Below are positions 1 to 64,000 of a DNA stretch of 64,000 nucleotides, in pieces. The notes below the pieces were generated by a model. That model did not search any database. It was not told where the DNA came from and worked only from the letters and a program-made list of their open reading frames with translations. Position numbers and translations under genes: made by a program. The stretch comes from Thermoplasmata archaeon (GTDB lineage Archaea > Thermoplasmatota > Thermoplasmata > Lutacidiplasmatales > UBA184). Where the stretch lies: positions 30,695 through 94,694 of the forward strand of contig JAKIVU010000001.1 in NCBI GenBank assembly GCA_022750375.1, read 5' to 3'. The stretch's first letter is position 1; every line of letters starts with the position of its first letter.

Positions 1-636
1 GCTCGGGTGAGCCGTGACTCCGAGGACGAGCGTCGCATCCTCCAGAACCAAGTCGACAACCTTCGGGCGTACTGCTCGAGAATCGGACTCTCCCTAACCG
101 AAGCAAACGAATTCGTCGAGATCGTTTCGGGAGGGAAGGACGACCGCCCCGAACTGAACCGTCTCCTCGCGGCCGCCAGTCTCCAACGAGGGCGGCCGTT
201 CGACGTCGTCGTGTTCACGAGCTTGAGCCGAATGACCAGGGGTGGGATCGGGAGCGCACTCTACATCCTCGACCGCCTTGCCGCCTCGAAGGTGAGCTGG
301 CACTTCGTGGATCAGCCGCTACTCAACTTCGATTCAAACACTCCAAAGCTCGCGAAGGACATCATCCTCAGCGTTCTCGCCGCCGTCGACGCGGACTACC
401 GCGACCGGATCTCCAAAGCGACGAGGGCGGCGTATCAGAGCCGAGTGAATCTTGCCGCCGGTTCCGGTACGACGGTTCGGTGGGGACGCCACAAGAAGAC
501 CTGCGTTTGCGAAAGGTGCGCGAAGCGACGCGGGGAAATGGGGTCCCCCCCTCTCCATTCTCGTCCGGGATCGGCTAAGGAAATAGGGGCTATTTCCCCG
601 ACAGCGACCCAACCCCTATCGGCTCTTCGGACGTGA
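1..636 (+). CDS. Serine recombinase (resolvase/invertase catalytic domain), 5'-truncated by window edge; Cys-containing C-terminal tail instead of an HTH
   Basis: The window opens in frame with ARVSRDSEDE (catalytic Ser context). Downstream resolvase-type motifs are IVSGGKDDRPELNRLL, VVVFTSLSRMTR and the E-helix RDRISKATRAAYQ. A C-terminal HTH is absent, which is consistent with an IS607-like or small serine recombinase whose HTH is N-terminal and upstream of the window. Confidence 0.75.
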   Translation, partial: ARVSRDSEDERRILQNQVDNLRAYCSRIGLSLTEANEFVEIVSGGKDDRPELNRLLAAASLQRGRPFDVVVFTSLSRMTRGGIGSALYILDRLAASKVSWHFVDQPLLNFDSNTPKLAKDIILSVLAAVDADYRDRISKATRAAYQSRVNLAAGSGTTVRWGRHKKTCVCERCAKRRGEMGSPPLHSRPGSAKEIGAISPTATQPLSALRT

Positions 637-890
637 TACCACCGATGGGGAACGTCTACGTCGCGGTCGGGTTCGCGGCGTTCGCGTCGGTCCTCGAGAT
701 CGTCCTCGTCGTGCTATCCGAGCCACTCTTCATCTTGGTCACGGTCGGTCTCGTACTCGTCGCGACGGACTTGCTATTCGTCAGCTGGCATCCTTACGCG
801 GTCCTCACGAGCCTCGGGATCTACATCTTCGCCGTGATCGTCGGTCTCGTCGGTTTCAGCGTGCTCGACCTCATTCTCAACGTGGTTTGA
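633..890 (+). CDS. Small hydrophobic membrane protein, hypothetical
   Basis: The 85-aa ORF is almost entirely hydrophobic (2-3 TM). Its GTG start overlaps the recombinase stop as GTGA, giving translational coupling. Confidence 0.4.
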   Translation: MIPPMGNVYVAVGFAAFASVLEIVLVVLSEPLFILVTVGLVLVATDLLFVSWHPYAVLTSLGIYIFAVIVGLVGFSVLDLILNVV

Positions 891-1255
891 GGGAGCACGA
901 AGGAACGATGAGCTTCGAAAAGGGATCCGTCCACATCGAGATCGGTTGGGCCGAACTCTCGCAAGATTCAGACCCCGAGACCAGAGTGATGCGACTCGCG
1001 ATCGACGAAATCCAGGGGAAGTTCCACTACGCCGATGACGAAGCCCAGTACGTCGCCGATGACCCGGGGTTTCAAGAGTCCTGCCGGAACGCAGTTCGTG
1101 AGGCTCGTCGCCGGCAGTATCGACTCGATCGAAAGGCTCAGCCGTTGCCGGCGGGCACCGTTCCGAACCCGGCCGCCCAGCGCTTCCGAGTCAAGATCAC
1201 TTTTCCCCGTCCCGGGACGAGAGGGATTTTTCAGAGGGTCTTGACAGAGGACTAG
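887..1255 (+). CDS. Hypothetical protein
   Basis: The ORF overlaps the upstream stop by 4 nt, with a TTG or downstream ATG (908) start. No recognisable motif. Confidence 0.3.
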   Translation: MREHEGTMSFEKGSVHIEIGWAELSQDSDPETRVMRLAIDEIQGKFHYADDEAQYVADDPGFQESCRNAVREARRRQYRLDRKAQPLPAGTVPNPAAQRFRVKITFPRPGTRGIFQRVLTED

Positions 1256-1294
1256 TTCGCCGGTACCTGTGAGCGGGACGCGATCTCCGTTCGA

Positions 1295-2230
1295 TCACTC
1301 GTCCGTCTCGGTCTCCGGCACGGACCTAATCCCCTTCGGTCCCCTGGCTCCGGCTAACGAAACGATCGCGGCTCGGTTAGCGATTTCGTAGGCCCGCTTG
1401 ATCAGTTCCGGAACGAGACCTTCGAACTCATCGATGTGTTCGCGTAACGACTTCGCGAATGCCGGAAGCGCCCGTTCGGTGGCGACCTGGACCAGGATCG
1501 ACGGCTCGGAGAAACCGATCCGCTCAACGAGGATCGAGGCGTAGCCGGGTCCGGCCTTTAGTTCGAAGTCATCACCATCGCCGAGCCGAACCTCGAACAA
1601 CTCCCCATCGAGGACGAGGACCGGGAGAACCAGTCCTCGGTTTGCGGCGCCGCCCTGTGTCGACAGAATCGCGAGAGCCGCGTCGATTACCTGAGCGACC
1701 TTATCTCGCCAGGGTTCGTCCGCCTCGGGCAAATCGTCCTTAGCCTCCCGGTCCTTTGACTTGCCGGCGTGGAATCCAACTTGCCGGATCCCGTACCCGA
1801 ATGGTGATGGGAACGTGATTAAGTTCGGCGGAACGCCCTCCTCGTCCAGGTACTCAGCGATTGCCTTCCCCATGTAGTAGGACGCCCCGGTCCAGAGCCT
1901 GGCGTCCCATTCGGCGAAGAGGCTCGAGTCCGGACCATCGTGCGGGAAGATGATCCACGGTTGGTCCGCCGAGTAGACGCACTCGAACACGCAGTTTACG
2001 GTGAACTCGACGTCGGGCGATCCCCGATGAAGGACGTCCTGCGTCCGAATGTCAATCTCGCGGAACTTGCCGGTCGACTCGCTCCGGTAGCTCGGCCACC
2101 GAGACACGTCCGAGAATCCAGCCTGCCGGAGTGTGCGAGCAGTTCGAATCTCGAGAGGATACCCGGTCTTTCTGAGCCAAGCCTCGGCCATCTTCTGCAG
2201 GTCTTCGGTCGAGGGACGCACAGTCGACAT
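1295..2230 (-). CDS. Hypothetical protein, possible restriction-endonuclease-like fold (fourth gene of a minus-strand operon)
   Basis: The 311-aa ORF has N-terminal pattern GKFREIDIRTQDV ... PDVEFTVNCVFECVYS, which resembles the D ... (D/E)xK-like beta-strand core of PD-(D/E)xK / NERD / Hjc-type nucleases without a canonical Lys. The rest is unknown. Confidence 0.45.
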   Translation of the reverse strand: MSTVRPSTEDLQKMAEAWLRKTGYPLEIRTARTLRQAGFSDVSRWPSYRSESTGKFREIDIRTQDVLHRGSPDVEFTVNCVFECVYSADQPWIIFPHDGPDSSLFAEWDARLWTGASYYMGKAIAEYLDEEGVPPNLITFPSPFGYGIRQVGFHAGKSKDREAKDDLPEADEPWRDKVAQVIDAALAILSTQGGAANRGLVLPVLVLDGELFEVRLGDGDDFELKAGPGYASILVERIGFSEPSILVQVATERALPAFAKSLREHIDEFEGLVPELIKRAYEIANRAAIVSLAGARGPKGIRSVPETETDE

Positions 2231-2317
2231 GGGTCGTGCCCGAGCCCGGAGAAGGTAGACGCCCGCATTCAGTTTGCGGGCGGCCCGTCTGTGGTAAGAA
2301 TCGGACCGTCGAGGTCG

Positions 2318-2911
2318 CTAGAGTCGAAATTTGTTGGAGACCTCTATCGGGAACGGACCCAGGTTGTACTGCCTTCCGTTGAAACTGTCGAGGTAGATGA
2401 AAATCAAAATCTCAGTAGTTCCCTCCCTCTTCGGCAATAATGAGACCTCAAGCTCCTGTTGGTCACGCCCGCTGAGAGGGAAGGTGGTGACCGGCTGATT
2501 GCTCGGGTGCAGAAGAATCTCGGCTGGCCCGAGAAGGTCTCCGTAATAGATCGCCGAAGGGTCCTTTTTCCTGGTTCGGGGAGGATCACCGTACCCCACT
2601 CCGACCGTCCTCGTTTGGCGGCCAAGGTTGTCGACCCTAAGCTGGAAGTGGACCCGTGACTGAGGGTGTACGTTCAGGTGTTTCGAGAGAACCGTAGTCC
2701 GGAGAACGTCTCCGGTACGCTCGGCCCATCTCGTTCGGAGATACTCGCCACCACCCGCCAAGATGAAAATGATGACCGAGACGATCAATCCGACGATGAA
2801 GTAAACTAAGTCAGCCGTCCCGCCCCCAAAGCTGCCAGTATCGGTCACGAGCCCACCGGATGATGGTTCAAGGAACTGGCCGGGTTCGCTTCCTGCGGGT
2901 CTTCGGAGCAC
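2318..2911 (-). CDS. Membrane-anchored hypothetical protein (N-terminal TM, extracytoplasmic C-terminal domain)
   Basis: One strong TM helix (LVYFIVGLIVSVIIFILAG) sits near the N-terminus. An alternative GTG start at 2848 would leave a 19-nt gap to the upstream gene. Confidence 0.45.
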   Translation of the reverse strand: MLRRPAGSEPGQFLEPSSGGLVTDTGSFGGGTADLVYFIVGLIVSVIIFILAGGGEYLRTRWAERTGDVLRTTVLSKHLNVHPQSRVHFQLRVDNLGRQTRTVGVGYGDPPRTRKKDPSAIYYGDLLGPAEILLHPSNQPVTTFPLSGRDQQELEVSLLPKREGTTEILIFIYLDSFNGRQYNLGPFPIEVSNKFRL

Positions 2912-3854
2912 TCGAAGGTTTCAGAGGACGGAGCGGCTTCGCCCGAGCGATGGCCCTCGCCGGTGCGGCGAAGGCCGGCTCGATCTGACTCCACGTCGCT
3001 CTGACCTTGGCCTCCACGGTAGGCTCGTCCAAGCTGGCGGTGAGTCGGTTGATCCCGTCGAACAGGTCACCCAACCCGATCACTTTTGAGATTTCGCGTA
3101 ACTCGCTCTCGTCGGGCATCGTGAACAATATTCCACCATACTTTCGGAGTCCGTCGGCTACGCCTTGAAGTGTTTTGGGAAACGGAAGCCCCTCCGGCAG
3201 CTTTTCGGGGATGCTTGTTAGCGGGGCGTCGAGTAGACTGAGGAAGACGATCGGGCGAACCGAACCCTCAGTCGTGAGCATCAGCATGGTCTTCGGGGGG
3301 AGTCTGCCATCAGCCCGAAGTAGGCCGATGGCCTTCGATAGTTGAGTCGTGTCGTCCAGCTCGACCTTCGTCATACTCTCGAGCAGGGTCCCTATCGACA
3401 GATCTGCGTCGGCAAGCGGCTCTCCGGTCTTGACCTCAGTGTGGGGAACAAGGTCAGCCGGAACGAGGAAGCCCTCGGCGGCCTCCCGCCGGAGCTTCGG
3501 AGTCAGGAACCTTGCCAGGGGCTCGTCGAGAGTCCCGGACTTCAGACTCTCGATCAGGGTCTCCTTGTCCACGCGCGCGATCCGACCGACGCCTTTCGCT
3601 TCGAGGTGGATATCTCCGGTCGGGTGGATTGAGAGTTTCAGAGGGTTCGGAACCAAACCGGGCATCATGAAGACGTAAAGACTCTCGTCGCGCGCCCGAA
3701 CAGTCTTCGTGAGTCGAAGCCCCAGTGGCGGAGAACCGTCCTTCGGCGGATTCGCCACAATCCGAAAGTCACTCTTGTCCTTGACCATCGCTTCTCCTCC
3801 CGAATCGCTACCGATCGAGACAGAACGTCGACTTGTTCTTCCGAACGATATCAT
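2868..3854 (-). CDS. Hypothetical protein with basic C-terminal tail (probable start at 3788)
   Basis: Long ORF with balanced composition. The C-terminus KPLRPLKPSSAPKTRRKRTRPVP is Lys/Arg/Pro rich. The internal Met (MVKDKSDF) at 3788 removes the overlap with the upstream gene. Confidence 0.5.
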   Translation of the reverse strand: MISFGRTSRRSVSIGSDSGGEAMVKDKSDFRIVANPPKDGSPPLGLRLTKTVRARDESLYVFMMPGLVPNPLKLSIHPTGDIHLEAKGVGRIARVDKETLIESLKSGTLDEPLARFLTPKLRREAAEGFLVPADLVPHTEVKTGEPLADADLSIGTLLESMTKVELDDTTQLSKAIGLLRADGRLPPKTMLMLTTEGSVRPIVFLSLLDAPLTSIPEKLPEGLPFPKTLQGVADGLRKYGGILFTMPDESELREISKVIGLGDLFDGINRLTASLDEPTVEAKVRATWSQIEPAFAAPARAIARAKPLRPLKPSSAPKTRRKRTRPVP

Positions 3855-4350
3855 CCGAATAATGACCTCCCCGGTTAGCCGGAGAAGCGACTACCCGGTA
3901 CGCGACGTGCCCGAACCGTTGTTCTGCGTTCCGAATCTTCGCGGTGAGATCGGGAGCCCAGTTCTTTCCTCCCCATCTCGCCGACACCTTGTTCTGCCCG
4001 CTCCTGAGCCACTCGATGACCATGCCGTCTCCTATGATCTCGAGGTTCTCGCCCGAACGAGCGGGCCGATTTTTCTCGAGTGCATAATAAACCGCGACGA
4101 AATCCGAACCCTCGTTTCCCTTCATGTACGACCCTTTGGCTGCTTGATCGAACGGAGCAAGGTCGAAGTTGACGATGTCGCTCATGGCAAGCGTGGTGTG
4201 AGACTGAAGAAACTCCCGCTCAACGGGGACGGATACAGACTCAAGCTCCGGCTCCATGGTCTCGGCCACGAAGACCATCACTCGTTCTCCGGGATCGGGG
4301 CTACCAGATGGTCCGGAGTCGACCCAAATCCGTCGTGGGCGTGGCGGCAT
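3808..4350 (-). CDS. Hypothetical cytoplasmic protein (first gene of minus-strand operon)
   Basis: 180-aa ORF with no TM. It is co-oriented and tightly spaced with the three genes downstream. Confidence 0.45.
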   Translation of the reverse strand: MPPRPRRIWVDSGPSGSPDPGERVMVFVAETMEPELESVSVPVEREFLQSHTTLAMSDIVNFDLAPFDQAAKGSYMKGNEGSDFVAVYYALEKNRPARSGENLEIIGDGMVIEWLRSGQNKVSARWGGKNWAPDLTAKIRNAEQRFGHVAYRVVASPANRGGHYSDDIVRKNKSTFCLDR

Positions 4351-4436
4351 GCTCTGACGGCGTAATCCTCGGTTGGCTATTCAAACACCCGGTCGCCGGG
4401 CGTCAAGTGCTTTAGGAGGAACCGGAGTCGGGAGGC

Positions 4437-4919
4437 ATGGATTGGGCCTCATTTGCGGAAGGGTTAGTCGCCGGGGTCCTCCTAACCACCGTAAGCGGCT
4501 TCCTCGTGAACTTTCTGCAACCGCTCGCCCTTCACTACGGGAAGAAGCTCCTCCCGTCGAAGCCGGCACAGAAGCAACAAGTGAAGGCCGAGATCGAACG
4601 CGAAGGCCCAAAGGCCGACTTCGACCTTGTCGAATCAGTAGCAAAGATTGTTGGTACCGCGCTGCAAGAGTTCGTCACAGAGATGGAACCGTTCTTCTCC
4701 GCGTGGATCCAGGCGACCAGTGGCTTCGCGACCGGCGTGAGCGCGATCGTTGTGGCCGCAGAGTTCCTCTCGGTCCTCCTGATCGGTGAGTACCTCGGCG
4801 TCGACGTTGTCGGGCTTGTGCTCGGCCTGGCCGCGAGCGTGATGGTTGTAGGGGCGATCGAAGTCGGGCTCGCAGAGCGGATGTTTCGGAAGGCGAAACT
4901 CGGACCGAACCCGAAGTAG
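4437..4919 (+). CDS. Hypothetical membrane protein
   Basis: The 160-aa ORF has an N-terminal TM and a C-terminal double TM (SAIVVAAEFLSVLLIG ... LVLGLAASVMVVGAI) with a charged middle. It immediately precedes the AAA+ gene. Confidence 0.4.
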   Translation: MDWASFAEGLVAGVLLTTVSGFLVNFLQPLALHYGKKLLPSKPAQKQQVKAEIEREGPKADFDLVESVAKIVGTALQEFVTEMEPFFSAWIQATSGFATGVSAIVVAAEFLSVLLIGEYLGVDVVGLVLGLAASVMVVGAIEVGLAERMFRKAKLGPNPK

Positions 4920-4934
4920 GACCAATTCGGCAGG

Positions 4935-5801
4935 TTGCGGGAGGACATCCAGATGAATTTCGACTTTCGACCACGGAACCTGGATGAGGTGCTGGGCCAG
5001 CCCAAGGCCGTCGCGATCCTGCGCAAGGTTGTCGCGTCGCTCAACCGGGGCGTGTCACCGTCAAACGCACTTTTCTTCGAAGGCCCGCCCGGTACCGGTA
5101 AGACTAGCACCGCGTATGCACTCGCGGGCGAGATAACGAACTCAACCGTCTGGGAGCGGAACTGTGGGGAGTCGACTGCCGTCAGTCTTCGTGAGGAGCT
5201 AGAGTCAATCGCTGGTCATCGGGACTGGAATGACGGCAACTCTCGGCTGATCGTTCTCCTTGACGAGTTCGAGCGGATCACGAAGAATGATCGGATTTCG
5301 CTTCGAAGGCCCCTCGAGCTGGCTGCCTCCCATGCACTCATTGTGATAACGGCGAACGAAGAGATTGGTGATCCCGGCCTCGAGTCTCGAACTCGGCTCG
5401 TCGAGTTTGTTCGACTTGACGATGGGGCCAGTCGCGCCCTTATCGCTCGAGTGTCCTCGCGTCTCGGTCTCCGTCCTTCGGAGGCAGCGATTCTATCCGT
5501 CATTCGGGACAGCAAAGGGGACGGGCGGGCGATTCTCGACAACATCCGAATAGTCGAAGAGGACCTCCTCGCCGAGCCCATGCCGGCACCATCTGCCGAA
5601 GAACCGCTCGGTCGGTCGAAGGGGGGTCGGAAGAGGGCCGACGTCGACGCTGAGCGATGTGCCGAGCTTCGACGACAGGGAATGTCGTGGACGCAGATTG
5701 GCAAGTCGGTGGGTCACCCGGCGTCCACGGTACGAGATCGTGTGCTCGAAAAGTACCCCGACCTAGCGGGAACCCCCTCCGGGAACCCTTCCGGAAACTA
5801 G
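4935..5801 (+). CDS. AAA+ ATPase, RFC/clamp-loader-like core fused to a C-terminal HTH domain
   Basis: Walker A is GPPGTGKTS, Walker B is IVLLDEFERI, sensor-1-like is VITANEE, and GDGRAILDNI resembles the RFC small-subunit GDMRxAxNxL motif. The C-terminal ELRRQGMSWTQIGKSVGHPASTVRDRV is a sigma-70 r4 / LuxR-like HTH. Confidence 0.7.
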   Translation: MREDIQMNFDFRPRNLDEVLGQPKAVAILRKVVASLNRGVSPSNALFFEGPPGTGKTSTAYALAGEITNSTVWERNCGESTAVSLREELESIAGHRDWNDGNSRLIVLLDEFERITKNDRISLRRPLELAASHALIVITANEEIGDPGLESRTRLVEFVRLDDGASRALIARVSSRLGLRPSEAAILSVIRDSKGDGRAILDNIRIVEEDLLAEPMPAPSAEEPLGRSKGGRKRADVDAERCAELRRQGMSWTQIGKSVGHPASTVRDRVLEKYPDLAGTPSGNPSGN

Positions 5802-5850
5802 CGAATCGGGGTTTCCGGAGGGGATTCCGGTATAGGTTTCCGGAGAGCGG
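5779..5850. repeat. Cluster of TTCCGG(A) half-palindromes including two exact GGTTTCCGGAG copies 25 bp apart
   Basis: Read directly in the sequence: tccggga(5779), ttccggaa(5789), ggtttccggag(5810-5820), ttccgg(5825), ggtttccggag(5835-5845). The cluster straddles the stop of the AAA+/HTH gene. Confidence 0.5.
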
Positions 5851-6016
5851 TCAGGCCCGCCTCCGTTCGGTCCGTTCCTTCCGGCTACGCGACGGGTCTA
5901 TCGCCTCTCGACTCTGATGTAACGTCTCACCCGGTCGGACCCCGGAGACGAGAGGACATCCGGTGAGTCGACCCTCCACGGGGAATCTGTCGATGGGGTT
6001 TCTTCCTGGCATCGAG

Positions 6017-7279
6017 CTACCTCTTCGCCGTCCGAAGGGCAACCTTCGCTCGATTGCAGAGAAGGCGGACGGCTGCGCGGGACACCCGAATTCTCTTTTC
6101 GTCAAGGAAGACCTCGACGTCACCCATCGAAAGCCTGGTCAGACCCCTCTCCTCGGCCCAAGCAACACACTCGGCGACTAGCGGTTCGATTCGGGTCCGC
6201 TCTTCTTCGGCAAGGCTCGCACTCAGGTCCATCGATAAGTCGTCTGCGATTTTCTGGACCAGAAGATCGAGAGGAGAGCCATCGTGAGGAACTCCCGGGA
6301 ATAATCCGGCCGCCGGGGCTGGTAGCTCTAACTTCGTGGAGAGGAATCGGCGGAAACCCTGTTCGATAGAGAATCGACTCGTCTCGAGCGGGCCCGGGCG
6401 CTGTTTCATCCCGGCGACGAACTCCTGAACGAACTCGTCTTTCCGAGTAGTCAGCGTCTCGAGAGCCCCCGAGTTGTCGGTATTGGGTTGCTCGTCGGCC
6501 TCTTCTTCGTCGATCCCCGCCCATTCGGCGGTCTTCAGTAAGACATGGAATTCGCCGTCAAACAGGAAGGCGAGTTCGACGAGCCAAGTCTCCCCGACGT
6601 GCTTCGCCCGCTCCGGATTCTCGTCGCCTTGACCAACTATCGCCTCGTTCAGGTATAGTACTTTGGCCCCGATCTTCTTCGCGAGAGTCAGAAATTCGGT
6701 CGCGTCCTCGCCCGACCAAGTTACAGCCTCCTCGGTCGGGAGGTTCCCTCGGAAAGGGAAGATTGGAAGCTCGGCCGCCTTACGCACATCGTCGGCGAGT
6801 TCGCTTAGGGTTCCACGATCCTTGGCCACGGTATCAAACCCGGAATGGCAGACTTCCCCTTCAAGCGCTCGGTCGGGAACTGCCCCGTCGATGACCTGGC
6901 CGCCGATACCGATGTTGAGGGCTTGGAGAAACTCGGGCGATAGACTCGAAAGGGCGAGGCGCTCAAGAGAATGCGGCTCTATCTCGACCTCAGCGTCGAC
7001 ACAGGAATCCGGCTGGACTACACGTCCCAAAAGAACGGAGGCGCTGAATGCTTCGCCCGCTCGATCATCTCCTGGATAGATGGCAACTTGCCGAAATCGA
7101 CGGTCGGCGGCGTCATGATCCACCAAACTCGCTGCCCGGATAACCTCGCAGCCGGGGATGTGACGTCGCGGACCCGATAACGGGCGGTATGAAGGTCTCG
7201 ATTGAAAACGTCGCGCGACTCGATCTCGACGATATAATCCATCGCCGGGTAGGGCGACTGGATCGTAACGTCCCACCAC
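6017..7279 (-). CDS. Hypothetical protein (start uncertain; ORF N-terminus overlaps the upstream gene by about 260 nt)
   Basis: Long ORF with acidic stretches and no recognisable motif. The true start is probably internal, since the first ~87 aa are Arg-rich and overlap ORF 7018-7809. Confidence 0.4.
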   Translation of the reverse strand: MVGRYDPVALPGDGLYRRDRVARRFQSRPSYRPLSGPRRHIPGCEVIRAASLVDHDAADRRFRQVAIYPGDDRAGEAFSASVLLGRVVQPDSCVDAEVEIEPHSLERLALSSLSPEFLQALNIGIGGQVIDGAVPDRALEGEVCHSGFDTVAKDRGTLSELADDVRKAAELPIFPFRGNLPTEEAVTWSGEDATEFLTLAKKIGAKVLYLNEAIVGQGDENPERAKHVGETWLVELAFLFDGEFHVLLKTAEWAGIDEEEADEQPNTDNSGALETLTTRKDEFVQEFVAGMKQRPGPLETSRFSIEQGFRRFLSTKLELPAPAAGLFPGVPHDGSPLDLLVQKIADDLSMDLSASLAEEERTRIEPLVAECVAWAEERGLTRLSMGDVEVFLDEKRIRVSRAAVRLLCNRAKVALRTAKR

Positions 7280-7809
7280 TCGTCCGGGTCGGGATCGAGG
7301 TACGTCCGGTATGCCCCAACAGTACCCGTCGTCGGCGCCTTGAGATTCGCCTTACGGACGAGCGCCTTTGCTTCGACAGTTTCCGGGAACATGAACCATG
7401 TAAACTTGACGTCCTTCGCGACCCCCGGTCCTAGGTTTCGAATTGCCAGTCTGGGGCCTTCCAAGCCGGGGCCAGTTGTCGGGCCAGGCGGACCGGCTCC
7501 AAGAGCTAGAGTAGCGAGCACCGGACTCGGTCGATGAGAGGCCCTGGTTGTGTCGATCGAGCTGACCGCGGAGACGAGTCCAGCGAATGCCAGCGCAAGC
7601 GTCCCGGTAGCGAGCAACGCCTCGACCTGGTCCGAGATTGAAACCGGCGGTAACCAACCCGCGGGCCAGTGCCAACCCGCATCGAGACCGAAAATCAGAG
7701 CGACAATCTGACCGATGATTGCGAGACCTAGGATCGCAGCGAACTGCGCCCGGTTTTTGTAGAGCCACTCGTCGGCTTCCCGACGACCGAGCCAATCCCA
7801 GAGTCCCAC
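7018..7809 (-). CDS. Hypothetical membrane protein
   Basis: The N-terminal region has 2-3 TM helices (FAAILGLAIIGQIVALIFGL, LATGTLALAFAGLVSAV), followed by a soluble domain. Confidence 0.45.
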   Translation of the reverse strand: MGLWDWLGRREADEWLYKNRAQFAAILGLAIIGQIVALIFGLDAGWHWPAGWLPPVSISDQVEALLATGTLALAFAGLVSAVSSIDTTRASHRPSPVLATLALGAGPPGPTTGPGLEGPRLAIRNLGPGVAKDVKFTWFMFPETVEAKALVRKANLKAPTTGTVGAYRTYLDPDPDEWWDVTIQSPYPAMDYIVEIESRDVFNRDLHTARYRVRDVTSPAARLSGQRVWWIMTPPTVDFGKLPSIQEMIERAKHSAPPFFWDV

Positions 7810-8047
7810 GTCGGCCGATTGGTGCCACCGACTTCAACCTGCCGCCGGCCTCGTCCCAGCCGAACGGAGGCGTCGGCTGTCGGAGGTGGCCGATCCGACT
7901 ACAGGGACCCGGTTTAATCCCGCACTGACCCCCAAATCGACGGCGTGGCGGGTTTTGACCCCAAAAACGGGGTGTGGGGCCCCCCGAGTCCAGAGACGAC
8001 CCCGTGTGGGTCTATTCTCGTCCCTTCCGGACCATGGGGGCCTTCGC

Positions 8048-8512
8048 TTACGGTTCGCGATTGCCGCGCTTGGCGGCCTCGTAAACGACGCCGATGATGA
8101 CAGCTGCGGCGAGCCAGCAGAGAAGCGCGAAAACGAGCGGCGAGACCCCGATTTCGGACGCGAGCCCTTCGGATAGTGTACGGTCGAACAGGAGCCAAAG
8201 TTCGATTGCGACCACCACGACGAAGACGAACGCGAAGCCGACCCAATCCGCCAGGCCCACAGACTGCCCAAGATGGATTCGAATACTGGACTTTGAAGGT
8301 ACTGTTCGATGATCGGAGGTCGTCGGGCGTTTGCAGGCCTTAGAATCGTCAGCGAGAACCTTGGGATTATGGCGGGACCGCTTTCCCGCAGTAGGAACAG
8401 AACCCGCCGGCCCTCTGGCCCCCCACTCCCCCAGGCGGGGCTGATTCGAATGGTCGGTGACGCTGCGCGAGACTTTCGCCGATGACTGGTCCCCACGGAG
8501 TTCCCGTGGCAT
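8048..8512 (-). CDS. Hypothetical membrane protein (possibly only the C-terminal about 65 aa; GTG start near 8255)
   Basis: The C-terminus has two TM helices. The 5' part overlaps the zinc-ribbon ORF in another frame, suggesting either a shorter gene or a frameshifted relic. Confidence 0.3.
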   Translation of the reverse strand: MPRELRGDQSSAKVSRSVTDHSNQPRLGEWGARGPAGSVPTAGKRSRHNPKVLADDSKACKRPTTSDHRTVPSKSSIRIHLGQSVGLADWVGFAFVFVVVVAIELWLLFDRTLSEGLASEIGVSPLVFALLCWLAAAVIIGVVYEAAKRGNREP

Positions 8513-8600
8513 TCATACGCAGAAGGAGATACCCTCGCATGGCCCGAAAGCGATTCGCGTACATTTCTAGCGGCGACACGGCCTTCAAGCTCGGCGTCAA
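8367..8600 (-). CDS. Small protein with C-terminal zinc-ribbon (GGFCSYCGKAVPP), paralog of 9241-9624 C-terminus
   Basis: The C-terminal FCSYCGK motif, and about 45 nt of DNA encoding it, is nearly identical to 9246-9294. Confidence 0.35.
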   Translation of the reverse strand: MTPSLKAVSPLEMYANRFRAMRGYLLLRMNATGTPWGPVIGESLAQRHRPFESAPPGGVGGQRAGGFCSYCGKAVPP

Positions 8601-8784
8601 GGGGATTGAGATCTACATCTCGGCCGCCGATCACCCGAACAAGAAGGAGGCAGTAGTTGGAACGCTCTTCGTCGCGAAGGCGGGGATTCGTTGGCTCCCG
8701 AAGAGAGGGAAGGCAGTCCTCAAGGGAAAGCACGTGGCGGGCTACAAAATCTCTTGGGACGAACTGACCGCGATGGTCCCGTAG
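8541..8784 (+). CDS. Hypothetical small basic protein
   Basis: MARKRFAYISSGDTAFKLGVKGIEIYISAADHPNKKEAVVG... has clean composition. ORF track entry is 8482-8784; the internal Met at 8541 is preferred. Confidence 0.35.
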
Positions 8785-8900
8785 TCGGGCCGTCCGACCC
8801 CTCCACAGAAGGGTGAACCGTCCGACGACGGAGCCGGTCCTCTGGTTCGACCTCGCGATCTAGGTATCTCCCGTTCAGCGTTCGGCGGGGATTGACGGAC

Positions 8901-9383
8901 TCACTCGTCGGGTTCTACCTTCATTCCGAGAATGTGCTTGGCGTGCCCCAGCATGACGAGAGCGCCGCCAACATCTCCGGTAGCAAAGGCTTGCTCGGCC
9001 TGAGCCAAGTATCGTCCGGCCGCCTGATACATTCGCTCCCATCCTCCGTCGTAGAGAACGGCATCGATTTTGGTCTCGAGCGTCACCATACGATGTTCGA
9101 ACTGCGTCCTTGGATCCTCGGTTTCGCGCCTCGACCGGACCATAGCTCCCCTGCTTCGGATATCGAGGGGCAACTTCAAAGAGATGTCGTTCGGCGACCC
9201 GTGCTGGACGGGCTCAGCCCGGCCGCCAGCGAGTCTAGAGTTACCGGGGCACTGGTTTGCCGCAGTAGGAGCAGAATCCACCGGCCATCTGGCCTCCAGC
9301 CCCGCACGACGGGCAAAATCGAGTTGAACCGCCGGATGGCGGCGGGGGAGGAGGAGCCGGCGACTGGTATTGCGGCGGCGCAT
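8901..9383 (-). CDS. Hypothetical protein (likely only the C-terminal ~80 aa from Met at 9140)
   Basis: The full ORF overlaps 9241-9624. The C-terminal part MVRSRRETED...GHAKHILGMKVEPDE is compositionally protein-like. Confidence 0.3.
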   Translation of the reverse strand: MRRRNTSRRLLLPRRHPAVQLDFARRAGLEARWPVDSAPTAANQCPGNSRLAGGRAEPVQHGSPNDISLKLPLDIRSRGAMVRSRRETEDPRTQFEHRMVTLETKIDAVLYDGGWERMYQAAGRYLAQAEQAFATGDVGGALVMLGHAKHILGMKVEPDE

Positions 9384-9624
9384 ACATCTGACGGTTCGCC
9401 TGAGCGGCGTTCATTGCAATCTGCTGTTGGAGGAGCATGTTGGTCTGCGCCTGTTGCTGACTCATCCTCTCGGCGTCCCCCCTCGCGGAGATCCCGGATG
9501 CGAGTAGAACGATTCCAATGATGAGTAACACAATTCCAAGCAAGATGCCGATAATAGTCACGAAGAAGACTATCCCGGCGAGCAGGAACAAAACTCCAAA
9601 GACGATTCGGACTATCCCTGCCAC
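9241..9624 (-). CDS. Membrane protein with N-terminal double TM, Gln-rich linker, poly-Pro and C-terminal zinc-ribbon
   Basis: MAGIVRIVFGVLFLLAGIVFFVTIIGILLGIVLLIIGIVLLASG then QQQAQTNMLLQQQ, then PPPPPP and CPSCG...FCSYCGKPVPR. Confidence 0.5.
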   Translation of the reverse strand: MAGIVRIVFGVLFLLAGIVFFVTIIGILLGIVLLIIGIVLLASGISARGDAERMSQQQAQTNMLLQQQIAMNAAQANRQMYAPPQYQSPAPPPPPPSGGSTRFCPSCGAGGQMAGGFCSYCGKPVPR

Positions 9625-10157
9625 GACTCCGCACCCTCGTCCCGGGTGATAATACCGTTGAGGAACCGTTCAGAGCCACCAGGTCGAATTCTCACGAGCC
9701 TCGAGAGCTCGAATCTCAGGGGCATTCGGGTGGACCGCGCAAGGCGCGAGGTCGAAGCACACCGAGCAGATGACCGGCCCGAATCTCGGGGGTCGAGGCA
9801 GAGTGGCCCTTCTCTCCTTCCCCGCCCAAGCCCTCTGGGCCTGCTCGGTATCGGACTTTCCCGATTCTTTCGGACGAGCAATACAGGTCCGAAGGCGTCC
9901 GGCGGTATGCATCTTACGCAGGTTCGCGGAAGCATTCCATCATTCAATCGGAAGTATTGCCGACGAACCGAGCCTCCGCTCTCTAAGCTGGCAGAATCGA
10001 TACCCCAGGGCTATTGTGAAGGAGGTTCGACCGCAGGGTGGCTCGGATAGCCGCTGCCCCGCATCGAGCGAACCAAAGCCTTAACGGCGCCAACAAGGAT
10101 AGGAGTCCAGCCCAGCCGGCCCGGGATCGAACGTTCCAGTGCGTGGGGGAGGTTCAG

Positions 10158-10427
10158 ATGCGCTCACCAAAACTCGCCTTTCTCATCGTATCGTGTATAG
10201 TTGTCAGCGTCGGCGTGGTGGTGTTCGTGGCGGCCTATCTCGCAGGCTGTGGGGGATCGCAGCAGACTGGCTGTCCTCCCCTAGGCTGTAACTCCGGCAC
10301 AACCGCCACTTGCGAAGCGCCACTCGTAGAGGCCGCCGGGGGCCTCCTCATCGCCTCCGGTTCCGCTATCGCCGTTTTGCTTACCGTAAGGGCGAACTGG
10401 CCACGACTCGCGCAACTCGACACCTGA
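10158..10427 (+). CDS. Small membrane/secreted Cys-rich protein
   Basis: An ATG is preceded by GGAGGT 5 nt upstream. The protein has an N-terminal TM (LAFLIVSCIVVSVGVVVFVAAYLAG), then Cys-rich CGGSQQTGCPPLGCNSGTTATC, then a second hydrophobic segment. Confidence 0.45.
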   Translation: MRSPKLAFLIVSCIVVSVGVVVFVAAYLAGCGGSQQTGCPPLGCNSGTTATCEAPLVEAAGGLLIASGSAIAVLLTVRANWPRLAQLDT

Positions 10428-10503
10428 TCGAATCAGAGTTCCACATAACACGATGTGCACCGGTAACCGGACGGCGATCTTTCAGTTTGGACCGGAGCGT
10501 CAG

Positions 10504-11925
10504 CTATGTGACGATCAAGGACCAAAACGTGAGATAAGTCTCACCGTTTGATTCGACGGCGTAGAGGGCCATGAGGTAGGTGCCAACGGCAAAACCCGAT
10601 GGCAGGCTCACTATCATCTTTGCATTTGGAAGGTAAAAGTAAGAATCTGCCTGCACAGTCGAGGATGCCGGTGAAAAGGAGACGTCACCGCAGGGGACAG
10701 AGCAGAAGTTGTATTGGTAGCTCACCGGAAAACCGTAGGAAGGGTCCGCCAACGGGTCTATCTCGGCGTCAATGACGCGAGGAGCAGTATTGCTAACCTG
10801 GACTGTAAATTCGCCGTTCCCAAACCACGTCCCGACCCACGAAGCGAAGTTTTCGTTGGAGATATTCACTTCATTGTATGGACTGTTCCAGAATGATTCA
10901 TACTGGCCCGGGAAGCCTGTCGGCGGGCTGACGCTGTATGTCGTCCAAGAAATTTGGTAGGCAGCTGAGGGAGGCGTTTGCGCGACGATTGACGTGTGTA
11001 AGTTAAACGCAGGCCATGCCTCAACAGGATTATTCCCATAATCCTCTTCGTAATCTGTAAAATCGTCCCAGGCAACGATGGGATTCCAGCACTCCTGTGT
11101 ATAGTCTGCCAACACGAAACTCGTTCCCCCGGTGTACCAGGTTCCTGATCCGATAACCGTGCCCGCACCATTGGGACCCTGAACCTGGAAGGAAACTGTG
11201 CCGCCAGAGATCGACATAGTAAACCGGTATGACTCAGAATATGCGAGTGGGCCGTACGAGAAGGAGTAGTACGTTGTAGCGCAACTCCACCACCCCACCA
11301 CGCCGAACGAGAAATATGCGCACCAGTTGCCCGTGTTGTAGCACGGACTCGAGGTCTGACTAACCGACCACTGACCGCCCTGGCTTCCCGCGCCGACGAT
11401 TCCCATCTGGTCGTAGACGTATCCATTGTCGAAAACCGAGGCGCCAATGAAAACCGTGTCACCTTCGGACGAGCTTTGTGGGGTCGTTATGTTAAAAGTC
11501 AGTTTTGTCACGTAGAAGGCCATACCGTGACTATCAAGCGACCCGAACTTCCAGTCACCAGGGCCGCCACCCGAGGTCACGGCGGACTGGCCAAGAAGAT
11601 GCGATGTGGCGGGTCCGGAGAATCTCGGCGGACCAGAATAGGCGGGAGCGACGACCGACGGACCTGTCTCGTTGTCTCCTCCATCGGCCATGGCGGTCTC
11701 CTTTCCGTGATCCAGAACTGAGGAGTTCGTTTCGAGATTTACGCGGTCAAGAGTAGAGGACTTCTCGATCCCGGAATCTGTATGGTCCGCCGAAGGAATT
11801 TGGACCGGAAAATCCCGTGCATTGCTCGCCTCGCCGTAGCCGCTACTGACGACGAAAAGCACCGCGAGCGAACAAATGGAGAGGCCCACAACTAGGGAAC
11901 GGTGCGACTTCGAACGAGCCGCCAC
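10504..11925 (-). CDS. Secreted aromatic/Ser/Thr/Gly-rich beta-type protein (speculative: glutamic-peptidase/thermopsin-like or lectin-like)
   Basis: It has an N-terminal signal/anchor (LVVGLSICSLAVLFVVSSG). 473 aa rich in W, Y, S, T, G, and it carries many N-x-S/T sequons. VAWDDFTDYEED is faintly reminiscent of the G1 peptidase WIVEDF motif, but this is unverified. Confidence 0.55.
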   Translation of the reverse strand: MAARSKSHRSLVVGLSICSLAVLFVVSSGYGEASNARDFPVQIPSADHTDSGIEKSSTLDRVNLETNSSVLDHGKETAMADGGDNETGPSVVAPAYSGPPRFSGPATSHLLGQSAVTSGGGPGDWKFGSLDSHGMAFYVTKLTFNITTPQSSSEGDTVFIGASVFDNGYVYDQMGIVGAGSQGGQWSVSQTSSPCYNTGNWCAYFSFGVVGWWSCATTYYSFSYGPLAYSESYRFTMSISGGTVSFQVQGPNGAGTVIGSGTWYTGGTSFVLADYTQECWNPIVAWDDFTDYEEDYGNNPVEAWPAFNLHTSIVAQTPPSAAYQISWTTYSVSPPTGFPGQYESFWNSPYNEVNISNENFASWVGTWFGNGEFTVQVSNTAPRVIDAEIDPLADPSYGFPVSYQYNFCSVPCGDVSFSPASSTVQADSYFYLPNAKMIVSLPSGFAVGTYLMALYAVESNGETYLTFWSLIVT

Positions 11926-12171
11926 CTGTTGGCATAGGCCTTTCGTCTATTTCAACCAATGACGAAGGGGCCGATTTTCAACGGTCTGGAGCGAAGTTCA
12001 GATACGTATGGAGTCGTGGGCACTTGACCGAGGTGGCCTTCGAGTTCGAGATCGCGGTTCGGCTTTCTTCGGAATAACAGCGCGACACCCAAACGCGGAC
12101 TGGGCATCAAAGAGCGCCACAGAAAGGCCCCGGACAGAGGTCACCGGTTTGAGTCAGGTTTAAGCGCCTTT

Positions 12172-12783
12172 GTGGGCTCCGAGAAGAATCCGGTTGTTGG
12201 GTACGGGACACCGTGCGGAACGGGGTTTAAGAACTCTATGGAGCAACAGTACCGCATGGAGTTCGCGGCGGGGTTGCATGCCCAAGAAGTGCAACGCATC
12301 TCCGCGGGCGATGCAATACGCGCCGTGCTCATCTGCCCCGACGGCGAGCAGGACGGTCGGCTGACGTTCGGCGCGCCTATTCCTGGGCGGACGAGATTGA
12401 TGAAGGAGCTATTTCTGGTGTCTCGGGAAACAGAGGTGGGCCAGGCTGGGGCATTCGGATTCGAGTTCACTCCGGGCCCTTACGGTCCCTCCTCAGTGGA
12501 GGTCCAGCATGAACTGGACCGATTGACGACCATAGGCGACGTGCTCCAGGACCCACTCGAGCGTGGGGACGGGACACTCGTTCGAATCTCCGAGAGGGGG
12601 TACGAGTGGGCCAGATCTATCTGGTCGGCGCTCCCTCCTGAAACGGCGCGTGGGTTCTACTCGATCAAATCTAGATTCAATCAGGTTCCGTATGCCGCGC
12701 TGATGTTCTACGTTTACTCTGCCTACGCAGAATTCACTGCGAATTCGAGGATCCGAGAAGAGGTCCTGGGCCCTCACGCATGA
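12172..12783 (+). CDS. Hypothetical protein with Panacea (DUF4065)-like segment; candidate antitoxin
   Basis: RLMKELFLVSRE ... FGFEFTPGPYGPSSVEVQHELDRL resembles the Panacea/SocA-like pattern (KLxKLLYxxD ... FEAWxYGPVxPEVY). The likely start is Met at 12238. It overlaps the downstream gene by 4 nt. Confidence 0.4.
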   Translation: MGSEKNPVVGYGTPCGTGFKNSMEQQYRMEFAAGLHAQEVQRISAGDAIRAVLICPDGEQDGRLTFGAPIPGRTRLMKELFLVSRETEVGQAGAFGFEFTPGPYGPSSVEVQHELDRLTTIGDVLQDPLERGDGTLVRISERGYEWARSIWSALPPETARGFYSIKSRFNQVPYAALMFYVYSAYAEFTANSRIREEVLGPHA

Positions 12784-13553
12784 CACCCCCCGACCCCGCG
12801 CTCGTCGGCGCGTTGGTCGTCGCGGCAATCGGAGTATCGGCCGACATCTATTTCCTAGGGGGTGCGAAGTTCGCCCGACAATACGAGAAGGAGAGCGAGG
12901 AGTTCTACAAGGAGAATCATCAGGTTTGCCGAGACATGGACGAACTCGCTGGCGTCAGCTTCACGAGGGCGTTGATTACTTCCGAACTTTGGAGAATCGG
13001 AACCGTGGGGACACCGGTTGGCGATCCGTCCGATGAAGAAACGAGGATTCAGGCCCTCGAGGTTAGAATTCGGCAAAGCTCAGGGAAGGTGCGGACCGAC
13101 TTGGACAATCTAACGACTCAGTTCCGGACCAGGACCGGGAACAAAGAGAAACTTGAGAAGCTGCTCTCGTTGTACGAGAAGTGCGCCGGATTGACGAAGA
13201 AGGCCTGGGCATCCTTCGCGATTCTGATCTCCGCCCTCGCAATCATGTTTGCGTGGTACGTTTCCATTCCGAATGGTGTGAATTCAACCTGGTTCGTCCT
13301 CTTGGGGTTGGCGGCATTCGTCGCGGGAGCGGTCACATTCGATGCGGCAACGGATTGGCAGCGTGACAGCGCTGCTCTAAAGAAGTGTAAGACCGAAATT
13401 AAGACAACCATTCGCACGAAGATTCACTTCCCGGAGTCAGACGTGGCGGGCCTTCAAGCACCACCTGCCGCGCCAAGGCCCGCGCCTGTGGGCGCCGTGG
13501 GACCGGCGATGGGACCGACCCCCGATTCTGGAGCCGGGAAAACCGGGCACTAG
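12780..13553 (+). CDS. Membrane protein with coiled-coil middle; candidate toxin partner
   Basis: It has an N-terminal TM (ALVGALVVAAIGVSADIYFLGGA), a charged coiled-coil, and two further TM helices (ILISALAIMFAWYVSI, FVLLGLAAFVAGAVTF). It is translationally coupled (ATGA) to the upstream ORF. Confidence 0.45.
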   Translation: MTPPDPALVGALVVAAIGVSADIYFLGGAKFARQYEKESEEFYKENHQVCRDMDELAGVSFTRALITSELWRIGTVGTPVGDPSDEETRIQALEVRIRQSSGKVRTDLDNLTTQFRTRTGNKEKLEKLLSLYEKCAGLTKKAWASFAILISALAIMFAWYVSIPNGVNSTWFVLLGLAAFVAGAVTFDAATDWQRDSAALKKCKTEIKTTIRTKIHFPESDVAGLQAPPAAPRPAPVGAVGPAMGPTPDSGAGKTGH

Positions 13554-13662
13554 GTCGGGAAGGTCAATCCCTCCCGCCGATCGACGCCTATCAGTTCTCG
13601 AGGCGCCAATTCAATCATGGCGGCGATTCACTTTAGGACTGCGAAAGCGAGACTAAGCTAAG

Positions 13663-14433
13663 CTACAGGCCCGATTCCCGGACGGGCGACCGTTCCTTAA
13701 TCCCTTCTGCCCTCGACGGGCGCGGCGGGCTGCCGGCGGACGCGATGAGGTGCGCGAGGCGGAGTGGCTCGGGCCAGTATCCGCGGACCGTCGTACGCTG
13801 GACGAGCCTCGTCGCGTCGGTCGCGCGGCACCCCACGGCCGCGGCGAGGATCGGCTGCTCTCCCGTCGGGACACGAAACAGCCGATGAGCGCGGAGCAGC
13901 TTCCAGCGACGATCGGCGTCCGTCCCGAACCAGGTCCGAAGCGCGGCGTGGATGCGGGGAAAATCCGGGGGCCGTCGCGTGACCGCGACGACCGGGATCC
14001 CCAGCGCTTCGTGGAGTCGGTCGAGGTCGAGCACGTTGAACCCGCCGACCACCGCCCCATCGACGAGCAGGGCCCGGATCCCGTCGATCGCCGAGGTCGA
14101 CCGCACGAGCGCGACGACCGCTTCCGTGCCGTCCGTCCCGTCCACGCGGACCCGGGAGCGCCGCACCGCCTCGACGTAGGAGGGACTCGATACGACCACG
14201 GCGGCGATCGGCGCGAACGCCTCGCCTCGTCCGAACGCGCCGTCGTCGACCCCGACCACGCGGGGATGATCCTTCGCGAGGGACCGCCTCAAGGCTAAGA
14301 CAGGGGCGGAGCTTGGTCGGGGCGCATGGCGGGAACGACGGTGGCGGTCCGCTGCCCGGTCTGCGGGGCCGACCTTCGGGTCTCCCTCGCGGCGCAGCCT
14401 CCGACGCAGTGGTTTCCTTGCCCGCAATGCCAT
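13663..14433 (-). CDS. DUF99 / UPF0215 family protein (endonuclease dU-like); true start probably near 14298
   Basis: VVGVDDGAF near the N-terminus is the DUF99 hallmark. The length is consistent with the family. The first ~45 aa (Arg-rich) would overlap the divergent gene and are probably not translated. Confidence 0.55.
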   Translation of the reverse strand: MALRARKPLRRRLRREGDPKVGPADRAADRHRRSRHAPRPSSAPVLALRRSLAKDHPRVVGVDDGAFGRGEAFAPIAAVVVSSPSYVEAVRRSRVRVDGTDGTEAVVALVRSTSAIDGIRALLVDGAVVGGFNVLDLDRLHEALGIPVVAVTRRPPDFPRIHAALRTWFGTDADRRWKLLRAHRLFRVPTGEQPILAAAVGCRATDATRLVQRTTVRGYWPEPLRLAHLIASAGSPPRPSRAEGIKERSPVRESGL

Positions 14434-15249
14434 AGTCCCGTCCCCGTGGTCGTTCCCCGCGACCCGCCGCCGCTCTACAGCTGGGAAGTCCTTCAGGGAC
14501 TATATCCCCCGCTGACCCGCCCGCGCGTACCGAAATGGAGGGCGCGTCGTGCGGTCGCGGCGGCCCTGATCGTCGTCACCGTCCTCGCGGCCGGTCTCGC
14601 CGCCGTCCTCGTCTACGAGGGGTACGACGCGAGCCGGCCCTCCTCGTTCACCGTCGACGGGACCGTGGACCATCAGGTCGGGGGGATCCCGCAACCGTTG
14701 GACGGGGCGAAAGTGGTGCTGACGAACGACGGCAACCACGCGAGCGAGGTGTTCACCGTGCTCGACGGCACATTCGCGTTCTCGAACGTTCCACCGGGCG
14801 GGGTCACCCTGAACGTCACGGCGGCGGGATTCGCCCCGCTCACGGTCACGACGTTCGTGTCGGTCGTCTACCTGACCCAGGCGACCGGACTCCAGATCGT
14901 GCTCTCCCCCGGCGGACCGGACAACTCGTCCACGGTGGCGCTGGCTCCGTTCCCCGACCTCGAACAGTTCCTCGCGTCGGTCGGCAGCGGAGCGGTGCTG
15001 CTCGGCATCATCGCGCTCGTCGCCGGGTTCGCGGCGGTCGCCACGTTCCGCGACGACCGGCCGGCGATCGGGGTGGTCGGCGGCGCGGCCGGACTGGTCG
15101 CCCCGCTCGTGTTGTTTTACCTCAGCCTTTCCGCCGTCTTCCCTCTCCTGGAAGGGCTGAGCGCAATCCTCGCGGCGGCCGGGTCGTTCACGCTCGCGCT
15201 GCGCGCCATCCAGCTGGCGCAGACGGGTCCGGCGCCCGATTTCGACTAG
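14326..15249 (+). CDS. Membrane protein: N-terminal zinc-ribbon, TM, carboxypeptidase-regulatory-like beta domain, C-terminal TMs
   Basis: CPVCG ... CPQCH is followed by TM (AVAAALIVVTVLAAGLAAVLV), then GTVDHQVGG...AKVVLTNDG...FTVLDGTFAFSNVPPG (CarbopepD_reg-like), then a C-terminal hydrophobic region. Confidence 0.55.
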   Translation: MAGTTVAVRCPVCGADLRVSLAAQPPTQWFPCPQCHSPVPVVVPRDPPPLYSWEVLQGLYPPLTRPRVPKWRARRAVAAALIVVTVLAAGLAAVLVYEGYDASRPSSFTVDGTVDHQVGGIPQPLDGAKVVLTNDGNHASEVFTVLDGTFAFSNVPPGGVTLNVTAAGFAPLTVTTFVSVVYLTQATGLQIVLSPGGPDNSSTVALAPFPDLEQFLASVGSGAVLLGIIALVAGFAAVATFRDDRPAIGVVGGAAGLVAPLVLFYLSLSAVFPLLEGLSAILAAAGSFTLALRAIQLAQTGPAPDFD

Positions 15250-15755
15250 GGCACGCCGCGGGCCGCCGAGCCACGGGGGCTCGGATTCGCCCGGCGGGGC
15301 GGTTCGGCGATCGGCCGCCGCGTCGCGAACGACCCGGTGAGCGGATGATAGAATGCGACGAGGGGTTCTCCCCGTTGCCAGCAGAGGAAGACGACCTCGC
15401 CGTTCTGGAGCCCGTAGAAGTCGACGAGCCCGCTCTCCAGGTCCTTCACCTCGATCGCCTCCTTGCGCAGTCCCGCGACCGCCTCTTCGAGCCGGCGGGT
15501 GAGATTCTGCCACTCGGCGTCGAGCCGCTGCTTCAACGCGTGGTCCGCATGGTCCGGCGCATCGACGTCGTTCCCCCAGAATGCGGTCAATCGGTGCGTC
15601 TCGTCGTGCACCTCCCGGAGACGGACCACCCATCCCCGGAGACGTGGAAGGAGTTCCTCGAGCTCCGCGACCCGAGCGTTCGCTTCCTCGGCCGTCCACA
15701 GTCGAGGAGGGTCGGGGAGATCGTCGGTCGTGCGGACACCCCCGGAATGCGCCAT
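15246..15755 (-). CDS. DUF2203-like hypothetical protein
   Basis: The pattern WTAEEANARVAELEELLPRLR ... VDFYGLQNGEVVFLCWQRGE ... FYHPLTGSFATRRPI matches my recollection of the DUF2203 family. Confidence 0.4.
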   Translation of the reverse strand: MAHSGGVRTTDDLPDPPRLWTAEEANARVAELEELLPRLRGWVVRLREVHDETHRLTAFWGNDVDAPDHADHALKQRLDAEWQNLTRRLEEAVAGLRKEAIEVKDLESGLVDFYGLQNGEVVFLCWQRGEPLVAFYHPLTGSFATRRPIAEPPRRANPSPRGSAARGVP

Positions 15756-15839
15756 CGTTCCCTTTCCTCACCTATACCATGCCGGCACCCTATTTACAGG
15801 GATGATGGGGTCGAGGTAACCGCGCAGCGTCGAGCCCCG

Positions 15840-17081
15840 CTAAGTAGGACCGAGCGGGACCCGCGTGGCGGACCACCCGCGCGAGCGGTACGCGGCTTCC
15901 ACCGCATCGCCGTGGGCCGCGTCGCGGACCTCGAGCTCCAGCTCCACGGTGACCTCGCCGGGGGGGAGGTCCGGCGACTCCCGTCCGTGAATGATGTGCC
16001 GCACGTTGGCGCCCTCGCGGGCGGCGACCGAGAGGAACTCCTCGAGCCGGCCGGGCACATCCCGCAACGGCGCGCGGAGCCGCAGGAGTCGTCCCTCCGC
16101 GGCCAATCCGATGAACAGGATCCGGTCGAGGAGGAAGGGGTCGAGGTTGCCTCCGCTCACGACGAGGACGACCGGGCCGTCGTTCGCGAGCTCGGGGTGC
16201 TCGAGCAGGAGCGCGAGCGGCGTCGCGCCGGCGCCCTCGGCCAGGACCTTTGCCTGCTCGAGCAGGAGGAACGAAGCGCGGGCGATCGTTCGGTCGTCCA
16301 CGCTGAACGCCCGGGCGCCCGCCGCCTTCAGGATCCGGAACGGCAGGTCGCCGATCTGACGCGTCGCGAGACCGTCCGCGAAGGTCGACGGACGCCCTCC
16401 CCGGATGACCCGACCTTCGGCGAGCGACGGGCGGAGGTTGTCCGCGCCCTTCGGCTGCACCCCCACGAGGTCGGCCGTGCTGCCCCGCCCGCGCACGGCC
16501 GCGGCGATACCGGCGAACAGACCGCCTCCGCCGACTCCGACGATGATGCGTCGCACGTTCGGCAACTCGTCGAGGATCTCGAGGCCGACCGTTCCTTGGC
16601 CCGCCACGACGAACGGGTCGTCGTACGGATGCACGTACGTGAGGTGTTCCTCGGCAGCGATCCGCAAGGAGTGCTCGTGCGCCTCGTCGTAGTCGCTCCC
16701 CTCCAGGATCACCCTCGCTCCGAGCGCCTTGGTGAGACTGACCTTCAACGGCGACGCGTTCTTGGCCATCACGATCGTAGCGGGCACCCCGCGCGCGCGC
16801 GCGGCCCACGCCACGCCTTGCGAATGATTCCCCGCGGAGGCGGTGACCACCCCTCGTTTCGCCTCCTCGGGAGTCAGCTGGGCGATCCGGTTCGTCGCGC
16901 CGCGCAACTTGAACGCCCCGGTCCGTTGCAGGTTCTCGAGCTTGAGGTAGATCGGGGTGTCGGGCAGCCCCGGAAAACGCGGGGCCTCGATCAACGGGGT
17001 CCGCACGACCTTTCCCGCGATGGTTCGCGCCGCCGCTTCCACGTCGGCGAGCGAGATCCGGAGTTCGGTCGACGTGGTCAT
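15840..17081 (-). CDS. ilvA: Threonine dehydratase / threonine ammonia-lyase (PLP-dependent) with C-terminal ACT-like domain
   Basis: The PLP lysine motif is NLQRTGAFKLRGA, followed by SAGNHSQGVA and the Gly-rich GVGGGGLFAGIA. The preferred start is Met at 17081 (MTTSTEL); the ORF track extends to 17123. Confidence 0.8.
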   Translation of the reverse strand: MTTSTELRISLADVEAAARTIAGKVVRTPLIEAPRFPGLPDTPIYLKLENLQRTGAFKLRGATNRIAQLTPEEAKRGVVTASAGNHSQGVAWAARARGVPATIVMAKNASPLKVSLTKALGARVILEGSDYDEAHEHSLRIAAEEHLTYVHPYDDPFVVAGQGTVGLEILDELPNVRRIIVGVGGGGLFAGIAAAVRGRGSTADLVGVQPKGADNLRPSLAEGRVIRGGRPSTFADGLATRQIGDLPFRILKAAGARAFSVDDRTIARASFLLLEQAKVLAEGAGATPLALLLEHPELANDGPVVLVVSGGNLDPFLLDRILFIGLAAEGRLLRLRAPLRDVPGRLEEFLSVAAREGANVRHIIHGRESPDLPPGEVTVELELEVRDAAHGDAVEAAYRSRGWSATRVPLGPT

Positions 17082-17265
17082 GGTCACTTCCCGCCGCGCC
17101 ACCCTCCCGCGACCCTTAATCATTCCCGTGACAGCGGGGCCCGGAACGGCCGGTTGCCCGCGGGCGTTTCTCTACGCGCGCGTTCGAGCGACGCGCCGTC
17201 GCGCGGTCGCATTTCCCTCGAAAATGCGCGATTCTCTCGCCGGTCGCCGGCGTTTCTCGGCAGGT

Positions 17266-17275
17266 CTTATATAGG
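17266..17275 (+). promoter_or_regulatory. TATA-box-like element (cTTATATAgg) upstream of the L3 operon
   Basis: It is the only AT-rich octamer in the 200-bp GC-rich intergenic region, about 50 nt before the rpl3 ATG. Confidence 0.4.
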
Positions 17276-17323
17276 GTACGTTTCTCCCCCGACTCCACCG
17301 GAGGCAGGACCCCCTATCGACCT

Positions 17324-18325
17324 ATGGCTCGTCGGCATAAACCAAGGCGAGGATCTCTCGCCTTTTCTCCGCGTAAGCGCTCCGTGCGCCCGGTTCCCCG
17401 AATCCGTTCGTGGCCAGCCGGCCCTTCCAAACCGACGATCGAAGGATTCGCCGGCTACAAGGTCGGGATGACGCACGCGTTCATCGTGGATTACCGAAAG
17501 CGGTCGACCACCGCGGGGCAGGAAGTGTCGATCCCCGTGACCGTAGTGGAAGTTCCCCCGATCCGGATCGTCGGCGCACGCGTCTACACCCGGAGTCCCT
17601 ACGGCTCACGAGTGACCGGTGAGGTGTGGGGTGCCGGGGCGGCCGAAGAGCTGTCGCGTAGGATCCCTACCCATCCCGCGAGTTCCGCGGACGCCGTCGC
17701 GGCGTTCTCCCACCTGGCCGGGGACGAGATCCGACTCCTGGTCCACACCCAACCGCAGTTGATCACCGGTACCCCCTCGAAGACGCCGCAGATCTTCGAG
17801 GTCCGTGTATCGGGAGACAAGTTCGACGAGCGCCGCGATTTCGCGGTGCAGCAGCTCGGTCAGGAGATCACGGTCGACCAGCTGACCAAGGAGGGCGAAT
17901 TCCTCGACGTGCTCGGCGTGACGAAGGGATTCGGCTTCCAGGGCCATATCCAACGCTGGGGCGTCAAGCTTCAACCGCGAAAGAACTCGAAGCACCGCCG
18001 GATGATCGGTACCCTCGGCCCGCACAATCCCAGCTTCGTTACCTACCGGGTGCCCCAGGCGGGCCAGCAGGGCTACCATCGCCGTACCCAATTCAACATG
18101 CGGGTCCTCAAGGTCGTGCGCGACCCTCGGTCCGACCCGGTGACTCCCGCGGGCGGGTTCCTGCACTATGGCGAGGTGCGGAGTGCCTGCATCATCCTCC
18201 ATGGGTCTCTTCCGGGACCCGCGAAGCGCCTCCTTCGATTCCGCACGCCGATGCGAAGTCGGGTCGCCACCGTCGAAAAGGTCGACCTGCGGTACTTCAG
18301 CAGCCGTTCGAAGCAGGGCGTATGA
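17324..18325 (+). CDS. rpl3: 50S ribosomal protein L3 (uL3)
   Basis: The N-terminus RKRSVRPVPRIRSWP, AGYKVGMTHAF and FGFQGHIQRWG are typical archaeal L3. It is the first gene of the cluster. Confidence 0.9.
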   Translation: MARRHKPRRGSLAFSPRKRSVRPVPRIRSWPAGPSKPTIEGFAGYKVGMTHAFIVDYRKRSTTAGQEVSIPVTVVEVPPIRIVGARVYTRSPYGSRVTGEVWGAGAAEELSRRIPTHPASSADAVAAFSHLAGDEIRLLVHTQPQLITGTPSKTPQIFEVRVSGDKFDERRDFAVQQLGQEITVDQLTKEGEFLDVLGVTKGFGFQGHIQRWGVKLQPRKNSKHRRMIGTLGPHNPSFVTYRVPQAGQQGYHRRTQFNMRVLKVVRDPRSDPVTPAGGFLHYGEVRSACIILHGSLPGPAKRLLRFRTPMRSRVATVEKVDLRYFSSRSKQGV

Positions 18326-19155
18326 CGACGCCCGACTCGCCGGCCATCGCCCCGTCGCCGGTCGAGCATTCGACCCCGCACCATCGGGTCCATCTCGTCG
18401 GCGTGGACGGTAAACCCGGAGCGACCCTCTCCCTCCCGCTCGCGTTCTCCAGCCCGTTCCGGCCGGACCTGATCCATCGTGCGGTCGTCGCGGCGCAGAG
18501 TCACCGGATCCAACCGCACGGAACGAAACTTACCGCCGGCGCTCGGCACTCGGTCCAGTGGTCAGGAAAGGGCAAGGGGATCTCCCGAAGCCCTCGATTG
18601 ATGGACTCGAACCGCGGCGCTCAGGCGAACAATACCGTCGGCGGACGCCCGGCGCACCCTCCGAAAGTCGAGCGGATCTGGGCGAAGAAGATCAACCGGA
18701 AAGAGCGCCAGCTGGCGTTCGCTTCTGCGCTCGGGGCGACCCGCGAGACGAAGCTCGCCACCGCGCGCGGACACACGGTCCCCTTGGGCCTCCATCTCCC
18801 GGTCGTCATGGAAGACCCGGTCGAAGAGATCCACACCTCGGCGGACGCGCGCACTCTCCTCCAACGGCTGAAACTCTGGGCCGACGTCACCCGCGCCCAG
18901 GACGGGACCCACATCCGCGCGGGCCGCGGAAAGCGACGAGGCCGGGTCCGACGAACGCCCCGCAGCCTCTTGATCGTCACGAGCGCTCCAGGCAAGGCGC
19001 GGGGATTCCGGAACCTTTCCGGTGTCGAAGTCGTTCCCGTGCTCCGCCTCGCGACCGAAGACCTCGCGCCGGGCGGCACCGCGGGGCGTTTGACGTTGTT
19101 CTCTCACGCAGCGGTCGAGTCGTTGCGCGCGCGGCTGGGGGAGGTCGCTCCGTGA
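18322..19155 (+). CDS. rpl4: 50S ribosomal protein L4 (uL4)
   Basis: Position after L3, overall similarity to archaeal L4 (PRLMDSNRGAQANN), and the ATGA overlap. Confidence 0.85.
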   Translation: MTTPDSPAIAPSPVEHSTPHHRVHLVGVDGKPGATLSLPLAFSSPFRPDLIHRAVVAAQSHRIQPHGTKLTAGARHSVQWSGKGKGISRSPRLMDSNRGAQANNTVGGRPAHPPKVERIWAKKINRKERQLAFASALGATRETKLATARGHTVPLGLHLPVVMEDPVEEIHTSADARTLLQRLKLWADVTRAQDGTHIRAGRGKRRGRVRRTPRSLLIVTSAPGKARGFRNLSGVEVVPVLRLATEDLAPGGTAGRLTLFSHAAVESLRARLGEVAP

Positions 19156-19415
19156 GCGAGTTCCGCCACCGCGTCGTCCTCCACGCCTACGTCACGGAGA
19201 AGTCGATGGACGAGATGGAGCGCCTCAACAAGCTCGAGTTCGCCGTCGACCGGCGCGCCACCCGCGCCGAGATCAAGCGGGCGGTCGAGGGACTCTACCA
19301 GTGCAAGGTGTCGAAGGTCAACACCAAGATCGTGCGGTCGGGGAAGATCGCGACCATCACGTTCACGAAGGACTTCTCCGCCGAGGATATCGGCAGCCGC
19401 GCCGGGGTGTTCTGA
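19152..19415 (+). CDS. rpl23: 50S ribosomal protein L23 (uL23)
   Basis: The GTG start overlaps the L4 stop. VVLHAYVTEKSMDEME...NKLEFAVD...ATITF is the L23 signature. Confidence 0.85.
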   Translation: MSEFRHRVVLHAYVTEKSMDEMERLNKLEFAVDRRATRAEIKRAVEGLYQCKVSKVNTKIVRSGKIATITFTKDFSAEDIGSRAGVF

Positions 19416-20146
19416 TGGGGAAACGCATCATCTCCCGCCGTCGGGGCAGCGGCACCGGCACGTACCGGTCGCCGAGCCACCGCCATCACGGCCCCGTCTA
19501 TCTGCCGCCACCGTCGGTCGTCGGGGAGGGCAAGGTCCTCCGGATCGTCCCGGCCCCCGGACGCACGGCGCCGGTCGCCGACGTCGCCGGACCGGACGGC
19601 AAGGAGCTGCGCGTACTCGCCACCGCCGGTCTCGCGACCGGGGACTCGATCACTTTCCAGGAAGGCCGCGTCGACCGAGGCTCGATCCTTCCGCTCGGCA
19701 AGATCCCGGACGGCACGCTCGTTTCGAACCTCGAGGTCAAGCCGTTCGACGGCGGCCGACTCGTGCGCTCGGCCGGCGCGAGTGCCCTCGTGGTCGCCCA
19801 CACCGAGCGGGACGTGACGATCCAGCTTCCGAGCGGGGCGTTCAAGCAGTTCCTCGCCACCTGCCGCGCCCAGGTCGGAGCGGTCGGCGGCAGCGGTCGC
19901 CGGGAGCGACCGATCATCAAGGCGGGAAAGAAGGTCTGGACGACCCGTTCGCTCGCCCGTGCGGCCTTCAAGGTCCGTGGTGTCGCGATGAACCCCGTCA
20001 ACCACCCGTTCGGTGGCGGCGCGCACCAGCATGTCGGGCGCCCGAGCACCGTCGCGAGCGGCACGTGGCCGGGGGCCAAAGTCGGGCGGTTCTCCCGGTC
20101 GGTGCGCGTGAAGAAGCGTCTCCGCGAGCAGAAGGGAGGTGGCTGA
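19415..20146 (+). CDS. rpl2: 50S ribosomal protein L2 (uL2)
   Basis: MGKRIISRRRGSGT...HRHHGP...NPVNHPFGGGAHQHVG is classic L2. Start and stop overlap L23 as TGATG. Confidence 0.95.
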   Translation: MGKRIISRRRGSGTGTYRSPSHRHHGPVYLPPPSVVGEGKVLRIVPAPGRTAPVADVAGPDGKELRVLATAGLATGDSITFQEGRVDRGSILPLGKIPDGTLVSNLEVKPFDGGRLVRSAGASALVVAHTERDVTIQLPSGAFKQFLATCRAQVGAVGGSGRRERPIIKAGKKVWTTRSLARAAFKVRGVAMNPVNHPFGGGAHQHVGRPSTVASGTWPGAKVGRFSRSVRVKKRLREQKGGG

Positions 20147-20148
20147 GC

Positions 20149-20574
20149 ATGGCGAAAGCCCGGAAGGCGAAGAAGGTCGAGGCCCGCCGGAAGCGGGAGT
20201 TCTCGTTCCGCGGCCTCTCCCTGCCGCAGCTCCAGGCGATGAGCCTCGAGGAGTTCGCGAAGGTCGCCTCCAGCCGTGCCCGCCGGTCGATCCGGCGGGG
20301 ATTCAACATCGAGACCTCGATCTTCTTCGAGCGGATGCAATCGACCCCCGCGACCAAGGTCGTCCGGACGCACGTCCGCGACGCGCTCGTCCTGCCGGCC
20401 CATGTCGGCCGCCACGTGGCGATCCACAACGGGAAGGAGTTCAAGGAGATCGAGGTGCGACCCGAGATGGTCGGCCATTACTACGGCGAGTTTTCGCTCA
20501 CCCGCCGATTCGAAAAGCACTCGGGACCCGGCGTCGGGGCGACGCGGTCGTCGAAGTTCATGCCGTTGAAGTGA
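20149..20574 (+). CDS. rps19: 30S ribosomal protein S19 (uS19)
   Basis: FSFRGLSLPQLQAMSLEEF...HNGKEFKEIEV... is archaeal S19. Confidence 0.9.
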   Translation: MAKARKAKKVEARRKREFSFRGLSLPQLQAMSLEEFAKVASSRARRSIRRGFNIETSIFFERMQSTPATKVVRTHVRDALVLPAHVGRHVAIHNGKEFKEIEVRPEMVGHYYGEFSLTRRFEKHSGPGVGATRSSKFMPLK

Positions 20575-20591
20575 GGACGGGCGGTCGAACG

Positions 20592-21050
20592 ATGCGGGGC
20601 TACACGTACCAGGACGAGCCGGGCGTGAGCGTCGGCCGGGCCCGCGGGGTCGAGATCCCGATGTCCCCGAAGAAGACGTACGAGGTGTTGAACGCGATCC
20701 GCGGGCTCCCGCTCGACCGGGCGCGCCGGATCCTCGAGGACGCGGTGGAGCTCAAGAAAGCGATCCCGTTCCGTCGTTACAATCAGGAGACGGCGCACCA
20801 TCGCGGCGTCGGCCCCGGCCGGTTCCCCATCAAGGTCGCAAAGCAGGTCCTGCAGCTCCTCAAGAACGCCGAGGAGAACGCCGAGTACGACAGCCTCGAC
20901 ACCGACCGGCTCTACATCAAGGTCGCCGCCTGCGCGCGCGGCCGGATCCGCAAAGCGTCGATGCCCCGCGCCCAGGGCCGCGCGACGGCGTGGAACGAGC
21001 AGACGACGAACGTGGAGATCATTCTCGCCGAACGGAAGGAGGCGTCGTGA
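20592..21050 (+). CDS. rpl22: 50S ribosomal protein L22 (uL22)
   Basis: The call rests on position and sequence (KKTYEVLNAIRGLPLDRA...). Confidence 0.85.
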   Translation: MRGYTYQDEPGVSVGRARGVEIPMSPKKTYEVLNAIRGLPLDRARRILEDAVELKKAIPFRRYNQETAHHRGVGPGRFPIKVAKQVLQLLKNAEENAEYDSLDTDRLYIKVAACARGRIRKASMPRAQGRATAWNEQTTNVEIILAERKEAS

Positions 21051-21742
21051 GCGCCGAACAGAAGGTCATCCAGGAAGCGATGCGGCGGGTCCTGCTGAAG
21101 GATTACCTCGTCCAGGAGAGCGCCCGCGCCGGGTTCGGTGGGCTCGAGATCACCCGCACCCCGATGGGCACCCGGGTCACCCTCATCTGCGAACGCCCCG
21201 GCATCCTGATCGGGCACCGCGGGGAGCTGATCAAGCGTCTCACCGAGGACATCCAGCATCGTTTCCAACTCGACAATCCCCAGATCGAGGTGCAGGAGGA
21301 GCGCCAGCCGAGCCTCAACGCCCAGCTGATGAGCGAGAAGCTCGCCTCGACGCTCGAGCGCGGATGGCACTTCCGACGCGCCGGCCACTCCACCGTCCGT
21401 CGTATCATGGAGTCGGGAGCCCGGGGGTGTCAGGTCATTCTTTCCGGCAAGCTCACCGGCGAGCGGCACCGGACGGAGCGGTTCAAGGCCGGGACGATCA
21501 AGTACTGCGGGGAAGCGGTCCACCTCTGGATCGGGAAGGGATTCTACCAGGCCCGGTTGAAACCGGGCGTCATCGGGGTCAACGTCTGGATCATGCGCCC
21601 GACGGCGAAGCTGCCCGACGAGATCACGGTGAAGGGGGTAGAGGAGCGACCCAAGACGACCCCGGTCGAGTTGCCTCCGCTGGACGACCCGGCGATCCCT
21701 CTGCCTCCCGTTGAACTTCCCGGCGCCCCGGGGGTCCCGTGA
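21047..21742 (+). CDS. rps3: 30S ribosomal protein S3 (uS3)
   Basis: The KH domain is LEITRTPMGTRVTLICERPGILIGHRGE. The GTG start overlaps the L22 stop. Confidence 0.9.
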   Translation: MSAEQKVIQEAMRRVLLKDYLVQESARAGFGGLEITRTPMGTRVTLICERPGILIGHRGELIKRLTEDIQHRFQLDNPQIEVQEERQPSLNAQLMSEKLASTLERGWHFRRAGHSTVRRIMESGARGCQVILSGKLTGERHRTERFKAGTIKYCGEAVHLWIGKGFYQARLKPGVIGVNVWIMRPTAKLPDEITVKGVEERPKTTPVELPPLDDPAIPLPPVELPGAPGVP

Positions 21743-21969
21743 CGCTGCTCCGCATGAAGGAACTCCGAGAACTCTCGGAGGACGACCTCAAGCGTAAGAT
21801 CTCCGACGCGGAGAACGACCTGCTCCGGGAACGCGGCGTCGCCGCGATGGGCGGCGCGCCGCCGAGCCCCGGTCGGATGCGGGCGCTCCGCACGAACGTC
21901 GCGCGCGCGCTCACGGTGCTCAACGAGCGGTCGCTCGCGATCCGTCCCCGGGAGGCTCGACGTCCGTAG
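21739..21969 (+). CDS. rpl29: 50S ribosomal protein L29 (uL29)
   Basis: RMKELRELSEDDLKRKISDAENDLLRERG matches L29. Confidence 0.85.
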   Translation: MTLLRMKELRELSEDDLKRKISDAENDLLRERGVAAMGGAPPSPGRMRALRTNVARALTVLNERSLAIRPREARRP

Positions 21970-21988
21970 GGGGCCTCGAGGTGCACCG

Positions 21989-22315
21989 ATGTCGCAGGGG
22001 ACGGGGACCACGGTCGAACTCAGCCGTACGCAGCGCGAAGCGCTCGCCGGCGAGATCCTGGGCGCCTCGGTCGCGATCCCGGCGTCGCCGGGAATTCACT
22101 CCCCCGTCGAAGGCACCCTCATCGACGAGTCCCTCTCCACCTTCCTCCTCCGCGTTCCGGGGCGCACGCGTCCGCTGCGTGTGTCGAAGACCGGCCTCGA
22201 GGGGACGATCGTCCTCGGCGCCGGAGAGTTACCGTTAAGAGGCGATACCCTTCGCGTCCGTCCCGAGGACCGCACGAAGCGGCTCTTGACCGGTGGTCCT
22301 CGGAGGTTCCGATGA
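21989..22315 (+). CDS. rnp1: RNase P protein component 1 (Rpp29/Pop4-like)
   Basis: The archaeal syntenic slot between L29 and S17, the size (108 aa), and a beta-rich sequence with [10 protein letters not shown]...[13 protein letters not shown] support the call. Confidence 0.55.
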
Positions 22316-22740
22316 CACCGACCCGTACGCCTGCTGCTCGCCGGGCCCGGGATATCGGTCTCGACGTTCGCGCGCCGAAGACGCGGTGCGACGACCGCCA
22401 CTGTCCGTTCCACGGCCGCCTCCCGCTGCGCGGTCAGGTGCTCGAGGGGACCGTCGTCTCCACCTCCATGCAGCGCACCGCCGTGGTCGAGCGGACCCTG
22501 CTTCACTTCGTTCCCAAGTACGAACGGTACGAGAAGCGACGCCGGCGCTACCTCGCCCATGCCCCGGCGTGCCTCAACGTCCCGGTCGGGCACCGGGTCC
22601 GCATCGCCGAGACCCGCCCGCTCTCCAAGCTCGTCTCCTTCTGCATCGTCGAGGACCTCGGCGAAGCGTCGTTCCGCGTCACGAGCGAGGAACCGGTCGT
22701 TCCCGCGAGCACCCCCGAGCCGAAAGAGGAGTCCGCATGA
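22312..22740 (+). CDS. rps17: 30S ribosomal protein S17 (uS17) with acidic C-terminal extension
   Basis: [37 protein letters not shown] and [13 protein letters not shown] match S17. Confidence 0.9.
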
Positions 22741-23135
22741 AGGGACTCGCCGGACGCCGGGGCCGAAACCTGCCGAAGGGGGCGCGGCTCGACGTCGTCG
22801 ACAATACCGGCGCGAAGATCGTCGAGATCATCGCCGTCATGAACTGGCACGGCACCCACCGCCGCTACCCGCGGGCGGGGATCGCCGACCTCATCGTCGT
22901 CTCCGTCAAGAAGGGGACTCCCGAGATGCGGAAGCAGGTGCTGCACGCGGTCATCGTACGGGCGCGGGCTCCGTTCCGTCGACCCGACGGCACGCGCCTT
23001 CAGTTCGAGGATAACGCCGCCGTCATCACGACCGAGACCGGCGAGATCAAGGGTTCCCAGATCAAGGGGCCGGTGGCAAAGGAGGCCGCCGAGCGCTGGC
23101 CGCGGATCGCGGCCGCCTCGTCGATCATCGTCTAG
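22737..23135 (+). CDS. rpl14: 50S ribosomal protein L14 (uL14)
   Basis: [17 protein letters not shown] ... [17 protein letters not shown] matches L14. ATGA overlap with S17. Confidence 0.95.
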
Positions 23136-23149
23136 GAGGCGCCTCGTCG

Positions 23150-23689
23150 ATGCGGATCTCTCCCCACTCCCCGCGCCGCCAACGCAAGGCGCTCTACACC
23201 GCGGGGCCGTTCCAACGGCGCCGACGGATGACCGTGCCGCTGTCGCGGGACCTGCGGAGCCGCTTCCACGCCCGTTCCGTCCCGATCCGCAAGGGAGACA
23301 CCGTCCGTGTCCTCTCCGGCAGTTTCGTCGGCCGCGAGGAGCGGGTCGCCAAGGTCGACCGACGGGGCTACTCCGTGATCCTGGACAACGTGACGCTGAA
23401 AACCGGTGAGGAGAAGTTGAAGCCCCTCCCGATCCGGACCAGCCACCTCGTCATCACGCGCCTGAACCTTTCCGACCCGTGGCGCCGCCGAGTCCTCAAG
23501 GTCTCCGACGAGGAGGTCACTCCCGAGGAGCGGGGCGTAGTCGCGGAGGAAGAGGAGACGGCCGAACCCGTGTCCGCACCGACGCCCGCACTTCCCCCCG
23601 CCGAAGCGCCCTCGCCTAAACCCAAAGCCAAGCGCGCGTCGAAGGCCGCGCCCAGCGACACGGCTCCACCGCCCGAGGAGGACGCATGA
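23150..23689 (+). CDS. rpl24: 50S ribosomal protein L24 (uL24) with about 60-aa Glu/Pro/Ala-rich C-terminal extension
   Basis: The KOW motif is KGDTVRVLSGSFVGREERV. The tail EEVTPEERGVVAEEEETAEPVSAPTPALPP... is low complexity. Confidence 0.85.
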   Translation: MRISPHSPRRQRKALYTAGPFQRRRRMTVPLSRDLRSRFHARSVPIRKGDTVRVLSGSFVGREERVAKVDRRGYSVILDNVTLKTGEEKLKPLPIRTSHLVITRLNLSDPWRRRVLKVSDEEVTPEERGVVAEEEETAEPVSAPTPALPPAEAPSPKPKAKRASKAAPSDTAPPPEEDA

Positions 23690-24402
23690 CGTTCCGTCTC
23701 AAGCGCCGCGCCGCTCCGCGGGCGTGGACGATCCCTCGCAAAGGGACGAAATGGGTCAAGCGACCCGGCCCCGGACCCCACGCCCAGGACCAGTCGATCC
23801 CCCTCCTCCTCGTGCTACGTGATATCCGCCACATCGTCGAGAACGCGCGCGAGGCGCGGATCCTCGTCCGGACCGGCGCCGTCCGAGTGGACGGTCAGGT
23901 CGCAAAGGACCTCGACCGGGGGCTCGGCCTGATGGACACGCTCTCGTTCGCTGCCCCGCTCAACGCGCACTTCCGGGTCGTGAAGGACCGGCGGGGCAAA
24001 CTTGTCCTCGTCGCGATCCCCTCGACCGAAGCGACCGTCAAGATCGGCCGCGTTCGATTCAAGCATACGGTCCGGAAGGGCCAGGTGGAGGTCACGCTCC
24101 ACGACGGACGCAACCTCCTCGTGCCCCCGACGAGCGCCTATCGGGTCGGGGATTCGTTGAAGCTCGAGGTTCCGAGCCAGAAGGTCGTCGACCACATCCC
24201 GCTCGCCGCGGGTGCGCTCGCCTACGTCGCGGGAGGTTCGCACGTGGGGGAGCTTGCTCGGGTCGAGCGGGTCGAGGTCCGCAACTCCTCCCAACCGAAC
24301 CTCGTGCATTTCAAGGAAGGATTCTCGACCGTCAAGGAGTACGTCTTCGTGGTCGGCCAGACGTCCCCCGAGGTCACGCTCGCGGAAGGGGTCGACCGAT
24401 GA
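23686..24402 (+). CDS. rps4e: 30S ribosomal protein S4e
   Basis: MTFRLKRRAAPRAWTIPRKGTKWVKRPGPGPH matches archaeal S4e. Confidence 0.9.
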   Translation: MTFRLKRRAAPRAWTIPRKGTKWVKRPGPGPHAQDQSIPLLLVLRDIRHIVENAREARILVRTGAVRVDGQVAKDLDRGLGLMDTLSFAAPLNAHFRVVKDRRGKLVLVAIPSTEATVKIGRVRFKHTVRKGQVEVTLHDGRNLLVPPTSAYRVGDSLKLEVPSQKVVDHIPLAAGALAYVAGGSHVGELARVERVEVRNSSQPNLVHFKEGFSTVKEYVFVVGQTSPEVTLAEGVDR

Positions 24403-24956
24403 GCACCCCTCCCGGCTCCGTCGTCACCCCCGCCGTTCCGGCGAGCGGGAACCCGCACCGCGCGATCCGCGTCATCAAGATCGTCGTCAACGCCGGCGTC
24501 GGCGAGTCCGGTGAGAACCGGACCAAGGCCGAGAAGGTGCTCAAGATGATCACGAGCCAGAAACCGATCGCGACCCGGGCCCATTCGACCAACCGGGATT
24601 TCGGGATCCGGCAGGGGCAGGAGATCGGGGCGAAGGTCACGCTCCGCGGTGCCGCGGCGGTCGACTTCCTGAATCGTGCCTTCGAGGCCCGGGACCGACA
24701 GCTCGACGTCGATTCGATCGACCGGAACGGCAACTTCTCCTTCGGGATCGCCGATTACACCGATTTCACCGGGATGAAGTACGACCCGCAGATCGGGATT
24801 CACGGGATGGACGTCGCGGTCGAAGTCGGCCGTGCCGGCTACCGGGTCCGCCAGCGCCACTTGCAGTCCCGCCCGATCCCCCGTTCGATCCGCTCCACGG
24901 CGGCGGAGACGCGCGCGTTCCTCGAATCGATGTTCCACGTCACGGTGCTGGAGTGA
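24399..24956 (+). CDS. rpl5: 50S ribosomal protein L5 (uL5)
   Basis: [17 protein letters not shown] ... GMDVAVEV matches L5. Confidence 0.9.
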
Positions 24957-24958
24957 GC

Positions 24959-25108
24959 ATGTCGAAACCCAAGAAGCGCTTCGGACGGAAGGAGGGATGC
25001 CTGCGATGCGACCGCAAGCGCGGCATCGTTCGTCGGTACGGACTCCACGTCTGCCGCCAATGCTTCCGCGAGGTCGCGGTCGACCTGGGATTCCGGAAGT
25101 ACCAGTAG
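24959..25108 (+). CDS. rps14: 30S ribosomal protein S14 type Z (uS14, zinc-binding)
   Basis: The 49-aa [43 protein letters not shown] was hand-translated; it is absent from the ORF track because it is under 60 aa. It carries CxxC...CxxC. Confidence 0.85.
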
Positions 25109-25120
25109 GAGGGGGCTCGC

Positions 25121-25510
25121 ATGCAACACGATCTACTCAACGACGCCCTCGTCACGCTCCGCCACGCGGACCGCGACGGGAAGCCGAACGTCGAGCTGGC
25201 GCCGACCTCCAAGCTCATCGCGGAGGTCCTCCGGATCTTCCGCGAGCACCACTACATCGAGGAGTTCACCTTCGTTCCGACCGGTCGCGGCGGCAAGTAC
25301 GACGTGCGGCTCGCCCGTCGCATCAACTCGTGCGGCGTGATCAAGCCCCGCCTCGCGGTCCCGCACGACGGGCTCGAGCGGTACGAGGCCCGGTTCCTGC
25401 CGGCGCAAGACTTCGGACTCCTCGTCCTCTCCACCAACCGCGGGGTGCTCTCGCACCAGCAGGCCCGGGAATTGAAGATCGGAGGTCGGCTGCTCGCCTA
25501 TGTCTACTGA
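25121..25510 (+). CDS. rps8: 30S ribosomal protein S8 (uS8)
   Basis: LNDALVTLRHADRDGK ... GVLSHQQARELKIGGRLLAYVY matches S8. Confidence 0.9.
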   Translation: MQHDLLNDALVTLRHADRDGKPNVELAPTSKLIAEVLRIFREHHYIEEFTFVPTGRGGKYDVRLARRINSCGVIKPRLAVPHDGLERYEARFLPAQDFGLLVLSTNRGVLSHQQARELKIGGRLLAYVY

Positions 25511-26063
25511 TCCAGACCGCTCGCGGGAGGTCGTCGAGATCCCCACGGGCATCACCTTCACGGTCTCGCCCGGTCGCCTTGGGGCGAAAGGTCCGCTCGG
25601 CCATGTCGAGCGTCCGTTCCCGTCGGACGTCATTGAGCTCACGGCCAAAGGCGGCAAGGTGACCCTGAAGCTTCGGATCGCGTCGGACCGCAAACGGTCC
25701 CAGTCGCTGCTCAAGACCTGGGCGGCCCACGTCCGAAACCTCGCGCAGGGGCTGACGTTCGGGGTCGAAGCGAAGATGAAGGTCGTCGCGGCGCACTTTC
25801 CGATGAAGGTCTCGGTCCGCGGCGAAGAGCTCGTCATCGAGAACTTCCTGGGCGAGAAGTACCCGCGCACGACGCGCCTCTGGCCGGGCACGAAGGCGGT
25901 CGTCGAGGGGGACATCGTCACCCTCACCGGTCACGACGTGGAGCAGGTCGGTCAGAGCGCCGCGAACATCGAGCGCGTGACCCACATCCGGGACTACGAC
26001 CCCCGCGTCTTCCAGGACGGCATCTATCTCACCGAGCGCGCCCACATGAAAGAGGCGGCGTAA
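25500..26063 (+). CDS. rpl6: 50S ribosomal protein L6 (uL6)
   Basis: Position, and two repeated beta domains (GITFTVSPG...KGPLG / ...VSVRGEELVIENFLGEK). Confidence 0.9.
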   Translation: MSTDPDRSREVVEIPTGITFTVSPGRLGAKGPLGHVERPFPSDVIELTAKGGKVTLKLRIASDRKRSQSLLKTWAAHVRNLAQGLTFGVEAKMKVVAAHFPMKVSVRGEELVIENFLGEKYPRTTRLWPGTKAVVEGDIVTLTGHDVEQVGQSAANIERVTHIRDYDPRVFQDGIYLTERAHMKEAA

Positions 26064-26626
26064 TGGCGGACGAGCCGACCGAGAGCGCGTCCCCCGCGAC
26101 GCCCTCCCCTCCCGCGAAACGACGCCGCCGGGCGAGCGCCAAGAGCGACACCCCCGAACCGAAGGTCCCGGCGAAGAAGGAGAGCACCGACGAGGTGCGC
26201 GCTCCCCGGCGGGCGACGCTCGCCGTCGATCGACGCCGGCTCCTCACGCTGCGACGGGCGCTGGACAAGAAGCGCCCGATCTTCGGACGCACGGCGGCGA
26301 ACCGGTACTGGCGGATCGGTCGGGACGGCGCCTGGCGTCGCCCGCGGGGCCTGCAGTCGAAGCAACGCCGCCACTACGGCTACCGGAGCCAGATCGTGAG
26401 CATCGGGTACCGCTCCCCGGCGGCCGTTCGGGGCCTGGTGCCCAGTGGGTTCCGTCCGATCATCGTTCACACTCCGAAAGAGATCGAGGGGATCGACCCC
26501 GCCACCGAAGCGGCGATCATCGCGCGGACGGTCGGCACCCGACGGCGACTCACCCTCGAGGAGACCGCCCGCAAGCTCGGCGTCCATATCCTGAACCCAA
26601 TCGTTAAGTCCGAGCGGGAGGCGTAG
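26063..26626 (+). CDS. rpl32e: 50S ribosomal protein L32e with about 50-aa basic/Pro-rich N-terminal extension
   Basis: RPIFGRTAANRYWRIGRDGAWRRPRGLQSKQRRHYGYR is the L32e core. Confidence 0.85.
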   Translation: MADEPTESASPATPSPPAKRRRRASAKSDTPEPKVPAKKESTDEVRAPRRATLAVDRRRLLTLRRALDKKRPIFGRTAANRYWRIGRDGAWRRPRGLQSKQRRHYGYRSQIVSIGYRSPAAVRGLVPSGFRPIIVHTPKEIEGIDPATEAAIIARTVGTRRRLTLEETARKLGVHILNPIVKSEREA

Positions 26627-26631
26627 GAGCG

Positions 26632-27093
26632 ATGCCGGACCTCTCGAATCAGCGGCGCATGGCCGCCGCCCTCCTGAAATGTGGAGAGGGGCGCGTCTGG
26701 ATCGACCCCGCGAGCCAGGAGGAGTTGGCGGACGCGGTCACCCGTAGCGACGTGCGAAGCGCGATCAAGGCGGGGGTCATCCGCCGGAAGCGGATCCCCG
26801 GTACTTCTCGCGTACGGGCGCGACTGCACGCCCTCGAGGTCAAGAAGGGACGTCATTCGGGTCCCGGCTCGCGGCGCGGCACCCCGCGCGCGCGCCTACC
26901 GAAGAAGGACCGCTGGATGCGCCGCATCCGCGCCCAACGCGACCTGCTGCAGGAACTTCGCGACTCGAAGAAGATTCCCTCCGGAGTCTACCGCCAATTC
27001 TACCGCCGCGCGAAGGGCGGCATGTTCCGCAGTCGCGCTCACCTCGTCGTCAACCTTCGCCTCGCGGGCCACCTGAAGGAGGAGGGCGCATGA
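26632..27093 (+). CDS. rpl19e: 50S ribosomal protein L19e
   Basis: MPDLSNQRRMAAALLKCGEGRVWIDP matches L19e. Confidence 0.9.
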   Translation: MPDLSNQRRMAAALLKCGEGRVWIDPASQEELADAVTRSDVRSAIKAGVIRRKRIPGTSRVRARLHALEVKKGRHSGPGSRRGTPRARLPKKDRWMRRIRAQRDLLQELRDSKKIPSGVYRQFYRRAKGGMFRSRAHLVVNLRLAGHLKEEGA

Positions 27094-27620
27094 GCACCGG
27101 ACCGAACTACCGTGTACCGTTCCGGCGCCGACGTGAGGGCAAGACCGATTACCGGGTCCGCCTGCGTCTGTTGAAATCCGGCGAACCGCGAGCGGTCGTT
27201 CGCCTCACCGACCGCCGGGTCCGCGTCGCGCTCGTCACCTATGATCCGACGGGCGACCGCGTCCTCGCCGCCGCCGACAGCCGAGAGCTGGGCGGCGTGG
27301 AGTTTCCCGCGGGCAGCCTCGCTTCGACCCCGGCCGCCTACCTTACAGCGTATCTCGCCGGCCTGCGCGCGAAGGCGAACGGCGCGGAGTCGGCCGTGCT
27401 CGACGCGGGCCTGCGCCATCCGACCCACGGCGGGCGATTGTCGGCCGCGCTCAAGGGTCTGCTCGACGCCGGGATCGAGATCCCCCACGGCGAGGGCGGG
27501 TTCCCCACCTCCGACCGATTGAACGGGGCCCATCTCGGCAAACCGCTCCCCTCCCCGATCGAGGCGTACAAGCTCAAGCTGCCCAGCATCCTCCAACGCG
27601 CTCCGGAGGCGGCCGCATGA
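27090..27620 (+). CDS. rpl18: 50S ribosomal protein L18 (uL18)
   Basis: YRVPFRRRREGKTDYRVRLRLLKSGEPRAVVRLTDRRV matches archaeal L18p. Confidence 0.9.
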   Translation: MSTGPNYRVPFRRRREGKTDYRVRLRLLKSGEPRAVVRLTDRRVRVALVTYDPTGDRVLAAADSRELGGVEFPAGSLASTPAAYLTAYLAGLRAKANGAESAVLDAGLRHPTHGGRLSAALKGLLDAGIEIPHGEGGFPTSDRLNGAHLGKPLPSPIEAYKLKLPSILQRAPEAAA

Positions 27621-28495
27621 GTCCGGCCTACGGGGGAGGCGACCGCCGGCCCGGCGGGCCGCCGGCACTCGCCCCTCCACCCCCCTGGTTGCCGAAGACC
27701 GAGCTCGGCAAGCGCGTCGCGGCGGACGAGATCACCACGATGAGCGCCGCGCTCGCCACCGGTCTGCCGCTCCGCGAGCCGCAGATCGTCGACAAGCTCC
27801 TCCCCGGACTCCACGACGAGGTCCTCGATGTGAACATGGTCCAGCGCATGACCGACTCCGGTCGTCGGTTCAAGTTCGCCGTCACGGTCGTCGTCGGGAA
27901 CGGCGACGGGTTCGTCGGGCTCGGACGTGCGAAGGGCCGAGAAGTCGGACCGACCATTCGTCGCGCGATCGACCGTGCGAAGCTCGGCGTGATCGAAGTC
28001 CTCCGCGGATGCGGAAGCTGGGAGTGCGGCTGCGGCCGTTCCCACACGCTCCCGTTCCTCGTGCACGGCCGTTCGGGTTCGGTCGTCGTCACGTTCAAAC
28101 CGGCCCCCCGGGGCGTGGGTCTCGCGGTCGGAGGGGTGGCGAAGCCGGTGCTCCGATTCGCCGGGATCACCGACGCCTGGGGGTACACCGCCGGCCACTC
28201 GAAGACCACCGTGAACTACGCGCAGGCGGCCTACCGAACCCTCGTCGCGCTCTCCGAACTGAAGGTCCCTCCGGAGGACGCGGCTCGCCTCAAGATCGTT
28301 CGTGGCCCGATCGGAACGTCGATCCTGCCTCCGAAGGAGGAGGGAGCCCGCCCGATGCGTGGCGGGCGCGGTGGCCGACGCCCCGGTGGGCGCGGTGGTC
28401 CGCCCGGACGCGGCGGGCCGGGACGGGGCGGACCGGGGGCGCCGGGCGGTGGCCCCGGCGGGGCACGGCGGCCCGGACCGCCGACAGGAAGGTAA
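27617..28495 (+). CDS. rps5: 30S ribosomal protein S5 (uS5) with Gly/Arg/Pro-rich N-terminus and about 55-aa RGG-repeat C-terminal tail
   Basis: The core is VQRMTDSGRRFKFAVTVVVGNGDGFVGLGRAKG ... RGCGSWECGCGRSHTLPF. The tail is RGGRGGRRPGGRGGPPGRGGPGRGGPGAPGGGPGG. Confidence 0.9.
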   Translation: MSPAYGGGDRRPGGPPALAPPPPWLPKTELGKRVAADEITTMSAALATGLPLREPQIVDKLLPGLHDEVLDVNMVQRMTDSGRRFKFAVTVVVGNGDGFVGLGRAKGREVGPTIRRAIDRAKLGVIEVLRGCGSWECGCGRSHTLPFLVHGRSGSVVVTFKPAPRGVGLAVGGVAKPVLRFAGITDAWGYTAGHSKTTVNYAQAAYRTLVALSELKVPPEDAARLKIVRGPIGTSILPPKEEGARPMRGGRGGRRPGGRGGPPGRGGPGRGGPGAPGGGPGGARRPGPPTGR

Positions 28496-28499
28496 CAAC

Positions 28500-28958
28500 A
28501 TGGCGTGGATGGTGGTACGGGTGCGCGGAACGATTCATGCGCGGCACGACGTCGTGGAGACGTTGCAGTTCCTCCACCTGACCCGACCCAACAACGCGAC
28601 CGTGCTCCCCGAGGCAGCGTCGTTCAAGGGGATGCTCACGAAGGTCCAAGGGTACGTCACCTGGGGCGAGGCCGAGCCCGAGACCGTCAGTCTGCTACTG
28701 CAGGAACGCGGCGAGACCCTCGAGGGGAAACGCATCACCCCGGAGGTGCTCGGCGACGAGCTCCGGGCGAAGGACCTCCCCGAACTCACGCGCTCCGCGC
28801 TGGAGCGGGGGCTTCCCCCGATCGCCGGGCTCCGTCCCCGGTTCCGACTCAAGGCGCCGAAAGGCGGCTGGCGTTCGACCAAGAAGCCGTATGCCCTCGG
28901 AGGGGCGCTCGGCTACCGCGGGCGCTCGATCAACGACCTCGTCCGCCGGATGATGTAA
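28500..28958 (+). CDS. rpl30: 50S ribosomal protein L30 (uL30)
   Basis: MAWMVVRVRGTIHARHDVVETLQFLHLTRPNNATVLPEAASFKGMLTKVQGYVTWGE matches archaeal L30P. Confidence 0.85.
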   Translation: MAWMVVRVRGTIHARHDVVETLQFLHLTRPNNATVLPEAASFKGMLTKVQGYVTWGEAEPETVSLLLQERGETLEGKRITPEVLGDELRAKDLPELTRSALERGLPPIAGLRPRFRLKAPKGGWRSTKKPYALGGALGYRGRSINDLVRRMM

Positions 28959-28968
28959 GGAGGTCGAC

Positions 28969-29415
28969 ATGCCGAGCCGTACACGAAAGTTCCGTGGTCT
29001 GCGCACCCACGGACGAGGGATCAAGGCCGGACGCGGCGCGGGCAAGCAGGGCGGCCGAGGCAACGCCGGCCTGCACAAGTACAAGTTCAAGTCGATGCTG
29101 ATCTACGCGCCGAACCACTTCGGGCGGCACGGCTTTCAGCGGCCCCCCGAGATCGTCGCGCGACCGACGTCGATCAACGTGGGGGAGCTCGACTCGTTCG
29201 TCCCGGTCCTCGAGGCGGCCGGCGCCCTCTCGCGGGATGGGGAGGCGTTCGTCGCCGACCTGACGAAGGCCGGGGTCGACCGACTGCTCGGCAAGGGTTC
29301 CTCCGACCGCTCCTGGAAGGTCATCGTGGCCCACGCGACCCGCCACGCCCGCGAGAAGGTCGCGGTCGTCGACGCGGCGAAGGCGGCCGCTCCCGCCAGC
29401 GCGGGTTCCCCGTAG
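28969..29415 (+). CDS. rpl15: 50S ribosomal protein L15 (uL15)
   Basis: RKFRGLRTHGRGIKAGRGAGKQGGRGNAGLHKYKF matches L15. Confidence 0.9.
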   Translation: MPSRTRKFRGLRTHGRGIKAGRGAGKQGGRGNAGLHKYKFKSMLIYAPNHFGRHGFQRPPEIVARPTSINVGELDSFVPVLEAAGALSRDGEAFVADLTKAGVDRLLGKGSSDRSWKVIVAHATRHAREKVAVVDAAKAAAPASAGSP

Positions 29416-29417
29416 AC

Positions 29418-29426
29418 TATATAAAT
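29418..29426 (+). promoter_or_regulatory. TATA-box-like element (TATATAAAT) immediately after rpl15, upstream of secY
   Basis: It is an AT-rich nonamer in a 36-nt intergenic gap. It lies 25 nt before the first in-frame ATG of the secY ORF, which would give a leaderless transcript. Confidence 0.4.
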
Positions 29427-29451
29427 CGGGCTCGGGGTCATCGGCCGTTCG

Positions 29452-31218
29452 ATGGTGGACGAGGAGATTCCCCGCGACAACCGGTGGGCGGTCGCGCTCG
29501 CCGTCGTCGGCATCGCGCTCCTCGCGTTGATCTGGGAGTGGGCCCATCCGACCGTCGTCGCCTTCGGGGTCGCGTCGGCGATCGTCTTCATCGTGATGAC
29601 CCTGTTCTATCTGGGACTCTCCTACCAGGGAACACGCTCGCGCCTGTACGGTCTGAAACCGATCACGACGCGCATGCCCGCGGTCTCGCAGCCGAAGGGC
29701 CACGTCCATTTCCGGACGAAGATGTTCTGGACGATCGGCGTCCTCCTCACGTATTTCCTGCTCACCAACATCTACCTCTTCGGCGTCGACCAGGCGACCG
29801 TCATCGACCTGTTCGCCAGCTACCGCGCCATCCTCGCCGGCGCGCAAGGGACGCTCATGCACCTCGGGATCGGCCCGATCGTCACCGGGTCGATCATCAT
29901 GCAGTTATTCACCGGCGCGAAGATCATCAACCTCGACCTCACGGACGATGAGGACAAGGGTACCTACCAGGGGACGCAGAAGGTCCTCGTCATCGCGATG
30001 ATCTTCATCGAGGCGGTGCCGCAGGTCTTCGGGTACCTGACGCCGTCCGCGAGCCTGGTCACCTCGCTCGGTCAGGTCTCGCCGGGAAACGGGCTCCTGC
30101 TGGGCAACGCGATCATCATCGCGCAACTCGTCTTCGGCAGCTACCTCGTCTTCCTGATGGACGAGGTCGTGTCGAAATGGGGGATCGGCAGCGGGATCTC
30201 GCTGTTCATCGCGGCCGGCGTCTCGCAACAGATCATCCAGGGTACCCTCAACTGGGTTCCCCAAACGCCCGGCGCGGCGATCTCCGCGGCGAATCCGCCG
30301 AGCGGGACGATCCCGAAGACGATCTACTTCTTCACCCACTTTTCCGCGTCCCAAATGGCGAGCGGCGGCTGGGAGCTCGTCTTGTTACGGGCGCCGAATC
30401 CGATCATCGCTCTCGTGGGAACGGCCGCGATCTTCTTCCTGGTGGCCTGGACGGAGTCGACCCGGATCGAGCTCCCCCTCTCGCACGCCGAGTCCCGGGG
30501 GGCGCGGGGACGGTACCCGCTGCGCCTGATCTACGCGTCCAACATCCCCGTGATCCTGATGAGCGCCCTGCTCGCCAATGTCTCCGTCTTCACCATCCTT
30601 CTCTGGACGAACCCGACCCTCGTCCACTTCCCGCTCATCGGCCATCAATGGTGGATAGGGTCGTACCCGACGGCCGCGCAAGCGTCGTTAATGGGCGTCA
30701 GCCAAACGCAGCCGTTAACGGGCGGAGCCTACTATTTCTCGACGGTCAACGGCTTAGAGGCCTGGCTGTTACCGATCCTCAACTACCAGCAGTACGGAAG
30801 CTTCCTCGTCGGCCACGCCTGGTGGCAGGGGCTGATCCACGTCGGCGTCTACTTCGGTGCGATGGTCGGCGGCTCGATCCTGTTCGCCAAGTTCTGGATC
30901 CAGACGACCAACATGGGCCCCGAGGCGGTCGCTCGCCAGATCGAGGCGTCGGGGATGCAGATCCCCGGTTTCCGTAGAGAGCCGCGCGTCTTGCGTCGGG
31001 TGCTCGAACGGTACATCCCGGTCATCACGGTGATCTCGGGGGCCGCCGTGGGTGCGCTCGCGGCCGGCGCCGACCTCATAGGGACGCTTGGCAATGCCAG
31101 TGGTACGGGGGTGCTCCTCATGGTCGGGATCATCATCAACCTCTACGAGGCGATGGGTCGCGAGCAGCTGATGGAGATGAACCCGCTCCTCCGGCGCTTC
31201 CTGGGTGGCGAGACGTAG
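29452..31218 (+). CDS. secY: Preprotein translocase subunit SecY (588 aa; unusually long, about 70-aa N-terminal extension relative to canonical archaeal SecY; alternative start Met at 29596)
   Basis: The canonical N-terminal region begins near LYGLKPITTRMPAVSQPKGHVHFRTKMFWTIGVLLTYFLL. The protein has 10+ TM helices. Placement after L15 is universal. Confidence 0.9.
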   Translation: MVDEEIPRDNRWAVALAVVGIALLALIWEWAHPTVVAFGVASAIVFIVMTLFYLGLSYQGTRSRLYGLKPITTRMPAVSQPKGHVHFRTKMFWTIGVLLTYFLLTNIYLFGVDQATVIDLFASYRAILAGAQGTLMHLGIGPIVTGSIIMQLFTGAKIINLDLTDDEDKGTYQGTQKVLVIAMIFIEAVPQVFGYLTPSASLVTSLGQVSPGNGLLLGNAIIIAQLVFGSYLVFLMDEVVSKWGIGSGISLFIAAGVSQQIIQGTLNWVPQTPGAAISAANPPSGTIPKTIYFFTHFSASQMASGGWELVLLRAPNPIIALVGTAAIFFLVAWTESTRIELPLSHAESRGARGRYPLRLIYASNIPVILMSALLANVSVFTILLWTNPTLVHFPLIGHQWWIGSYPTAAQASLMGVSQTQPLTGGAYYFSTVNGLEAWLLPILNYQQYGSFLVGHAWWQGLIHVGVYFGAMVGGSILFAKFWIQTTNMGPEAVARQIEASGMQIPGFRREPRVLRRVLERYIPVITVISGAAVGALAAGADLIGTLGNASGTGVLLMVGIIINLYEAMGREQLMEMNPLLRRFLGGET

Positions 31219-32077
31219 TCCGATGCCGACCGACGAGGAGCCGCTGCCGTCCAGCACCGCGCTCGAGCTCTCCTCGACCGACGAGGCCGACCTCGAGGCG
31301 GAACAGGAGGCGGCGACCGAGGCCGACCCGACCCCGAAACGACCCGCGGCTCCCGCGTTCAAGATCTCGACGTTCATCTACGTCTTCCTCGGGATGCTCG
31401 GCCTCTTGATGATCATCGATACGGCGGCACGGAACAGCGTCGCCTGCCTGCTCGGGACGTATACGGTGCTGTCCCCCCTCGGCCCGACGACGTGCGCGAC
31501 CGGTGGAGGCCCTCTCTATTTCGTGATCGGATTCCAGAGCCACTACCTCCTCCTCACGATGGCGATCGCCGGCGCGATCGAGATGCTGATCACCGCCGTC
31601 GCCTACAACTACACGACCGACTGGATCAAGGCGGCCAAGGTCCAGAAGTGGAGCGCGGCGTTCCGCAAGGTGCAGATGGAGGCGATTCGGTCGGGGAAGA
31701 AGGACCGTATCGCGGCGTTGAAGCCCCACCAGGAGCGGCTCACGCGCCTCTCGAGCGAAGTCTCGATCGCCCAGTTCAAGGGGATGGCGATCACTTGGTT
31801 CCTGCTGATCCTGATCTACACGTGGGTCGGCCTTCTCATCGCCGCCGCGTCGCCGGTCGCCCAGACCGTGAGCCTGGGTGGAACAGTGGTGAACCTCTAC
31901 TTGTACAGGGTGGCCGGCTACTTCCCCCTGTGGTTCTTCATCTTCAGCCTGTACACCATTCCGTTCTCTCTCGTCTTCCGCCGGGTCCTGAAGAACTACT
32001 GGCTGCGTCGACACCTGGACGGGAAACCGACCCCGCCCACACCTCCGGCCGTGGGAGCAGCCGGGGGTTCGGCGTGA
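31205..32077 (+). CDS. DUF106 family membrane protein (archaeal Oxa1/YidC/EMC3-like insertase homolog) with acidic N-terminal extension
   Basis: Three TM helices flank the amphipathic coiled-coil KWSAAFRKVQMEAIRSGKKDRIAALKPHQERLTRL. The secY-adjacent position is typical for archaeal DUF106. Confidence 0.6.
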   Translation: MARRSPMPTDEEPLPSSTALELSSTDEADLEAEQEAATEADPTPKRPAAPAFKISTFIYVFLGMLGLLMIIDTAARNSVACLLGTYTVLSPLGPTTCATGGGPLYFVIGFQSHYLLLTMAIAGAIEMLITAVAYNYTTDWIKAAKVQKWSAAFRKVQMEAIRSGKKDRIAALKPHQERLTRLSSEVSIAQFKGMAITWFLLILIYTWVGLLIAAASPVAQTVSLGGTVVNLYLYRVAGYFPLWFFIFSLYTIPFSLVFRRVLKNYWLRRHLDGKPTPPTPPAVGAAGGSA

Positions 32078-32622
32078 TCGGGTGGGTCATCGCGATCGGG
32101 GGCCCTCCCGGCAGCGGAAAATCGACCGCCGGCCGGCGGGTGGCGGAGCGACTCGAGCTCGGGTACCACTCGGCCGGCGAGCTGTTCCGGGCCGAGGCGG
32201 CGCGCCGTTCGATGGACCTCGAGGCGTTCGGAAGGTACGCGGAAGCCCACCCGGAGGTCGACCGGGAGCTCGACCTCGTCATGCAGGCGCTCGCCCGCCC
32301 CGGGCAGGTGCTCGACGGTCGGATCCAGGGAATTCTCTGTCGGAGGAACGGAACGCCCGTCCGCTCGATCATTGTGACCGCGGACGCTGCCGAGCGGGTC
32401 CGGCGGGTCGCGCAGCGGGACGGGCAGTCGGTGGCCGAGGCCACGGAGCGCGTCCGGGCCCGCGAGGCGAGCGAACGCGCGCGGTACGCGAAGTTCTACG
32501 GGATCGACGTCGACCGCGAACCCGCCGACCTGACGATTGACTCGACGCATCGCCCTCCCGCCGAGGTAGCGAGCGCGATCGTCGACTTCGTCCGCGCCCC
32601 TTCCGCCGAGCGCTCCGAATGA
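32074..32622 (+). CDS. cmk: Cytidylate kinase, archaeal type
   Basis: The GTG start overlaps the upstream stop. The P-loop is IAIGGPPGSGKST, followed by GYHSAGELFR. The size is about 182 aa. Synteny secY-DUF106-cmk. Confidence 0.7.
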   Translation: MIGWVIAIGGPPGSGKSTAGRRVAERLELGYHSAGELFRAEAARRSMDLEAFGRYAEAHPEVDRELDLVMQALARPGQVLDGRIQGILCRRNGTPVRSIIVTADAAERVRRVAQRDGQSVAEATERVRAREASERARYAKFYGIDVDREPADLTIDSTHRPPAEVASAIVDFVRAPSAERSE

Positions 32623-33578
32623 CCGACCCGGTCATCGATCCCGTGGCGTCCCGCCTCGCCGAGGGTGCGTTCCTTCTGATCGACAAGCCCCGGGGTCCGT
32701 CGTCGCACCAAGTGACGGCGTGGGCCCGGGACCTCCTCGGGGTCGAACGGGCCGGCCACGCCGGCACCCTCGACCCGAACGTCTCGGGACTCCTCTGGGT
32801 AGGGGTCGGGCCCGCGCTCAAGCTGTTGCCGCTCGTCCTCGAATTCCCGAAGCGGTACGTCGGGGTCGTCGCGCTCCACGGAGCGGTGCCCGCGAAAGAG
32901 CTCGCGCGCGTCCTGGCGGAATTCACCGGTCCGGTCTACCAGACGCCCCCGGTCCGTTCGGCGGTGCGACGGGAGCGCCGGGTGCGCACGATCCACCGAC
33001 TCGAGCTCGTCGAATCGGTCGGGAACCGGCTTCTGATCGACGTCGTCGCGGAGTCGGGGACGTACATCCGGACGCTCGCGGTCGACCTCGGCGAGGCGCT
33101 CGGGGTCGGCGGCCATCTCGAAGAGCTCCGGCGGGTCGCCACGGGGCCGTTCGACGAGTCCCGGAGCGTGTCGCTTGCGACCCTCGCCGACGCGGTCGCC
33201 CGGCGCGCGACCGGTGACGCCGCGCCGCTCGTCGCCTTGCTCCACCCGATCGAGGAGGTCTGGAAGGAGTTCCCCGCGATCGTCGTCAAGGACGCCGCGG
33301 CGAGCGCGGTCGCGCACGGAGCGGGTCTCGCGAGCGGCGGCATCCTCGCGCTGCCTCAATCGTTCGCCCGCGGCGCCCGGGTCGCCCTCGTGAATCGCGC
33401 CGGTGCGCTCATCGCGACCGGCGTCGCGCGCCACGATGCCGCGGCCATGGGAGCGATCCCCCACGGTTGGGTGGTCGACGAAACCCGGGTGTTCGTGGAT
33501 TCCGCGCAGTTCCCCGCGCTCTGGCAGGGACCGCGAACGACGCGTCGCCCCGCCGCCGACGACGACGCAGTCCGCTAG
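32619..33578 (+). CDS. cbf5: tRNA pseudouridine(55) synthase / H/ACA RNP catalytic subunit Cbf5 (TruB family with PUA domain)
   Basis: The motif is GHAGTLDPNVSGLL, with the catalytic Asp. The C-terminal PUA-like region (IVVKDAAASAVAHGAGL) is present. Confidence 0.85.
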   Translation: MTDPVIDPVASRLAEGAFLLIDKPRGPSSHQVTAWARDLLGVERAGHAGTLDPNVSGLLWVGVGPALKLLPLVLEFPKRYVGVVALHGAVPAKELARVLAEFTGPVYQTPPVRSAVRRERRVRTIHRLELVESVGNRLLIDVVAESGTYIRTLAVDLGEALGVGGHLEELRRVATGPFDESRSVSLATLADAVARRATGDAAPLVALLHPIEEVWKEFPAIVVKDAAASAVAHGAGLASGGILALPQSFARGARVALVNRAGALIATGVARHDAAAMGAIPHGWVVDETRVFVDSAQFPALWQGPRTTRRPAADDDAVR

Positions 33579-33609
33579 GGTTATTTGGCCGGCTCGGTCG
33601 AACGCGACG

Positions 33610-36600
33610 ATGGCGCATCCCCCGGCACCTGCGGGCCCTGGAGGGACACGGCTTCTCGGCGGAATGGCGCGGTGGGTCGTGCGCCACCCGTGGTACCCGA
33701 TCATCTTCTGGGTCGCCCTGCTCCTGGTCACCGTCCCGTTCCTGTCGCTCATCGGGTCGGTGACGACGAACTCGACCCAGTCGTCCTCGCCCAACGCACC
33801 GAGCTCGCTCGCCAACGCCGAGCTCGCGCGACTGTTCCCGAACACGACGGGAGGTTCCTCGAGCACGATCCTGCTCACCGGACCGAATCTCACGGACGCG
33901 AACGCCCAGCGCGTCGTCCTCAACGTGACGAGCGCGCTCGAGGGGGATACCGCCCTCGCGGACCTCGGGTCCGTGAGCACCGTCTACTCGAGCTTCTCGC
34001 ACTACCTTGCGGGCCAGGGCGAGATCGCCACGGGCGTGATCGCGGCGGGGCTCGCGAGCACCCCCTCTGTCCCGGTCGCGGTGAACCAGACCGCGACGCT
34101 CTTCTGGGGTCCCCCCGGCCGCTTCCTCGGCACGTGGCAATCTCTCGTGGCGAACGGTAGCTCGCCGCAGGCGGCGAACTTTCCGGCCTATCAAAAGACC
34201 CTGACCGCGCTCGGGAACGCCACCGCCGAGATCACGATCCTCAACGCGTTCTATTCGGGGAACTCCACCGTGGCCGGCTTCAACGGCACGGCGGGCTGCT
34301 GGAACGACCCCCCGACCGTGGTCGCATGCTCCGATGCCACGGCCCGCGCCGCGGAGGCCGGTTGGATTCCCGCGTTGGTGCCCGTGCCGGCAGAACGGGC
34401 GGTGCCGTACGCGACGCTGGCTTCCCTCGGCATCGAGAACTTCACCCTTTGGCCGAGCGTCCAGTCGACCGTGGCGCTCGTGCTCGGAGAGGGCTCGGGA
34501 ATGTCGGGCGCCTGGGTCCTCCGGGTATGGCAGGCGTTCCCCACGGGGACCGCGACGCCCGCCGAGCTCGCGATCTGGGCCACCGAGCTGGTCGCCGCAT
34601 CGACCCTCGCGAGCGAGCCCCTCCCCGTCCCGCCGGCAATCTACACCGAGTTCGTCGACCCGAGCGGCACCGCCCAGATCGTCCAGCTCAGCTTCACGGT
34701 CGCCGACGACGCAACGAACGCGAGCGGCGGCGACCCGGTGTACGCCGACCTCGGACGGATCGACACCCTCGTCCCCGCCGTGGTGCATGCCTCCGACCCG
34801 ACCCGCTCGATCTCGTACGTGCAGACCGGTCCCGCTCCTCTCGACCTACTGACCCAGACGGCGGTGAACTCGTCGCTCGCGCTGGTGCTCCCTCTCACCG
34901 TGGGGCTCCTGCTCGTGATCTCGATGATCTACTTCCGGTCCCCGATGACCCCGCTCGTCACGTTCGGGATCCTCGGGATCGCGTTGGTCCTCGCCCTGGG
35001 CGGCACGGTGCTCATCGGCGAGCTGGTGGGCCACGTCGACTCGACCGCGCTCACGCTCGAGGAGGTGTTCGTCCTCGGGGTCGGGACGGACTACTCGATC
35101 TTCATGGTCGCGCGGTACCGGGAGGAGCTGGTCGCCGGAAAGAGCTCGGACGAGGCGATCGTTGCGTCGATCTCCTGGGCCGGCCAGTCGGTCGCGACGA
35201 GCGGGTCGACCGCGATCATCGCGACGCTCGCCCTCACGTTCAGCGGCGTCGCGCTCCTCGCGCAGTGGGGCGAAGTGCTCTCCCTCGCGATCTTGATCAC
35301 GGTCCTCGCGTCGCTCACGATGGTTCCCGCGTGCCTCAAGCTCGTCGGGCCCCGGATCTTCTGGCCGTCGACCGGCGAGCGGTTCCGACGCCGGGCGACC
35401 GTCGTCGCCGAACGGAACCGGACCGAGCAGACGTACTTCTACCAGGTCGGCCGCGCGACCCAGCGCCGTCCGGGCCTCACGGTCGGAGTGATCCTGCTCG
35501 TCTCGATCCCGCTGGTCCTCGTCGCGCTGCAGGTCCCCCTCTCGTACGACTTCTACGCGCAGCTCCCGAGCGGACATCCCGCGACCGACGGACTGAACGA
35601 GCTGGGCCAGCACTTCGGTCCGGGATTCGCGGTCCCGTCGTTCGCGCTCGTGACGTTCGCGTCGCCGCTGCTCGTTGGGAACGTGACCAATGCGACCGAA
35701 TTCACGGACTTAGCGTCGCTCACCGCACTCGCGAACGGTACCTCGGGGATCGCCTCGGTCTCCTCCCCGGTCGGCCCGGACGGCGGTTCGCTCTCGCAGT
35801 GGCTCAGCCTCTCGACTCTCCCGTCCGCGACCCGTACGAACCTGCTCGGAGTCCTTTCCGGATTCATCGGCACCGACGGCCGAACGGTGCTCCTCTCGAT
35901 GCAGCCGTCGTCGAGCGGTCTCTCCGTGGGTGCCGTCAACGCCGTGCAGTCGGTGCAATCGTCGTTCTCGGGATTCGCCTCCGCCCATCCCGAGGTCGCT
36001 TCCGTCGCGTACGGCGGGGGGGCGCCGACGATCAGCGACCTCGCCGACGAGACCCAGACCGCGACCGAGTACCTCGTCTTCGCGGTGAGCGTCGGCCTGG
36101 TGGTCGTCCTGCTGGTCGTCCTTCGGTCGTGGATCATCGCCCTGATGGCGATCGGAACGATCGGCATCTCGATCGGCTGGGCGTGGGCGGTGACGTACCT
36201 CGTTTTCGAGGGGGTGCTCGGGTTCCCGCTGTTCTTCTACGTCCGGACGATCCTGTTCATCCTGATCCTGGGCCTCGGCATCGACTACAACATCTTCCTG
36301 CTCACCCGGGTCCGGGAGGAGCGCGTACGGGGACGCAGCGCGGGGGACGCCGCGGTGGAGGCGGTCGCCCGGACCGGCGGGATCATCACCGCCGCGGCGG
36401 TCATCCTCGCGAGCGCGTTCGGTGCCCTGATGGTCGGCGAGTTCACGCTCATCCGGGCGATCGGCTTCTCCGTCGCGGTCGCGGTCCTCCTCGACGCGAT
36501 GGTCGTCCGCACGTACCTCGTCCCCGCGTCACTGCAGCTCCTCGGGGAGCGGGTCTGGAGCTTGAGCGGGCGCCGCCCCAAACCTTCGCCCGTCGGACCG

Positions 36601-36651
36601 TCGACCTCCCCGGAAGCTTCGGACGCCGCCGCAGCGGTCGAGAGCGCTTAG
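33610..36651 (+). CDS. MMPL/RND-superfamily membrane transporter (two 6-TM bundles with large extracytoplasmic loops)
   Basis: The duplicated motif is GVGTDYSIFMVARYREE / GLGIDYNIFLLTRVREE. There are 12 predicted TM helices. The ORF track extends upstream to 33403, but the first Met after the Cbf5 stop is 33610. Confidence 0.75.
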   Translation: MAHPPAPAGPGGTRLLGGMARWVVRHPWYPIIFWVALLLVTVPFLSLIGSVTTNSTQSSSPNAPSSLANAELARLFPNTTGGSSSTILLTGPNLTDANAQRVVLNVTSALEGDTALADLGSVSTVYSSFSHYLAGQGEIATGVIAAGLASTPSVPVAVNQTATLFWGPPGRFLGTWQSLVANGSSPQAANFPAYQKTLTALGNATAEITILNAFYSGNSTVAGFNGTAGCWNDPPTVVACSDATARAAEAGWIPALVPVPAERAVPYATLASLGIENFTLWPSVQSTVALVLGEGSGMSGAWVLRVWQAFPTGTATPAELAIWATELVAASTLASEPLPVPPAIYTEFVDPSGTAQIVQLSFTVADDATNASGGDPVYADLGRIDTLVPAVVHASDPTRSISYVQTGPAPLDLLTQTAVNSSLALVLPLTVGLLLVISMIYFRSPMTPLVTFGILGIALVLALGGTVLIGELVGHVDSTALTLEEVFVLGVGTDYSIFMVARYREELVAGKSSDEAIVASISWAGQSVATSGSTAIIATLALTFSGVALLAQWGEVLSLAILITVLASLTMVPACLKLVGPRIFWPSTGERFRRRATVVAERNRTEQTYFYQVGRATQRRPGLTVGVILLVSIPLVLVALQVPLSYDFYAQLPSGHPATDGLNELGQHFGPGFAVPSFALVTFASPLLVGNVTNATEFTDLASLTALANGTSGIASVSSPVGPDGGSLSQWLSLSTLPSATRTNLLGVLSGFIGTDGRTVLLSMQPSSSGLSVGAVNAVQSVQSSFSGFASAHPEVASVAYGGGAPTISDLADETQTATEYLVFAVSVGLVVVLLVVLRSWIIALMAIGTIGISIGWAWAVTYLVFEGVLGFPLFFYVRTILFILILGLGIDYNIFLLTRVREERVRGRSAGDAAVEAVARTGGIITAAAVILASAFGALMVGEFTLIRAIGFSVAVAVLLDAMVVRTYLVPASLQLLGERVWSLSGRRPKPSPVGPSTSPEASDAAAAVESA

Positions 36652-36667
36652 GCGCCGACGACCCCGA

Positions 36668-37108
36668 CTACTTCGCGAGGAACGCCGCGCGAGCGCGCGT
36701 GAGGTGGAGGTCGACCGACGAGGAGTCGATCACGTCCACGACCTTCCCCGACGGGTCGATGAGGAAGGTGACGCGCCGCGCGTTCCCGTGCGGGCCGAGG
36801 ACGCCGTAGAGGGTGGCGACCTTCTTGGCCGAATCCGCGATCAGAGGGAACGGGAAGCCGTACTTCGTTCGGAACGCCCGCTGCGCGTCACAGTCGTCCG
36901 TGCTCACCCCGATGACCTTCACGTTCTTCGCCTGGTACTCCGCGTAGACGTCGCGGAAGCCTTTCGACTCGGTCGTGCAGCCCGGAGTGTCGGCCTTCGG
37001 ATAGAAGTACATCACGACCGAAGAACCCCGGAGGGCAGAGGACCGGAACGTGGCTCCGGTGTGATCGGGGGCTTCGAATTCCGGCGCTTTCTCTCCAATT
37101 GCGACCAT
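36668..37108 (-). CDS. bcp: Thioredoxin-dependent peroxiredoxin (Bcp/PrxQ type)
   Basis: FYPKADTPGCTTE carries the peroxidatic Cys. The size is 146 aa. Confidence 0.85.
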   Translation of the reverse strand: MVAIGEKAPEFEAPDHTGATFRSSALRGSSVVMYFYPKADTPGCTTESKGFRDVYAEYQAKNVKVIGVSTDDCDAQRAFRTKYGFPFPLIADSAKKVATLYGVLGPHGNARRVTFLIDPSGKVVDVIDSSSVDLHLTRARAAFLAK

Positions 37109-37173
37109 GGACCCCCGAGCCCTCCGGCCGTATTTGAAGTCGGAGACGAGACCGGGTCGGCGTCGCCGGCGGG

Positions 37174-37410
37174 TTATCCGACGCCGACCGTAACCAGCGT
37201 CTCGGTCGATTTAAGCCCCGGGATCCGCCGGATCTTGTGCACGACCGTGTCGAGGGCCTCGTTGATGTGCGGAGCCTGCACCTTCACGATCAGGTCGAAC
37301 GGACCCGTGACGGTGTGCACTTCGATGACCCCCGGGATCGCTTGCATGCGTCGAAGGACGTCTTCGAGCTTCCCGACCTCGACTTCGACGAGCAGGAACA
37401 ACGTCTCCAT
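37174..37410 (-). CDS. Stand-alone Lrp/AsnC C-terminal (RAM) domain protein
   Basis: The 78-aa protein has a beta-alpha-beta-beta-alpha-beta pattern (LVEVEVGKLEDVLRRMQAIPGVIEVHTVTGPFDLIVKV) and no HTH. Confidence 0.55.
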   Translation of the reverse strand: METLFLLVEVEVGKLEDVLRRMQAIPGVIEVHTVTGPFDLIVKVQAPHINEALDTVVHKIRRIPGLKSTETLVTVGVG

Positions 37411-37522
37411 CGGCCGCGCCTCGGGGCGTCACGGGCGGGGGCCCATTTCAAGCTAACGTGGCCGCGGGGGGCCACCGTTCGGTCGCCCCCGAACGGGCGC
37501 GAACTCCCCCGTCCAAAGGGTT

Positions 37523-38770
37523 ATGCCCCGTCGGGGACCGCTCTCCCAAGGCATGGACCTCACTCTGCGGGACACGCTGTCCGGCACCCGCCGTGCGGTT
37601 CGGCGGCGACCGGGCCGTCCGCTCGCGCTCTACGTGTGCGGTCCGACCGTCTACGATGTCGCCCACGTGGGGCACGCCCGTACCTATCTGTTCTTTGACG
37701 TCGTACGCCGGCAACTCGAGACGGAGGGCGTTCCGGTGCAGCACGTGATGAACCTCACCGACTTCGAGGACAAGCTCGAAGCCCGCGCGACAAGCCTCGG
37801 CCTCACGTGGCGAGCCCTCGCCCGGCGCGAGGAGCGGGGGTTCTTCCGCGACCTCCGTGCCCTCAACGTCCTCCCTCCGCACTTCCGGCCGCGCGCGTCC
37901 GACTTCGTGCCCCAGATGATCCGCGTGGTCCGCCGCCTGGAACGCACGGGACGCGTGCACCGCGTAGGGGACGAGTGGATCTACACGCCCCCGCTCCGCC
38001 CCGCCGGCGAGAACTTCCCGACCGACCGCCAGCTCGCGACCCACGCCGTCACGGAACCGGGTCACCCGTTCCCCGAGAGCCGCGGACGGGCGGGGGAGTT
38101 CATGGTCTGGAAGCTGCAAGACGCCCCCAAGCCGTCGTGGCCGAGTCCGTGGGGACCCGGGGTCCCCGGCTGGCACCTCGAATGCTACGCGATGGCCCAG
38201 GAGATCCTCGGCATCCCGGTCGACCTTCACGGCGGTGCGCCCGACCTCATCTACCCCCACCACTACGCCGAGAACGAGGTCGCGCTCGAATTTGAGAAGA
38301 CGCCGTTCTCGAGGGTGTTCCTCCACACCGCCTTCGTGCTGGTTGGCGGGGCGAAGATGGCGAAATCCACCGGGAATCTCATTCCGCTTCGCACCGCGCT
38401 CGAAGACGTGGGTGCGAGCCCGTTGCGCTGGTATCTCCTCTCCACCTCGCACACGCAACGGCTCGCGTGGGATTCGGCCGCCCTGCACCGGGCCGCGAAA
38501 GAGTACGCCGGTGTTCGGTCCGCCGTGCGGTCGTGGCTCGCTCCCCGCTCGTCGGGTCGGGCGACCGCGGTGTCGGCCGTGCGGCTCGAGGAAAGGGTCC
38601 GACGCGACCTCGCGAATGGCCTCGCGACCGACCGTGCGTTCGCTCGCATCCGGACGTGGGCGCTCCGGACCACGGCGCGGCGCTCTGGGGGCCTCGCCCC
38701 ACGGGAACGCGCCACGGCCCGCCGTGCGTTCCGAACCATCGAGGCTCGGACCGGGCTGTCGCTGCTCTAG
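37523..38770 (+). CDS. cysS: Cysteine--tRNA ligase
   Basis: The HIGH motif is CGPTVYDVAHVGHARTY, the zinc-binding site is WHLEC, and KMSKS is KMAKSTGN. Confidence 0.9.
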   Translation: MPRRGPLSQGMDLTLRDTLSGTRRAVRRRPGRPLALYVCGPTVYDVAHVGHARTYLFFDVVRRQLETEGVPVQHVMNLTDFEDKLEARATSLGLTWRALARREERGFFRDLRALNVLPPHFRPRASDFVPQMIRVVRRLERTGRVHRVGDEWIYTPPLRPAGENFPTDRQLATHAVTEPGHPFPESRGRAGEFMVWKLQDAPKPSWPSPWGPGVPGWHLECYAMAQEILGIPVDLHGGAPDLIYPHHYAENEVALEFEKTPFSRVFLHTAFVLVGGAKMAKSTGNLIPLRTALEDVGASPLRWYLLSTSHTQRLAWDSAALHRAAKEYAGVRSAVRSWLAPRSSGRATAVSAVRLEERVRRDLANGLATDRAFARIRTWALRTTARRSGGLAPRERATARRAFRTIEARTGLSLL

Positions 38771-39972
38771 AGACCCGAGCGGTCGACCACCAGGCTGAGC
38801 CCGTTCCCGCCGCCCATACATAGGGTAGCGAGCCCGAGGGACCCGCGCGAGCGGATCAGTTCGTGGACGAGGGTGACCACGATGCGCGCCCCGCTGGCAC
38901 CGATCGGGTGCCCCAGCGCCACCGCGCCACCGTGGACGTTGAACTGTTCTTCCGAGAACCCGAACTCCCGCTGGACCGCGATCGACGCCGACGCATAGGC
39001 CTCGTTGTGCTCGACCCGGTCGAAGTCGGCGGGGCGCAGGCCCGTCTGTGCGAGGTGCTTCTTCACGGTCGGGATCGGCGACTCCATGACGTCCCTCGGG
39101 TGCACGCCACTCTCGGCGGCGGAGTGGATCCAGGCGATCGGTCGGGCTCCCCGTTCGCGGACCTCCCGCGCGCTCGCGAGCACGAGGGCCGCGGCCCCAT
39201 CCGAGAGTTTCGAGGAGTTCCCTGCCGTGAGGATTCCGCCCGGCGCGAACGCCGGCTTCAGTCGACCGAGCCCCTCGAGGGTCGTGTCGGCCCGGGGAGC
39301 TTCGTCGTGATCCAGCCCGTTCCCGCCGGGAGTCACTGTCGAAGGGACGGCGACCAATTCGGGCGCGAACGTCCCGGCGGCGACCGCTTGGGAGGCCCGT
39401 AGATGGCTCCGCAACCCGAAGGCGTCCACGTCGTGCCGGGTCAACCCCAGCTTTTTCGCGATCCGCTCTCCGGTGAGTCCCATGAGCTCGTGCTCGTCGT
39501 ACGCGTCGATCAACGCGTCCCGCTGCATCTCGTCGTCCAAGAGGTGAGGGCCGGGGGGAGTTCCCCACCGCATCGAACCATCCACGAGGTAGGGGGCCCT
39601 CGACATGCTCTCCATCGCGCCGACCACGACCCGGTCGAAGTCCCCGGCACGGATCGCCGTGAACCCCCACTGAATCGCTTTCATCCCCGAGCCGCAGACC
39701 ATGTTGACGGTCGCAGCTCCGACGGAATCCGGTACTCCCGCCCCTCGCAGCACCTGGCGGGCGGGGTTCTGCCCCGCGCCGGCCTGGAGCGCCTGTCCGA
39801 ACAGCACTTCCTCGACGTCGGCGGGAGTCCAACCGGCGCGGTCGATCGCGGCGCGTGCCGCGAGGGTGCCGAGGGCGGTCGCGGGGACCGAACGCAACGC
39901 CCCGCCGAACCGCCCGATCGGTGTCCGAGCGGCGGAGAGTATCGCGACGGAATGAGGGGGAGGGGACGGCAT
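38767..39972 (-). CDS. Acetyl-CoA C-acetyltransferase (thiolase)
   Basis: The N-terminus is VAILSAARTPIGRFGG. NMVCGSGMKA carries the active-site Cys, and the C-terminus has GGNGLSLVV. Confidence 0.9.
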   Translation of the reverse strand: MPSPPPHSVAILSAARTPIGRFGGALRSVPATALGTLAARAAIDRAGWTPADVEEVLFGQALQAGAGQNPARQVLRGAGVPDSVGAATVNMVCGSGMKAIQWGFTAIRAGDFDRVVVGAMESMSRAPYLVDGSMRWGTPPGPHLLDDEMQRDALIDAYDEHELMGLTGERIAKKLGLTRHDVDAFGLRSHLRASQAVAAGTFAPELVAVPSTVTPGGNGLDHDEAPRADTTLEGLGRLKPAFAPGGILTAGNSSKLSDGAAALVLASAREVRERGARPIAWIHSAAESGVHPRDVMESPIPTVKKHLAQTGLRPADFDRVEHNEAYASASIAVQREFGFSEEQFNVHGGAVALGHPIGASGARIVVTLVHELIRSRGSLGLATLCMGGGNGLSLVVDRSGL

Positions 39973-40031
39973 GCGCGGCCGACCTGTGTCCGGATTAAGA
40001 AGGTAGTGGCGGCGATTCGGTGCAGGGCGGT

Positions 40032-40763
40032 TCAGTCCTCTTCGACCCGGGGCGCGAGGAGGTAGCGGCCCTCGCCTCGACCGGCGCTCATCGCGAACTC
40101 GACCTTCAGTGGGTACTCGTTGCCGACGTGGAGGGTCGTGTCCTCGGCCGAGATCGACTTCACCATCGCGGAGAAGAAATCGAGCGGGTACATGCTCTTC
40201 ACTGGCTCCTTCACCTCGAGCTTTGTCAGGTTCTCCTTCGCGATCCGGAGGTCGAGCTGGTCGGTCTCTCCTTCCGAGTGCATCGTGAAGGCCGTCGGGT
40301 CGAGGGTAAGGGTGACGTGGTCCGTGAAGCTCTCGCTCCCCCGAATCCCCTGGCGGAGGTCCTCCGTCTTGACGGTGACGCTCGCGGGCGGGCTCACGTT
40401 CGGCACCTTGGGGTCGGTGATCCCCGCGGGGTCGACGACCGCCATCTGCCGGGTGACGCGGCCGAGCGAAGCGATCAGCCGGTTCTTGCCGTCAAACTGG
40501 AAATCGATGATGTCGCCCGGCTTCGAAAGTCGGAGCACTTCCTTGAGCTTCTCGACGTCCACGCCGAGCTCGGTCGGCTCGCCGGTGAACTCCTCGAAGA
40601 CCGCCTTGTGCAACTTGAGGACCAGCATCGCAACGTGCGACGGGTCGACCGCCTTCGCCTCGAGGCCGTCCTTGGAGATGGTGAGCTTGACCTCGCTCAC
40701 GAGGGTCGAGACGACCTCGACGACCTCCCGGAGGTTCTCCATCTTCATTCGGAGCTTGAACAT
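40032..40763 (-). CDS. pcn: DNA polymerase sliding clamp PCNA
   Basis: MFKLRMKMENLREVVEVVSTLVSEVKLTISKDGLEAKAVDPSHVAMLVL is the PCNA fold. The size is 244 aa. Met at 40763 is preferred; the ORF track extends to 40787. A TATA-like ctctaaaaag lies 32-43 nt upstream on the coding strand. Confidence 0.9.
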   Translation of the reverse strand: MFKLRMKMENLREVVEVVSTLVSEVKLTISKDGLEAKAVDPSHVAMLVLKLHKAVFEEFTGEPTELGVDVEKLKEVLRLSKPGDIIDFQFDGKNRLIASLGRVTRQMAVVDPAGITDPKVPNVSPPASVTVKTEDLRQGIRGSESFTDHVTLTLDPTAFTMHSEGETDQLDLRIAKENLTKLEVKEPVKSMYPLDFFSAMVKSISAEDTTLHVGNEYPLKVEFAMSAGRGEGRYLLAPRVEED

Positions 40764-40863
40764 CGGACGCCTCGGGGCGGACCACACCGGCCCCCTCTAA
40801 AAAGCCTTCCTGCTTCCACGGTGGGAGCAAGCGGTTTCTCTACCGGAAGTTCCGTTCCTCACC

Positions 40864-41622
40864 GTGACCGAGCTCGCGTACTTGCCGGACCTGCCGTCGG
40901 CATACATTCGCACGTTTCGCGCCCGGGTGACCGCCCTTCCGCCAGGCGCGGTCGTGCTCGACCGCACGTACTTTTACCCGACGGGTGGCGGGCAGCCGTC
41001 CGACCGGGGTGTCCTGAGGGTCGACGGGGGGACCACGCTCGAGGTGGTCGACGTCGTCAAGTCCGGCCCCGGAGTCTTCCACCGGTTTCGCAGTGGTCCG
41101 ACGGCCCCCCAGGCCCTACAGGTGGGCGAAGAGGTGGAAGGTTCGATCGACTGGGACCGGCGACACCGTCACATGCGCCTCCACACCGCTCAGCACTTCG
41201 TGAGCGCCCGTATCTTCGCCCGGACGGGTCTCAGAACGCGCCGGGCGAACCTCGCCGGGGCGGGCGCAACGGTCGACCTCGAAGGACCGTTGCCCTCGGG
41301 GGCACTCGAACCCGTCGCGGAAGACCTACGTCAGGCGGTCGCGGTGCCGCGCGCGGTGACGGTGCGAGCAGTACCTCGCGCCGAATGGGACGCGAACCCC
41401 GCCGCGGGTCGGTCGGGGCTCGTTCCGCTTCCGACGCAGGTAGACCCCGTTCGAGTCGTCGAGATCGACGCGTCCGACGTCTGCCCGTGCGGAGGGACCC
41501 ACGTTCGCTCCACGGCGGAGATCGGCGAGGTTCGATGGCTGCCGATCGTCCCGTTGTCGGGCGGCGCGTCGCGAGTCGCGTTTACGCTGGTCGTGGCCGA
41601 TCTTTCCATTCCGCTCGAGTGA
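40864..41622 (+). CDS. alaX: Alanyl-tRNA editing protein AlaX-M-like
   Basis: The zinc-binding motifs are HTAQHF and CPCGGTHV, typical of AlaX/ThrRS second additional domain. The start is GTG. Confidence 0.7.
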   Translation: MTELAYLPDLPSAYIRTFRARVTALPPGAVVLDRTYFYPTGGGQPSDRGVLRVDGGTTLEVVDVVKSGPGVFHRFRSGPTAPQALQVGEEVEGSIDWDRRHRHMRLHTAQHFVSARIFARTGLRTRRANLAGAGATVDLEGPLPSGALEPVAEDLRQAVAVPRAVTVRAVPRAEWDANPAAGRSGLVPLPTQVDPVRVVEIDASDVCPCGGTHVRSTAEIGEVRWLPIVPLSGGASRVAFTLVVADLSIPLE

Positions 41623-42133
41623 CCCCGTAGAAGTACACGTCGTGCCATCGCCCGTGGTGAAAGAGCGCCGAGCGGAGCGTCCCTTCCCGGCGGAATCCGA
41701 GGCCCTCGACCAGTCGGTACGACGCCGCGTTCTCCACGTCGCACGTGGCGCCGACGCGTTCGACCGCGGTCGTCGCGTAGAGGTGGTCGATGAGGAGCCG
41801 AACGGCCTCGCGGCCGTATCCTTTGCCGCGCGCCGCACGGTCCCCCATCACGTACCAGACGTCCACGAACTCGAGCACCGGGTGGGGGACGTAGTGACCG
41901 ACAAACCCGACCGGCCCCGGCGTCTCCCGTCGCTCCACGACGTACCGGGGCGCGAGCGAGGTAACGTCCGAAGGTGCGGACTCCACGCTGCTCACGAAAC
42001 TCTCCATCGCGTCGACCGAGAACCGGTCGAACGGTGCGACGACCTCGGGGTCGTTGTACCAGTCGAAGATCGCCGCGTAGTCGGAGGGGACCAATGGACG
42101 CAGCCGGACGGACGATCCCTCGAGATCGGTCAT
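41582..42133 (-). CDS. GNAT family N-acetyltransferase (RimL-like)
   Basis: RLRPLVPSDYAAIFDWYNDPEV ... ARGKGYGREAV ... is the acetyl-CoA binding motif. Met at 42133 is preferred; the ORF track extends to 42427. Confidence 0.75.
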   Translation of the reverse strand: MTDLEGSSVRLRPLVPSDYAAIFDWYNDPEVVAPFDRFSVDAMESFVSSVESAPSDVTSLAPRYVVERRETPGPVGFVGHYVPHPVLEFVDVWYVMGDRAARGKGYGREAVRLLIDHLYATTAVERVGATCDVENAASYRLVEGLGFRREGTLRSALFHHGRWHDVYFYGVTRAEWKDRPRPA

Positions 42134-42141
42134 CGCCGTGG

Positions 42142-42519
42142 CTAACTGCCCTGGCCCCGCTCCCGCCGACCTGCCCGGGGGGGAGGAGACGGGATCTCTT
42201 CCGGTTCCGAGGCGGTCGCGACGCGCTCGTCCTCGCGGAGGTGCTCGAGCGCCTTGCGGTGACCGCTCGGGGTCAGGGAGAAGACATGCTTCGGCTCGGA
42301 GTACCCGACGACGTACTGCGTGCGGCGGAACACCATCCGCGACATCTCGAGGGACCGCAGCGCATTCTTCAATGCGCCCGGGTCCTCGTTCGAGAACTTC
42401 CGTGCGATGCCGAACTCGGTCGTCCACTGGTCGGCCTCGAACCGGATCTGCTGACCGCGGTGTTCGAGGAGGTGGAGGAGAAGCGAGCGCTCGAGACGCT
42501 CCATATCACCTACCGGCAT
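42142..42519 (-). CDS. Winged-helix transcriptional regulator (MarR/ArsR-like)
   Basis: The C-terminal 125 aa of a longer ORF are LERSLLLHLLEHRGQQIRFEADQWTTEFGIARKFSNEDPGALKNALRSLEMSRMVFR. The upstream part of the ORF is Arg-rich and spurious. Confidence 0.5.
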   Translation of the reverse strand: MPVGDMERLERSLLLHLLEHRGQQIRFEADQWTTEFGIARKFSNEDPGALKNALRSLEMSRMVFRRTQYVVGYSEPKHVFSLTPSGHRKALEHLREDERVATASEPEEIPSPPPRAGRRERGQGS

Positions 42520-42536
42520 TTCCCTCCGGCCGATCC

Positions 42537-42761
42537 TTAGGAAATCGTCGTGATCTCGTAGTTGACGTCCAGGCCCTTGAGGCGGCCATGCATCTCCGCC
42601 ACCAGGCGTATGACGTTCTCGAGCGCGGCCTTCTCTTTCCACTTGTAAACGAAGTCGTGCATTCCCATCGACTCCTCGAACCCGAGCTGCCGCATGACCT
42701 CCATCACTTTCAGAGGATCCGCGCCTTCGGAGTGAAAGGTCATCCGGACGTAGGTACGCAT
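42537..42761 (-). CDS. Small hypothetical protein
   Basis: 74 aa with well-balanced composition (MRTYVRMTFHSEGADPLKVMEVMRQLGFEE...). Confidence 0.4.
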   Translation of the reverse strand: MRTYVRMTFHSEGADPLKVMEVMRQLGFEESMGMHDFVYKWKEKAALENVIRLVAEMHGRLKGLDVNYEITTIS

Positions 42762-42822
42762 AGCATCGTTCGCCGGGGTCGGTCCCCCGGGCAGTTCGGC
42801 CGTCGTGTTTAGGCGGCCGTCC

Positions 42823-42833
42823 GTTTATATATG
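42823..42833 (+). promoter_or_regulatory. TATA-box-like element (gTTTATATATg) in divergent intergenic region
   Basis: It lies 27 nt upstream of the epimerase ATG (42860), consistent with a leaderless mRNA. Confidence 0.4.
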
Positions 42834-42859
42834 CTTCCACGAGCTTCGAGAGAGTCAAG

Positions 42860-43825
42860 ATGGCAGAGGGCCAGCGGTCCGGTCCTGTCGTGGTCACCGG
42901 CGGCGCGGGCGCGATCGGGTCGGTCGTGGTTCGGAAGCAGTTGGACCGAGGTCGCGAGGTGCGCGTGGTCGACAACCTTTCCGTGGGCCGAGCGGAGCAT
43001 CTTCCCCCTCCGGGGACCGGCAAGTTCGCCCTCACCGTTGCGGATGTAAAGCAACCCGAACTGTATTCCGCGGCGTTCGACGAGGCGACGGAGGTCTGGC
43101 ACCTCTCCGCGAACTCGGACATTCGGAAAGGCACGAAAAGCGCCCGGCTCGACCTCGAGGAGGGGATACTCGCGACATTCAATGTGCTCGAAGAGGCGCG
43201 ACGCCACGACGTCGGCCGCGCTGTCTTCGCCTCCTCCAGCGTCGTTTACGGCTACCCCACGGTCTTCCCGACCCCCGAATCGTACGGTCCTCTCCTGCCG
43301 GAATCGCTCTACGGCTCCGCGAAGCTCGCCGGAGAGGCGCTCTTCTCGGCGTACGCACACACCTACGGCCTTCGGGCCTACCTGTTCCGGTTCGCGAATA
43401 TCATTGGGCCGCACATGACCCACGGAGTGCTCTACGACTTTTTCGAGAAATTGCGCTCCGACCCGCGACGCCTCGAGGTGCTGGGGGACGGACGGCAAGC
43501 GAAGAGCTACCTCCGAGCCGAGGACTGCGTTGACGGGATGCTCCTCGCGACGGACGTAACGGACCAACCCGTCAATCTCTACAATCTCGGCACGGATGAC
43601 CGGATCTCGGTGAAGGAAATCGCGGAAAAGGTCGTGGCAGCCCACGGGGGTACTGCTCACATCGACTACACGGGCGGGGCCCGGGGCTGGGTGGGAGACG
43701 TGCCCCAACAGTTGCTCGCCATCGACCGGATCCAGCAGCTGGGTTGGCGGCCCCGGCTGTCGAGCGCGGCGGCGGTCGACCAGACGATCGCCGAGCTCCT
43801 GGCGGAGAGGAGTCGGTCGGGCTAG
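42860..43825 (+). CDS. NAD-dependent epimerase/dehydratase (UDP-sugar 4-epimerase family)
   Basis: The Rossmann motif is VVVTGGAGAIGS. The catalytic site is YGSAK (YxxxK). Confidence 0.8.
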   Translation: MAEGQRSGPVVVTGGAGAIGSVVVRKQLDRGREVRVVDNLSVGRAEHLPPPGTGKFALTVADVKQPELYSAAFDEATEVWHLSANSDIRKGTKSARLDLEEGILATFNVLEEARRHDVGRAVFASSSVVYGYPTVFPTPESYGPLLPESLYGSAKLAGEALFSAYAHTYGLRAYLFRFANIIGPHMTHGVLYDFFEKLRSDPRRLEVLGDGRQAKSYLRAEDCVDGMLLATDVTDQPVNLYNLGTDDRISVKEIAEKVVAAHGGTAHIDYTGGARGWVGDVPQQLLAIDRIQQLGWRPRLSSAAAVDQTIAELLAERSRSG

Positions 43826-44865
43826 GCGCGCCGCGGAGAGCTTTCCGCTACCGAGCGATAAAGTTCGACGTACTGTTCGACGACCCGGGGCCAAGAGTAG
43901 CGCGCTTGGGCGGTGGCGCGCGCGGCGTCGCCCATCTGCCGCCGTACGGTCGGGTTCTCCGCGAGCTCCGATGCGCGCTGCCGCATGCCGGCGACAAAAC
44001 CCCGGACGTCCCCGTCGGGCACGGCCCACCCGGTGCGGCCGTCGTCTACGACCCCGGCGAGGGCGGAACCCCCGATCACGGGCAGCCCGGACGAGAGGCC
44101 CTGGACGACCGTGCCGGAAAGAAGCTCCACCCGACTCGGGTGGACGAGCACGTCGCTTCGGGCGTATCGAGCGGCCAGGTCGTCGTCGGAAACCTCCCCC
44201 ACCAACTCGATGCTGTCACCGCCTACCGCGCGTATCCGTGCTGCGTAGGCCGGGTCCGGTGTCGGACCCACGAGCACCAGCCGATAGCCCGTGGACCGCA
44301 GCGACTCCGCGGCAAGCTCCCAGCGCTTGACCGGCGCGACCACCCCGACGCCGAGCGCAGTGTGACCGTTCCGCTGGTCCCACTCGGGCCGAAAACGATT
44401 CCCGTCGACCCCGAACGGAATCACCGAGATCGGCCGACGGGTGGGGCCCACGGCGGCCGCCATCGTTAGGGCGAGAGACTCGGTGAGGGCGACCGCGGCG
44501 GCCGCGTGCCGGACCGCGCGACGCTCGAGCCAGTATCCCCACCGGTGCGAGAGGCGGTCGCGGTAGTACCAGTGCCGGGAATGGGTGGTGTAGACGTACG
44601 GAACCCTGGCCCAGGCCAGTCGATTGCCCACCACGGGGGAATTCGCGTGCACCACATCGAACTTCTCCTGACGGAGCAGACGGGGAAGTTCCCAGGCGAA
44701 CGGATACTCGTCCCGCAGTCGTCGATGTCGCACACGATTGATCACGGTGACCTCGTGACCCGCGGTCCGCAGGGCGGCTTGGAGCTCCGCGATGAACCGT
44801 TCGGTCCCTCCGTAGCCGGTGGGAGGGATCGGCTCGACGCCCCCTCCGACGAGGACAATGCGCAC
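43822..44865 (-). CDS. Glycosyltransferase family 4 (GT-B)
   Basis: The N-terminus is GGVEPIPPTGYGGTER. The C-terminal motif is EVSDDDLAARYARSDVLVHPSRVELLSGTVVQGLSSGLPVI (E-x7-E). Confidence 0.8.
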   Translation of the reverse strand: MRIVLVGGGVEPIPPTGYGGTERFIAELQAALRTAGHEVTVINRVRHRRLRDEYPFAWELPRLLRQEKFDVVHANSPVVGNRLAWARVPYVYTTHSRHWYYRDRLSHRWGYWLERRAVRHAAAAVALTESLALTMAAAVGPTRRPISVIPFGVDGNRFRPEWDQRNGHTALGVGVVAPVKRWELAAESLRSTGYRLVLVGPTPDPAYAARIRAVGGDSIELVGEVSDDDLAARYARSDVLVHPSRVELLSGTVVQGLSSGLPVIGGSALAGVVDDGRTGWAVPDGDVRGFVAGMRQRASELAENPTVRRQMGDAARATAQARYSWPRVVEQYVELYRSVAESSPRRA

Positions 44866-44958
44866 GGGTTCCCCACCACCCCCCGAGATTAAGGGCTACC
44901 GGCATTCTCTCGCGTCCGTCCACGACCGGCCTCGGCCGGTCTCGGTCGAGGGGAGTGC

Positions 44959-45783
44959 ATGGCGACGATCTGTGTCGAGGTGGCCGTGCTCGACGACCGC
45001 CGGCTCCTGGATGCGCTCGATTCGCTCGCAGCCCAGACGCGGCCCCCGGACCGGATCCTCATCGCGGCCTCGACCGCGACACCCGAAAGCCTCCTCGACG
45101 AGGCGCGGCGACGCCAGACCCGGATCCCGGTCGAGATCGCTCGGTTCGACGGCGGGGTGGTCAGCGCTCGCGCGGGATCCCTCCCGCTACTTCGCGAGGA
45201 GACGACCGTGTTTCTGGATTCGGACGAGCGCGCCCCGCCCGAGTGGCTCGCCGCGATCGTTGCGCCGGTCGAATCCGGTGCGGCGGCGTTCGCGGGCGGG
45301 CCCACGAGGCCGCTCCGGAGCCCGGTGAATTCGATCGAGCGGTACTACGCGCTGCTCGAGGAATCGATCTACGCCGACCTCGTCCCGCGGAGCATCTCGT
45401 ACATCCCCCTCCAGAACACGGCGTGGCGGACGTCGGTCCTCCGGTCCGTGGGGTTCGACCCTCGGATCTCGTTCGCAGAGGATCACGACCTCGAGTCCCG
45501 AGCCGCTCGCACCGGCGCGCACGGCGTCTTCGTTCCCGCCGCGTTCGTCTACCACGACAAGAGCGACGAGACGAGTCTGCTCCGTTGGGCTCGGAAGCGG
45601 TACCGCTACCTCGTCGCGATGGCGATGTCCTTGATGAAAAACGGGCACCTTCGGGATCGCCTCGAAGAGCGGCGTCGACCGGTGCGACATCCGCTCCGGT
45701 ACCTCGAGTCGGCGATGAAGCCGATCGCGCTCCTCCATGCGTCCATCCGCTGGCGACGTCTGCGAGGAGCAACGGACGGTTGA
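44959..45783 (+). CDS. Glycosyltransferase family 2
   Basis: The pattern VEVAVLDDRRLLDALDSLAAQT ... VFLDSDE (DxD) matches GT2. Confidence 0.7.
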   Translation: MATICVEVAVLDDRRLLDALDSLAAQTRPPDRILIAASTATPESLLDEARRRQTRIPVEIARFDGGVVSARAGSLPLLREETTVFLDSDERAPPEWLAAIVAPVESGAAAFAGGPTRPLRSPVNSIERYYALLEESIYADLVPRSISYIPLQNTAWRTSVLRSVGFDPRISFAEDHDLESRAARTGAHGVFVPAAFVYHDKSDETSLLRWARKRYRYLVAMAMSLMKNGHLRDRLEERRRPVRHPLRYLESAMKPIALLHASIRWRRLRGATDG

Positions 45784-45871
45784 GATTCGAACGGGCCGGA
45801 GCCCCGGTCCTCGAGAGATACGGCGACCGCCCCGCGGAAAACCTTATCCCGCGGCCGGATTCGGCGGGGCC

Positions 45872-46807
45872 ATGTCGGCAGAAACCGCCCACCCGCACGG
45901 GGTCACCAAGTCGGGAGAGATCGTCCGACTGGACTACGACCTCTGGGCCGAGGGCGGAGGGCGGACCGAGCTCGTCGATACGACCCATCAGGAGGTCGCG
46001 CAAGAGGCGAAAGTCTCGGTTCCCGAGGGCCAAAAGTGGGGCGCCCGCCCCCATCTGGTCGGCGGGGAGTACTTCCCGGGCGGGATCGAGGCGTCGCTCG
46101 TCGGCGTCAAGGTCGGGGAGGAGCTCGAACGCGAATACGCTCCGGCCGATGCGTTCGGGGAGCGGGACCCGAAACTGATCGAACTGTTCTCCATGCACGA
46201 GATCTCCCGCCTGCCCGAGATGCGACGGGAGGACGCCCACCTGGACATCGGTACGGTCCTGACGATCGAGGGGCGGCGCGGTCGCGTCGTGACCCTGACC
46301 GCCGCGCGTGTGCGCGTTGACTTCAACCCGGCCTTCGCCGGCCGGAAAGTTCGAGGGAAGTTCAAAGTCGTCGACCGGATCACCGAGCCCGCCGAACAGG
46401 TGCGCGCCATCCTCGAGCTACAGTACGGTCGCGGGGCCGAGTTCCAGATAGAGGCGAATGAGAAATCCATCACGCTCCAGATCCCGGACCGCTCCAAGTT
46501 CGACATCCAGTGGATGGCGGCCAAGCCGCGCGTCGTCGACCGGCTACGATCCCAGCTCCACCCTCAGACGATCCGGATCGTCGAGGAGTACGTGACCCCC
46601 TCCGAGAAGAAGGACGACAGCTCCAAACCGAAAGTGGCGGACGAGGAGAAGTCGGGGGGCCACGAGAGCCATAAGGCTCATGCGGCGACCAAGGCCGAAG
46701 GGAAGGACGAGAAGGCGTTGGAGCCGGCCGGTCACGAGGGCCATGGCCACACCCCGTCGAAGTCCGACACCAAGAGCGCCACTCCCCCCGCCGAGAAGGA
46801 ACCCTGA
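45872..46807 (+). CDS. FKBP-type peptidyl-prolyl cis-trans isomerase (SlyD-like long archaeal FKBP) with His/Lys/Glu-rich C-terminal tail
   Basis: The pattern LDYDLWAEGGG...LVDTT ... HLVGGEYFPGGIEASLVGVKVGEE has an IF-domain insertion. The tail is SGGHESHKAHAA...GHEGHGHTP. Confidence 0.75.
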   Translation: MSAETAHPHGVTKSGEIVRLDYDLWAEGGGRTELVDTTHQEVAQEAKVSVPEGQKWGARPHLVGGEYFPGGIEASLVGVKVGEELEREYAPADAFGERDPKLIELFSMHEISRLPEMRREDAHLDIGTVLTIEGRRGRVVTLTAARVRVDFNPAFAGRKVRGKFKVVDRITEPAEQVRAILELQYGRGAEFQIEANEKSITLQIPDRSKFDIQWMAAKPRVVDRLRSQLHPQTIRIVEEYVTPSEKKDDSSKPKVADEEKSGGHESHKAHAATKAEGKDEKALEPAGHEGHGHTPSKSDTKSATPPAEKEP

Positions 46808-46898
46808 AAAGGCCCGCCCTCCGAGGAGCCTGTCTCTCGGAACGGTTCCTACGGAACCAACGCGGAGGACTTGAACCACGCGGGATTCCGTCCGGGCG

Positions 46899-47024
46899 AT
46901 GACCGCCCCCGATACCCGGGTCTCCCCGACGTTCCTTGTCGTCACGTTCGGGGCGGCGATCGCGATCGGGGTGCTGATCGTCTACTTCGGAATCCACGGG
47001 CAGATCGGCGGACCGATCCCCTGA
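46899..47024 (+). CDS. Small single-TM peptide (41 aa)
   Basis: Hand-translated as MTAPDTRVSPTFLVVTFGAAIAIGVLIVYFGIHGQIGGPIP. It is not in the ORF track because it is under 60 aa. Confidence 0.3.
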   Translation: MTAPDTRVSPTFLVVTFGAAIAIGVLIVYFGIHGQIGGPIP

Positions 47025-47107
47025 CCGTCCCGGGACTCGTCCTACCCTAGGTCACTTAAACCGGCAGCGCGGTCGTGAGGGCCGTGAACGCAACTTCGGG
47101 CGCCCGC

Positions 47108-47215
47108 ATGGACAATGAGGGGGGCGGCACGAACGCGGGGTGGATCGCCGGCGTGATCGTGATCCTCGCCGTGCTCGCGATTGGCGGCGCGCTCTGGTTC
47201 ACGTTCCACCCGTAG
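47108..47215 (+). CDS. Small single-TM peptide (35 aa)
   Basis: Hand-translated as MDNEGGGTNAGWIAGVIVILAVLAIGGALWFTFHP. Confidence 0.3.
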   Translation: MDNEGGGTNAGWIAGVIVILAVLAIGGALWFTFHP

Positions 47216-47753
47216 CCGGCGGTGCGCGGGGCCGTCGATAGAAGTAGACGTCGGTTTCGGGGTCGTACACCTCGGGGGTCCACCCCTCGATCTTGTGGCA
47301 GTGGCTCACGACGCGAGCCCCCGCGGGGAGCTCGGCCTCGAGCTTCGGTCGGAGGCGGGCCATCGCGCCGGGCCAGAGAAAAGCGGTGACGACCGTCGCC
47401 TCCCGAAAATCGAGGTCGAAGAGATTTCCCCAGCGGATCGTGATCCGGTCGGCGAACGGCCCGGACCGGCGACGAAGTCGTAGGATCGCGACCCGGATCG
47501 GCTCGACCTCCACTCCTACGACGCGCGCCCGGTAGATCCGGGCCGCCCGGAACACGATCGCCCCCGTGCCCGCGCCGAGGTCGTAGAGGGTGTCCTGGGG
47601 TCCGACCTCCGCGAGCCGGAGCATCGTGAGCACCGAGCTGCGAGGGGTCGGTTGATACCCCGCGCCGTAGGCGAACGAGGCGAAGACGAAGTACGCGATG
47701 ACCGCGATACCGACGAGGATCAATCCGAAGAGGAGCAGGGGGTCGAAGGCCAT
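47199..47753 (-). CDS. Class I SAM-dependent methyltransferase with N-terminal TM anchor
   Basis: The N-terminal TM is LLFGLILVGIAVIAYFVF. Motif I is LYDLGAGTGAIVF. Confidence 0.6.
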   Translation of the reverse strand: MAFDPLLLFGLILVGIAVIAYFVFASFAYGAGYQPTPRSSVLTMLRLAEVGPQDTLYDLGAGTGAIVFRAARIYRARVVGVEVEPIRVAILRLRRRSGPFADRITIRWGNLFDLDFREATVVTAFLWPGAMARLRPKLEAELPAGARVVSHCHKIEGWTPEVYDPETDVYFYRRPRAPPATGGT

Positions 47754-47759
47754 GCGGTC

Positions 47760-48725
47760 CTACCGTCGGAACGCAGAGCCACGTTCGAGGCGCTCCGCAG
47801 CCTCCCGAGGGTCGATCTTCCGGGAGACCACGTCGTCCACGACCTTCCTCAGGTCGGGGTCGCGATCCAGGCGCACCGAGAGCTCGCGACCGACCCGCTC
47901 CCGCACCAACTCGACGATCTCGGCGGAGAGCCTCCGTCGTTCCTCGATCCCTCGTTGGCCGGAGCTGTCGAGGAATCGCTCGTGGGTTTCCACGGCGGTC
48001 CAGAGCGCCTCGACGCCGGACGGTTGCGTCGTCGAGGTCGAAACCACAAGGGGAGTCCACCCGGAACGTCCCGCGCCGAGTCCCACCAGCTCCGAGAGGT
48101 CCTTCCGTGCGAGGTCCGCGCCGGGGAGGTCGGCTTTGTTCACGCAGAACACATCGGCGATCTCGAAAAGGCCGGCTTTCAGCGTCTGCACTTCGTCTCC
48201 CAAGTGGGGCACGAGCACGACCACGCTCGTCGACGCGATGTCGCGGATCGCGATATCCACCTGGCCGCTGCCCACCGTCTCGACGAGCACCACGTCGAAT
48301 CCGGCCGCATCCATGAGCCGGGCGACCTCGCGCGTGGCGGCGGCGACCCCTCCGGCTTCCCCCCGACTCGCCATGGACCGGAAGAATACGCCGGCGTCGT
48401 CTGCCCGTCGCTCGAATCGGATCCGGTCCCCGAGCACCGAGCCCCCGGAGAAGGGGCTCGACGGGTCGACGGCGACCACGCCCACCGAACGGTCGAGTTC
48501 GCGTAAGCGCGCGACGATCAGGTTGATCAGGCTCGATTTGCCCACCCCGAGGGGGCCGGTGATCCCGATGATCGGGGTCCCGCCGGTTTTCGGGTAGAGG
48601 GCGCGGGAGATCGCAGCGACCTTCGGGTCGCGATTCTCCACCTGGGAGATGACGCGGGCGAGCGCACGACGGTCCCCGTCGAGGATCGCCCGCGCTGCGG
48701 GCGGCATCCGGGCCGCGCGCGTCAT
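47760..48725 (-). CDS. meaB: Methylmalonyl-CoA mutase-associated GTPase MeaB (ArgK family)
   Basis: The P-loop is [12 protein letters not shown], followed by the switch region [17 protein letters not shown] and NKAD. Confidence 0.85.
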
Positions 48726-49138
48726 GCCGCGCTGCGCGCGAGCCTCTGCGCGGTCGTGACGATCTCCTGGAGCGTGGTGCCCGGACCGAAGATGGCGCGG
48801 ATACCGGCCTTCTTCAACCGCCGGGCATCTTCGTCGGGGATGATCCCTCCGGCGAAGACTGGGATGTCCCCGGCCTTCTCCTTCTTCAGCAACGCGAGGA
48901 CCTTCGGGAAGAGCGCCATGTGGGCCCCCGAGAGGATCGAGAGTCCGATCAGGTCGACGTCCTCCTCGAGCGCCGCGCGGACGATCTCCTCGGGCGTCTG
49001 CCGCAAGCCCGCGTAGATGACCTCGAATCCGGCGTCGCGAAGTGCCCGGGCGACGACCTTGGCCCCCCGGTCGTGTCCGTCCAGACCGGGCTTCGCGATG
49101 AGGACCCGAATCGGCGCAGCCTTCGAAGTGCGGTTCAT
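48722..49138 (-). CDS. Methylmalonyl-CoA mutase small subunit (cobalamin-binding domain)
   Basis: The B12 motif is [23 protein letters not shown] (DxHxxG). The size is 138 aa. ATGA overlap with meaB. Confidence 0.85.
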
Positions 49139-49223
49139 CGACCCAGCTCCGTAAACCGACCGGGCCCGTGGAAAAAAGCTTTGGTGTTGGTCCGCTGGGC
49201 CCGGCTCTTGCTCGGATGACTCA

Positions 49224-50105
49224 TCACAGATGCACGAGGAGGTCGAGCACGAGGTTCCCGGCGAGGAGCGCGGTGACCGAGCCGGCCGCCATCAGTACGA
49301 GGAACGGGATCTGCGGGGTGACCCAAACCCGGTCCACTCCCTTCGCTTCCAGCTCGTGAGCGACTCGAATGCGCTCCTGACGATCCTCTTCTGACGTCTC
49401 GGCGGCCGGGGTATCGTCGTCGCCGCCGCTCAGCGGGTCCTTCAGCCAGACAAAGCTGTCGGGCAGCTCGCGCACCGGGATCATGTACCCGGAGAACCCA
49501 CGGGGGAATCGAAACTCCCCCCGCACGACGTTCCGGATCCCGATGGCGACCGGGATGACGACGGAGATCAGGGCGGCGTCCATGAGGAGGTTGATCGAAA
49601 AGGGCAGGACCGTCAGCAAGGTCGCGACCTCCGCCGACTGGGGCAGCAGCGGCGAGGCGAATACCGGGACGAGCACCCCGGCGATCATCAGGGCCTTCGC
49701 GTCGGCTCCTCCGTACAACACCCCGAGTTCGAACAGCGCCCGCGCGAAGAGGACCGTCAGCAGCAGCGCGAGGACCGGCACGGGGACCTGGTCGGCGCCC
49801 ACTCCGACCCGCCACACGGCGACGCCGACGAGCAGGATGGCCGCGAGATACCCCACACCCTCGATCGGGTCGGCGTATCGGGCGACCGCCGCGCCGAGCA
49901 CGTCGTCCCAAGGGAAGAGATGCTGCAGTGTGAAGAGCCCGACCACGACCCACAGGAGCACCGGGACCCAGCCACTCGGCGCGACGGAGACCGCTCCCAG
50001 GAGCACACCGACTCCACCCATGAGTTGCCAGAGGCGGTCGGTGACCTCCCGGTCGCGCAGGTCGGCAAACCCCGCATACGCAAACCCTGCCAGGAGGACG
50101 ATCAC
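49224..50105 (-). CDS. A24 family aspartic peptidase (prepilin/preflagellin peptidase, FlaK/PibD-like)
   Basis: The polytopic membrane protein has the first Asp motif [10 protein letters not shown] and the second GGADAK ([14 protein letters not shown]). Confidence 0.55.
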
Positions 50106-50259
50106 GTCGACGATGAGGAGCGCCTCCTCGACGCTCGTCAGTAACGTGCACCCCCCGTCGGTCGTTGCGACGGTGAGCCCTCCTCTTAAGGGCGAGGCCC
50201 GGCGAGAACGTCGGGAGGCTCCGCCGTGCTTTTCTAACCTCGTCCGCTAGTAGGCTGCG

Positions 50260-51180
50260 ATGAGTTCCGCCGGACCGCCGATCGTCCATTCTGCCTCCCC
50301 GTCCGACGCTCCGTCGGGACCTTCCCACCCGCCCTCGCTCCGCGGATGGCTCGTTCCGGTCGTGGTCGTCGCCGTCATCGCCCTCGTGGTCCTCGCCGCG
50401 TTGTTCGCGACGGGTACGATCCGGCTCGGAGCGTCGAACTCATCGAACCCGACGTACGAGACCTTCTCCCAGGCGCAATCTGTCGCCGACGGCGGCGCCG
50501 GTTCGGTCGCGGGCGGACCCTGGTTCGCCGAAGTCGGTGTGGGGGTCGCCACTCCTACCGCAGTGCTGGAACCGACGACCAATCTCTCGGGACTGTTTCA
50601 GGACCTCAACTGTTCCTTCGACTGGCCCACGGGCGAGCCCGCGAACCTGGAAGTACCCGCGACCCCCGCTTCGGCCTCCATCGGGACCGCGGCGTTCTGG
50701 GCGTTCGGCCTGAAGAATACCTCGAATGGCCTCCTCGTCGAGACCGTCTCGGACGGAGTCTCCACGGCCCTCCTCGAAGCATCGGGCGCGAAGTGCGCGG
50801 AGGGGGTCGGCTCGATCGCCCAATTCAGTTCGGCCATCATCGACTCTCCGACGATCGTCGCGACGGCGAACCAGGCCGGAGGGTCCGCGTTCCTCCTGGC
50901 CCACCCGAACTCGACGATGGTATGGGGCGTGTTCGGCGGCTTCCAACTCGGTCTCTTCGGGAGCACGAGTCCTGAGTGGGGCGTCGAGTACACTTCGTGT
51001 GTGCTGCCCTTATCTGCGGGCGAGACCGGAGATTCGTTCAACGCAACGATCGGTGGGACCTCGGGTGCCCTGCTGAGTTCGGCGACAGGAGCCACGAACT
51101 GCGATCTGACACTACCGAGCGGACTCGGCGTGACACTGCTCGCCCACACCTCGGCGGCGGGCGCCCGAAAAGCTATTTAA
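50260..51180 (+). CDS. Membrane-anchored extracellular protein, hypothetical, with many N-glycosylation sequons
   Basis: A Pro/Ser-rich cytoplasmic N-terminus is followed by one TM (LVPVVVVAVIALVVLAALFATG) and a Gly/Ser/Thr/Ala-rich ectodomain with NSS, NLS, NCS, NTS, NST, NAT sequons. Confidence 0.5.
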   Translation: MSSAGPPIVHSASPSDAPSGPSHPPSLRGWLVPVVVVAVIALVVLAALFATGTIRLGASNSSNPTYETFSQAQSVADGGAGSVAGGPWFAEVGVGVATPTAVLEPTTNLSGLFQDLNCSFDWPTGEPANLEVPATPASASIGTAAFWAFGLKNTSNGLLVETVSDGVSTALLEASGAKCAEGVGSIAQFSSAIIDSPTIVATANQAGGSAFLLAHPNSTMVWGVFGGFQLGLFGSTSPEWGVEYTSCVLPLSAGETGDSFNATIGGTSGALLSSATGATNCDLTLPSGLGVTLLAHTSAAGARKAI

Positions 51181-51185
51181 ATAGC
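51172..51185. promoter_or_regulatory. Perfect 14-bp palindrome GCTATTTAAATAGC overlapping the upstream stop codon and carrying a TATA-like core before rps6e
   Basis: Read directly from the sequence. It lies 33 nt upstream of the S6e ATG. Confidence 0.4.
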
Positions 51186-51217
51186 CTCCAACTGCGCGCC
51201 CGCACCCTAGGGGTTTC

Positions 51218-51595
51218 ATGGTCGAGTACAAGCTCGTCATCTCCGAACGCGAGACGTCGATCGCCCGCACGGTCGGCGACCCGCAGGCCGCCGGTTTCTT
51301 GGGCAAGCGGATCGGCGAAACGATCGGAGGCGAGCTGATCGGTGCGACGGGCTACACGTTCCGGATCACCGGAGGGACCGACAAGAGCGGTTTCCCTCTC
51401 CGCCCGGACCTACCGGGGGCGCGCCAGACCCGCCTGTACGTCGGGGAAGGCTTTGGATTCCACGCCCCGCGCGCGGGGATGCGGCGACGTCGAACGTTCC
51501 GCGGCAACACGGTCAGCGAAGACACCGTCCAGATCAACCTGATCGTGGAGCAGAAAGGCGGGAAACCGCTCGCGGAGCTTCTCGCCGCTTCATGA
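51218..51595 (+). CDS. rps6e: 30S ribosomal protein S6e
   Basis: MVEYKLVISERETSIARTVGDPQAAGFLGKRIGETIGGELIGATGYTFRITGGTDKSGFPL matches S6e. Confidence 0.9.
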   Translation: MVEYKLVISERETSIARTVGDPQAAGFLGKRIGETIGGELIGATGYTFRITGGTDKSGFPLRPDLPGARQTRLYVGEGFGFHAPRAGMRRRRTFRGNTVSEDTVQINLIVEQKGGKPLAELLAAS

Positions 51596-52827
51596 AGGTC
51601 CCACGACAGCCCGAGGTCAACATCGGTCTCGTGGGCCACGTCGACCACGGGAAGACGACCCTCACGCAAGCGCTGACCGGGGAATGGACCGACCGCCACT
51701 CCGAGGAACTGAAGCGCGGCATCTCGATCAAGCTCGGCTACGCAGACGCGGCGTTCTATTCTTGCCCTAAGCTCCCACCGCCGTCGAACTACACGACCGA
51801 GCCGGTCTGTCCCGACGACGGAGGCGACGCGAAGTTCGTCCGCTCGGTCTCGTTCGTGGATGCCCCGGGCCACGAGACGCTCATGGAGACGATGCTCTCG
51901 GGCGCCGCGATCATGGACGGGGCGTTGCTGCTCGTGGCGGCGAACGAGAAGGTTCCCCAACCCCAGACTCGGGAGCACCTCTATGCCCTCGACATCATCG
52001 GCGTCCGGAAGGTCGTCGTCGTCCAGAACAAGATCGACCTGATCACACCCGAGGCGGCGGAGACGAACTATCGCGAGATCGTGGAGTTTCTCAAGAGTTC
52101 GCCGATCTCGGAAGCCCCGATCATTCCGATCAGTGCGAACCACCGTGTCAACATCGACGCGCTCATCGGGGCGATTGAAGAAACGATCCCCACTCCGGTC
52201 CGAGACACCTCCAAACCCCCCCTCATGTACGTCGCGCGCTCGTTCGACATCAATCGCCCGGGGACGCGGCCCCGCGACCTGCAGGGAGGAGTCCTTGGGG
52301 GTTCGCTGATCCAAGGAAAGATCTCCCTCGGGGAGGAGATCGAGATCCGCCCGGGACCGAGCGGCGCCACGGAGGGACGGGCCGAGTCGTTGACGACCAA
52401 GGTAACCTCCATCATCTCCGGCGGCCGGGAGTGGAAGGAGTTGCGGCCGGGCGGGCTCGCCGCGATCGGAACGGACCTCGACCCCGCGCTCGCGAAGGGG
52501 GACGGCCTCACCGGCCGCCTCGTCGGAACCGCGGGGACGCTTCCCCCGGTGAGCCAGAAGATCCGGCTCAAGGCGACGTTGCTCGACCGGGTCCTCGGCG
52601 CACAACGCGAGATCAAGGTCGAGAAGATCCGCACCAGCGAGATGCTCGCGGTCACGGTCGGCACGACCGTCGCGAGCGGAAAGGTGACGAGCGCCCGCGG
52701 GAACGAGGTCGAACTTTCCCTCAATCGGTCGGTCACGGTCTTCCCGGGGAGCCGCGTCGCGATCTCACGGAAACTGAACGCCTGGCGACTGATCGGCTAC
52801 GGCATCGTCGAGGGAGGCGCGAAGTGA
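51592..52827 (+). CDS. eif2g: Translation initiation factor 2 gamma subunit (aIF2-gamma)
   Basis: The G1 motif is GHVDHGKTT, the zinc knuckle is CPKLPPPSNYTTEPVCP, and DAPGH and NKID are present. Confidence 0.9.
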   Translation: MKVPRQPEVNIGLVGHVDHGKTTLTQALTGEWTDRHSEELKRGISIKLGYADAAFYSCPKLPPPSNYTTEPVCPDDGGDAKFVRSVSFVDAPGHETLMETMLSGAAIMDGALLLVAANEKVPQPQTREHLYALDIIGVRKVVVVQNKIDLITPEAAETNYREIVEFLKSSPISEAPIIPISANHRVNIDALIGAIEETIPTPVRDTSKPPLMYVARSFDINRPGTRPRDLQGGVLGGSLIQGKISLGEEIEIRPGPSGATEGRAESLTTKVTSIISGGREWKELRPGGLAAIGTDLDPALAKGDGLTGRLVGTAGTLPPVSQKIRLKATLLDRVLGAQREIKVEKIRTSEMLAVTVGTTVASGKVTSARGNEVELSLNRSVTVFPGSRVAISRKLNAWRLIGYGIVEGGAK

Positions 52828-53006
52828 GGCCGGACCTCTTGGAGATCCTGCGTTGCCCGGTCTGCCGGGGCGAACTGGGACTCGTCCAGCGACGCACGGA
52901 CGGGGGCGAGATCCTGGAAGGCACCCTCACCTGCGCGAGGTGTAAGGTCGACTATCCGATTCAGGATGGCATCCCGGACCTGTTGCCTCCGGACGAGCGC
53001 GACTGA
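52824..53006 (+). CDS. Trm112-like small zinc-ribbon protein (DUF343)
   Basis: The GTG start overlaps the aIF2g stop. LEILRCPVCRGELG ... LTCARCKVDYPIQDGIPDLL matches the Trm112/DUF343 pattern. Confidence 0.6.
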   Translation: MRPDLLEILRCPVCRGELGLVQRRTDGGEILEGTLTCARCKVDYPIQDGIPDLLPPDERD

Positions 53007-53105
53007 CGGACCCCCGCTCCTCCGCGTCCCGAGCGGCCACCGCCCGCGAGATAGGTCTACCCTTCGAGCCGAAGGGTTAAGCAGGGCCGGGCCGAACGGC
53101 GCCCG

Positions 53106-54443
53106 ATGGCCAGTCGACGGGACTCGGATGACCCGTCCCCCGACACGGACGACGAGGAAGCTTCCGAGAAGGAGTCTCCTCGTTCCCATCGGTCCGAGCG
53201 GCGCCCTTCCGCGCGGCCCGCGCGCCGGCGAGCGCCCGTACGCCGCTGGCGTGCGTCGGACGACAGCGAGGAGGATGAGAACGAGGCCGAGCTGGAGCCG
53301 CCCACAAAGCCCCGAGGGTTCTTTCATCGGGAACCCCGACCCGTATACTGGCGAGCCCGAGATTCGCTCTACTTCGAGCCGTTGGTCGCGGTCGCGATCA
53401 TCGTCGTGCTGCTCGTCGGATTGTACGCGTACACCCAGAACTGGCCCCCGGCGTACGTCGTCGAATCTGCTAGCATGCAACACGGCTCCTCGGACGTGAT
53501 CGGCGTGATCAACACGGGAGACCTCGTCCTCGCCCAGCGACTTCCGACGAACCAGATCACTCCCTACGTGGTGGGCGCCCAAACCGGTTACTCCACATAC
53601 GGCGAGTACGGGGACGTGATCCTCTACTCGGCGAATGGTCAGGGTTCGACCCCCATCATCCACCGGGCGATCCTGTTCTTGGAGTGGGACCCAGTGACGA
53701 CCTCGTACAATGCGACGGACCTCTCCGGCCTGCGTTGCGGAAATGCCACGGGCGCCGTGTACTCGACGCCCGGCACGCTGCACGATTGCGGTCTCACCGG
53801 CCTCACGGGCACGCTTGACCTCTACCGGATCGGGTGGCAGTCGGTCGACGTGAGCATCGACCTCGCCTCCTCCGGTCTCGGTCGACACTCCGGTTTCGTC
53901 ACCATGGGAGACAACAACTTCGTTCCGGTCGGATGCGTCACCGGATGCACCGGCCTCCCCGACCAGGAGACCGGCCTCAGCCCGCTGGTCGAGCCCGGAT
54001 GGATCGTCGGCGTCGCGCGGGGCATGCTTCCGTGGTTTGGTGCCGTGAAATTGTTGCTCGAAGGCAACGCCGGGAGCGTCCCGACCCAATCATGGCAATT
54101 CCTCGGACTCACGGTGATCGGCTTGATCCTTCTCGCTTTCGGAGTCCATTACGCCCTGCGGGCCGAGGGGATCGAGGACGAACGTCGTAAGGACGAGGAG
54201 GCGGCCGCAGCCGATGAGGCCGCCGCGGCACCGGAGAGCCGCGGCCGTCGGTTCCTCCGGGCGATCCGGCCTTGGGGCCGGGATGAGGAGGAAGACGAAG
54301 AGGACGAGGGACCACCCCCACCCCGCAAGCACGTGGCGAAGGGTCGCTCGAGGGACCACCGCCGGGGACGCCCTTCCCCGCGGGTCCGTCGCGACGAGAA
54401 GGCGAAACCGAAGGACCGGGCCCCAGAGGACGACGACCTCTGA
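53106..54443 (+). CDS. Signal peptidase I, Sec11/S26B-like, with long charged low-complexity N- and C-terminal cytoplasmic tails
   Basis: A TM helix is followed by VVESASMQHGSSD (Ser nucleophile box) and IIHRAILF (catalytic His). A second TM lies near residue 340. The tails are rich in D/E/R/S/P. Confidence 0.55.
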   Translation: MASRRDSDDPSPDTDDEEASEKESPRSHRSERRPSARPARRRAPVRRWRASDDSEEDENEAELEPPTKPRGFFHREPRPVYWRARDSLYFEPLVAVAIIVVLLVGLYAYTQNWPPAYVVESASMQHGSSDVIGVINTGDLVLAQRLPTNQITPYVVGAQTGYSTYGEYGDVILYSANGQGSTPIIHRAILFLEWDPVTTSYNATDLSGLRCGNATGAVYSTPGTLHDCGLTGLTGTLDLYRIGWQSVDVSIDLASSGLGRHSGFVTMGDNNFVPVGCVTGCTGLPDQETGLSPLVEPGWIVGVARGMLPWFGAVKLLLEGNAGSVPTQSWQFLGLTVIGLILLAFGVHYALRAEGIEDERRKDEEAAAADEAAAAPESRGRRFLRAIRPWGRDEEEDEEDEGPPPPRKHVAKGRSRDHRRGRPSPRVRRDEKAKPKDRAPEDDDL

Positions 54444-54530
54444 GTCGCCGGATCCGGCGGGGCCGTCGGCCCCGGCGCCTTCGCAAGCTTTTAGTGTCAA
54501 ATCGGGTCCGGCCCCCGAGGCTTAGGTCGG

Positions 54531-55406
54531 ATGCACGTTATTGGCGGTACCGCGTCGACCTCGCTCGCCGAGCGGATCTCTCGCGAGCTCGGGAACGCCC
54601 CGTTCGCCATCCCGTTCACCAAACGGTTTCCCGACGGGGAGATGTACGTCCGCGTTGGGGGTCGATTCGAGGGCGAGGATGTGGTCGTGGTGCAATCGAC
54701 ACGCACCGACCAGGACCTCGTCGAGCTCTTGCTCCTCGAGGATGCCGTGCGCGAGGCGGGCGCCCGGCGCGTCTTCGTGGTCGTGCCGTATCTCGGCTAT
54801 GCGCGACAAGACCGCCGATTCTTTCCGGGCGAGCCGGTCAGCGCCCGCACGTTCTGTCGTCACCTCGAACTGGATGCGGATGTGGTCGTGACCGTCGACC
54901 TCCATTCGAGCCAGACGCTCACCCACTTTTCGAAGCCCGCGTTCGAGGCCAGCGGGATCCCGGCAATCGCGCGGCTGCTCCGCGAGCGGCCGATCGACCT
55001 GCTCGTCTCTCCCGACCAAGGCGGCGTCGACCGGGCGCGCCGCATGGCCCAACTCCTCGACAAACCATGGTTCGCCCTGCAGAAGAAGCGGCTGGACAGT
55101 GAGCACGTCGAACTTTCGCTCCCGAGCACGCTCCCGGTGGCGATCGAAGGCAAGCAGGTGGTCATCGTCGACGACGTGATCTCGACCGGCGGCACGATCG
55201 TCGAAGCTGCGAAGCTCCTCAAGAAACGGAACGTCGCCGGGATCAGCGCGGCCTGCACGCACGGCCTGTTCTTGCGCGACGCGTTCGAGCGCATCAAGGC
55301 CGTCGCCGACGAGGTCTACTCGACCGACACCCTCGGCAACCCGGCCGAGAAGGCATCGGTCGCGCCCGATATCGCGCAGATCCTCCTGCGCGAGTCGTCC
55401 GCGTAG
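54531..55406 (+). CDS. prs: Ribose-phosphate pyrophosphokinase (PRPP synthetase)
   Basis: RFPDGEMYVRV is present. The PRPP-binding loop is VVIVDDVISTGGT. Confidence 0.9.
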   Translation: MHVIGGTASTSLAERISRELGNAPFAIPFTKRFPDGEMYVRVGGRFEGEDVVVVQSTRTDQDLVELLLLEDAVREAGARRVFVVVPYLGYARQDRRFFPGEPVSARTFCRHLELDADVVVTVDLHSSQTLTHFSKPAFEASGIPAIARLLRERPIDLLVSPDQGGVDRARRMAQLLDKPWFALQKKRLDSEHVELSLPSTLPVAIEGKQVVIVDDVISTGGTIVEAAKLLKKRNVAGISAACTHGLFLRDAFERIKAVADEVYSTDTLGNPAEKASVAPDIAQILLRESSA

Positions 55407-55421
55407 GAAAGGAGCGGGCCG

Positions 55422-56387
55422 ATGGAGCCTCCCCGACCCGCTCACGATGCACCGGCCGAGGAGCTCCTCGAACTGGTCCACCAGGTCCAACGCGAGCTCC
55501 TTCTTCGGGACGAGGCTCCTACCGGTCCGTGGGTCGAGGAGTCGACCACCGACCTCCGTACCGGCGCGAAGGCCGGATGGTACTATCCGGTCGACAGCGG
55601 TGGCGGCGTCGCGTTCCGGACCGAACGCGAGACGGCTTCGTTCGCGCATGTCCACGTCGGCCCAGGTCCGGGCGCGCTGCCCCGGGCCATCGCCCTGTCG
55701 GAAGTGTTGATCGAGAGTCTCCCCGGCACGATCCAGTCGGTGAGCGTCGGGTTCACCGGCCTCACGACGGAGCAGGAGCAAGCCCTCACCTCACGTCTGT
55801 CCGAACGTCCGGGCTCCACCGTGATCCAACGCTTTGCCATGGAACGGGAGCTTCGCTCGCGAGACGGGGAGGGGCTTCCGCCCGTCCCGGACGCCCTGAC
55901 CCTCGTCCCGATCCGTGACATCTCCCTCGACGCCCTCTCGCTGCTCGACCAGCGTGCGTTTCGTGGGACGACCGACGAGCTGCTGGTCGGTACGGAACTC
56001 GAAGAGTACCGCCGCGTCCTGACGGCCTACTTGAGCGGTACGGTGGGACGGTTCCTCGACGAGGCATCCACCGCGCTCTACCGGGCGGAGCCGCCGACTC
56101 TTGCGGGGGCGATCCTCGCCTGCGAGAAATCCGCGCGTCGCGCGGTGTTCCAGGACTTCATGGTCGACCCGTCGCTCCGTGGCCGGGGGTACGGCGCGTA
56201 CCTCCTCCGCTGGGCGATGCGCGCCCTCTGGGCCCTCGGGTACGAGCGGGTTCGACTGTGGGTGAGCGCGTCGAACGAGCCGGCCCGGCGGCTCTACGAT
56301 TCCGTCGGGTTCTCGGTGACCCACTCCGCGGTCATCTACCGTTGGGACCGGACCCCGCTTCCGCCGCAACCGCAGTCGGCGCGGTAA
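55422..56387 (+). CDS. Two-domain protein with C-terminal GNAT acetyltransferase fold
   Basis: The C-terminus is VDPSLRGRGYGAYLLRWAMRALWALGYERVRLWVSASNEPARRLYDSVGF. The N-terminal 200 aa are unknown. Confidence 0.55.
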   Translation: MEPPRPAHDAPAEELLELVHQVQRELLLRDEAPTGPWVEESTTDLRTGAKAGWYYPVDSGGGVAFRTERETASFAHVHVGPGPGALPRAIALSEVLIESLPGTIQSVSVGFTGLTTEQEQALTSRLSERPGSTVIQRFAMERELRSRDGEGLPPVPDALTLVPIRDISLDALSLLDQRAFRGTTDELLVGTELEEYRRVLTAYLSGTVGRFLDEASTALYRAEPPTLAGAILACEKSARRAVFQDFMVDPSLRGRGYGAYLLRWAMRALWALGYERVRLWVSASNEPARRLYDSVGFSVTHSAVIYRWDRTPLPPQPQSAR

Positions 56388-57709
56388 GGGCAATCCGAAT
56401 ACATCCAGTCGGCGCAGGCCGGAACCGACTGGGGAGTGTGGGTCGCCAGCGCGGTCTCGAGTTGCTGGACGCGCTCGCGCCAGAGTCGGGATACGGCGCT
56501 TGCCGGAGAGAACTCGTATTCGAAGACCTGGACCCGGTCGCGCTCCTCCACGGCGCGTTCGCGGCCCAGGACGAGCCGACCCCGCGAGGCCCCGGTCGCC
56601 ACGCAACGGAACCCGAGCTCGAGAGCGTACTGCGGCTGAGAGGCAAGGAGCGTCTGGGGCGTGGCGCGGTCCCTGCCCCGCGAAGTGCGGACGAGAAGCG
56701 GAGCGCCGCGAAACGCTCCCACCTCCTCGTCCGGCTCCGTGACTTGGGAGGGGAGGAGCGCGACCTCGCCGAGGGGCCCGCCCTCTACCGCCGCGATCAG
56801 CCGAGCGTACAGATCCGGAGGCTCGGAGGGATCGCGGCGGGACGGCTCGGGAGGGGCCAGTTTCACGGTTCGTTCGAAATACGCGCGCCGAGGATAGAGC
56901 AGCTCGCGAAACCGTGTCAGCGTGGGGGGCCCCGTCGCGTTCGCGGGGACACTCTTCAGGCGCGACTCGATGCGCTCGGCGACGTCGGTCCGTTCCGTGA
57001 GCGACTTCACCTGGGATGCGATCACCGAGGGGCCGGCCTCCTCGGAGTGGACGCAATCGCAGACCGCGGCCGCCTGGAACTCGCAGCCCCGGCCGAACCA
57101 ACGGCACGCGGGGAGGCCACCCGATCGACCGGAGGCCCACGCACGTCGAAGTTCCTCCGCCCGCCGCTGCATCTCACGGCGGATCGGCTCGGTATCTCCG
57201 AAGGCGATGTCCACCGCCTGGATCGCCCCGCCAGGATTCTCCCCGACGACGAGGGTGACCAGGCGACCGTCGGAGCGACCGGAGAGCGCGCAGTACATCG
57301 CCAGCTGCTCCACCTGGTCGGTGCGGGAGGAAGGAAGATCGCTGACCCCGACTGCGCTCGAGCTCGTCTTGACCTCGACGGGGACGTCACTGAACAGGTC
57401 GATCCGCCCAACGATTCCCTCCCGTCGTATCCGGGCCTCCAGGAGTCCTTCGGCGGCGAGTGCGACCCCGAGTCGTCGATGCAACGCTCGACCGAGGTCG
57501 ATTCGCCCCTGTCGTTCCGGGTCGAGTCGTACCGGCGACTTCGCCCGCCAGTAGGCGCGTCGGGGAGCGACCAGGTCAGTAACGCTCACTGCCCGGGGGG
57601 ACGTCACGGGGGGCAATCGCTCGGTGAACAGTCGGGCGAGGTCGACATCCTCGCGGAGCGTGACGGAACTCCGCCAGTCGGGTTCTGGGGCAGACGGGGA
57701 GGCCGACAC
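56336..57709 (-). CDS. RecB-family (Cas4-like) PD-(D/E)xK nuclease-domain protein with multiple Cys pairs
   Basis: Motif I/II is GRIDLFSDVPVEVKTS, and motif III QxxxY is QLAMYCALSG. Cys clusters are CRWFGRGC...CDC and the C-terminal CADWMYSDCPYRADCGCGG. Confidence 0.55.
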   Translation of the reverse strand: MSASPSAPEPDWRSSVTLREDVDLARLFTERLPPVTSPRAVSVTDLVAPRRAYWRAKSPVRLDPERQGRIDLGRALHRRLGVALAAEGLLEARIRREGIVGRIDLFSDVPVEVKTSSSAVGVSDLPSSRTDQVEQLAMYCALSGRSDGRLVTLVVGENPGGAIQAVDIAFGDTEPIRREMQRRAEELRRAWASGRSGGLPACRWFGRGCEFQAAAVCDCVHSEEAGPSVIASQVKSLTERTDVAERIESRLKSVPANATGPPTLTRFRELLYPRRAYFERTVKLAPPEPSRRDPSEPPDLYARLIAAVEGGPLGEVALLPSQVTEPDEEVGAFRGAPLLVRTSRGRDRATPQTLLASQPQYALELGFRCVATGASRGRLVLGRERAVEERDRVQVFEYEFSPASAVSRLWRERVQQLETALATHTPQSVPACADWMYSDCPYRADCGCGGSGVRSQR

Positions 57710-57788
57710 ACCCTCCCAAACTCGGCCCGCTATACGAGCCGACCGGCTCGAGGGTTGCGGCTATTTGCGTGCGCCCGATTCCCCGTCG

Positions 57789-59357
57789 ATGACCGAAGCG
57801 GGACGGCGACCCCTGATCATTGGCAGCGGGATCGCCGGTTTGTACGTCGCGCTGCGTTGTCGCGAACTGGGACTGCGGCCCACGATCGTGACGAAGGCCC
57901 GACTCGAGGAATCCAACACACGGTACGCGCAAGGGGGCATCGCCGCCGCCATCGGGACCGACGATTCTCCGCGGATCCACCTCGAAGACACGGTCAAGGC
58001 CGGGGACGAACTGGTGGACCGGGCTGCCGCCCGCATCCTGACCTCCGAGGCCCCCGCCCGTATCGCGGACCTCGTGCGCAACGGCGTGCCGTTCGATACG
58101 GCCGACGGTCGGATCGCGCTCGGCCGTGAAGCCGCCCACTCGCGCTTTCGGACCCTGCACGCGGGCGGCGACGCGACTGGACTCTCGATCGAAGAGGCGC
58201 TCAAGCGCCGGGTCCTTGACGCGGGCGTGGAGGCCCGGGAACGGACCGTGCTCCGGGCGCTTCGGCCCGGGACTCGGGATGGACCGGTGGCCGTGTTGTC
58301 GAACGCCGACGGGAAGGATGTCGAATACTCCACCGCGGGTCCGGTCGTGTTGGCCACCGGCGGAGCGGGCAGCCTCTATCGACAGAGCTCGAACCCGTCG
58401 ATCGCGACGGGGGAAGGCGTCGCGATCGCGTTCCGGGCGGGTGCGCTGCTCACGGACATGGAGTTCATCCAGTTCCACCCGACCGCGTTCTGCCGAGAGG
58501 GCGCCCCGCGATTCCTGATCACCGAGGCACTCCGGGGCGAGGGGGCCGTCCTGCGCAACGAAGCCGGGGACCGGTTCATGACCCGGGTGCACCGCGACGC
58601 CGAGCTCGCTCCGCGCGACATCGTCGCTCGGGCGATCGACCGGGAGATCGTGACCTCCGGACATCCCTGCGTCTACCTGGACGCCACGGCGCTGCCCCGC
58701 GACCTGCTCTTCGCCCGGTTCCCCTCGGTCTGTCACTTTCTCTCCACGTACGGTCTCGACCCGTCCCGGGATCAGATCCCGGTCGCCCCGGTGGCCCACT
58801 ACATGATCGGCGGTGTCACCACCGACCTGGAGGGGCGAACGTCCCTGCAGGGGCTGTACGCCGCCGGAGAGGTCGCGTCAACCGGGGTCCACGGGGCGAA
58901 CCGTCTCGCGGGCAATTCCCTCCTCGAGGGGCTCGTGTTCGGGGAGCGCGTCGCGCGTCAACTCCTCCATCCCGCGATCGGGGGGCCGAGAGTACCGGAT
59001 CGAACGGTGGAACTTTCACTCCCCACCGGCGGGGGCCGACCGGAAGAGGTCGAGGAATTCGAACAGGTCCGCACCACGTTGTGGGAGGAGGTGGGTATCG
59101 TGCGCTCGGCCGAGGGGCTTGCCTCCGCCGTGGAGCAGTTCGAACGTCTCGTGAACGTCCTTCAGCCGACGCGGTCTGACACGATGCCCGGACCCGTGGC
59201 GAACGCTGCCCTCACCGCCTGGCTGATCGCGCGCGCCGCGTCGATCCGGACCGAAAGTCGCGGCGCCCACTACCGCTCCGATTGGCCGAAACGTCGCCCT
59301 CAATGGCGGGTCCATGTCGGTCTTCGCCTTCGGCCCCCTCGAGGCCACTCCGGGTGA
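57789..59357 (+). CDS. nadB: L-aspartate oxidase
   Basis: The FAD motif is IIGSGIAGL, followed by RYAQGGIAAA. Fumarate-reductase/succinate-DH flavoprotein-like HPT and RLAGNSLLEG are present. Start taken at Met 57789 (MTEAGRRPL); the ORF track extends to 57624. Confidence 0.85.
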   Translation: MTEAGRRPLIIGSGIAGLYVALRCRELGLRPTIVTKARLEESNTRYAQGGIAAAIGTDDSPRIHLEDTVKAGDELVDRAAARILTSEAPARIADLVRNGVPFDTADGRIALGREAAHSRFRTLHAGGDATGLSIEEALKRRVLDAGVEARERTVLRALRPGTRDGPVAVLSNADGKDVEYSTAGPVVLATGGAGSLYRQSSNPSIATGEGVAIAFRAGALLTDMEFIQFHPTAFCREGAPRFLITEALRGEGAVLRNEAGDRFMTRVHRDAELAPRDIVARAIDREIVTSGHPCVYLDATALPRDLLFARFPSVCHFLSTYGLDPSRDQIPVAPVAHYMIGGVTTDLEGRTSLQGLYAAGEVASTGVHGANRLAGNSLLEGLVFGERVARQLLHPAIGGPRVPDRTVELSLPTGGGRPEEVEEFEQVRTTLWEEVGIVRSAEGLASAVEQFERLVNVLQPTRSDTMPGPVANAALTAWLIARAASIRTESRGAHYRSDWPKRRPQWRVHVGLRLRPPRGHSG

Positions 59358-59399
59358 GAGGCGAATAACCATTATGCTCTGCCGCCGCTCGCCCGAGCG

Positions 59400-60554
59400 A
59401 TGGACCTGTCCCTCACGGAGGAGGAGCGCGAGCTCCGGGAAGCGGCACGGCGATTCGCTCGAAAGGAGATTCAGCCGGTCGCCGACCGGATGGACCGGGA
59501 GGATTACTTCCCGCGTGACGTCTTTCGGCGGTTGGGCGAGCAGGGCTTCCTCGGGGTAACGGTCCCCACGGCGTACGGGGGCCTCGGGCTCTCCTACCTC
59601 TCCCAGGCACTGATCCTGGAAGAGATCGCGCGAGTAAGTCCGGCACTCGCGCTCAGCGTCGGGGCGCACTCCAACCTCTTCGCGGACAACGTGGGCCGGA
59701 ACGGAACTGACGCCCAGCGTCAAGAGTTCCTTCCGAGCGTCGTCCGCGGGGAGTCGGTGGGGGCTCTCGCCCTTACGGAACCGAACGCGGGGTCGGACGC
59801 GGTCTCGCTTCGGACCCGCGCGGAGCGGCACGGAGATCACTTCGTCCTGAACGGGAGCAAACAGTTCATCACCAACGGGCCGGTCGCGGACTCGCTCCTT
59901 GTCTACGCGAAGACGGCTCCCGATCGGGGGGCCCACGGGATTAGCGCGTTCTTGTTACGAAGGGATACGCCGGGCTTCGCGGTCGCGCGCAGTCTCGACA
60001 AGATGGGAATGCGCGGGTCCCCCACGGGCGAGCTCGCGTTCCAGGACTGTCGAGTGCCGGCCGACCAGCTCGTGGGGGTCGAGAACGACGGCGTTCGGGT
60101 GATGATGAGCGGCCTCAACGTTGAACGCGCGGTCCTCTCGGCGATTCCCGTCGGCATCATGGCGGAGTGCCTGGACCGCTCGATCGCGTACGCGCGCGAG
60201 CGGGAGCAGTTCGGCCAGAAGATCGGGCGGTTCCAGCTCATCCAGGAAAAGCTCGCGAACATGTACACCGAGCTCGAAGCGTCACGGCAGCTCCTGTACG
60301 CTGCGCTCGAGCAGGTCACCACGGACCCGCGCCGGATGGGTCTGAGTGCGGCAGCGCTCACGTACTCCTCGGAGGCATCGACCCGGGCCGCCCTGGAGGC
60401 TATTCAGATCCACGGAGGTTACGGCTACATGCGCGACCTGCCGCTCGAGCGCCTGGCCCGGGACGCGAAGTTGCTCGAGATCGGCGCGGGCACGTCGGAG
60501 ATCCGGAGGCTCTTGCTCGCTCGCGAACTTCTCGGTCCGGGGTTCGAGCAGTAG
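59400..60554 (+). CDS. Acyl-CoA dehydrogenase
   Basis: LTEPNAGSDA ... QIHGGYGY ... and the catalytic Glu region EIGAGTSEI are present. The size is 384 aa. Confidence 0.9.
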   Translation: MDLSLTEEERELREAARRFARKEIQPVADRMDREDYFPRDVFRRLGEQGFLGVTVPTAYGGLGLSYLSQALILEEIARVSPALALSVGAHSNLFADNVGRNGTDAQRQEFLPSVVRGESVGALALTEPNAGSDAVSLRTRAERHGDHFVLNGSKQFITNGPVADSLLVYAKTAPDRGAHGISAFLLRRDTPGFAVARSLDKMGMRGSPTGELAFQDCRVPADQLVGVENDGVRVMMSGLNVERAVLSAIPVGIMAECLDRSIAYAREREQFGQKIGRFQLIQEKLANMYTELEASRQLLYAALEQVTTDPRRMGLSAAALTYSSEASTRAALEAIQIHGGYGYMRDLPLERLARDAKLLEIGAGTSEIRRLLLARELLGPGFEQ

Positions 60555-60612
60555 CCCCGAATACCGCCGGCAGCGCTGCCCATTCGGCGGAAGTGGACCT
60601 CGCCGTACCGAG

Positions 60613-60622
60613 GGTATATAGG
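60613..60622 (+). promoter_or_regulatory. TATA-box-like element (GGTATATAGG)
   Basis: It lies 24 nt upstream of the ATG at 60646 (leaderless). Confidence 0.35.
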
Positions 60623-60645
60623 GTTCGGCGGCCCTGCGACGCTCA

Positions 60646-61386
60646 ATGGCCGGCCGGCCGCCTACCGCACAGGGCGGAACATCGTCGTTGCGCGTGGAGA
60701 TTCTGAAGGAACTTCAGAGTCTGATCGACGACCGCGATGTCCGCGACCGCCTCGACCGGGGTCCGATCGGGGAGACGAAGGGCCGCGAGCACTGGGTGCT
60801 CCATCTGCTGCTCCGCGGACAGGAATCGAGCCAGAATCACCTGGACGTGCTGATCGGCTCCGCGTACTCGAACCTGCTCGCCCGGCTGCAATCGATCGAG
60901 GACCGGCTCGAGCGTGCGGAAGGGTCGAGCCGAACGTTCGGGGACGACGTGAAGAGCCGTCTTGACGGGCTCGAAGGTTCGGTCGCCGACCGCGTGTCGA
61001 AGGAGGTCAAGACGGAGACCGAGGCCGCGGCCAACCACATCGCGACCGGACTCTGGACCAACCTCGACAAGAAGTGGGAGCCGATCGGCAACTCCATCGA
61101 GGTGTTCTCTCAGTCCGCGGGCCAACTCTCCAAGAACCTATCCGACACGTACCGGGTCGCCACCCAGAGCCGGCTCCTACTCAACGAGAACGCGCGGCGG
61201 ATCATCGACCTCGGACGTGACCTCGTAGCCTTGGAGGAGAGCCTCAAACTCGCCCTCGCGAAGACGCTGGAGGAGGGCCTCCAACCCCTCGAGGAACGCA
61301 TCTCGGCGCTCGAAGCCCGCATCGCGGGCGCGACGGAAGAAGCCGCCGCGTCGAACGGGCGTACCGATGCGCCCGGGGGCGCCTAG
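60646..61386 (+). CDS. Coiled-coil hypothetical protein
   Basis: 246 aa with heptad-rich segments (LQSIEDRLERAEG ... LEERISALEARIAG). No catalytic motif. Confidence 0.45.
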   Translation: MAGRPPTAQGGTSSLRVEILKELQSLIDDRDVRDRLDRGPIGETKGREHWVLHLLLRGQESSQNHLDVLIGSAYSNLLARLQSIEDRLERAEGSSRTFGDDVKSRLDGLEGSVADRVSKEVKTETEAAANHIATGLWTNLDKKWEPIGNSIEVFSQSAGQLSKNLSDTYRVATQSRLLLNENARRIIDLGRDLVALEESLKLALAKTLEEGLQPLEERISALEARIAGATEEAAASNGRTDAPGGA

Positions 61387-61403
61387 GTCCCCCGGATCCC
61401 TCG

Positions 61404-62177
61404 ATGCACCTCTCGCCCCGCCACCCGCGATATCGGAGTCTCGTCACGCGCGCTCGACTTGCGGAGTGGTCCCAGAAGGGGCTGGTGGTGCCCGAAGGAC
61501 TGATCGCGCACGGTCGGGGCGAGGCGTTCGACTACCTTCTCGGGGAGCGAACGACGCCGAGTGCCCGGAAGGCGACGCGCGTCGCGGCTCAGTGGCTGCG
61601 GGCCGCACGGCGTCCGGTGCTCAGCGTGAACGGTAACGTGGCCGCTCTCGCGGCACCGGAGATCGCCCGGCTTCAGCATGCACTGCCCTCCCTCGGCGTT
61701 GAGGTGAATCTCTTCCACCGTACTCCCCGTCGGGCGGCCCTCGTGGCCCGCACGCTGCACGGCGCGGGGGTGCGCACCGTCCTGGGGATCCGGCCCACGG
61801 CGAAGATCCCCGGGCTGCCGTCCGATCGCGCGTTCGTCGATCGTCGGGGGATCTTCGTCGCCGACGTCTGTCTCATCCCATTGGAGGACGGGGACCGAAC
61901 GGAGGCGCTCCGAGCGCTCGGGAAGCGCGTGATCTCGGTCGACCTCAATCCGCTCTCTCGGACGAGCGAACACGCGGACTTGCCGATCGTCGACGAGTTA
62001 GTACGAGCCCTGCACAACTTGAGCGTCGATCTCGAGATGCGGCACGGCACGCCCGTTCCCGGACGTTTCGCCCCGTTCAATGCCCCGGCAGCACTGAGAA
62101 CGGCGAGGGCGACGATCCGCTACCGGCTGCAGCGGGAGGCAGCGCCGCGCTCCCGGAGAGCACCACCGCGGCGGTGA
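61404..62177 (+). CDS. 4-phosphopantoate--beta-alanine ligase (archaeal phosphopantothenate synthetase, COG1701)
   Basis: EGLIAHGRGEAFDYLLGE and VDLNPLSRTSE resemble the archaeal PPS family. Confidence 0.55.
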   Translation: MHLSPRHPRYRSLVTRARLAEWSQKGLVVPEGLIAHGRGEAFDYLLGERTTPSARKATRVAAQWLRAARRPVLSVNGNVAALAAPEIARLQHALPSLGVEVNLFHRTPRRAALVARTLHGAGVRTVLGIRPTAKIPGLPSDRAFVDRRGIFVADVCLIPLEDGDRTEALRALGKRVISVDLNPLSRTSEHADLPIVDELVRALHNLSVDLEMRHGTPVPGRFAPFNAPAALRTARATIRYRLQREAAPRSRRAPPRR

Positions 62178-62622
62178 GCTTCGCGGCCACGGTCTCCAGG
62201 AACGACCCGTCCGACCGGTCGAACGCCCCCACCTCATTGCCGTCGATGTCGATCTCCCCGATGACCTTCCCCGCGTCGCGGATCGGCACGACGACCTCGG
62301 AGCGAGTTTCGAGGAAGCAGGCGAGATAGTCGGGGGAAGAGCGCACGTCGTCGACCACGACCGTCCGACCCTCCCGGACCGCCTGCCCGCAGACTCCCTT
62401 CTCGACGGGAATGCGCGTATGCTCGGTGGCGGCCGGTCCGTCCCACGCATCGAGCACGAGCTCGCTTCCCTCGAGGCGATAGACCCCGACCCACCGGTAG
62501 TGCCGGAACGATTCGTGCAGAAACCGGCAGACTTCCTGGAGTGCGGCACGACCCTGAAGTCGTGAAAGGACGGCATCGATCTGCAGGAGCGCCGGGGTCG
62601 TGGCTCTCGACGGAACGGTCAT
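62077..62622 (-). CDS. GAF domain protein (free Met-R-sulfoxide reductase-like)
   Basis: WVGVYRLEGSELVLDAWDGP ... GVCGQAVREGRTVVVDDV ... EVVVPI ... GEIDIDG is the GAF fold with a conserved Cys. Confidence 0.6.
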   Translation of the reverse strand: MTVPSRATTPALLQIDAVLSRLQGRAALQEVCRFLHESFRHYRWVGVYRLEGSELVLDAWDGPAATEHTRIPVEKGVCGQAVREGRTVVVDDVRSSPDYLACFLETRSEVVVPIRDAGKVIGEIDIDGNEVGAFDRSDGSFLETVAAKLTAAVVLSGSAALPPAAAGSGSSPSPFSVLPGH

Positions 62623-62833
62623 CGCCGTCGCCTCCGAGCGGGAATGGGTAGGGAAGCGCCGAGGGGGAGATTTTCCCCCGGGACGGGTCGACCGTGCCCG
62701 GCGTTTGAACTCCCGAGGCGAATTTCGCCACGAGCTTTCCAGACTCGCGCCGTACCGGACTGAGCCACCTCGGCACGCCCTCCGGTCGAGGACGGAGTTC
62801 CGCCGATAAGCTTAGCGGCCGAGGAAGTCGCGG

Positions 62834-63073
62834 TTATCCGCCGAGAGGATACCAGCCGCAGCTGGAGCACCCGACGCCGCGCTCCTCGCCCGGGATCTCG
62901 GCTCGACACTCGGGGCACGGAGCCGGGCCCGGGATCGAGAGGGAGAGGCAATCGAAGCAACTCCCTTGCCGCCGGTCGTCCGGGAGGACGACGAGATCCT
63001 TTCCGCAGAAGAGACAGTGGGAAAGACGATCCTCGGGGGATTCGAGGCTTCGACTATCCGCGAAAGAAAGCAT
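62834..63073 (-). CDS. Small zinc-ribbon protein (two CxxC pairs x2)
   Basis: The Cys pairs are CLFCG ... CFDC ... CPEC ... CSSCG. Confidence 0.4.
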   Translation of the reverse strand: MLSFADSRSLESPEDRLSHCLFCGKDLVVLPDDRRQGSCFDCLSLSIPGPAPCPECRAEIPGEERGVGCSSCGWYPLGG

Positions 63074-63158
63074 CGAACGCCGCCACCATCCGTCCGGTAC
63101 ATAAGGGCTCGCTGAACGTCACTCGCCCGACGGCCCGGAACCGGCCGGTCGGACGATT

Positions 63159-63905
63159 TCAGGGGTCTTTCCAGCGCGCCTTGAAGGCGGCGATCAGAAA
63201 CAGCGCTACCGTGAACGCGATGAGCACGACCCAGTCGATGGTCGCCGTGGAAAATGAGAGCGGCTGGAGCCCGACCGCCCCCTGGACGAGCTCGGCCGCG
63301 TAGGTCGTGGGTGATAATCGGGCGGCGACCTGCGCCCACCCCGGCAGGTAGCCGATCGGGTAGTAGACGGGCGGCAGCACCGTCAGAACAAGAGAGAATA
63401 TCGGACTGAACATCCAGGTCTCGCGGACGTCCTTGAAGTACGTGGAGAGGGTGAACGCAAATGCGGTGGCGAACGACCAGACGAGGAGGAGCGCACCCGC
63501 GAGGACCACGACGCTCGTCAGCGTGGCGTACCCGTAATAGACGAACAGGACGACAAACACCGCGAGCGCCGGCAGCGAGTAAACAAGTTCCGAGAAGGCG
63601 AGGCCCGCGACGTATATCGGGGCCTCGACCGGCGACGACACCACGATGTCCTGGAATTTCATGTCGTGCCGGTAATGGGTCAGGTCGGACTGAAGCCCGG
63701 TGCCCACGCCGAGCATCGTCAGGACCATGCCCCCCATGACCCCGTAGGCGAGGTCCGAGCCGCGCGAGATGATCCAGATGAAGAAGAGGAAGGAGAGCGG
63801 GCTCGCGACGAGGTTGATCAGGTAGAGCGGCTGGGTCCGGATCGGGATGAGGCCGTTGATCTGGACGAGCGTGAGCAGGGACCGCAGGCGGTTGCGCTCG
63901 CTCAC
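63159..63905 (-). CDS. ABC-2 type transporter permease
   Basis: Six TM helices. The GTG start overlaps the stop of the upstream ATPase gene. Confidence 0.7.
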   Translation of the reverse strand: MSERNRLRSLLTLVQINGLIPIRTQPLYLINLVASPLSFLFFIWIISRGSDLAYGVMGGMVLTMLGVGTGLQSDLTHYRHDMKFQDIVVSSPVEAPIYVAGLAFSELVYSLPALAVFVVLFVYYGYATLTSVVVLAGALLLVWSFATAFAFTLSTYFKDVRETWMFSPIFSLVLTVLPPVYYPIGYLPGWAQVAARLSPTTYAAELVQGAVGLQPLSFSTATIDWVVLIAFTVALFLIAAFKARWKDP

Positions 63906-64000
63906 GCTTCCACCTCCGGCGGCGTGCCCTCATCCTCGATCGACTTTCCCACGACGTCGAGGAAAATGTCCTCGAGACTCACCGGGCCCATGCTGACGCG
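63902..64000 (-). CDS. ABC transporter ATP-binding protein, 3' end only (5' beyond window)
   Basis: The minus-strand reading gives the C-terminus ...RVSMGPVSLEDIFLDVVGKSIEDEGTPPEVEA. Confidence 0.6.
   Translation of the reverse strand, partial: RVSMGPVSLEDIFLDVVGKSIEDEGTPPEVEA

Follow-up and report, generated by a model that had tools for sequence, protein, structure and literature searches.

The locus considered here raises the question of whether two overlapping genes of a Thermoplasmata archaeon MAG form a toxin-antitoxin pair, and if so how such a pair relates to systems already described. It lies in a window of 64,000 nucleotides, by which the whole stretch of DNA that was analysed is meant, and in the NCBI annotation the pair corresponds to L3J68_00250 and L3J68_00255, here called ORF-A and ORF-B. 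The original prediction held that ORF-A encodes an antitoxin with a Panacea (SocA/DUF4065) domain and ORF-B a membrane toxin with a coiled-coil. We favour, with moderate confidence, the reading that the pair, with the antitoxin gene in first place, is a toxin-antitoxin or abortive-infection cassette of a PanAT-like (type II-style) kind on an integrated mobile element. The coordinates of the features on which the discussion draws are collected in Table 1.

Table 1. Features of the ORF-A/ORF-B locus, in positions of the window.
Feature	Position	Strand	Basis or remark
TATA-like box TTTAAGA	12226..12232	+	30 nt upstream of ORF-A start; six-locus alignment
ORF-A, 175 aa, soluble, acidic, divergent Panacea (SocA/DUF4065)-superfamily winged-helix protein, putative antitoxin	12256..12783	+	Homology and AF2 model
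Panacea-equivalent core of ORF-A, approximate, aa 48-156	12397..12723	+	Inferred via WP_049938427.1 alignment
Invariant Gly77-Pro78 of YGPSS motif, predicted beta strand	12484..12489	+	Counterpart of Panacea GPV motif
ATGA, ORF-A stop/ORF-B start overlap (translational coupling)	12780..12783	+	4-nt overlap also in L001, L002, L003/L004, L005, L006
ORF-B, 257 aa, membrane protein of undescribed family, putative toxin/effector	12780..13553	+	Hydropathy; no family match above threshold
ORF-B hydrophobic helix 1 (aa 8-26), N-terminal membrane anchor	12801..12857	+	Kyte-Doolittle 19-residue mean 2.15
ORF-B charged helical region (aa 28-142), predicted cytoplasmic	12861..13205	+	Low-confidence AF2, charge counts, conservation
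ORF-B C-terminal helical hairpin, helices aa 143-163 and 170-190, loop IPNGVNST	13206..13349	+	Hydropathy
ORF-B basic amphipathic tail with KIHFPE..V.GLQ.PP, then proline-rich poorly conserved end	13350..13550	+	Alignments

Both reading frames proposed at the outset, 12172-12783 and 12780-13553 on the plus strand, the latter of 257 aa, are present and contain the peptides RLMKELFLVSRE and FGFEFTPGPYGPSSVEVQHELDRL, and the ATGA by which the first was said to run into the second is found where the stop of ORF-A (TGA, 12781-12783) meets the start of ORF-B (ATG, 12780-12782). Homologues at 40-75% identity were found for both genes. In comparison with the closest related locus, L001, substitutions fall chiefly at the third codon position, with 95 there against 33 and 20 at the others in ORF-A, and 140 against 64 and 35 in ORF-B. 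Both ORF-A and ORF-B are real genes under purifying selection. The start of ORF-A, however, had probably been placed 84 nt too far upstream. The longer frame opens at GTG 12172 and holds a further in-frame ATG at 12238; in an alignment of six loci, a TTTA(A/T)G box is invariant exactly 30 nt 5' of an in-frame ATG or GTG, a spacing counted by hand from the nucleotide alignment together with the protein alignment and the called proteins, and the codon so marked is aligned with M1 of the 175-aa protein (ATG in four loci, GTG in two). The conserved spacing of the box and the call made by NCBI both favour ATG 12256, and GTG 12172 is probably an over-extension. The position of the TATA-like box 30 nt upstream of this start suggests that the operon transcript is leaderless or near-leaderless, the function of the box as a promoter being taken from what is generally known of archaeal promoters. 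An inverted repeat, 12231-12240 / 12255-12264, overlaps the predicted starts of transcription and translation; it is present only in the window and in L001, and is not apparent by eye in L003.

The pair was also proposed to sit at the right edge of an island, and the surroundings are consistent with this. GC content is 0.56-0.62 from position 1 to ~13,000 and 0.64-0.72 from 14,000 onward, and the downstream neighbour is a housekeeping-type gene, Endo_dU, on the minus strand (13663-14433). When the window was searched for a direct repeat of att type corresponding to the right island edge, a 12-mer was all that was returned, the left end lying outside the window. No tRNA genes were found in the window and no tandem repeats in 11800-13800, and the Rfam scan gave no match at the gathering score, its sole match at E<=1 being a sub-threshold CRISPR-DR (E 0.85).

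ORF-A falls in the Panacea (SocA/DUF4065) superfamily, within a highly divergent archaeal branch, and combines a PadR-like winged helix with a C-terminal helical bundle. The Panacea assignment of the original prediction thus stands by remote-homology methods and fails by the Pfam model to which it had looked for confirmation: hmmscan against Pfam gave no PF13274 match for ORF-A even at E<=10 (gathering score 25.7 bits), and the 10 nearest relatives have none at E<=1, matching only generic winged-helix families weakly. Direct family scans of ORF-A in Pfam and NCBIfam found nothing, and its match in PHROGs is to an unannotated family. Membership is therefore claimed at the level of the superfamily and not by the criterion of Pfam. 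At that level, hhalign aligned the ORF-A family with eight archaeal PF13274-type proteins over 155 columns (probability 99.8%, E 3.4e-28), and the protein heading those eight, QIO25564.1, itself passes the Pfam gathering score (29.8 vs 25.7 bits). BLASTP aligned ORF-A with Haloarcula WP_049938427.1 at 29% identity over 144 aa (E 2e-16), a protein listed as a PanA / DUF4065 homologue in Dataset S1 of Kurata et al. (2022; PMC8832971). As residues 30-149 of this protein match PF13274 positions 1-109, the same BLASTP alignment was used to place the Panacea-equivalent core on ORF-A. A tblastn search of plasmids with ORF-A returned proteins annotated as SocA domain-containing antitoxin/DUF4065 at E 2e-8, 4e-5, and 1e-3, and in an exhaustive HMM search yielding ~1,150 relatives, PF13274 was matched at E<=0.01 by 45 of the best 148.

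The motif and fold of ORF-A point in the same direction. A conserved GPV motif, placed in a strand of the small beta sheet beside the central helix, has been described for the Panacea domain (Kurata et al., 2022); Gly77-Pro78 is invariant in the ORF-A family, is at least 90% conserved across 149 superfamily sequences and forms part of a strand, 77-79, in the model, the third residue being Ser and not Val. The protein has a pI of 5.1 and no 19-residue window with a Kyte-Doolittle mean >=1.5, and its AF2 model is confident (pLDDT 86.9). When this model was compared with the PDB by Foldseek, ranks 1-2 were 7yk3_D and 7yk3_B (E 3.3e-4 and 6.7e-4, probability 1.00), chains of the DarG C-terminal domain, with a TM-score of only ~0.49 over 162 columns and 12-15% identity. 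The DarG C-terminal domain is itself reported to be homologous to DUF4065 proteins (PMC13621843), and the match lends independent support to the view of a common fold for Panacea and the inhibitor domain at the DarG C-terminus.

That the two genes would be kept together elsewhere was borne out: the order of ORF-A followed by ORF-B and the 4-nt overlap are conserved across L001-L006, and in L010 and L021 a homologue of ORF-B likewise stands downstream of a more distant relative of ORF-A. Kurata et al. (2022) require a conserved two-gene locus with a gap of <=100 nt in at least two species, a description within which the pair falls with its 4-nt overlap in six close loci. The island in the window has only ORF-A and ORF-B in common with the other loci, and among the genes in the contexts of the pair are those for an integrase, a resolvase, ParB, and Prim-Pol. 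Such proteins are rare: 5.8 billion clusters yielded six close homologues of ORF-A and five of ORF-B. Among relatives of ORF-A the downstream slot is variously occupied: by a PIN protein (PF01850 match) in L011, by a soluble family of 162-164 aa in Haloarcula and by a soluble family of 168 aa in Methanobrevibacter and Methanofastidiosum. For the partners in L022 and L025-L028, a PIN identity had been considered on the grounds of N-terminal Asp motifs and was set aside, as searches of PDB sequences found nothing. A layout of three hydrophobic segments recurs in 16 loci adjoining ORF-A-like genes. When such look-alike partners (Halorussus, Arthrobacter, L024, L030, L031, L007, and L008) were considered as ORF-B homologues, hhalign and HMM-versus-shuffle tests did not demonstrate homology; partners in L014, L019, L024, and L031 gave z of 2.6-4.3, with scores that did not exceed the highest reached by their own shuffled sequences, and the remaining ones z<2. 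Of the partners compared, only those in L010 and L021 are clearly homologous to ORF-B, and for the other look-alikes no more than a common architecture is claimed. The data make plain that the two genes are real, that they form an operon, that ORF-A is a member of the Panacea superfamily, that their pairing is conserved, that the cassette is mobile and that partners are swapped among relatives.

Were ORF-A a PadR/MarR-like transcription factor, it would regulate a non-toxic membrane protein that the mobile element encodes and that is transcribed together with it, and no toxin-antitoxin relationship would exist; ORF-B could then act, for example, in the envelope, in transfer, in superinfection exclusion or in signalling. 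This account is considered unlikely. MarR/PadR regulators are the next-best structural matches of ORF-A after DarG, and the superfamily profile matches PadR/MarR chains of the PDB at E 1e-3 to 1e-1 (PadR 0.007-0.1); however, all winged-helix matches are weaker than the DarG match and cover the recognition helix and wing only. Among the best 148 relatives, 15 match PF03551 PadR at E<=0.01 and 14 match DUF4364; ORF-A itself has no PadR match in the Pfam scan. The C-terminal helices of its family (YVY..YP....S) are common to PF13274-type proteins and not to PadR. The inverted repeat over the predicted start would suit a regulator, yet it is confined to the window and L001. Further, the swapping of partners to PIN or small soluble proteins and the movement of the cassette as a unit are typical traits of toxin-antitoxin modules and not of a regulator together with its regulon, and DNA binding and antitoxin function can coexist in one protein.

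The membrane architecture proposed for ORF-B, an N-terminal and two further hydrophobic helices, is confirmed by its hydropathy, as three 19-residue windows reach a Kyte-Doolittle mean >=1.5, with peaks at aa 8-26, 145-163, and 172-190. The middle part may form the coiled-coil that was also proposed. It contains an invariant Cys50 and Cys135, and the charged region, aa 28-142, would be the most likely docking surface for ORF-A; between aa 190 and 215, 7 residues are K/R. The AF2 model is all-helical and of low confidence (pLDDT 44.7), too poor for structure searching. Scans of Pfam, NCBIfam, PADLOC, and PHROGs gave no above-threshold family match for ORF-B, which in the searches made also resembles no characterised toxin; tblastn of ORF-B against plasmids returned nothing at E<=1, and its profile against PDB sequences gave noise only. 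The copy in L002 carries two frameshifts, which may reflect assembly error or decay and are uninformative.

Below these thresholds lie matches that would make ORF-B a SLATT-like, two-transmembrane, pore-forming suicide effector, in which case the pair would act primarily in antiviral abortive infection, with ORF-A as sensor or gatekeeper, and would not be an addiction module. We regard this as improbable, and a SLATT identity for ORF-B was not adopted, the matches being sub-threshold only and not reproduced by Pfam. NCBIfam SLATT_1 aligns with aa 139-208 of ORF-B, that is the hairpin and its flanks, in a consistent register (E 0.4), and PADLOC RTasSLATT with aa 145-212 (E 0.019), but the scores are far below threshold (10.6 bits for SLATT_1 against a cut-off of 41), and hydrophobic hairpins draw spurious matches, as seen in a scatter of unrelated membrane families in the Pfam scan. 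SLATT_1 is matched at E<=1 by four of 10 aligned downstream-partner sequences (best 0.045), whereas one of the 10 matches the PADLOC SLATT model and none the Pfam SLATT families. ORF-A matches the PADLOC candidate-defence protein PDC-M19A (E 7e-8), although ORF-B has no match to the PDC-M19 partner model in PADLOC; a search of the literature on PDC-M19 and 8xMP found nothing useful. The pair does sit on mobile elements, where defence genes cluster, but no SMODS, SLOG, reverse-transcriptase or other nucleotide-signalling gene adjoins it in any locus. That the pair has no joint function, being an inert remnant or ORFs that arose by chance in GC-rich DNA, is effectively refuted, for while many long spurious ORFs arise in high-GC DNA and the family is rare, both frames show the third-position excess of substitutions, the proteins are kept down to 24-40% identity with the overlap and promoter box, and the ORF-A model is confident.

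For the preferred reading, a toxin-antitoxin or abortive-infection cassette, a mechanism may be proposed in which ORF-B, translationally coupled to ORF-A, would insert in the membrane by its N-terminal anchor and C-terminal hairpin and show ~115 residues of charged helices and the basic tail to the cytoplasm. ORF-A may neutralise ORF-B by binding this cytoplasmic part directly, such that ORF-B would neither oligomerise nor open in the membrane. The trigger would be the loss of ORF-A, possibly through loss of the element, proteolysis or an infection-induced shut-off, upon which free ORF-B could depolarise or permeabilise the membrane and bring about arrest or death of the cell, with the outcome that the element would be stabilised and/or virus infection aborted. 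In addition, the winged helix of ORF-A may auto-repress the leaderless operon. ORF-B would be the toxic partner in this scheme; as 8 of 25 tested PanT candidates were non-toxic in E. coli (Kurata et al., 2022), genomic arrangement alone over-predicts toxicity.

The gain from this locus is incremental, in that the system type, the promiscuity of partners and membrane-toxin variants have already been described for bacteria. In archaea, toxin-antitoxin and abortive-infection modules have been characterised in few cases, and we know of no protein toxin that was shown to depolarise an archaeal membrane. The cassette is a small, portable two-gene candidate (175 and 257 aa), and PF13274 misses an entire archaeal branch of the Panacea superfamily, given that no more than a third of the 148 best relatives match it even at E<=0.01. 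A more speculative and rather doubtful extension is that ORF-B-type proteins, built of an N-terminal anchor, ~100 residues of charged helices, a C-terminal helical hairpin, and a short basic tail, constitute a class, so far undescribed and evolving fast, of depolarising toxins or abortive-infection effectors that act in archaeal membranes, always guarded by a divergent Panacea-like protein missed by current HMMs, and spread on mobile elements of Thermoplasmatota, Halobacteria, and at least one actinobacterial plasmid. If such a class were real, Pfam-based surveys would substantially under-count PanAT-like systems in archaea.

Among known systems, SLATT-domain proteins are reportedly two-transmembrane effectors of conflict systems. 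ORF-B resembles them in its two-helix hydrophobic hairpin with flanking helices and in the weak, sub-threshold HMM matches in register, and differs from them in its extra N-terminal anchor and long helical region, and in having no nucleotide-signalling partner. In SocAB, a type VI toxin-antitoxin system, SocA serves as an adaptor that brings the toxin to ClpXP; this toxin, SocB, targets the replication clamp and not the membrane. To our knowledge, archaea of this Thermoplasmata lineage have no ClpXP, and direct sequestration by ORF-A is thus a likelier mode than delivery of the SocA type. SocA of Caulobacter SocAB is the founding member of the antitoxin domain superfamily to which ORF-A belongs (Kurata et al., 2022).

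The DarG C-terminal domain binds its toxin, DarT, directly and so inhibits it (PMC13621843, citing Deep et al., 2023). Among solved structures, that of this domain, 7YK3, gave the ORF-A model its best match (E 3e-4), and the local motif F.PG.YGP.S..V is common to the two. However, ORF-A, with its 175 aa, has no macrodomain, and its partner is a membrane protein, with no DarT-like ADP-ribosyltransferase adjacent. In PanAT, the Panacea antitoxin PanA accompanies a variable toxin, PanT, the occurrence of unrelated partners being termed hyperpromiscuity; validated PanTs include membrane-depolarising proteins, one of which combines transmembrane helices at the C-terminus with a coiled-coil-like region at the N-terminus, and archaeal PanAT loci, Thermoplasmata included, are already predicted in Dataset S1 (Kurata et al., 2022). 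ORF-A differs from PanA in lying outside the PF13274 model and in having an N-terminal helix and a hairpin with a CPDG motif; ORF-B, with 257 aa and three hydrophobic helices, resembles nothing in the family databases searched. With the validated membrane PanTs, such as E. coli T3, Bartonella T12, and that of Helicobacter, ORF-B shares predicted transmembrane helices. Like PanAT, ORF-A and ORF-B make up an operon of two overlapping genes with the putative antitoxin first; the homology of ORF-A to PF13274-type proteins extends over the full domain, the GP strand motif included, and relatives of ORF-A carry unrelated partners in the same slot. In sum, the pair probably represents a PanAT-like type II module, a further instance of a system already described and not a new kind.

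Both frames of the original prediction, 12172-12783 and 12780-13553, are present with the peptides it quoted, and they correspond to NCBI locus tags L3J68_00250 (ORF-A, the putative antitoxin gene) and L3J68_00255 (ORF-B, the putative 257-aa toxin) of a Thermoplasmata archaeon MAG; the ATGA overlap is also there, the ORF-A stop and ORF-B start sharing 12780-12783. The two are genuine coding genes of the plus strand, as substitutions relative to their homologues at L001 (loci so numbered come from other genomes or plasmids with ORF-A relatives) are in excess at the third codon position, with 95 against 33 and 20 for ORF-A and 140 against 64 and 35 for ORF-B. The true start of ORF-A is probably downstream of the proposed 12172. 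In an upstream DNA alignment of six loci (the window, L001, L002, L003, L005, and L006), a TTTA(A/T)G box is invariant and, in all six, lies exactly 30 nt from an ATG or GTG at the aligned first codon of the 175-aa protein; initiation at GTG 12172 would place this promoter box within the gene, and ATG 12256 is favored. Archaeal promoter geometry makes a leaderless or near-leaderless operon mRNA likely. In several loci, gene callers have over-extended the ORF through the promoter (called proteins P0002, P0003, P0004, and P0006). A 10-nt inverted repeat (12231-12240 / 12255-12264; GAACTCTATG / CATGGAGTTC; arms 90% complementary), seen in no locus but the window and L001, its closest relative, covers the predicted transcription and translation start and is a possible operator.

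ORF-A very probably belongs to the Panacea superfamily, as a divergent, mostly archaeal branch built on a PadR-like winged helix that is out of reach for the current Pfam model PF13274. The expected match to that model failed to appear, hmmscan of ORF-A against Pfam being empty even at E<=10, and an NCBIfam scan was likewise empty; the Panacea resemblance itself, however, is upheld by remote homology in hhalign-type profile comparison, BLASTP, and predicted fold. Apart from the protein of the window itself, a word-indexed search returned just five close homologues, and an exhaustive HMM search with the family alignment returned 1,157 proteins at E<=1e-3 (171 at E<=1e-10). Among the best 148 relatives, PF13274 SocA_Panacea is matched by 45 at E<=0.01 (best 6e-7), PadR by 15, and DUF4364 by 14; the 10 nearest give weak generic winged-helix matches only. 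All ten longer relatives picked for two-stretch matches to the ORF-A profile match PF13274 end to end, each under the gathering score (25.7 bits). On plasmids, tblastn with ORF-A found haloarchaeal genes annotated as SocA-domain type II antitoxin or DUF4065 (E 2e-8, 4e-5, and 1e-3), the best annotated being WP_049938427.1 of Haloarcula marismortui pNG400 (BLASTP 29% identity over 144 residues, E 2e-16), which Kurata et al. (2022; PMC8832971) list as a DUF4065 homologue; its own PF13274 score of 25.4 bits is below the cut-off, and QIO25564.1 passes with 29.8 bits. When the ORF-A family was compared, profile to profile, with eight archaeal PF13274-type proteins, the probability was 99.8% (E 3.4e-28, 155 columns). 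The Gly-Pro of YGPSS, invariant in the ORF-A family and nearly so across 149 superfamily members, is placed in a predicted strand and resembles the Panacea GPV motif described by Kurata et al. (PMC8832971).

The AlphaFold2 model of ORF-A is confident (pLDDT 86.9, pTM 0.83), and its top solved-structure match is the DarT-inhibiting C-terminal domain of Mycobacterium tuberculosis DarG (7YK3; E 3e-4, 162 columns, TM ~0.49), with MarR/PadR regulators trailing, all at E>0.04; an independent 2026 paper reports that DUF4065 proteins are homologous to this DarG domain (PMC13621843). Against BFVD, the closest viral matches are uncharacterized Sulfolobus virus proteins of SSV4 (A8TKI0; E 9e-6, TM 0.57-0.62), SEV1, and SPV2, which, at the level of models, suggests Panacea-like domains in crenarchaeal viruses. 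ORF-A also matches two PADLOC models, one for the candidate-defense protein PDC-M19A (in its N-terminal third; E 7e-8) and one of 554 positions for a type I restriction specificity subunit (in its C-terminal 120 positions; E 2e-4), a hint that such domains may be fused to, or embedded in, defense proteins. In a Hadarchaeota MAG (L023 2458-3774), an ORF-A-like domain lies within a 438-aa ORF that may encode a fusion protein; no partner gene follows it closely.

ORF-A is acidic (pI 5.1) and has no hydrophobic segment. For ORF-B, the predicted transmembrane layout was borne out by three hydrophobic stretches, the Kyte-Doolittle maxima falling at aa 8-26, 145-163, and 172-190. No above-threshold match was found in Pfam, NCBIfam, PADLOC, or PHROGs, and no relative among PDB sequences or, by tblastn, on plasmids; homologues number five, the window's own protein included. 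The predicted structure is helical throughout but of unreliable quality (pLDDT 44.7), and the coiled-coil of the original prediction stays putative. Charge distribution suggests a short N-terminus outside, a cytoplasmic helical region (aa 28-142), a very short outer loop (IPNGVNST), and a basic cytoplasmic tail. This tail carries the conserved motif KIHFPE..V.GLQ.PP, and Cys50, Cys135, and Cys203 are invariant among the close family. SLATT-type models match the C-terminal hairpin weakly, in the correct register and far under threshold: PADLOC RTasSLATT matches ORF-B at E 0.019, and, of ten aligned downstream partners of ORF-B type, four match NCBIfam SLATT_1 at E<=1 (best 0.045) and none the Pfam SLATT models. 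No nucleotide-signaling gene lies near the pair, and SLATT kinship is an unconfirmed lead. Two of the ten aligned sequences weakly match Pfam PF24838, "8xMP, octameric membrane protein family" (best E 5e-4), for which no literature was found.

The pairing is conserved as predicted, an ORF-B homologue following the close ORF-A homologue, with the 4-nt overlap kept, in all five further distinct loci (L001, L002, L003/L004, L005, and L006). At L002 (6591-7500) two frameshifts interrupt the ORF-B homologue, next to an intact ORF-A homologue; the contig name suggests long-read assembly, so that sequencing error may be the cause rather than toxin decay. By all-against-all BLASTP, these two genes alone are common to the window's island and those loci, and the genes around them, among which are integrase, resolvase, ParB, and Prim-Pol, are not the same; the pair therefore travels as a cassette among mobile elements. 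More remotely, L010 carries an ORF-A 39% identical and an ORF-B 24% identical (HMM score 41.8 bits, z = 26.5), and L021 an ORF-B homologue 3' of a distant ORF-A relative (46% identical); this homologue scores 19.4 bits (z = 10.8) against the profile of the close family, and a wider profile raises the score to 44.2 bits (z = 22.1). The island-edge position (right side) predicted for the pair also holds, given the change in GC from 0.56-0.62 (1 to ~13,000) to 0.64-0.72 (14,000 on), the resolvase and AAA ATPase in the low-GC part, and an Endo_dU gene as nearest right neighbor. The low-GC island spans ~1-13600, its left end lying beyond the window; most island ORFs scanned had no family match, and no tRNA or att repeat was found within the window.

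Features of the window and of plasmid loci with membrane proteins of ORF-B layout
Feature	Source	Coordinates	Strand	Remarks
Serine resolvase	window	7-636		low-GC part
AAA ATPase	window	4935-5801		low-GC part
127-aa ORF	window	9241-9624	minus	hydrophobic and Cys-rich, zinc-ribbon-like stretches
473-aa ORF	window	10504-11925	minus	secreted-looking by eye
Promoter-like box	window	12226-12232		from TTTA(A/T)G alignment of six loci
ORF-A start	window	ATG 12256	+	30 nt 3' of box; agrees with NCBI call
Membrane protein	L014, Halorussus plasmid	3448-4032		ORF-B layout
Membrane protein	L019, Halorussus plasmid	3027-3542		ORF-B layout
Membrane protein	L016, Arthrobacter sp. AK-1 pSI-1	3037-3639		ORF-B layout; actinobacterial plasmid, beside relaxase

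Downstream of more distant ORF-A relatives, an ORF-B-like layout (a hydrophobic helix at the N-terminus, a charged helical region of ~100 residues, a pair of hydrophobic helices near the C-terminus, and a short tail) recurs in L007, L008, L024, L030, L031, two Halorussus plasmids, and Arthrobacter plasmid pSI-1. The N-terminal helix is under the hydrophobicity threshold in a few of these look-alikes, and sequence homology to ORF-B is not demonstrable for them, so that architecture is what they have in common with it and nothing further is claimed. Elsewhere the same slot is taken by unrelated proteins: a PF01850 PIN protein (L011), a soluble 162-164 aa family of Haloarcula with a weak NucS_C-type match (L013 and L018), a soluble 168-aa family of Methanobrevibacter and Methanofastidiosum (L025-L028), and a soluble protein in L022. 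Partner swapping is a hallmark of Panacea antitoxins (Kurata et al., PMC8832971). The two Haloarcula proteins are 52% identical; in L013 (2944-3958; pNG400) the gene lies 7 nt 3' of that for WP_049938427.1, and in L018 (2492-3429) its start codon shares 1 nt with the stop codon of the SocA-like gene. WP_049938427.1 is listed as a PanA with "no_PanT" in Dataset S1 of Kurata et al. (PMC8832971), and the 162-164 aa protein is likely its overlooked partner.

The model best supported by these observations, to which we give somewhat better than even credence, is that of a PanAT-like type II module with a membrane-damaging ORF-B restrained by ORF-A; we do not rate it higher because toxicity, binding, and trigger are inferred and because 8 of 25 PanT candidates were non-toxic in E. 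coli (Kurata et al., PMC8832971). In this model, ORF-A would bind the cytoplasmic part of ORF-B and so prevent membrane damage; loss of ORF-A would free ORF-B to depolarize or permeabilize the membrane, which could stabilize the mobile element and/or abort infection. To our knowledge, ClpXP is absent from this archaeal lineage, and a SocA-type ClpXP-adaptor mechanism for ORF-A is thus unlikely. The DarG C-terminal domain acts by direct binding (PMC13621843), matching the mode proposed for ORF-A, and pull-down has demonstrated PanA-PanT complexes (PMC8832971). Three validated PanT toxins target membranes, and the Helicobacter PanT, whose transmembrane helices are C-terminal and whose N-terminal region is coiled-coil-like, depolarizes without large pores (Kurata et al., PMC8832971). 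The system type is not new, since archaeal PanAT loci, including Thermoplasmata with ParE-type toxins, already stand in Dataset S1 (PMC8832971); the novelty lies in an antitoxin branch invisible to Pfam and an undescribed membrane partner family. It is a tentative and rather doubtful extension that the ORF-B-type proteins make up a class of archaeal membrane toxins that is widespread and diverges fast. The locus is most simply grouped with PanAT systems and by analogy would work like them: it falls short of Pfam's formal membership threshold, but every other membership test run places it among them.
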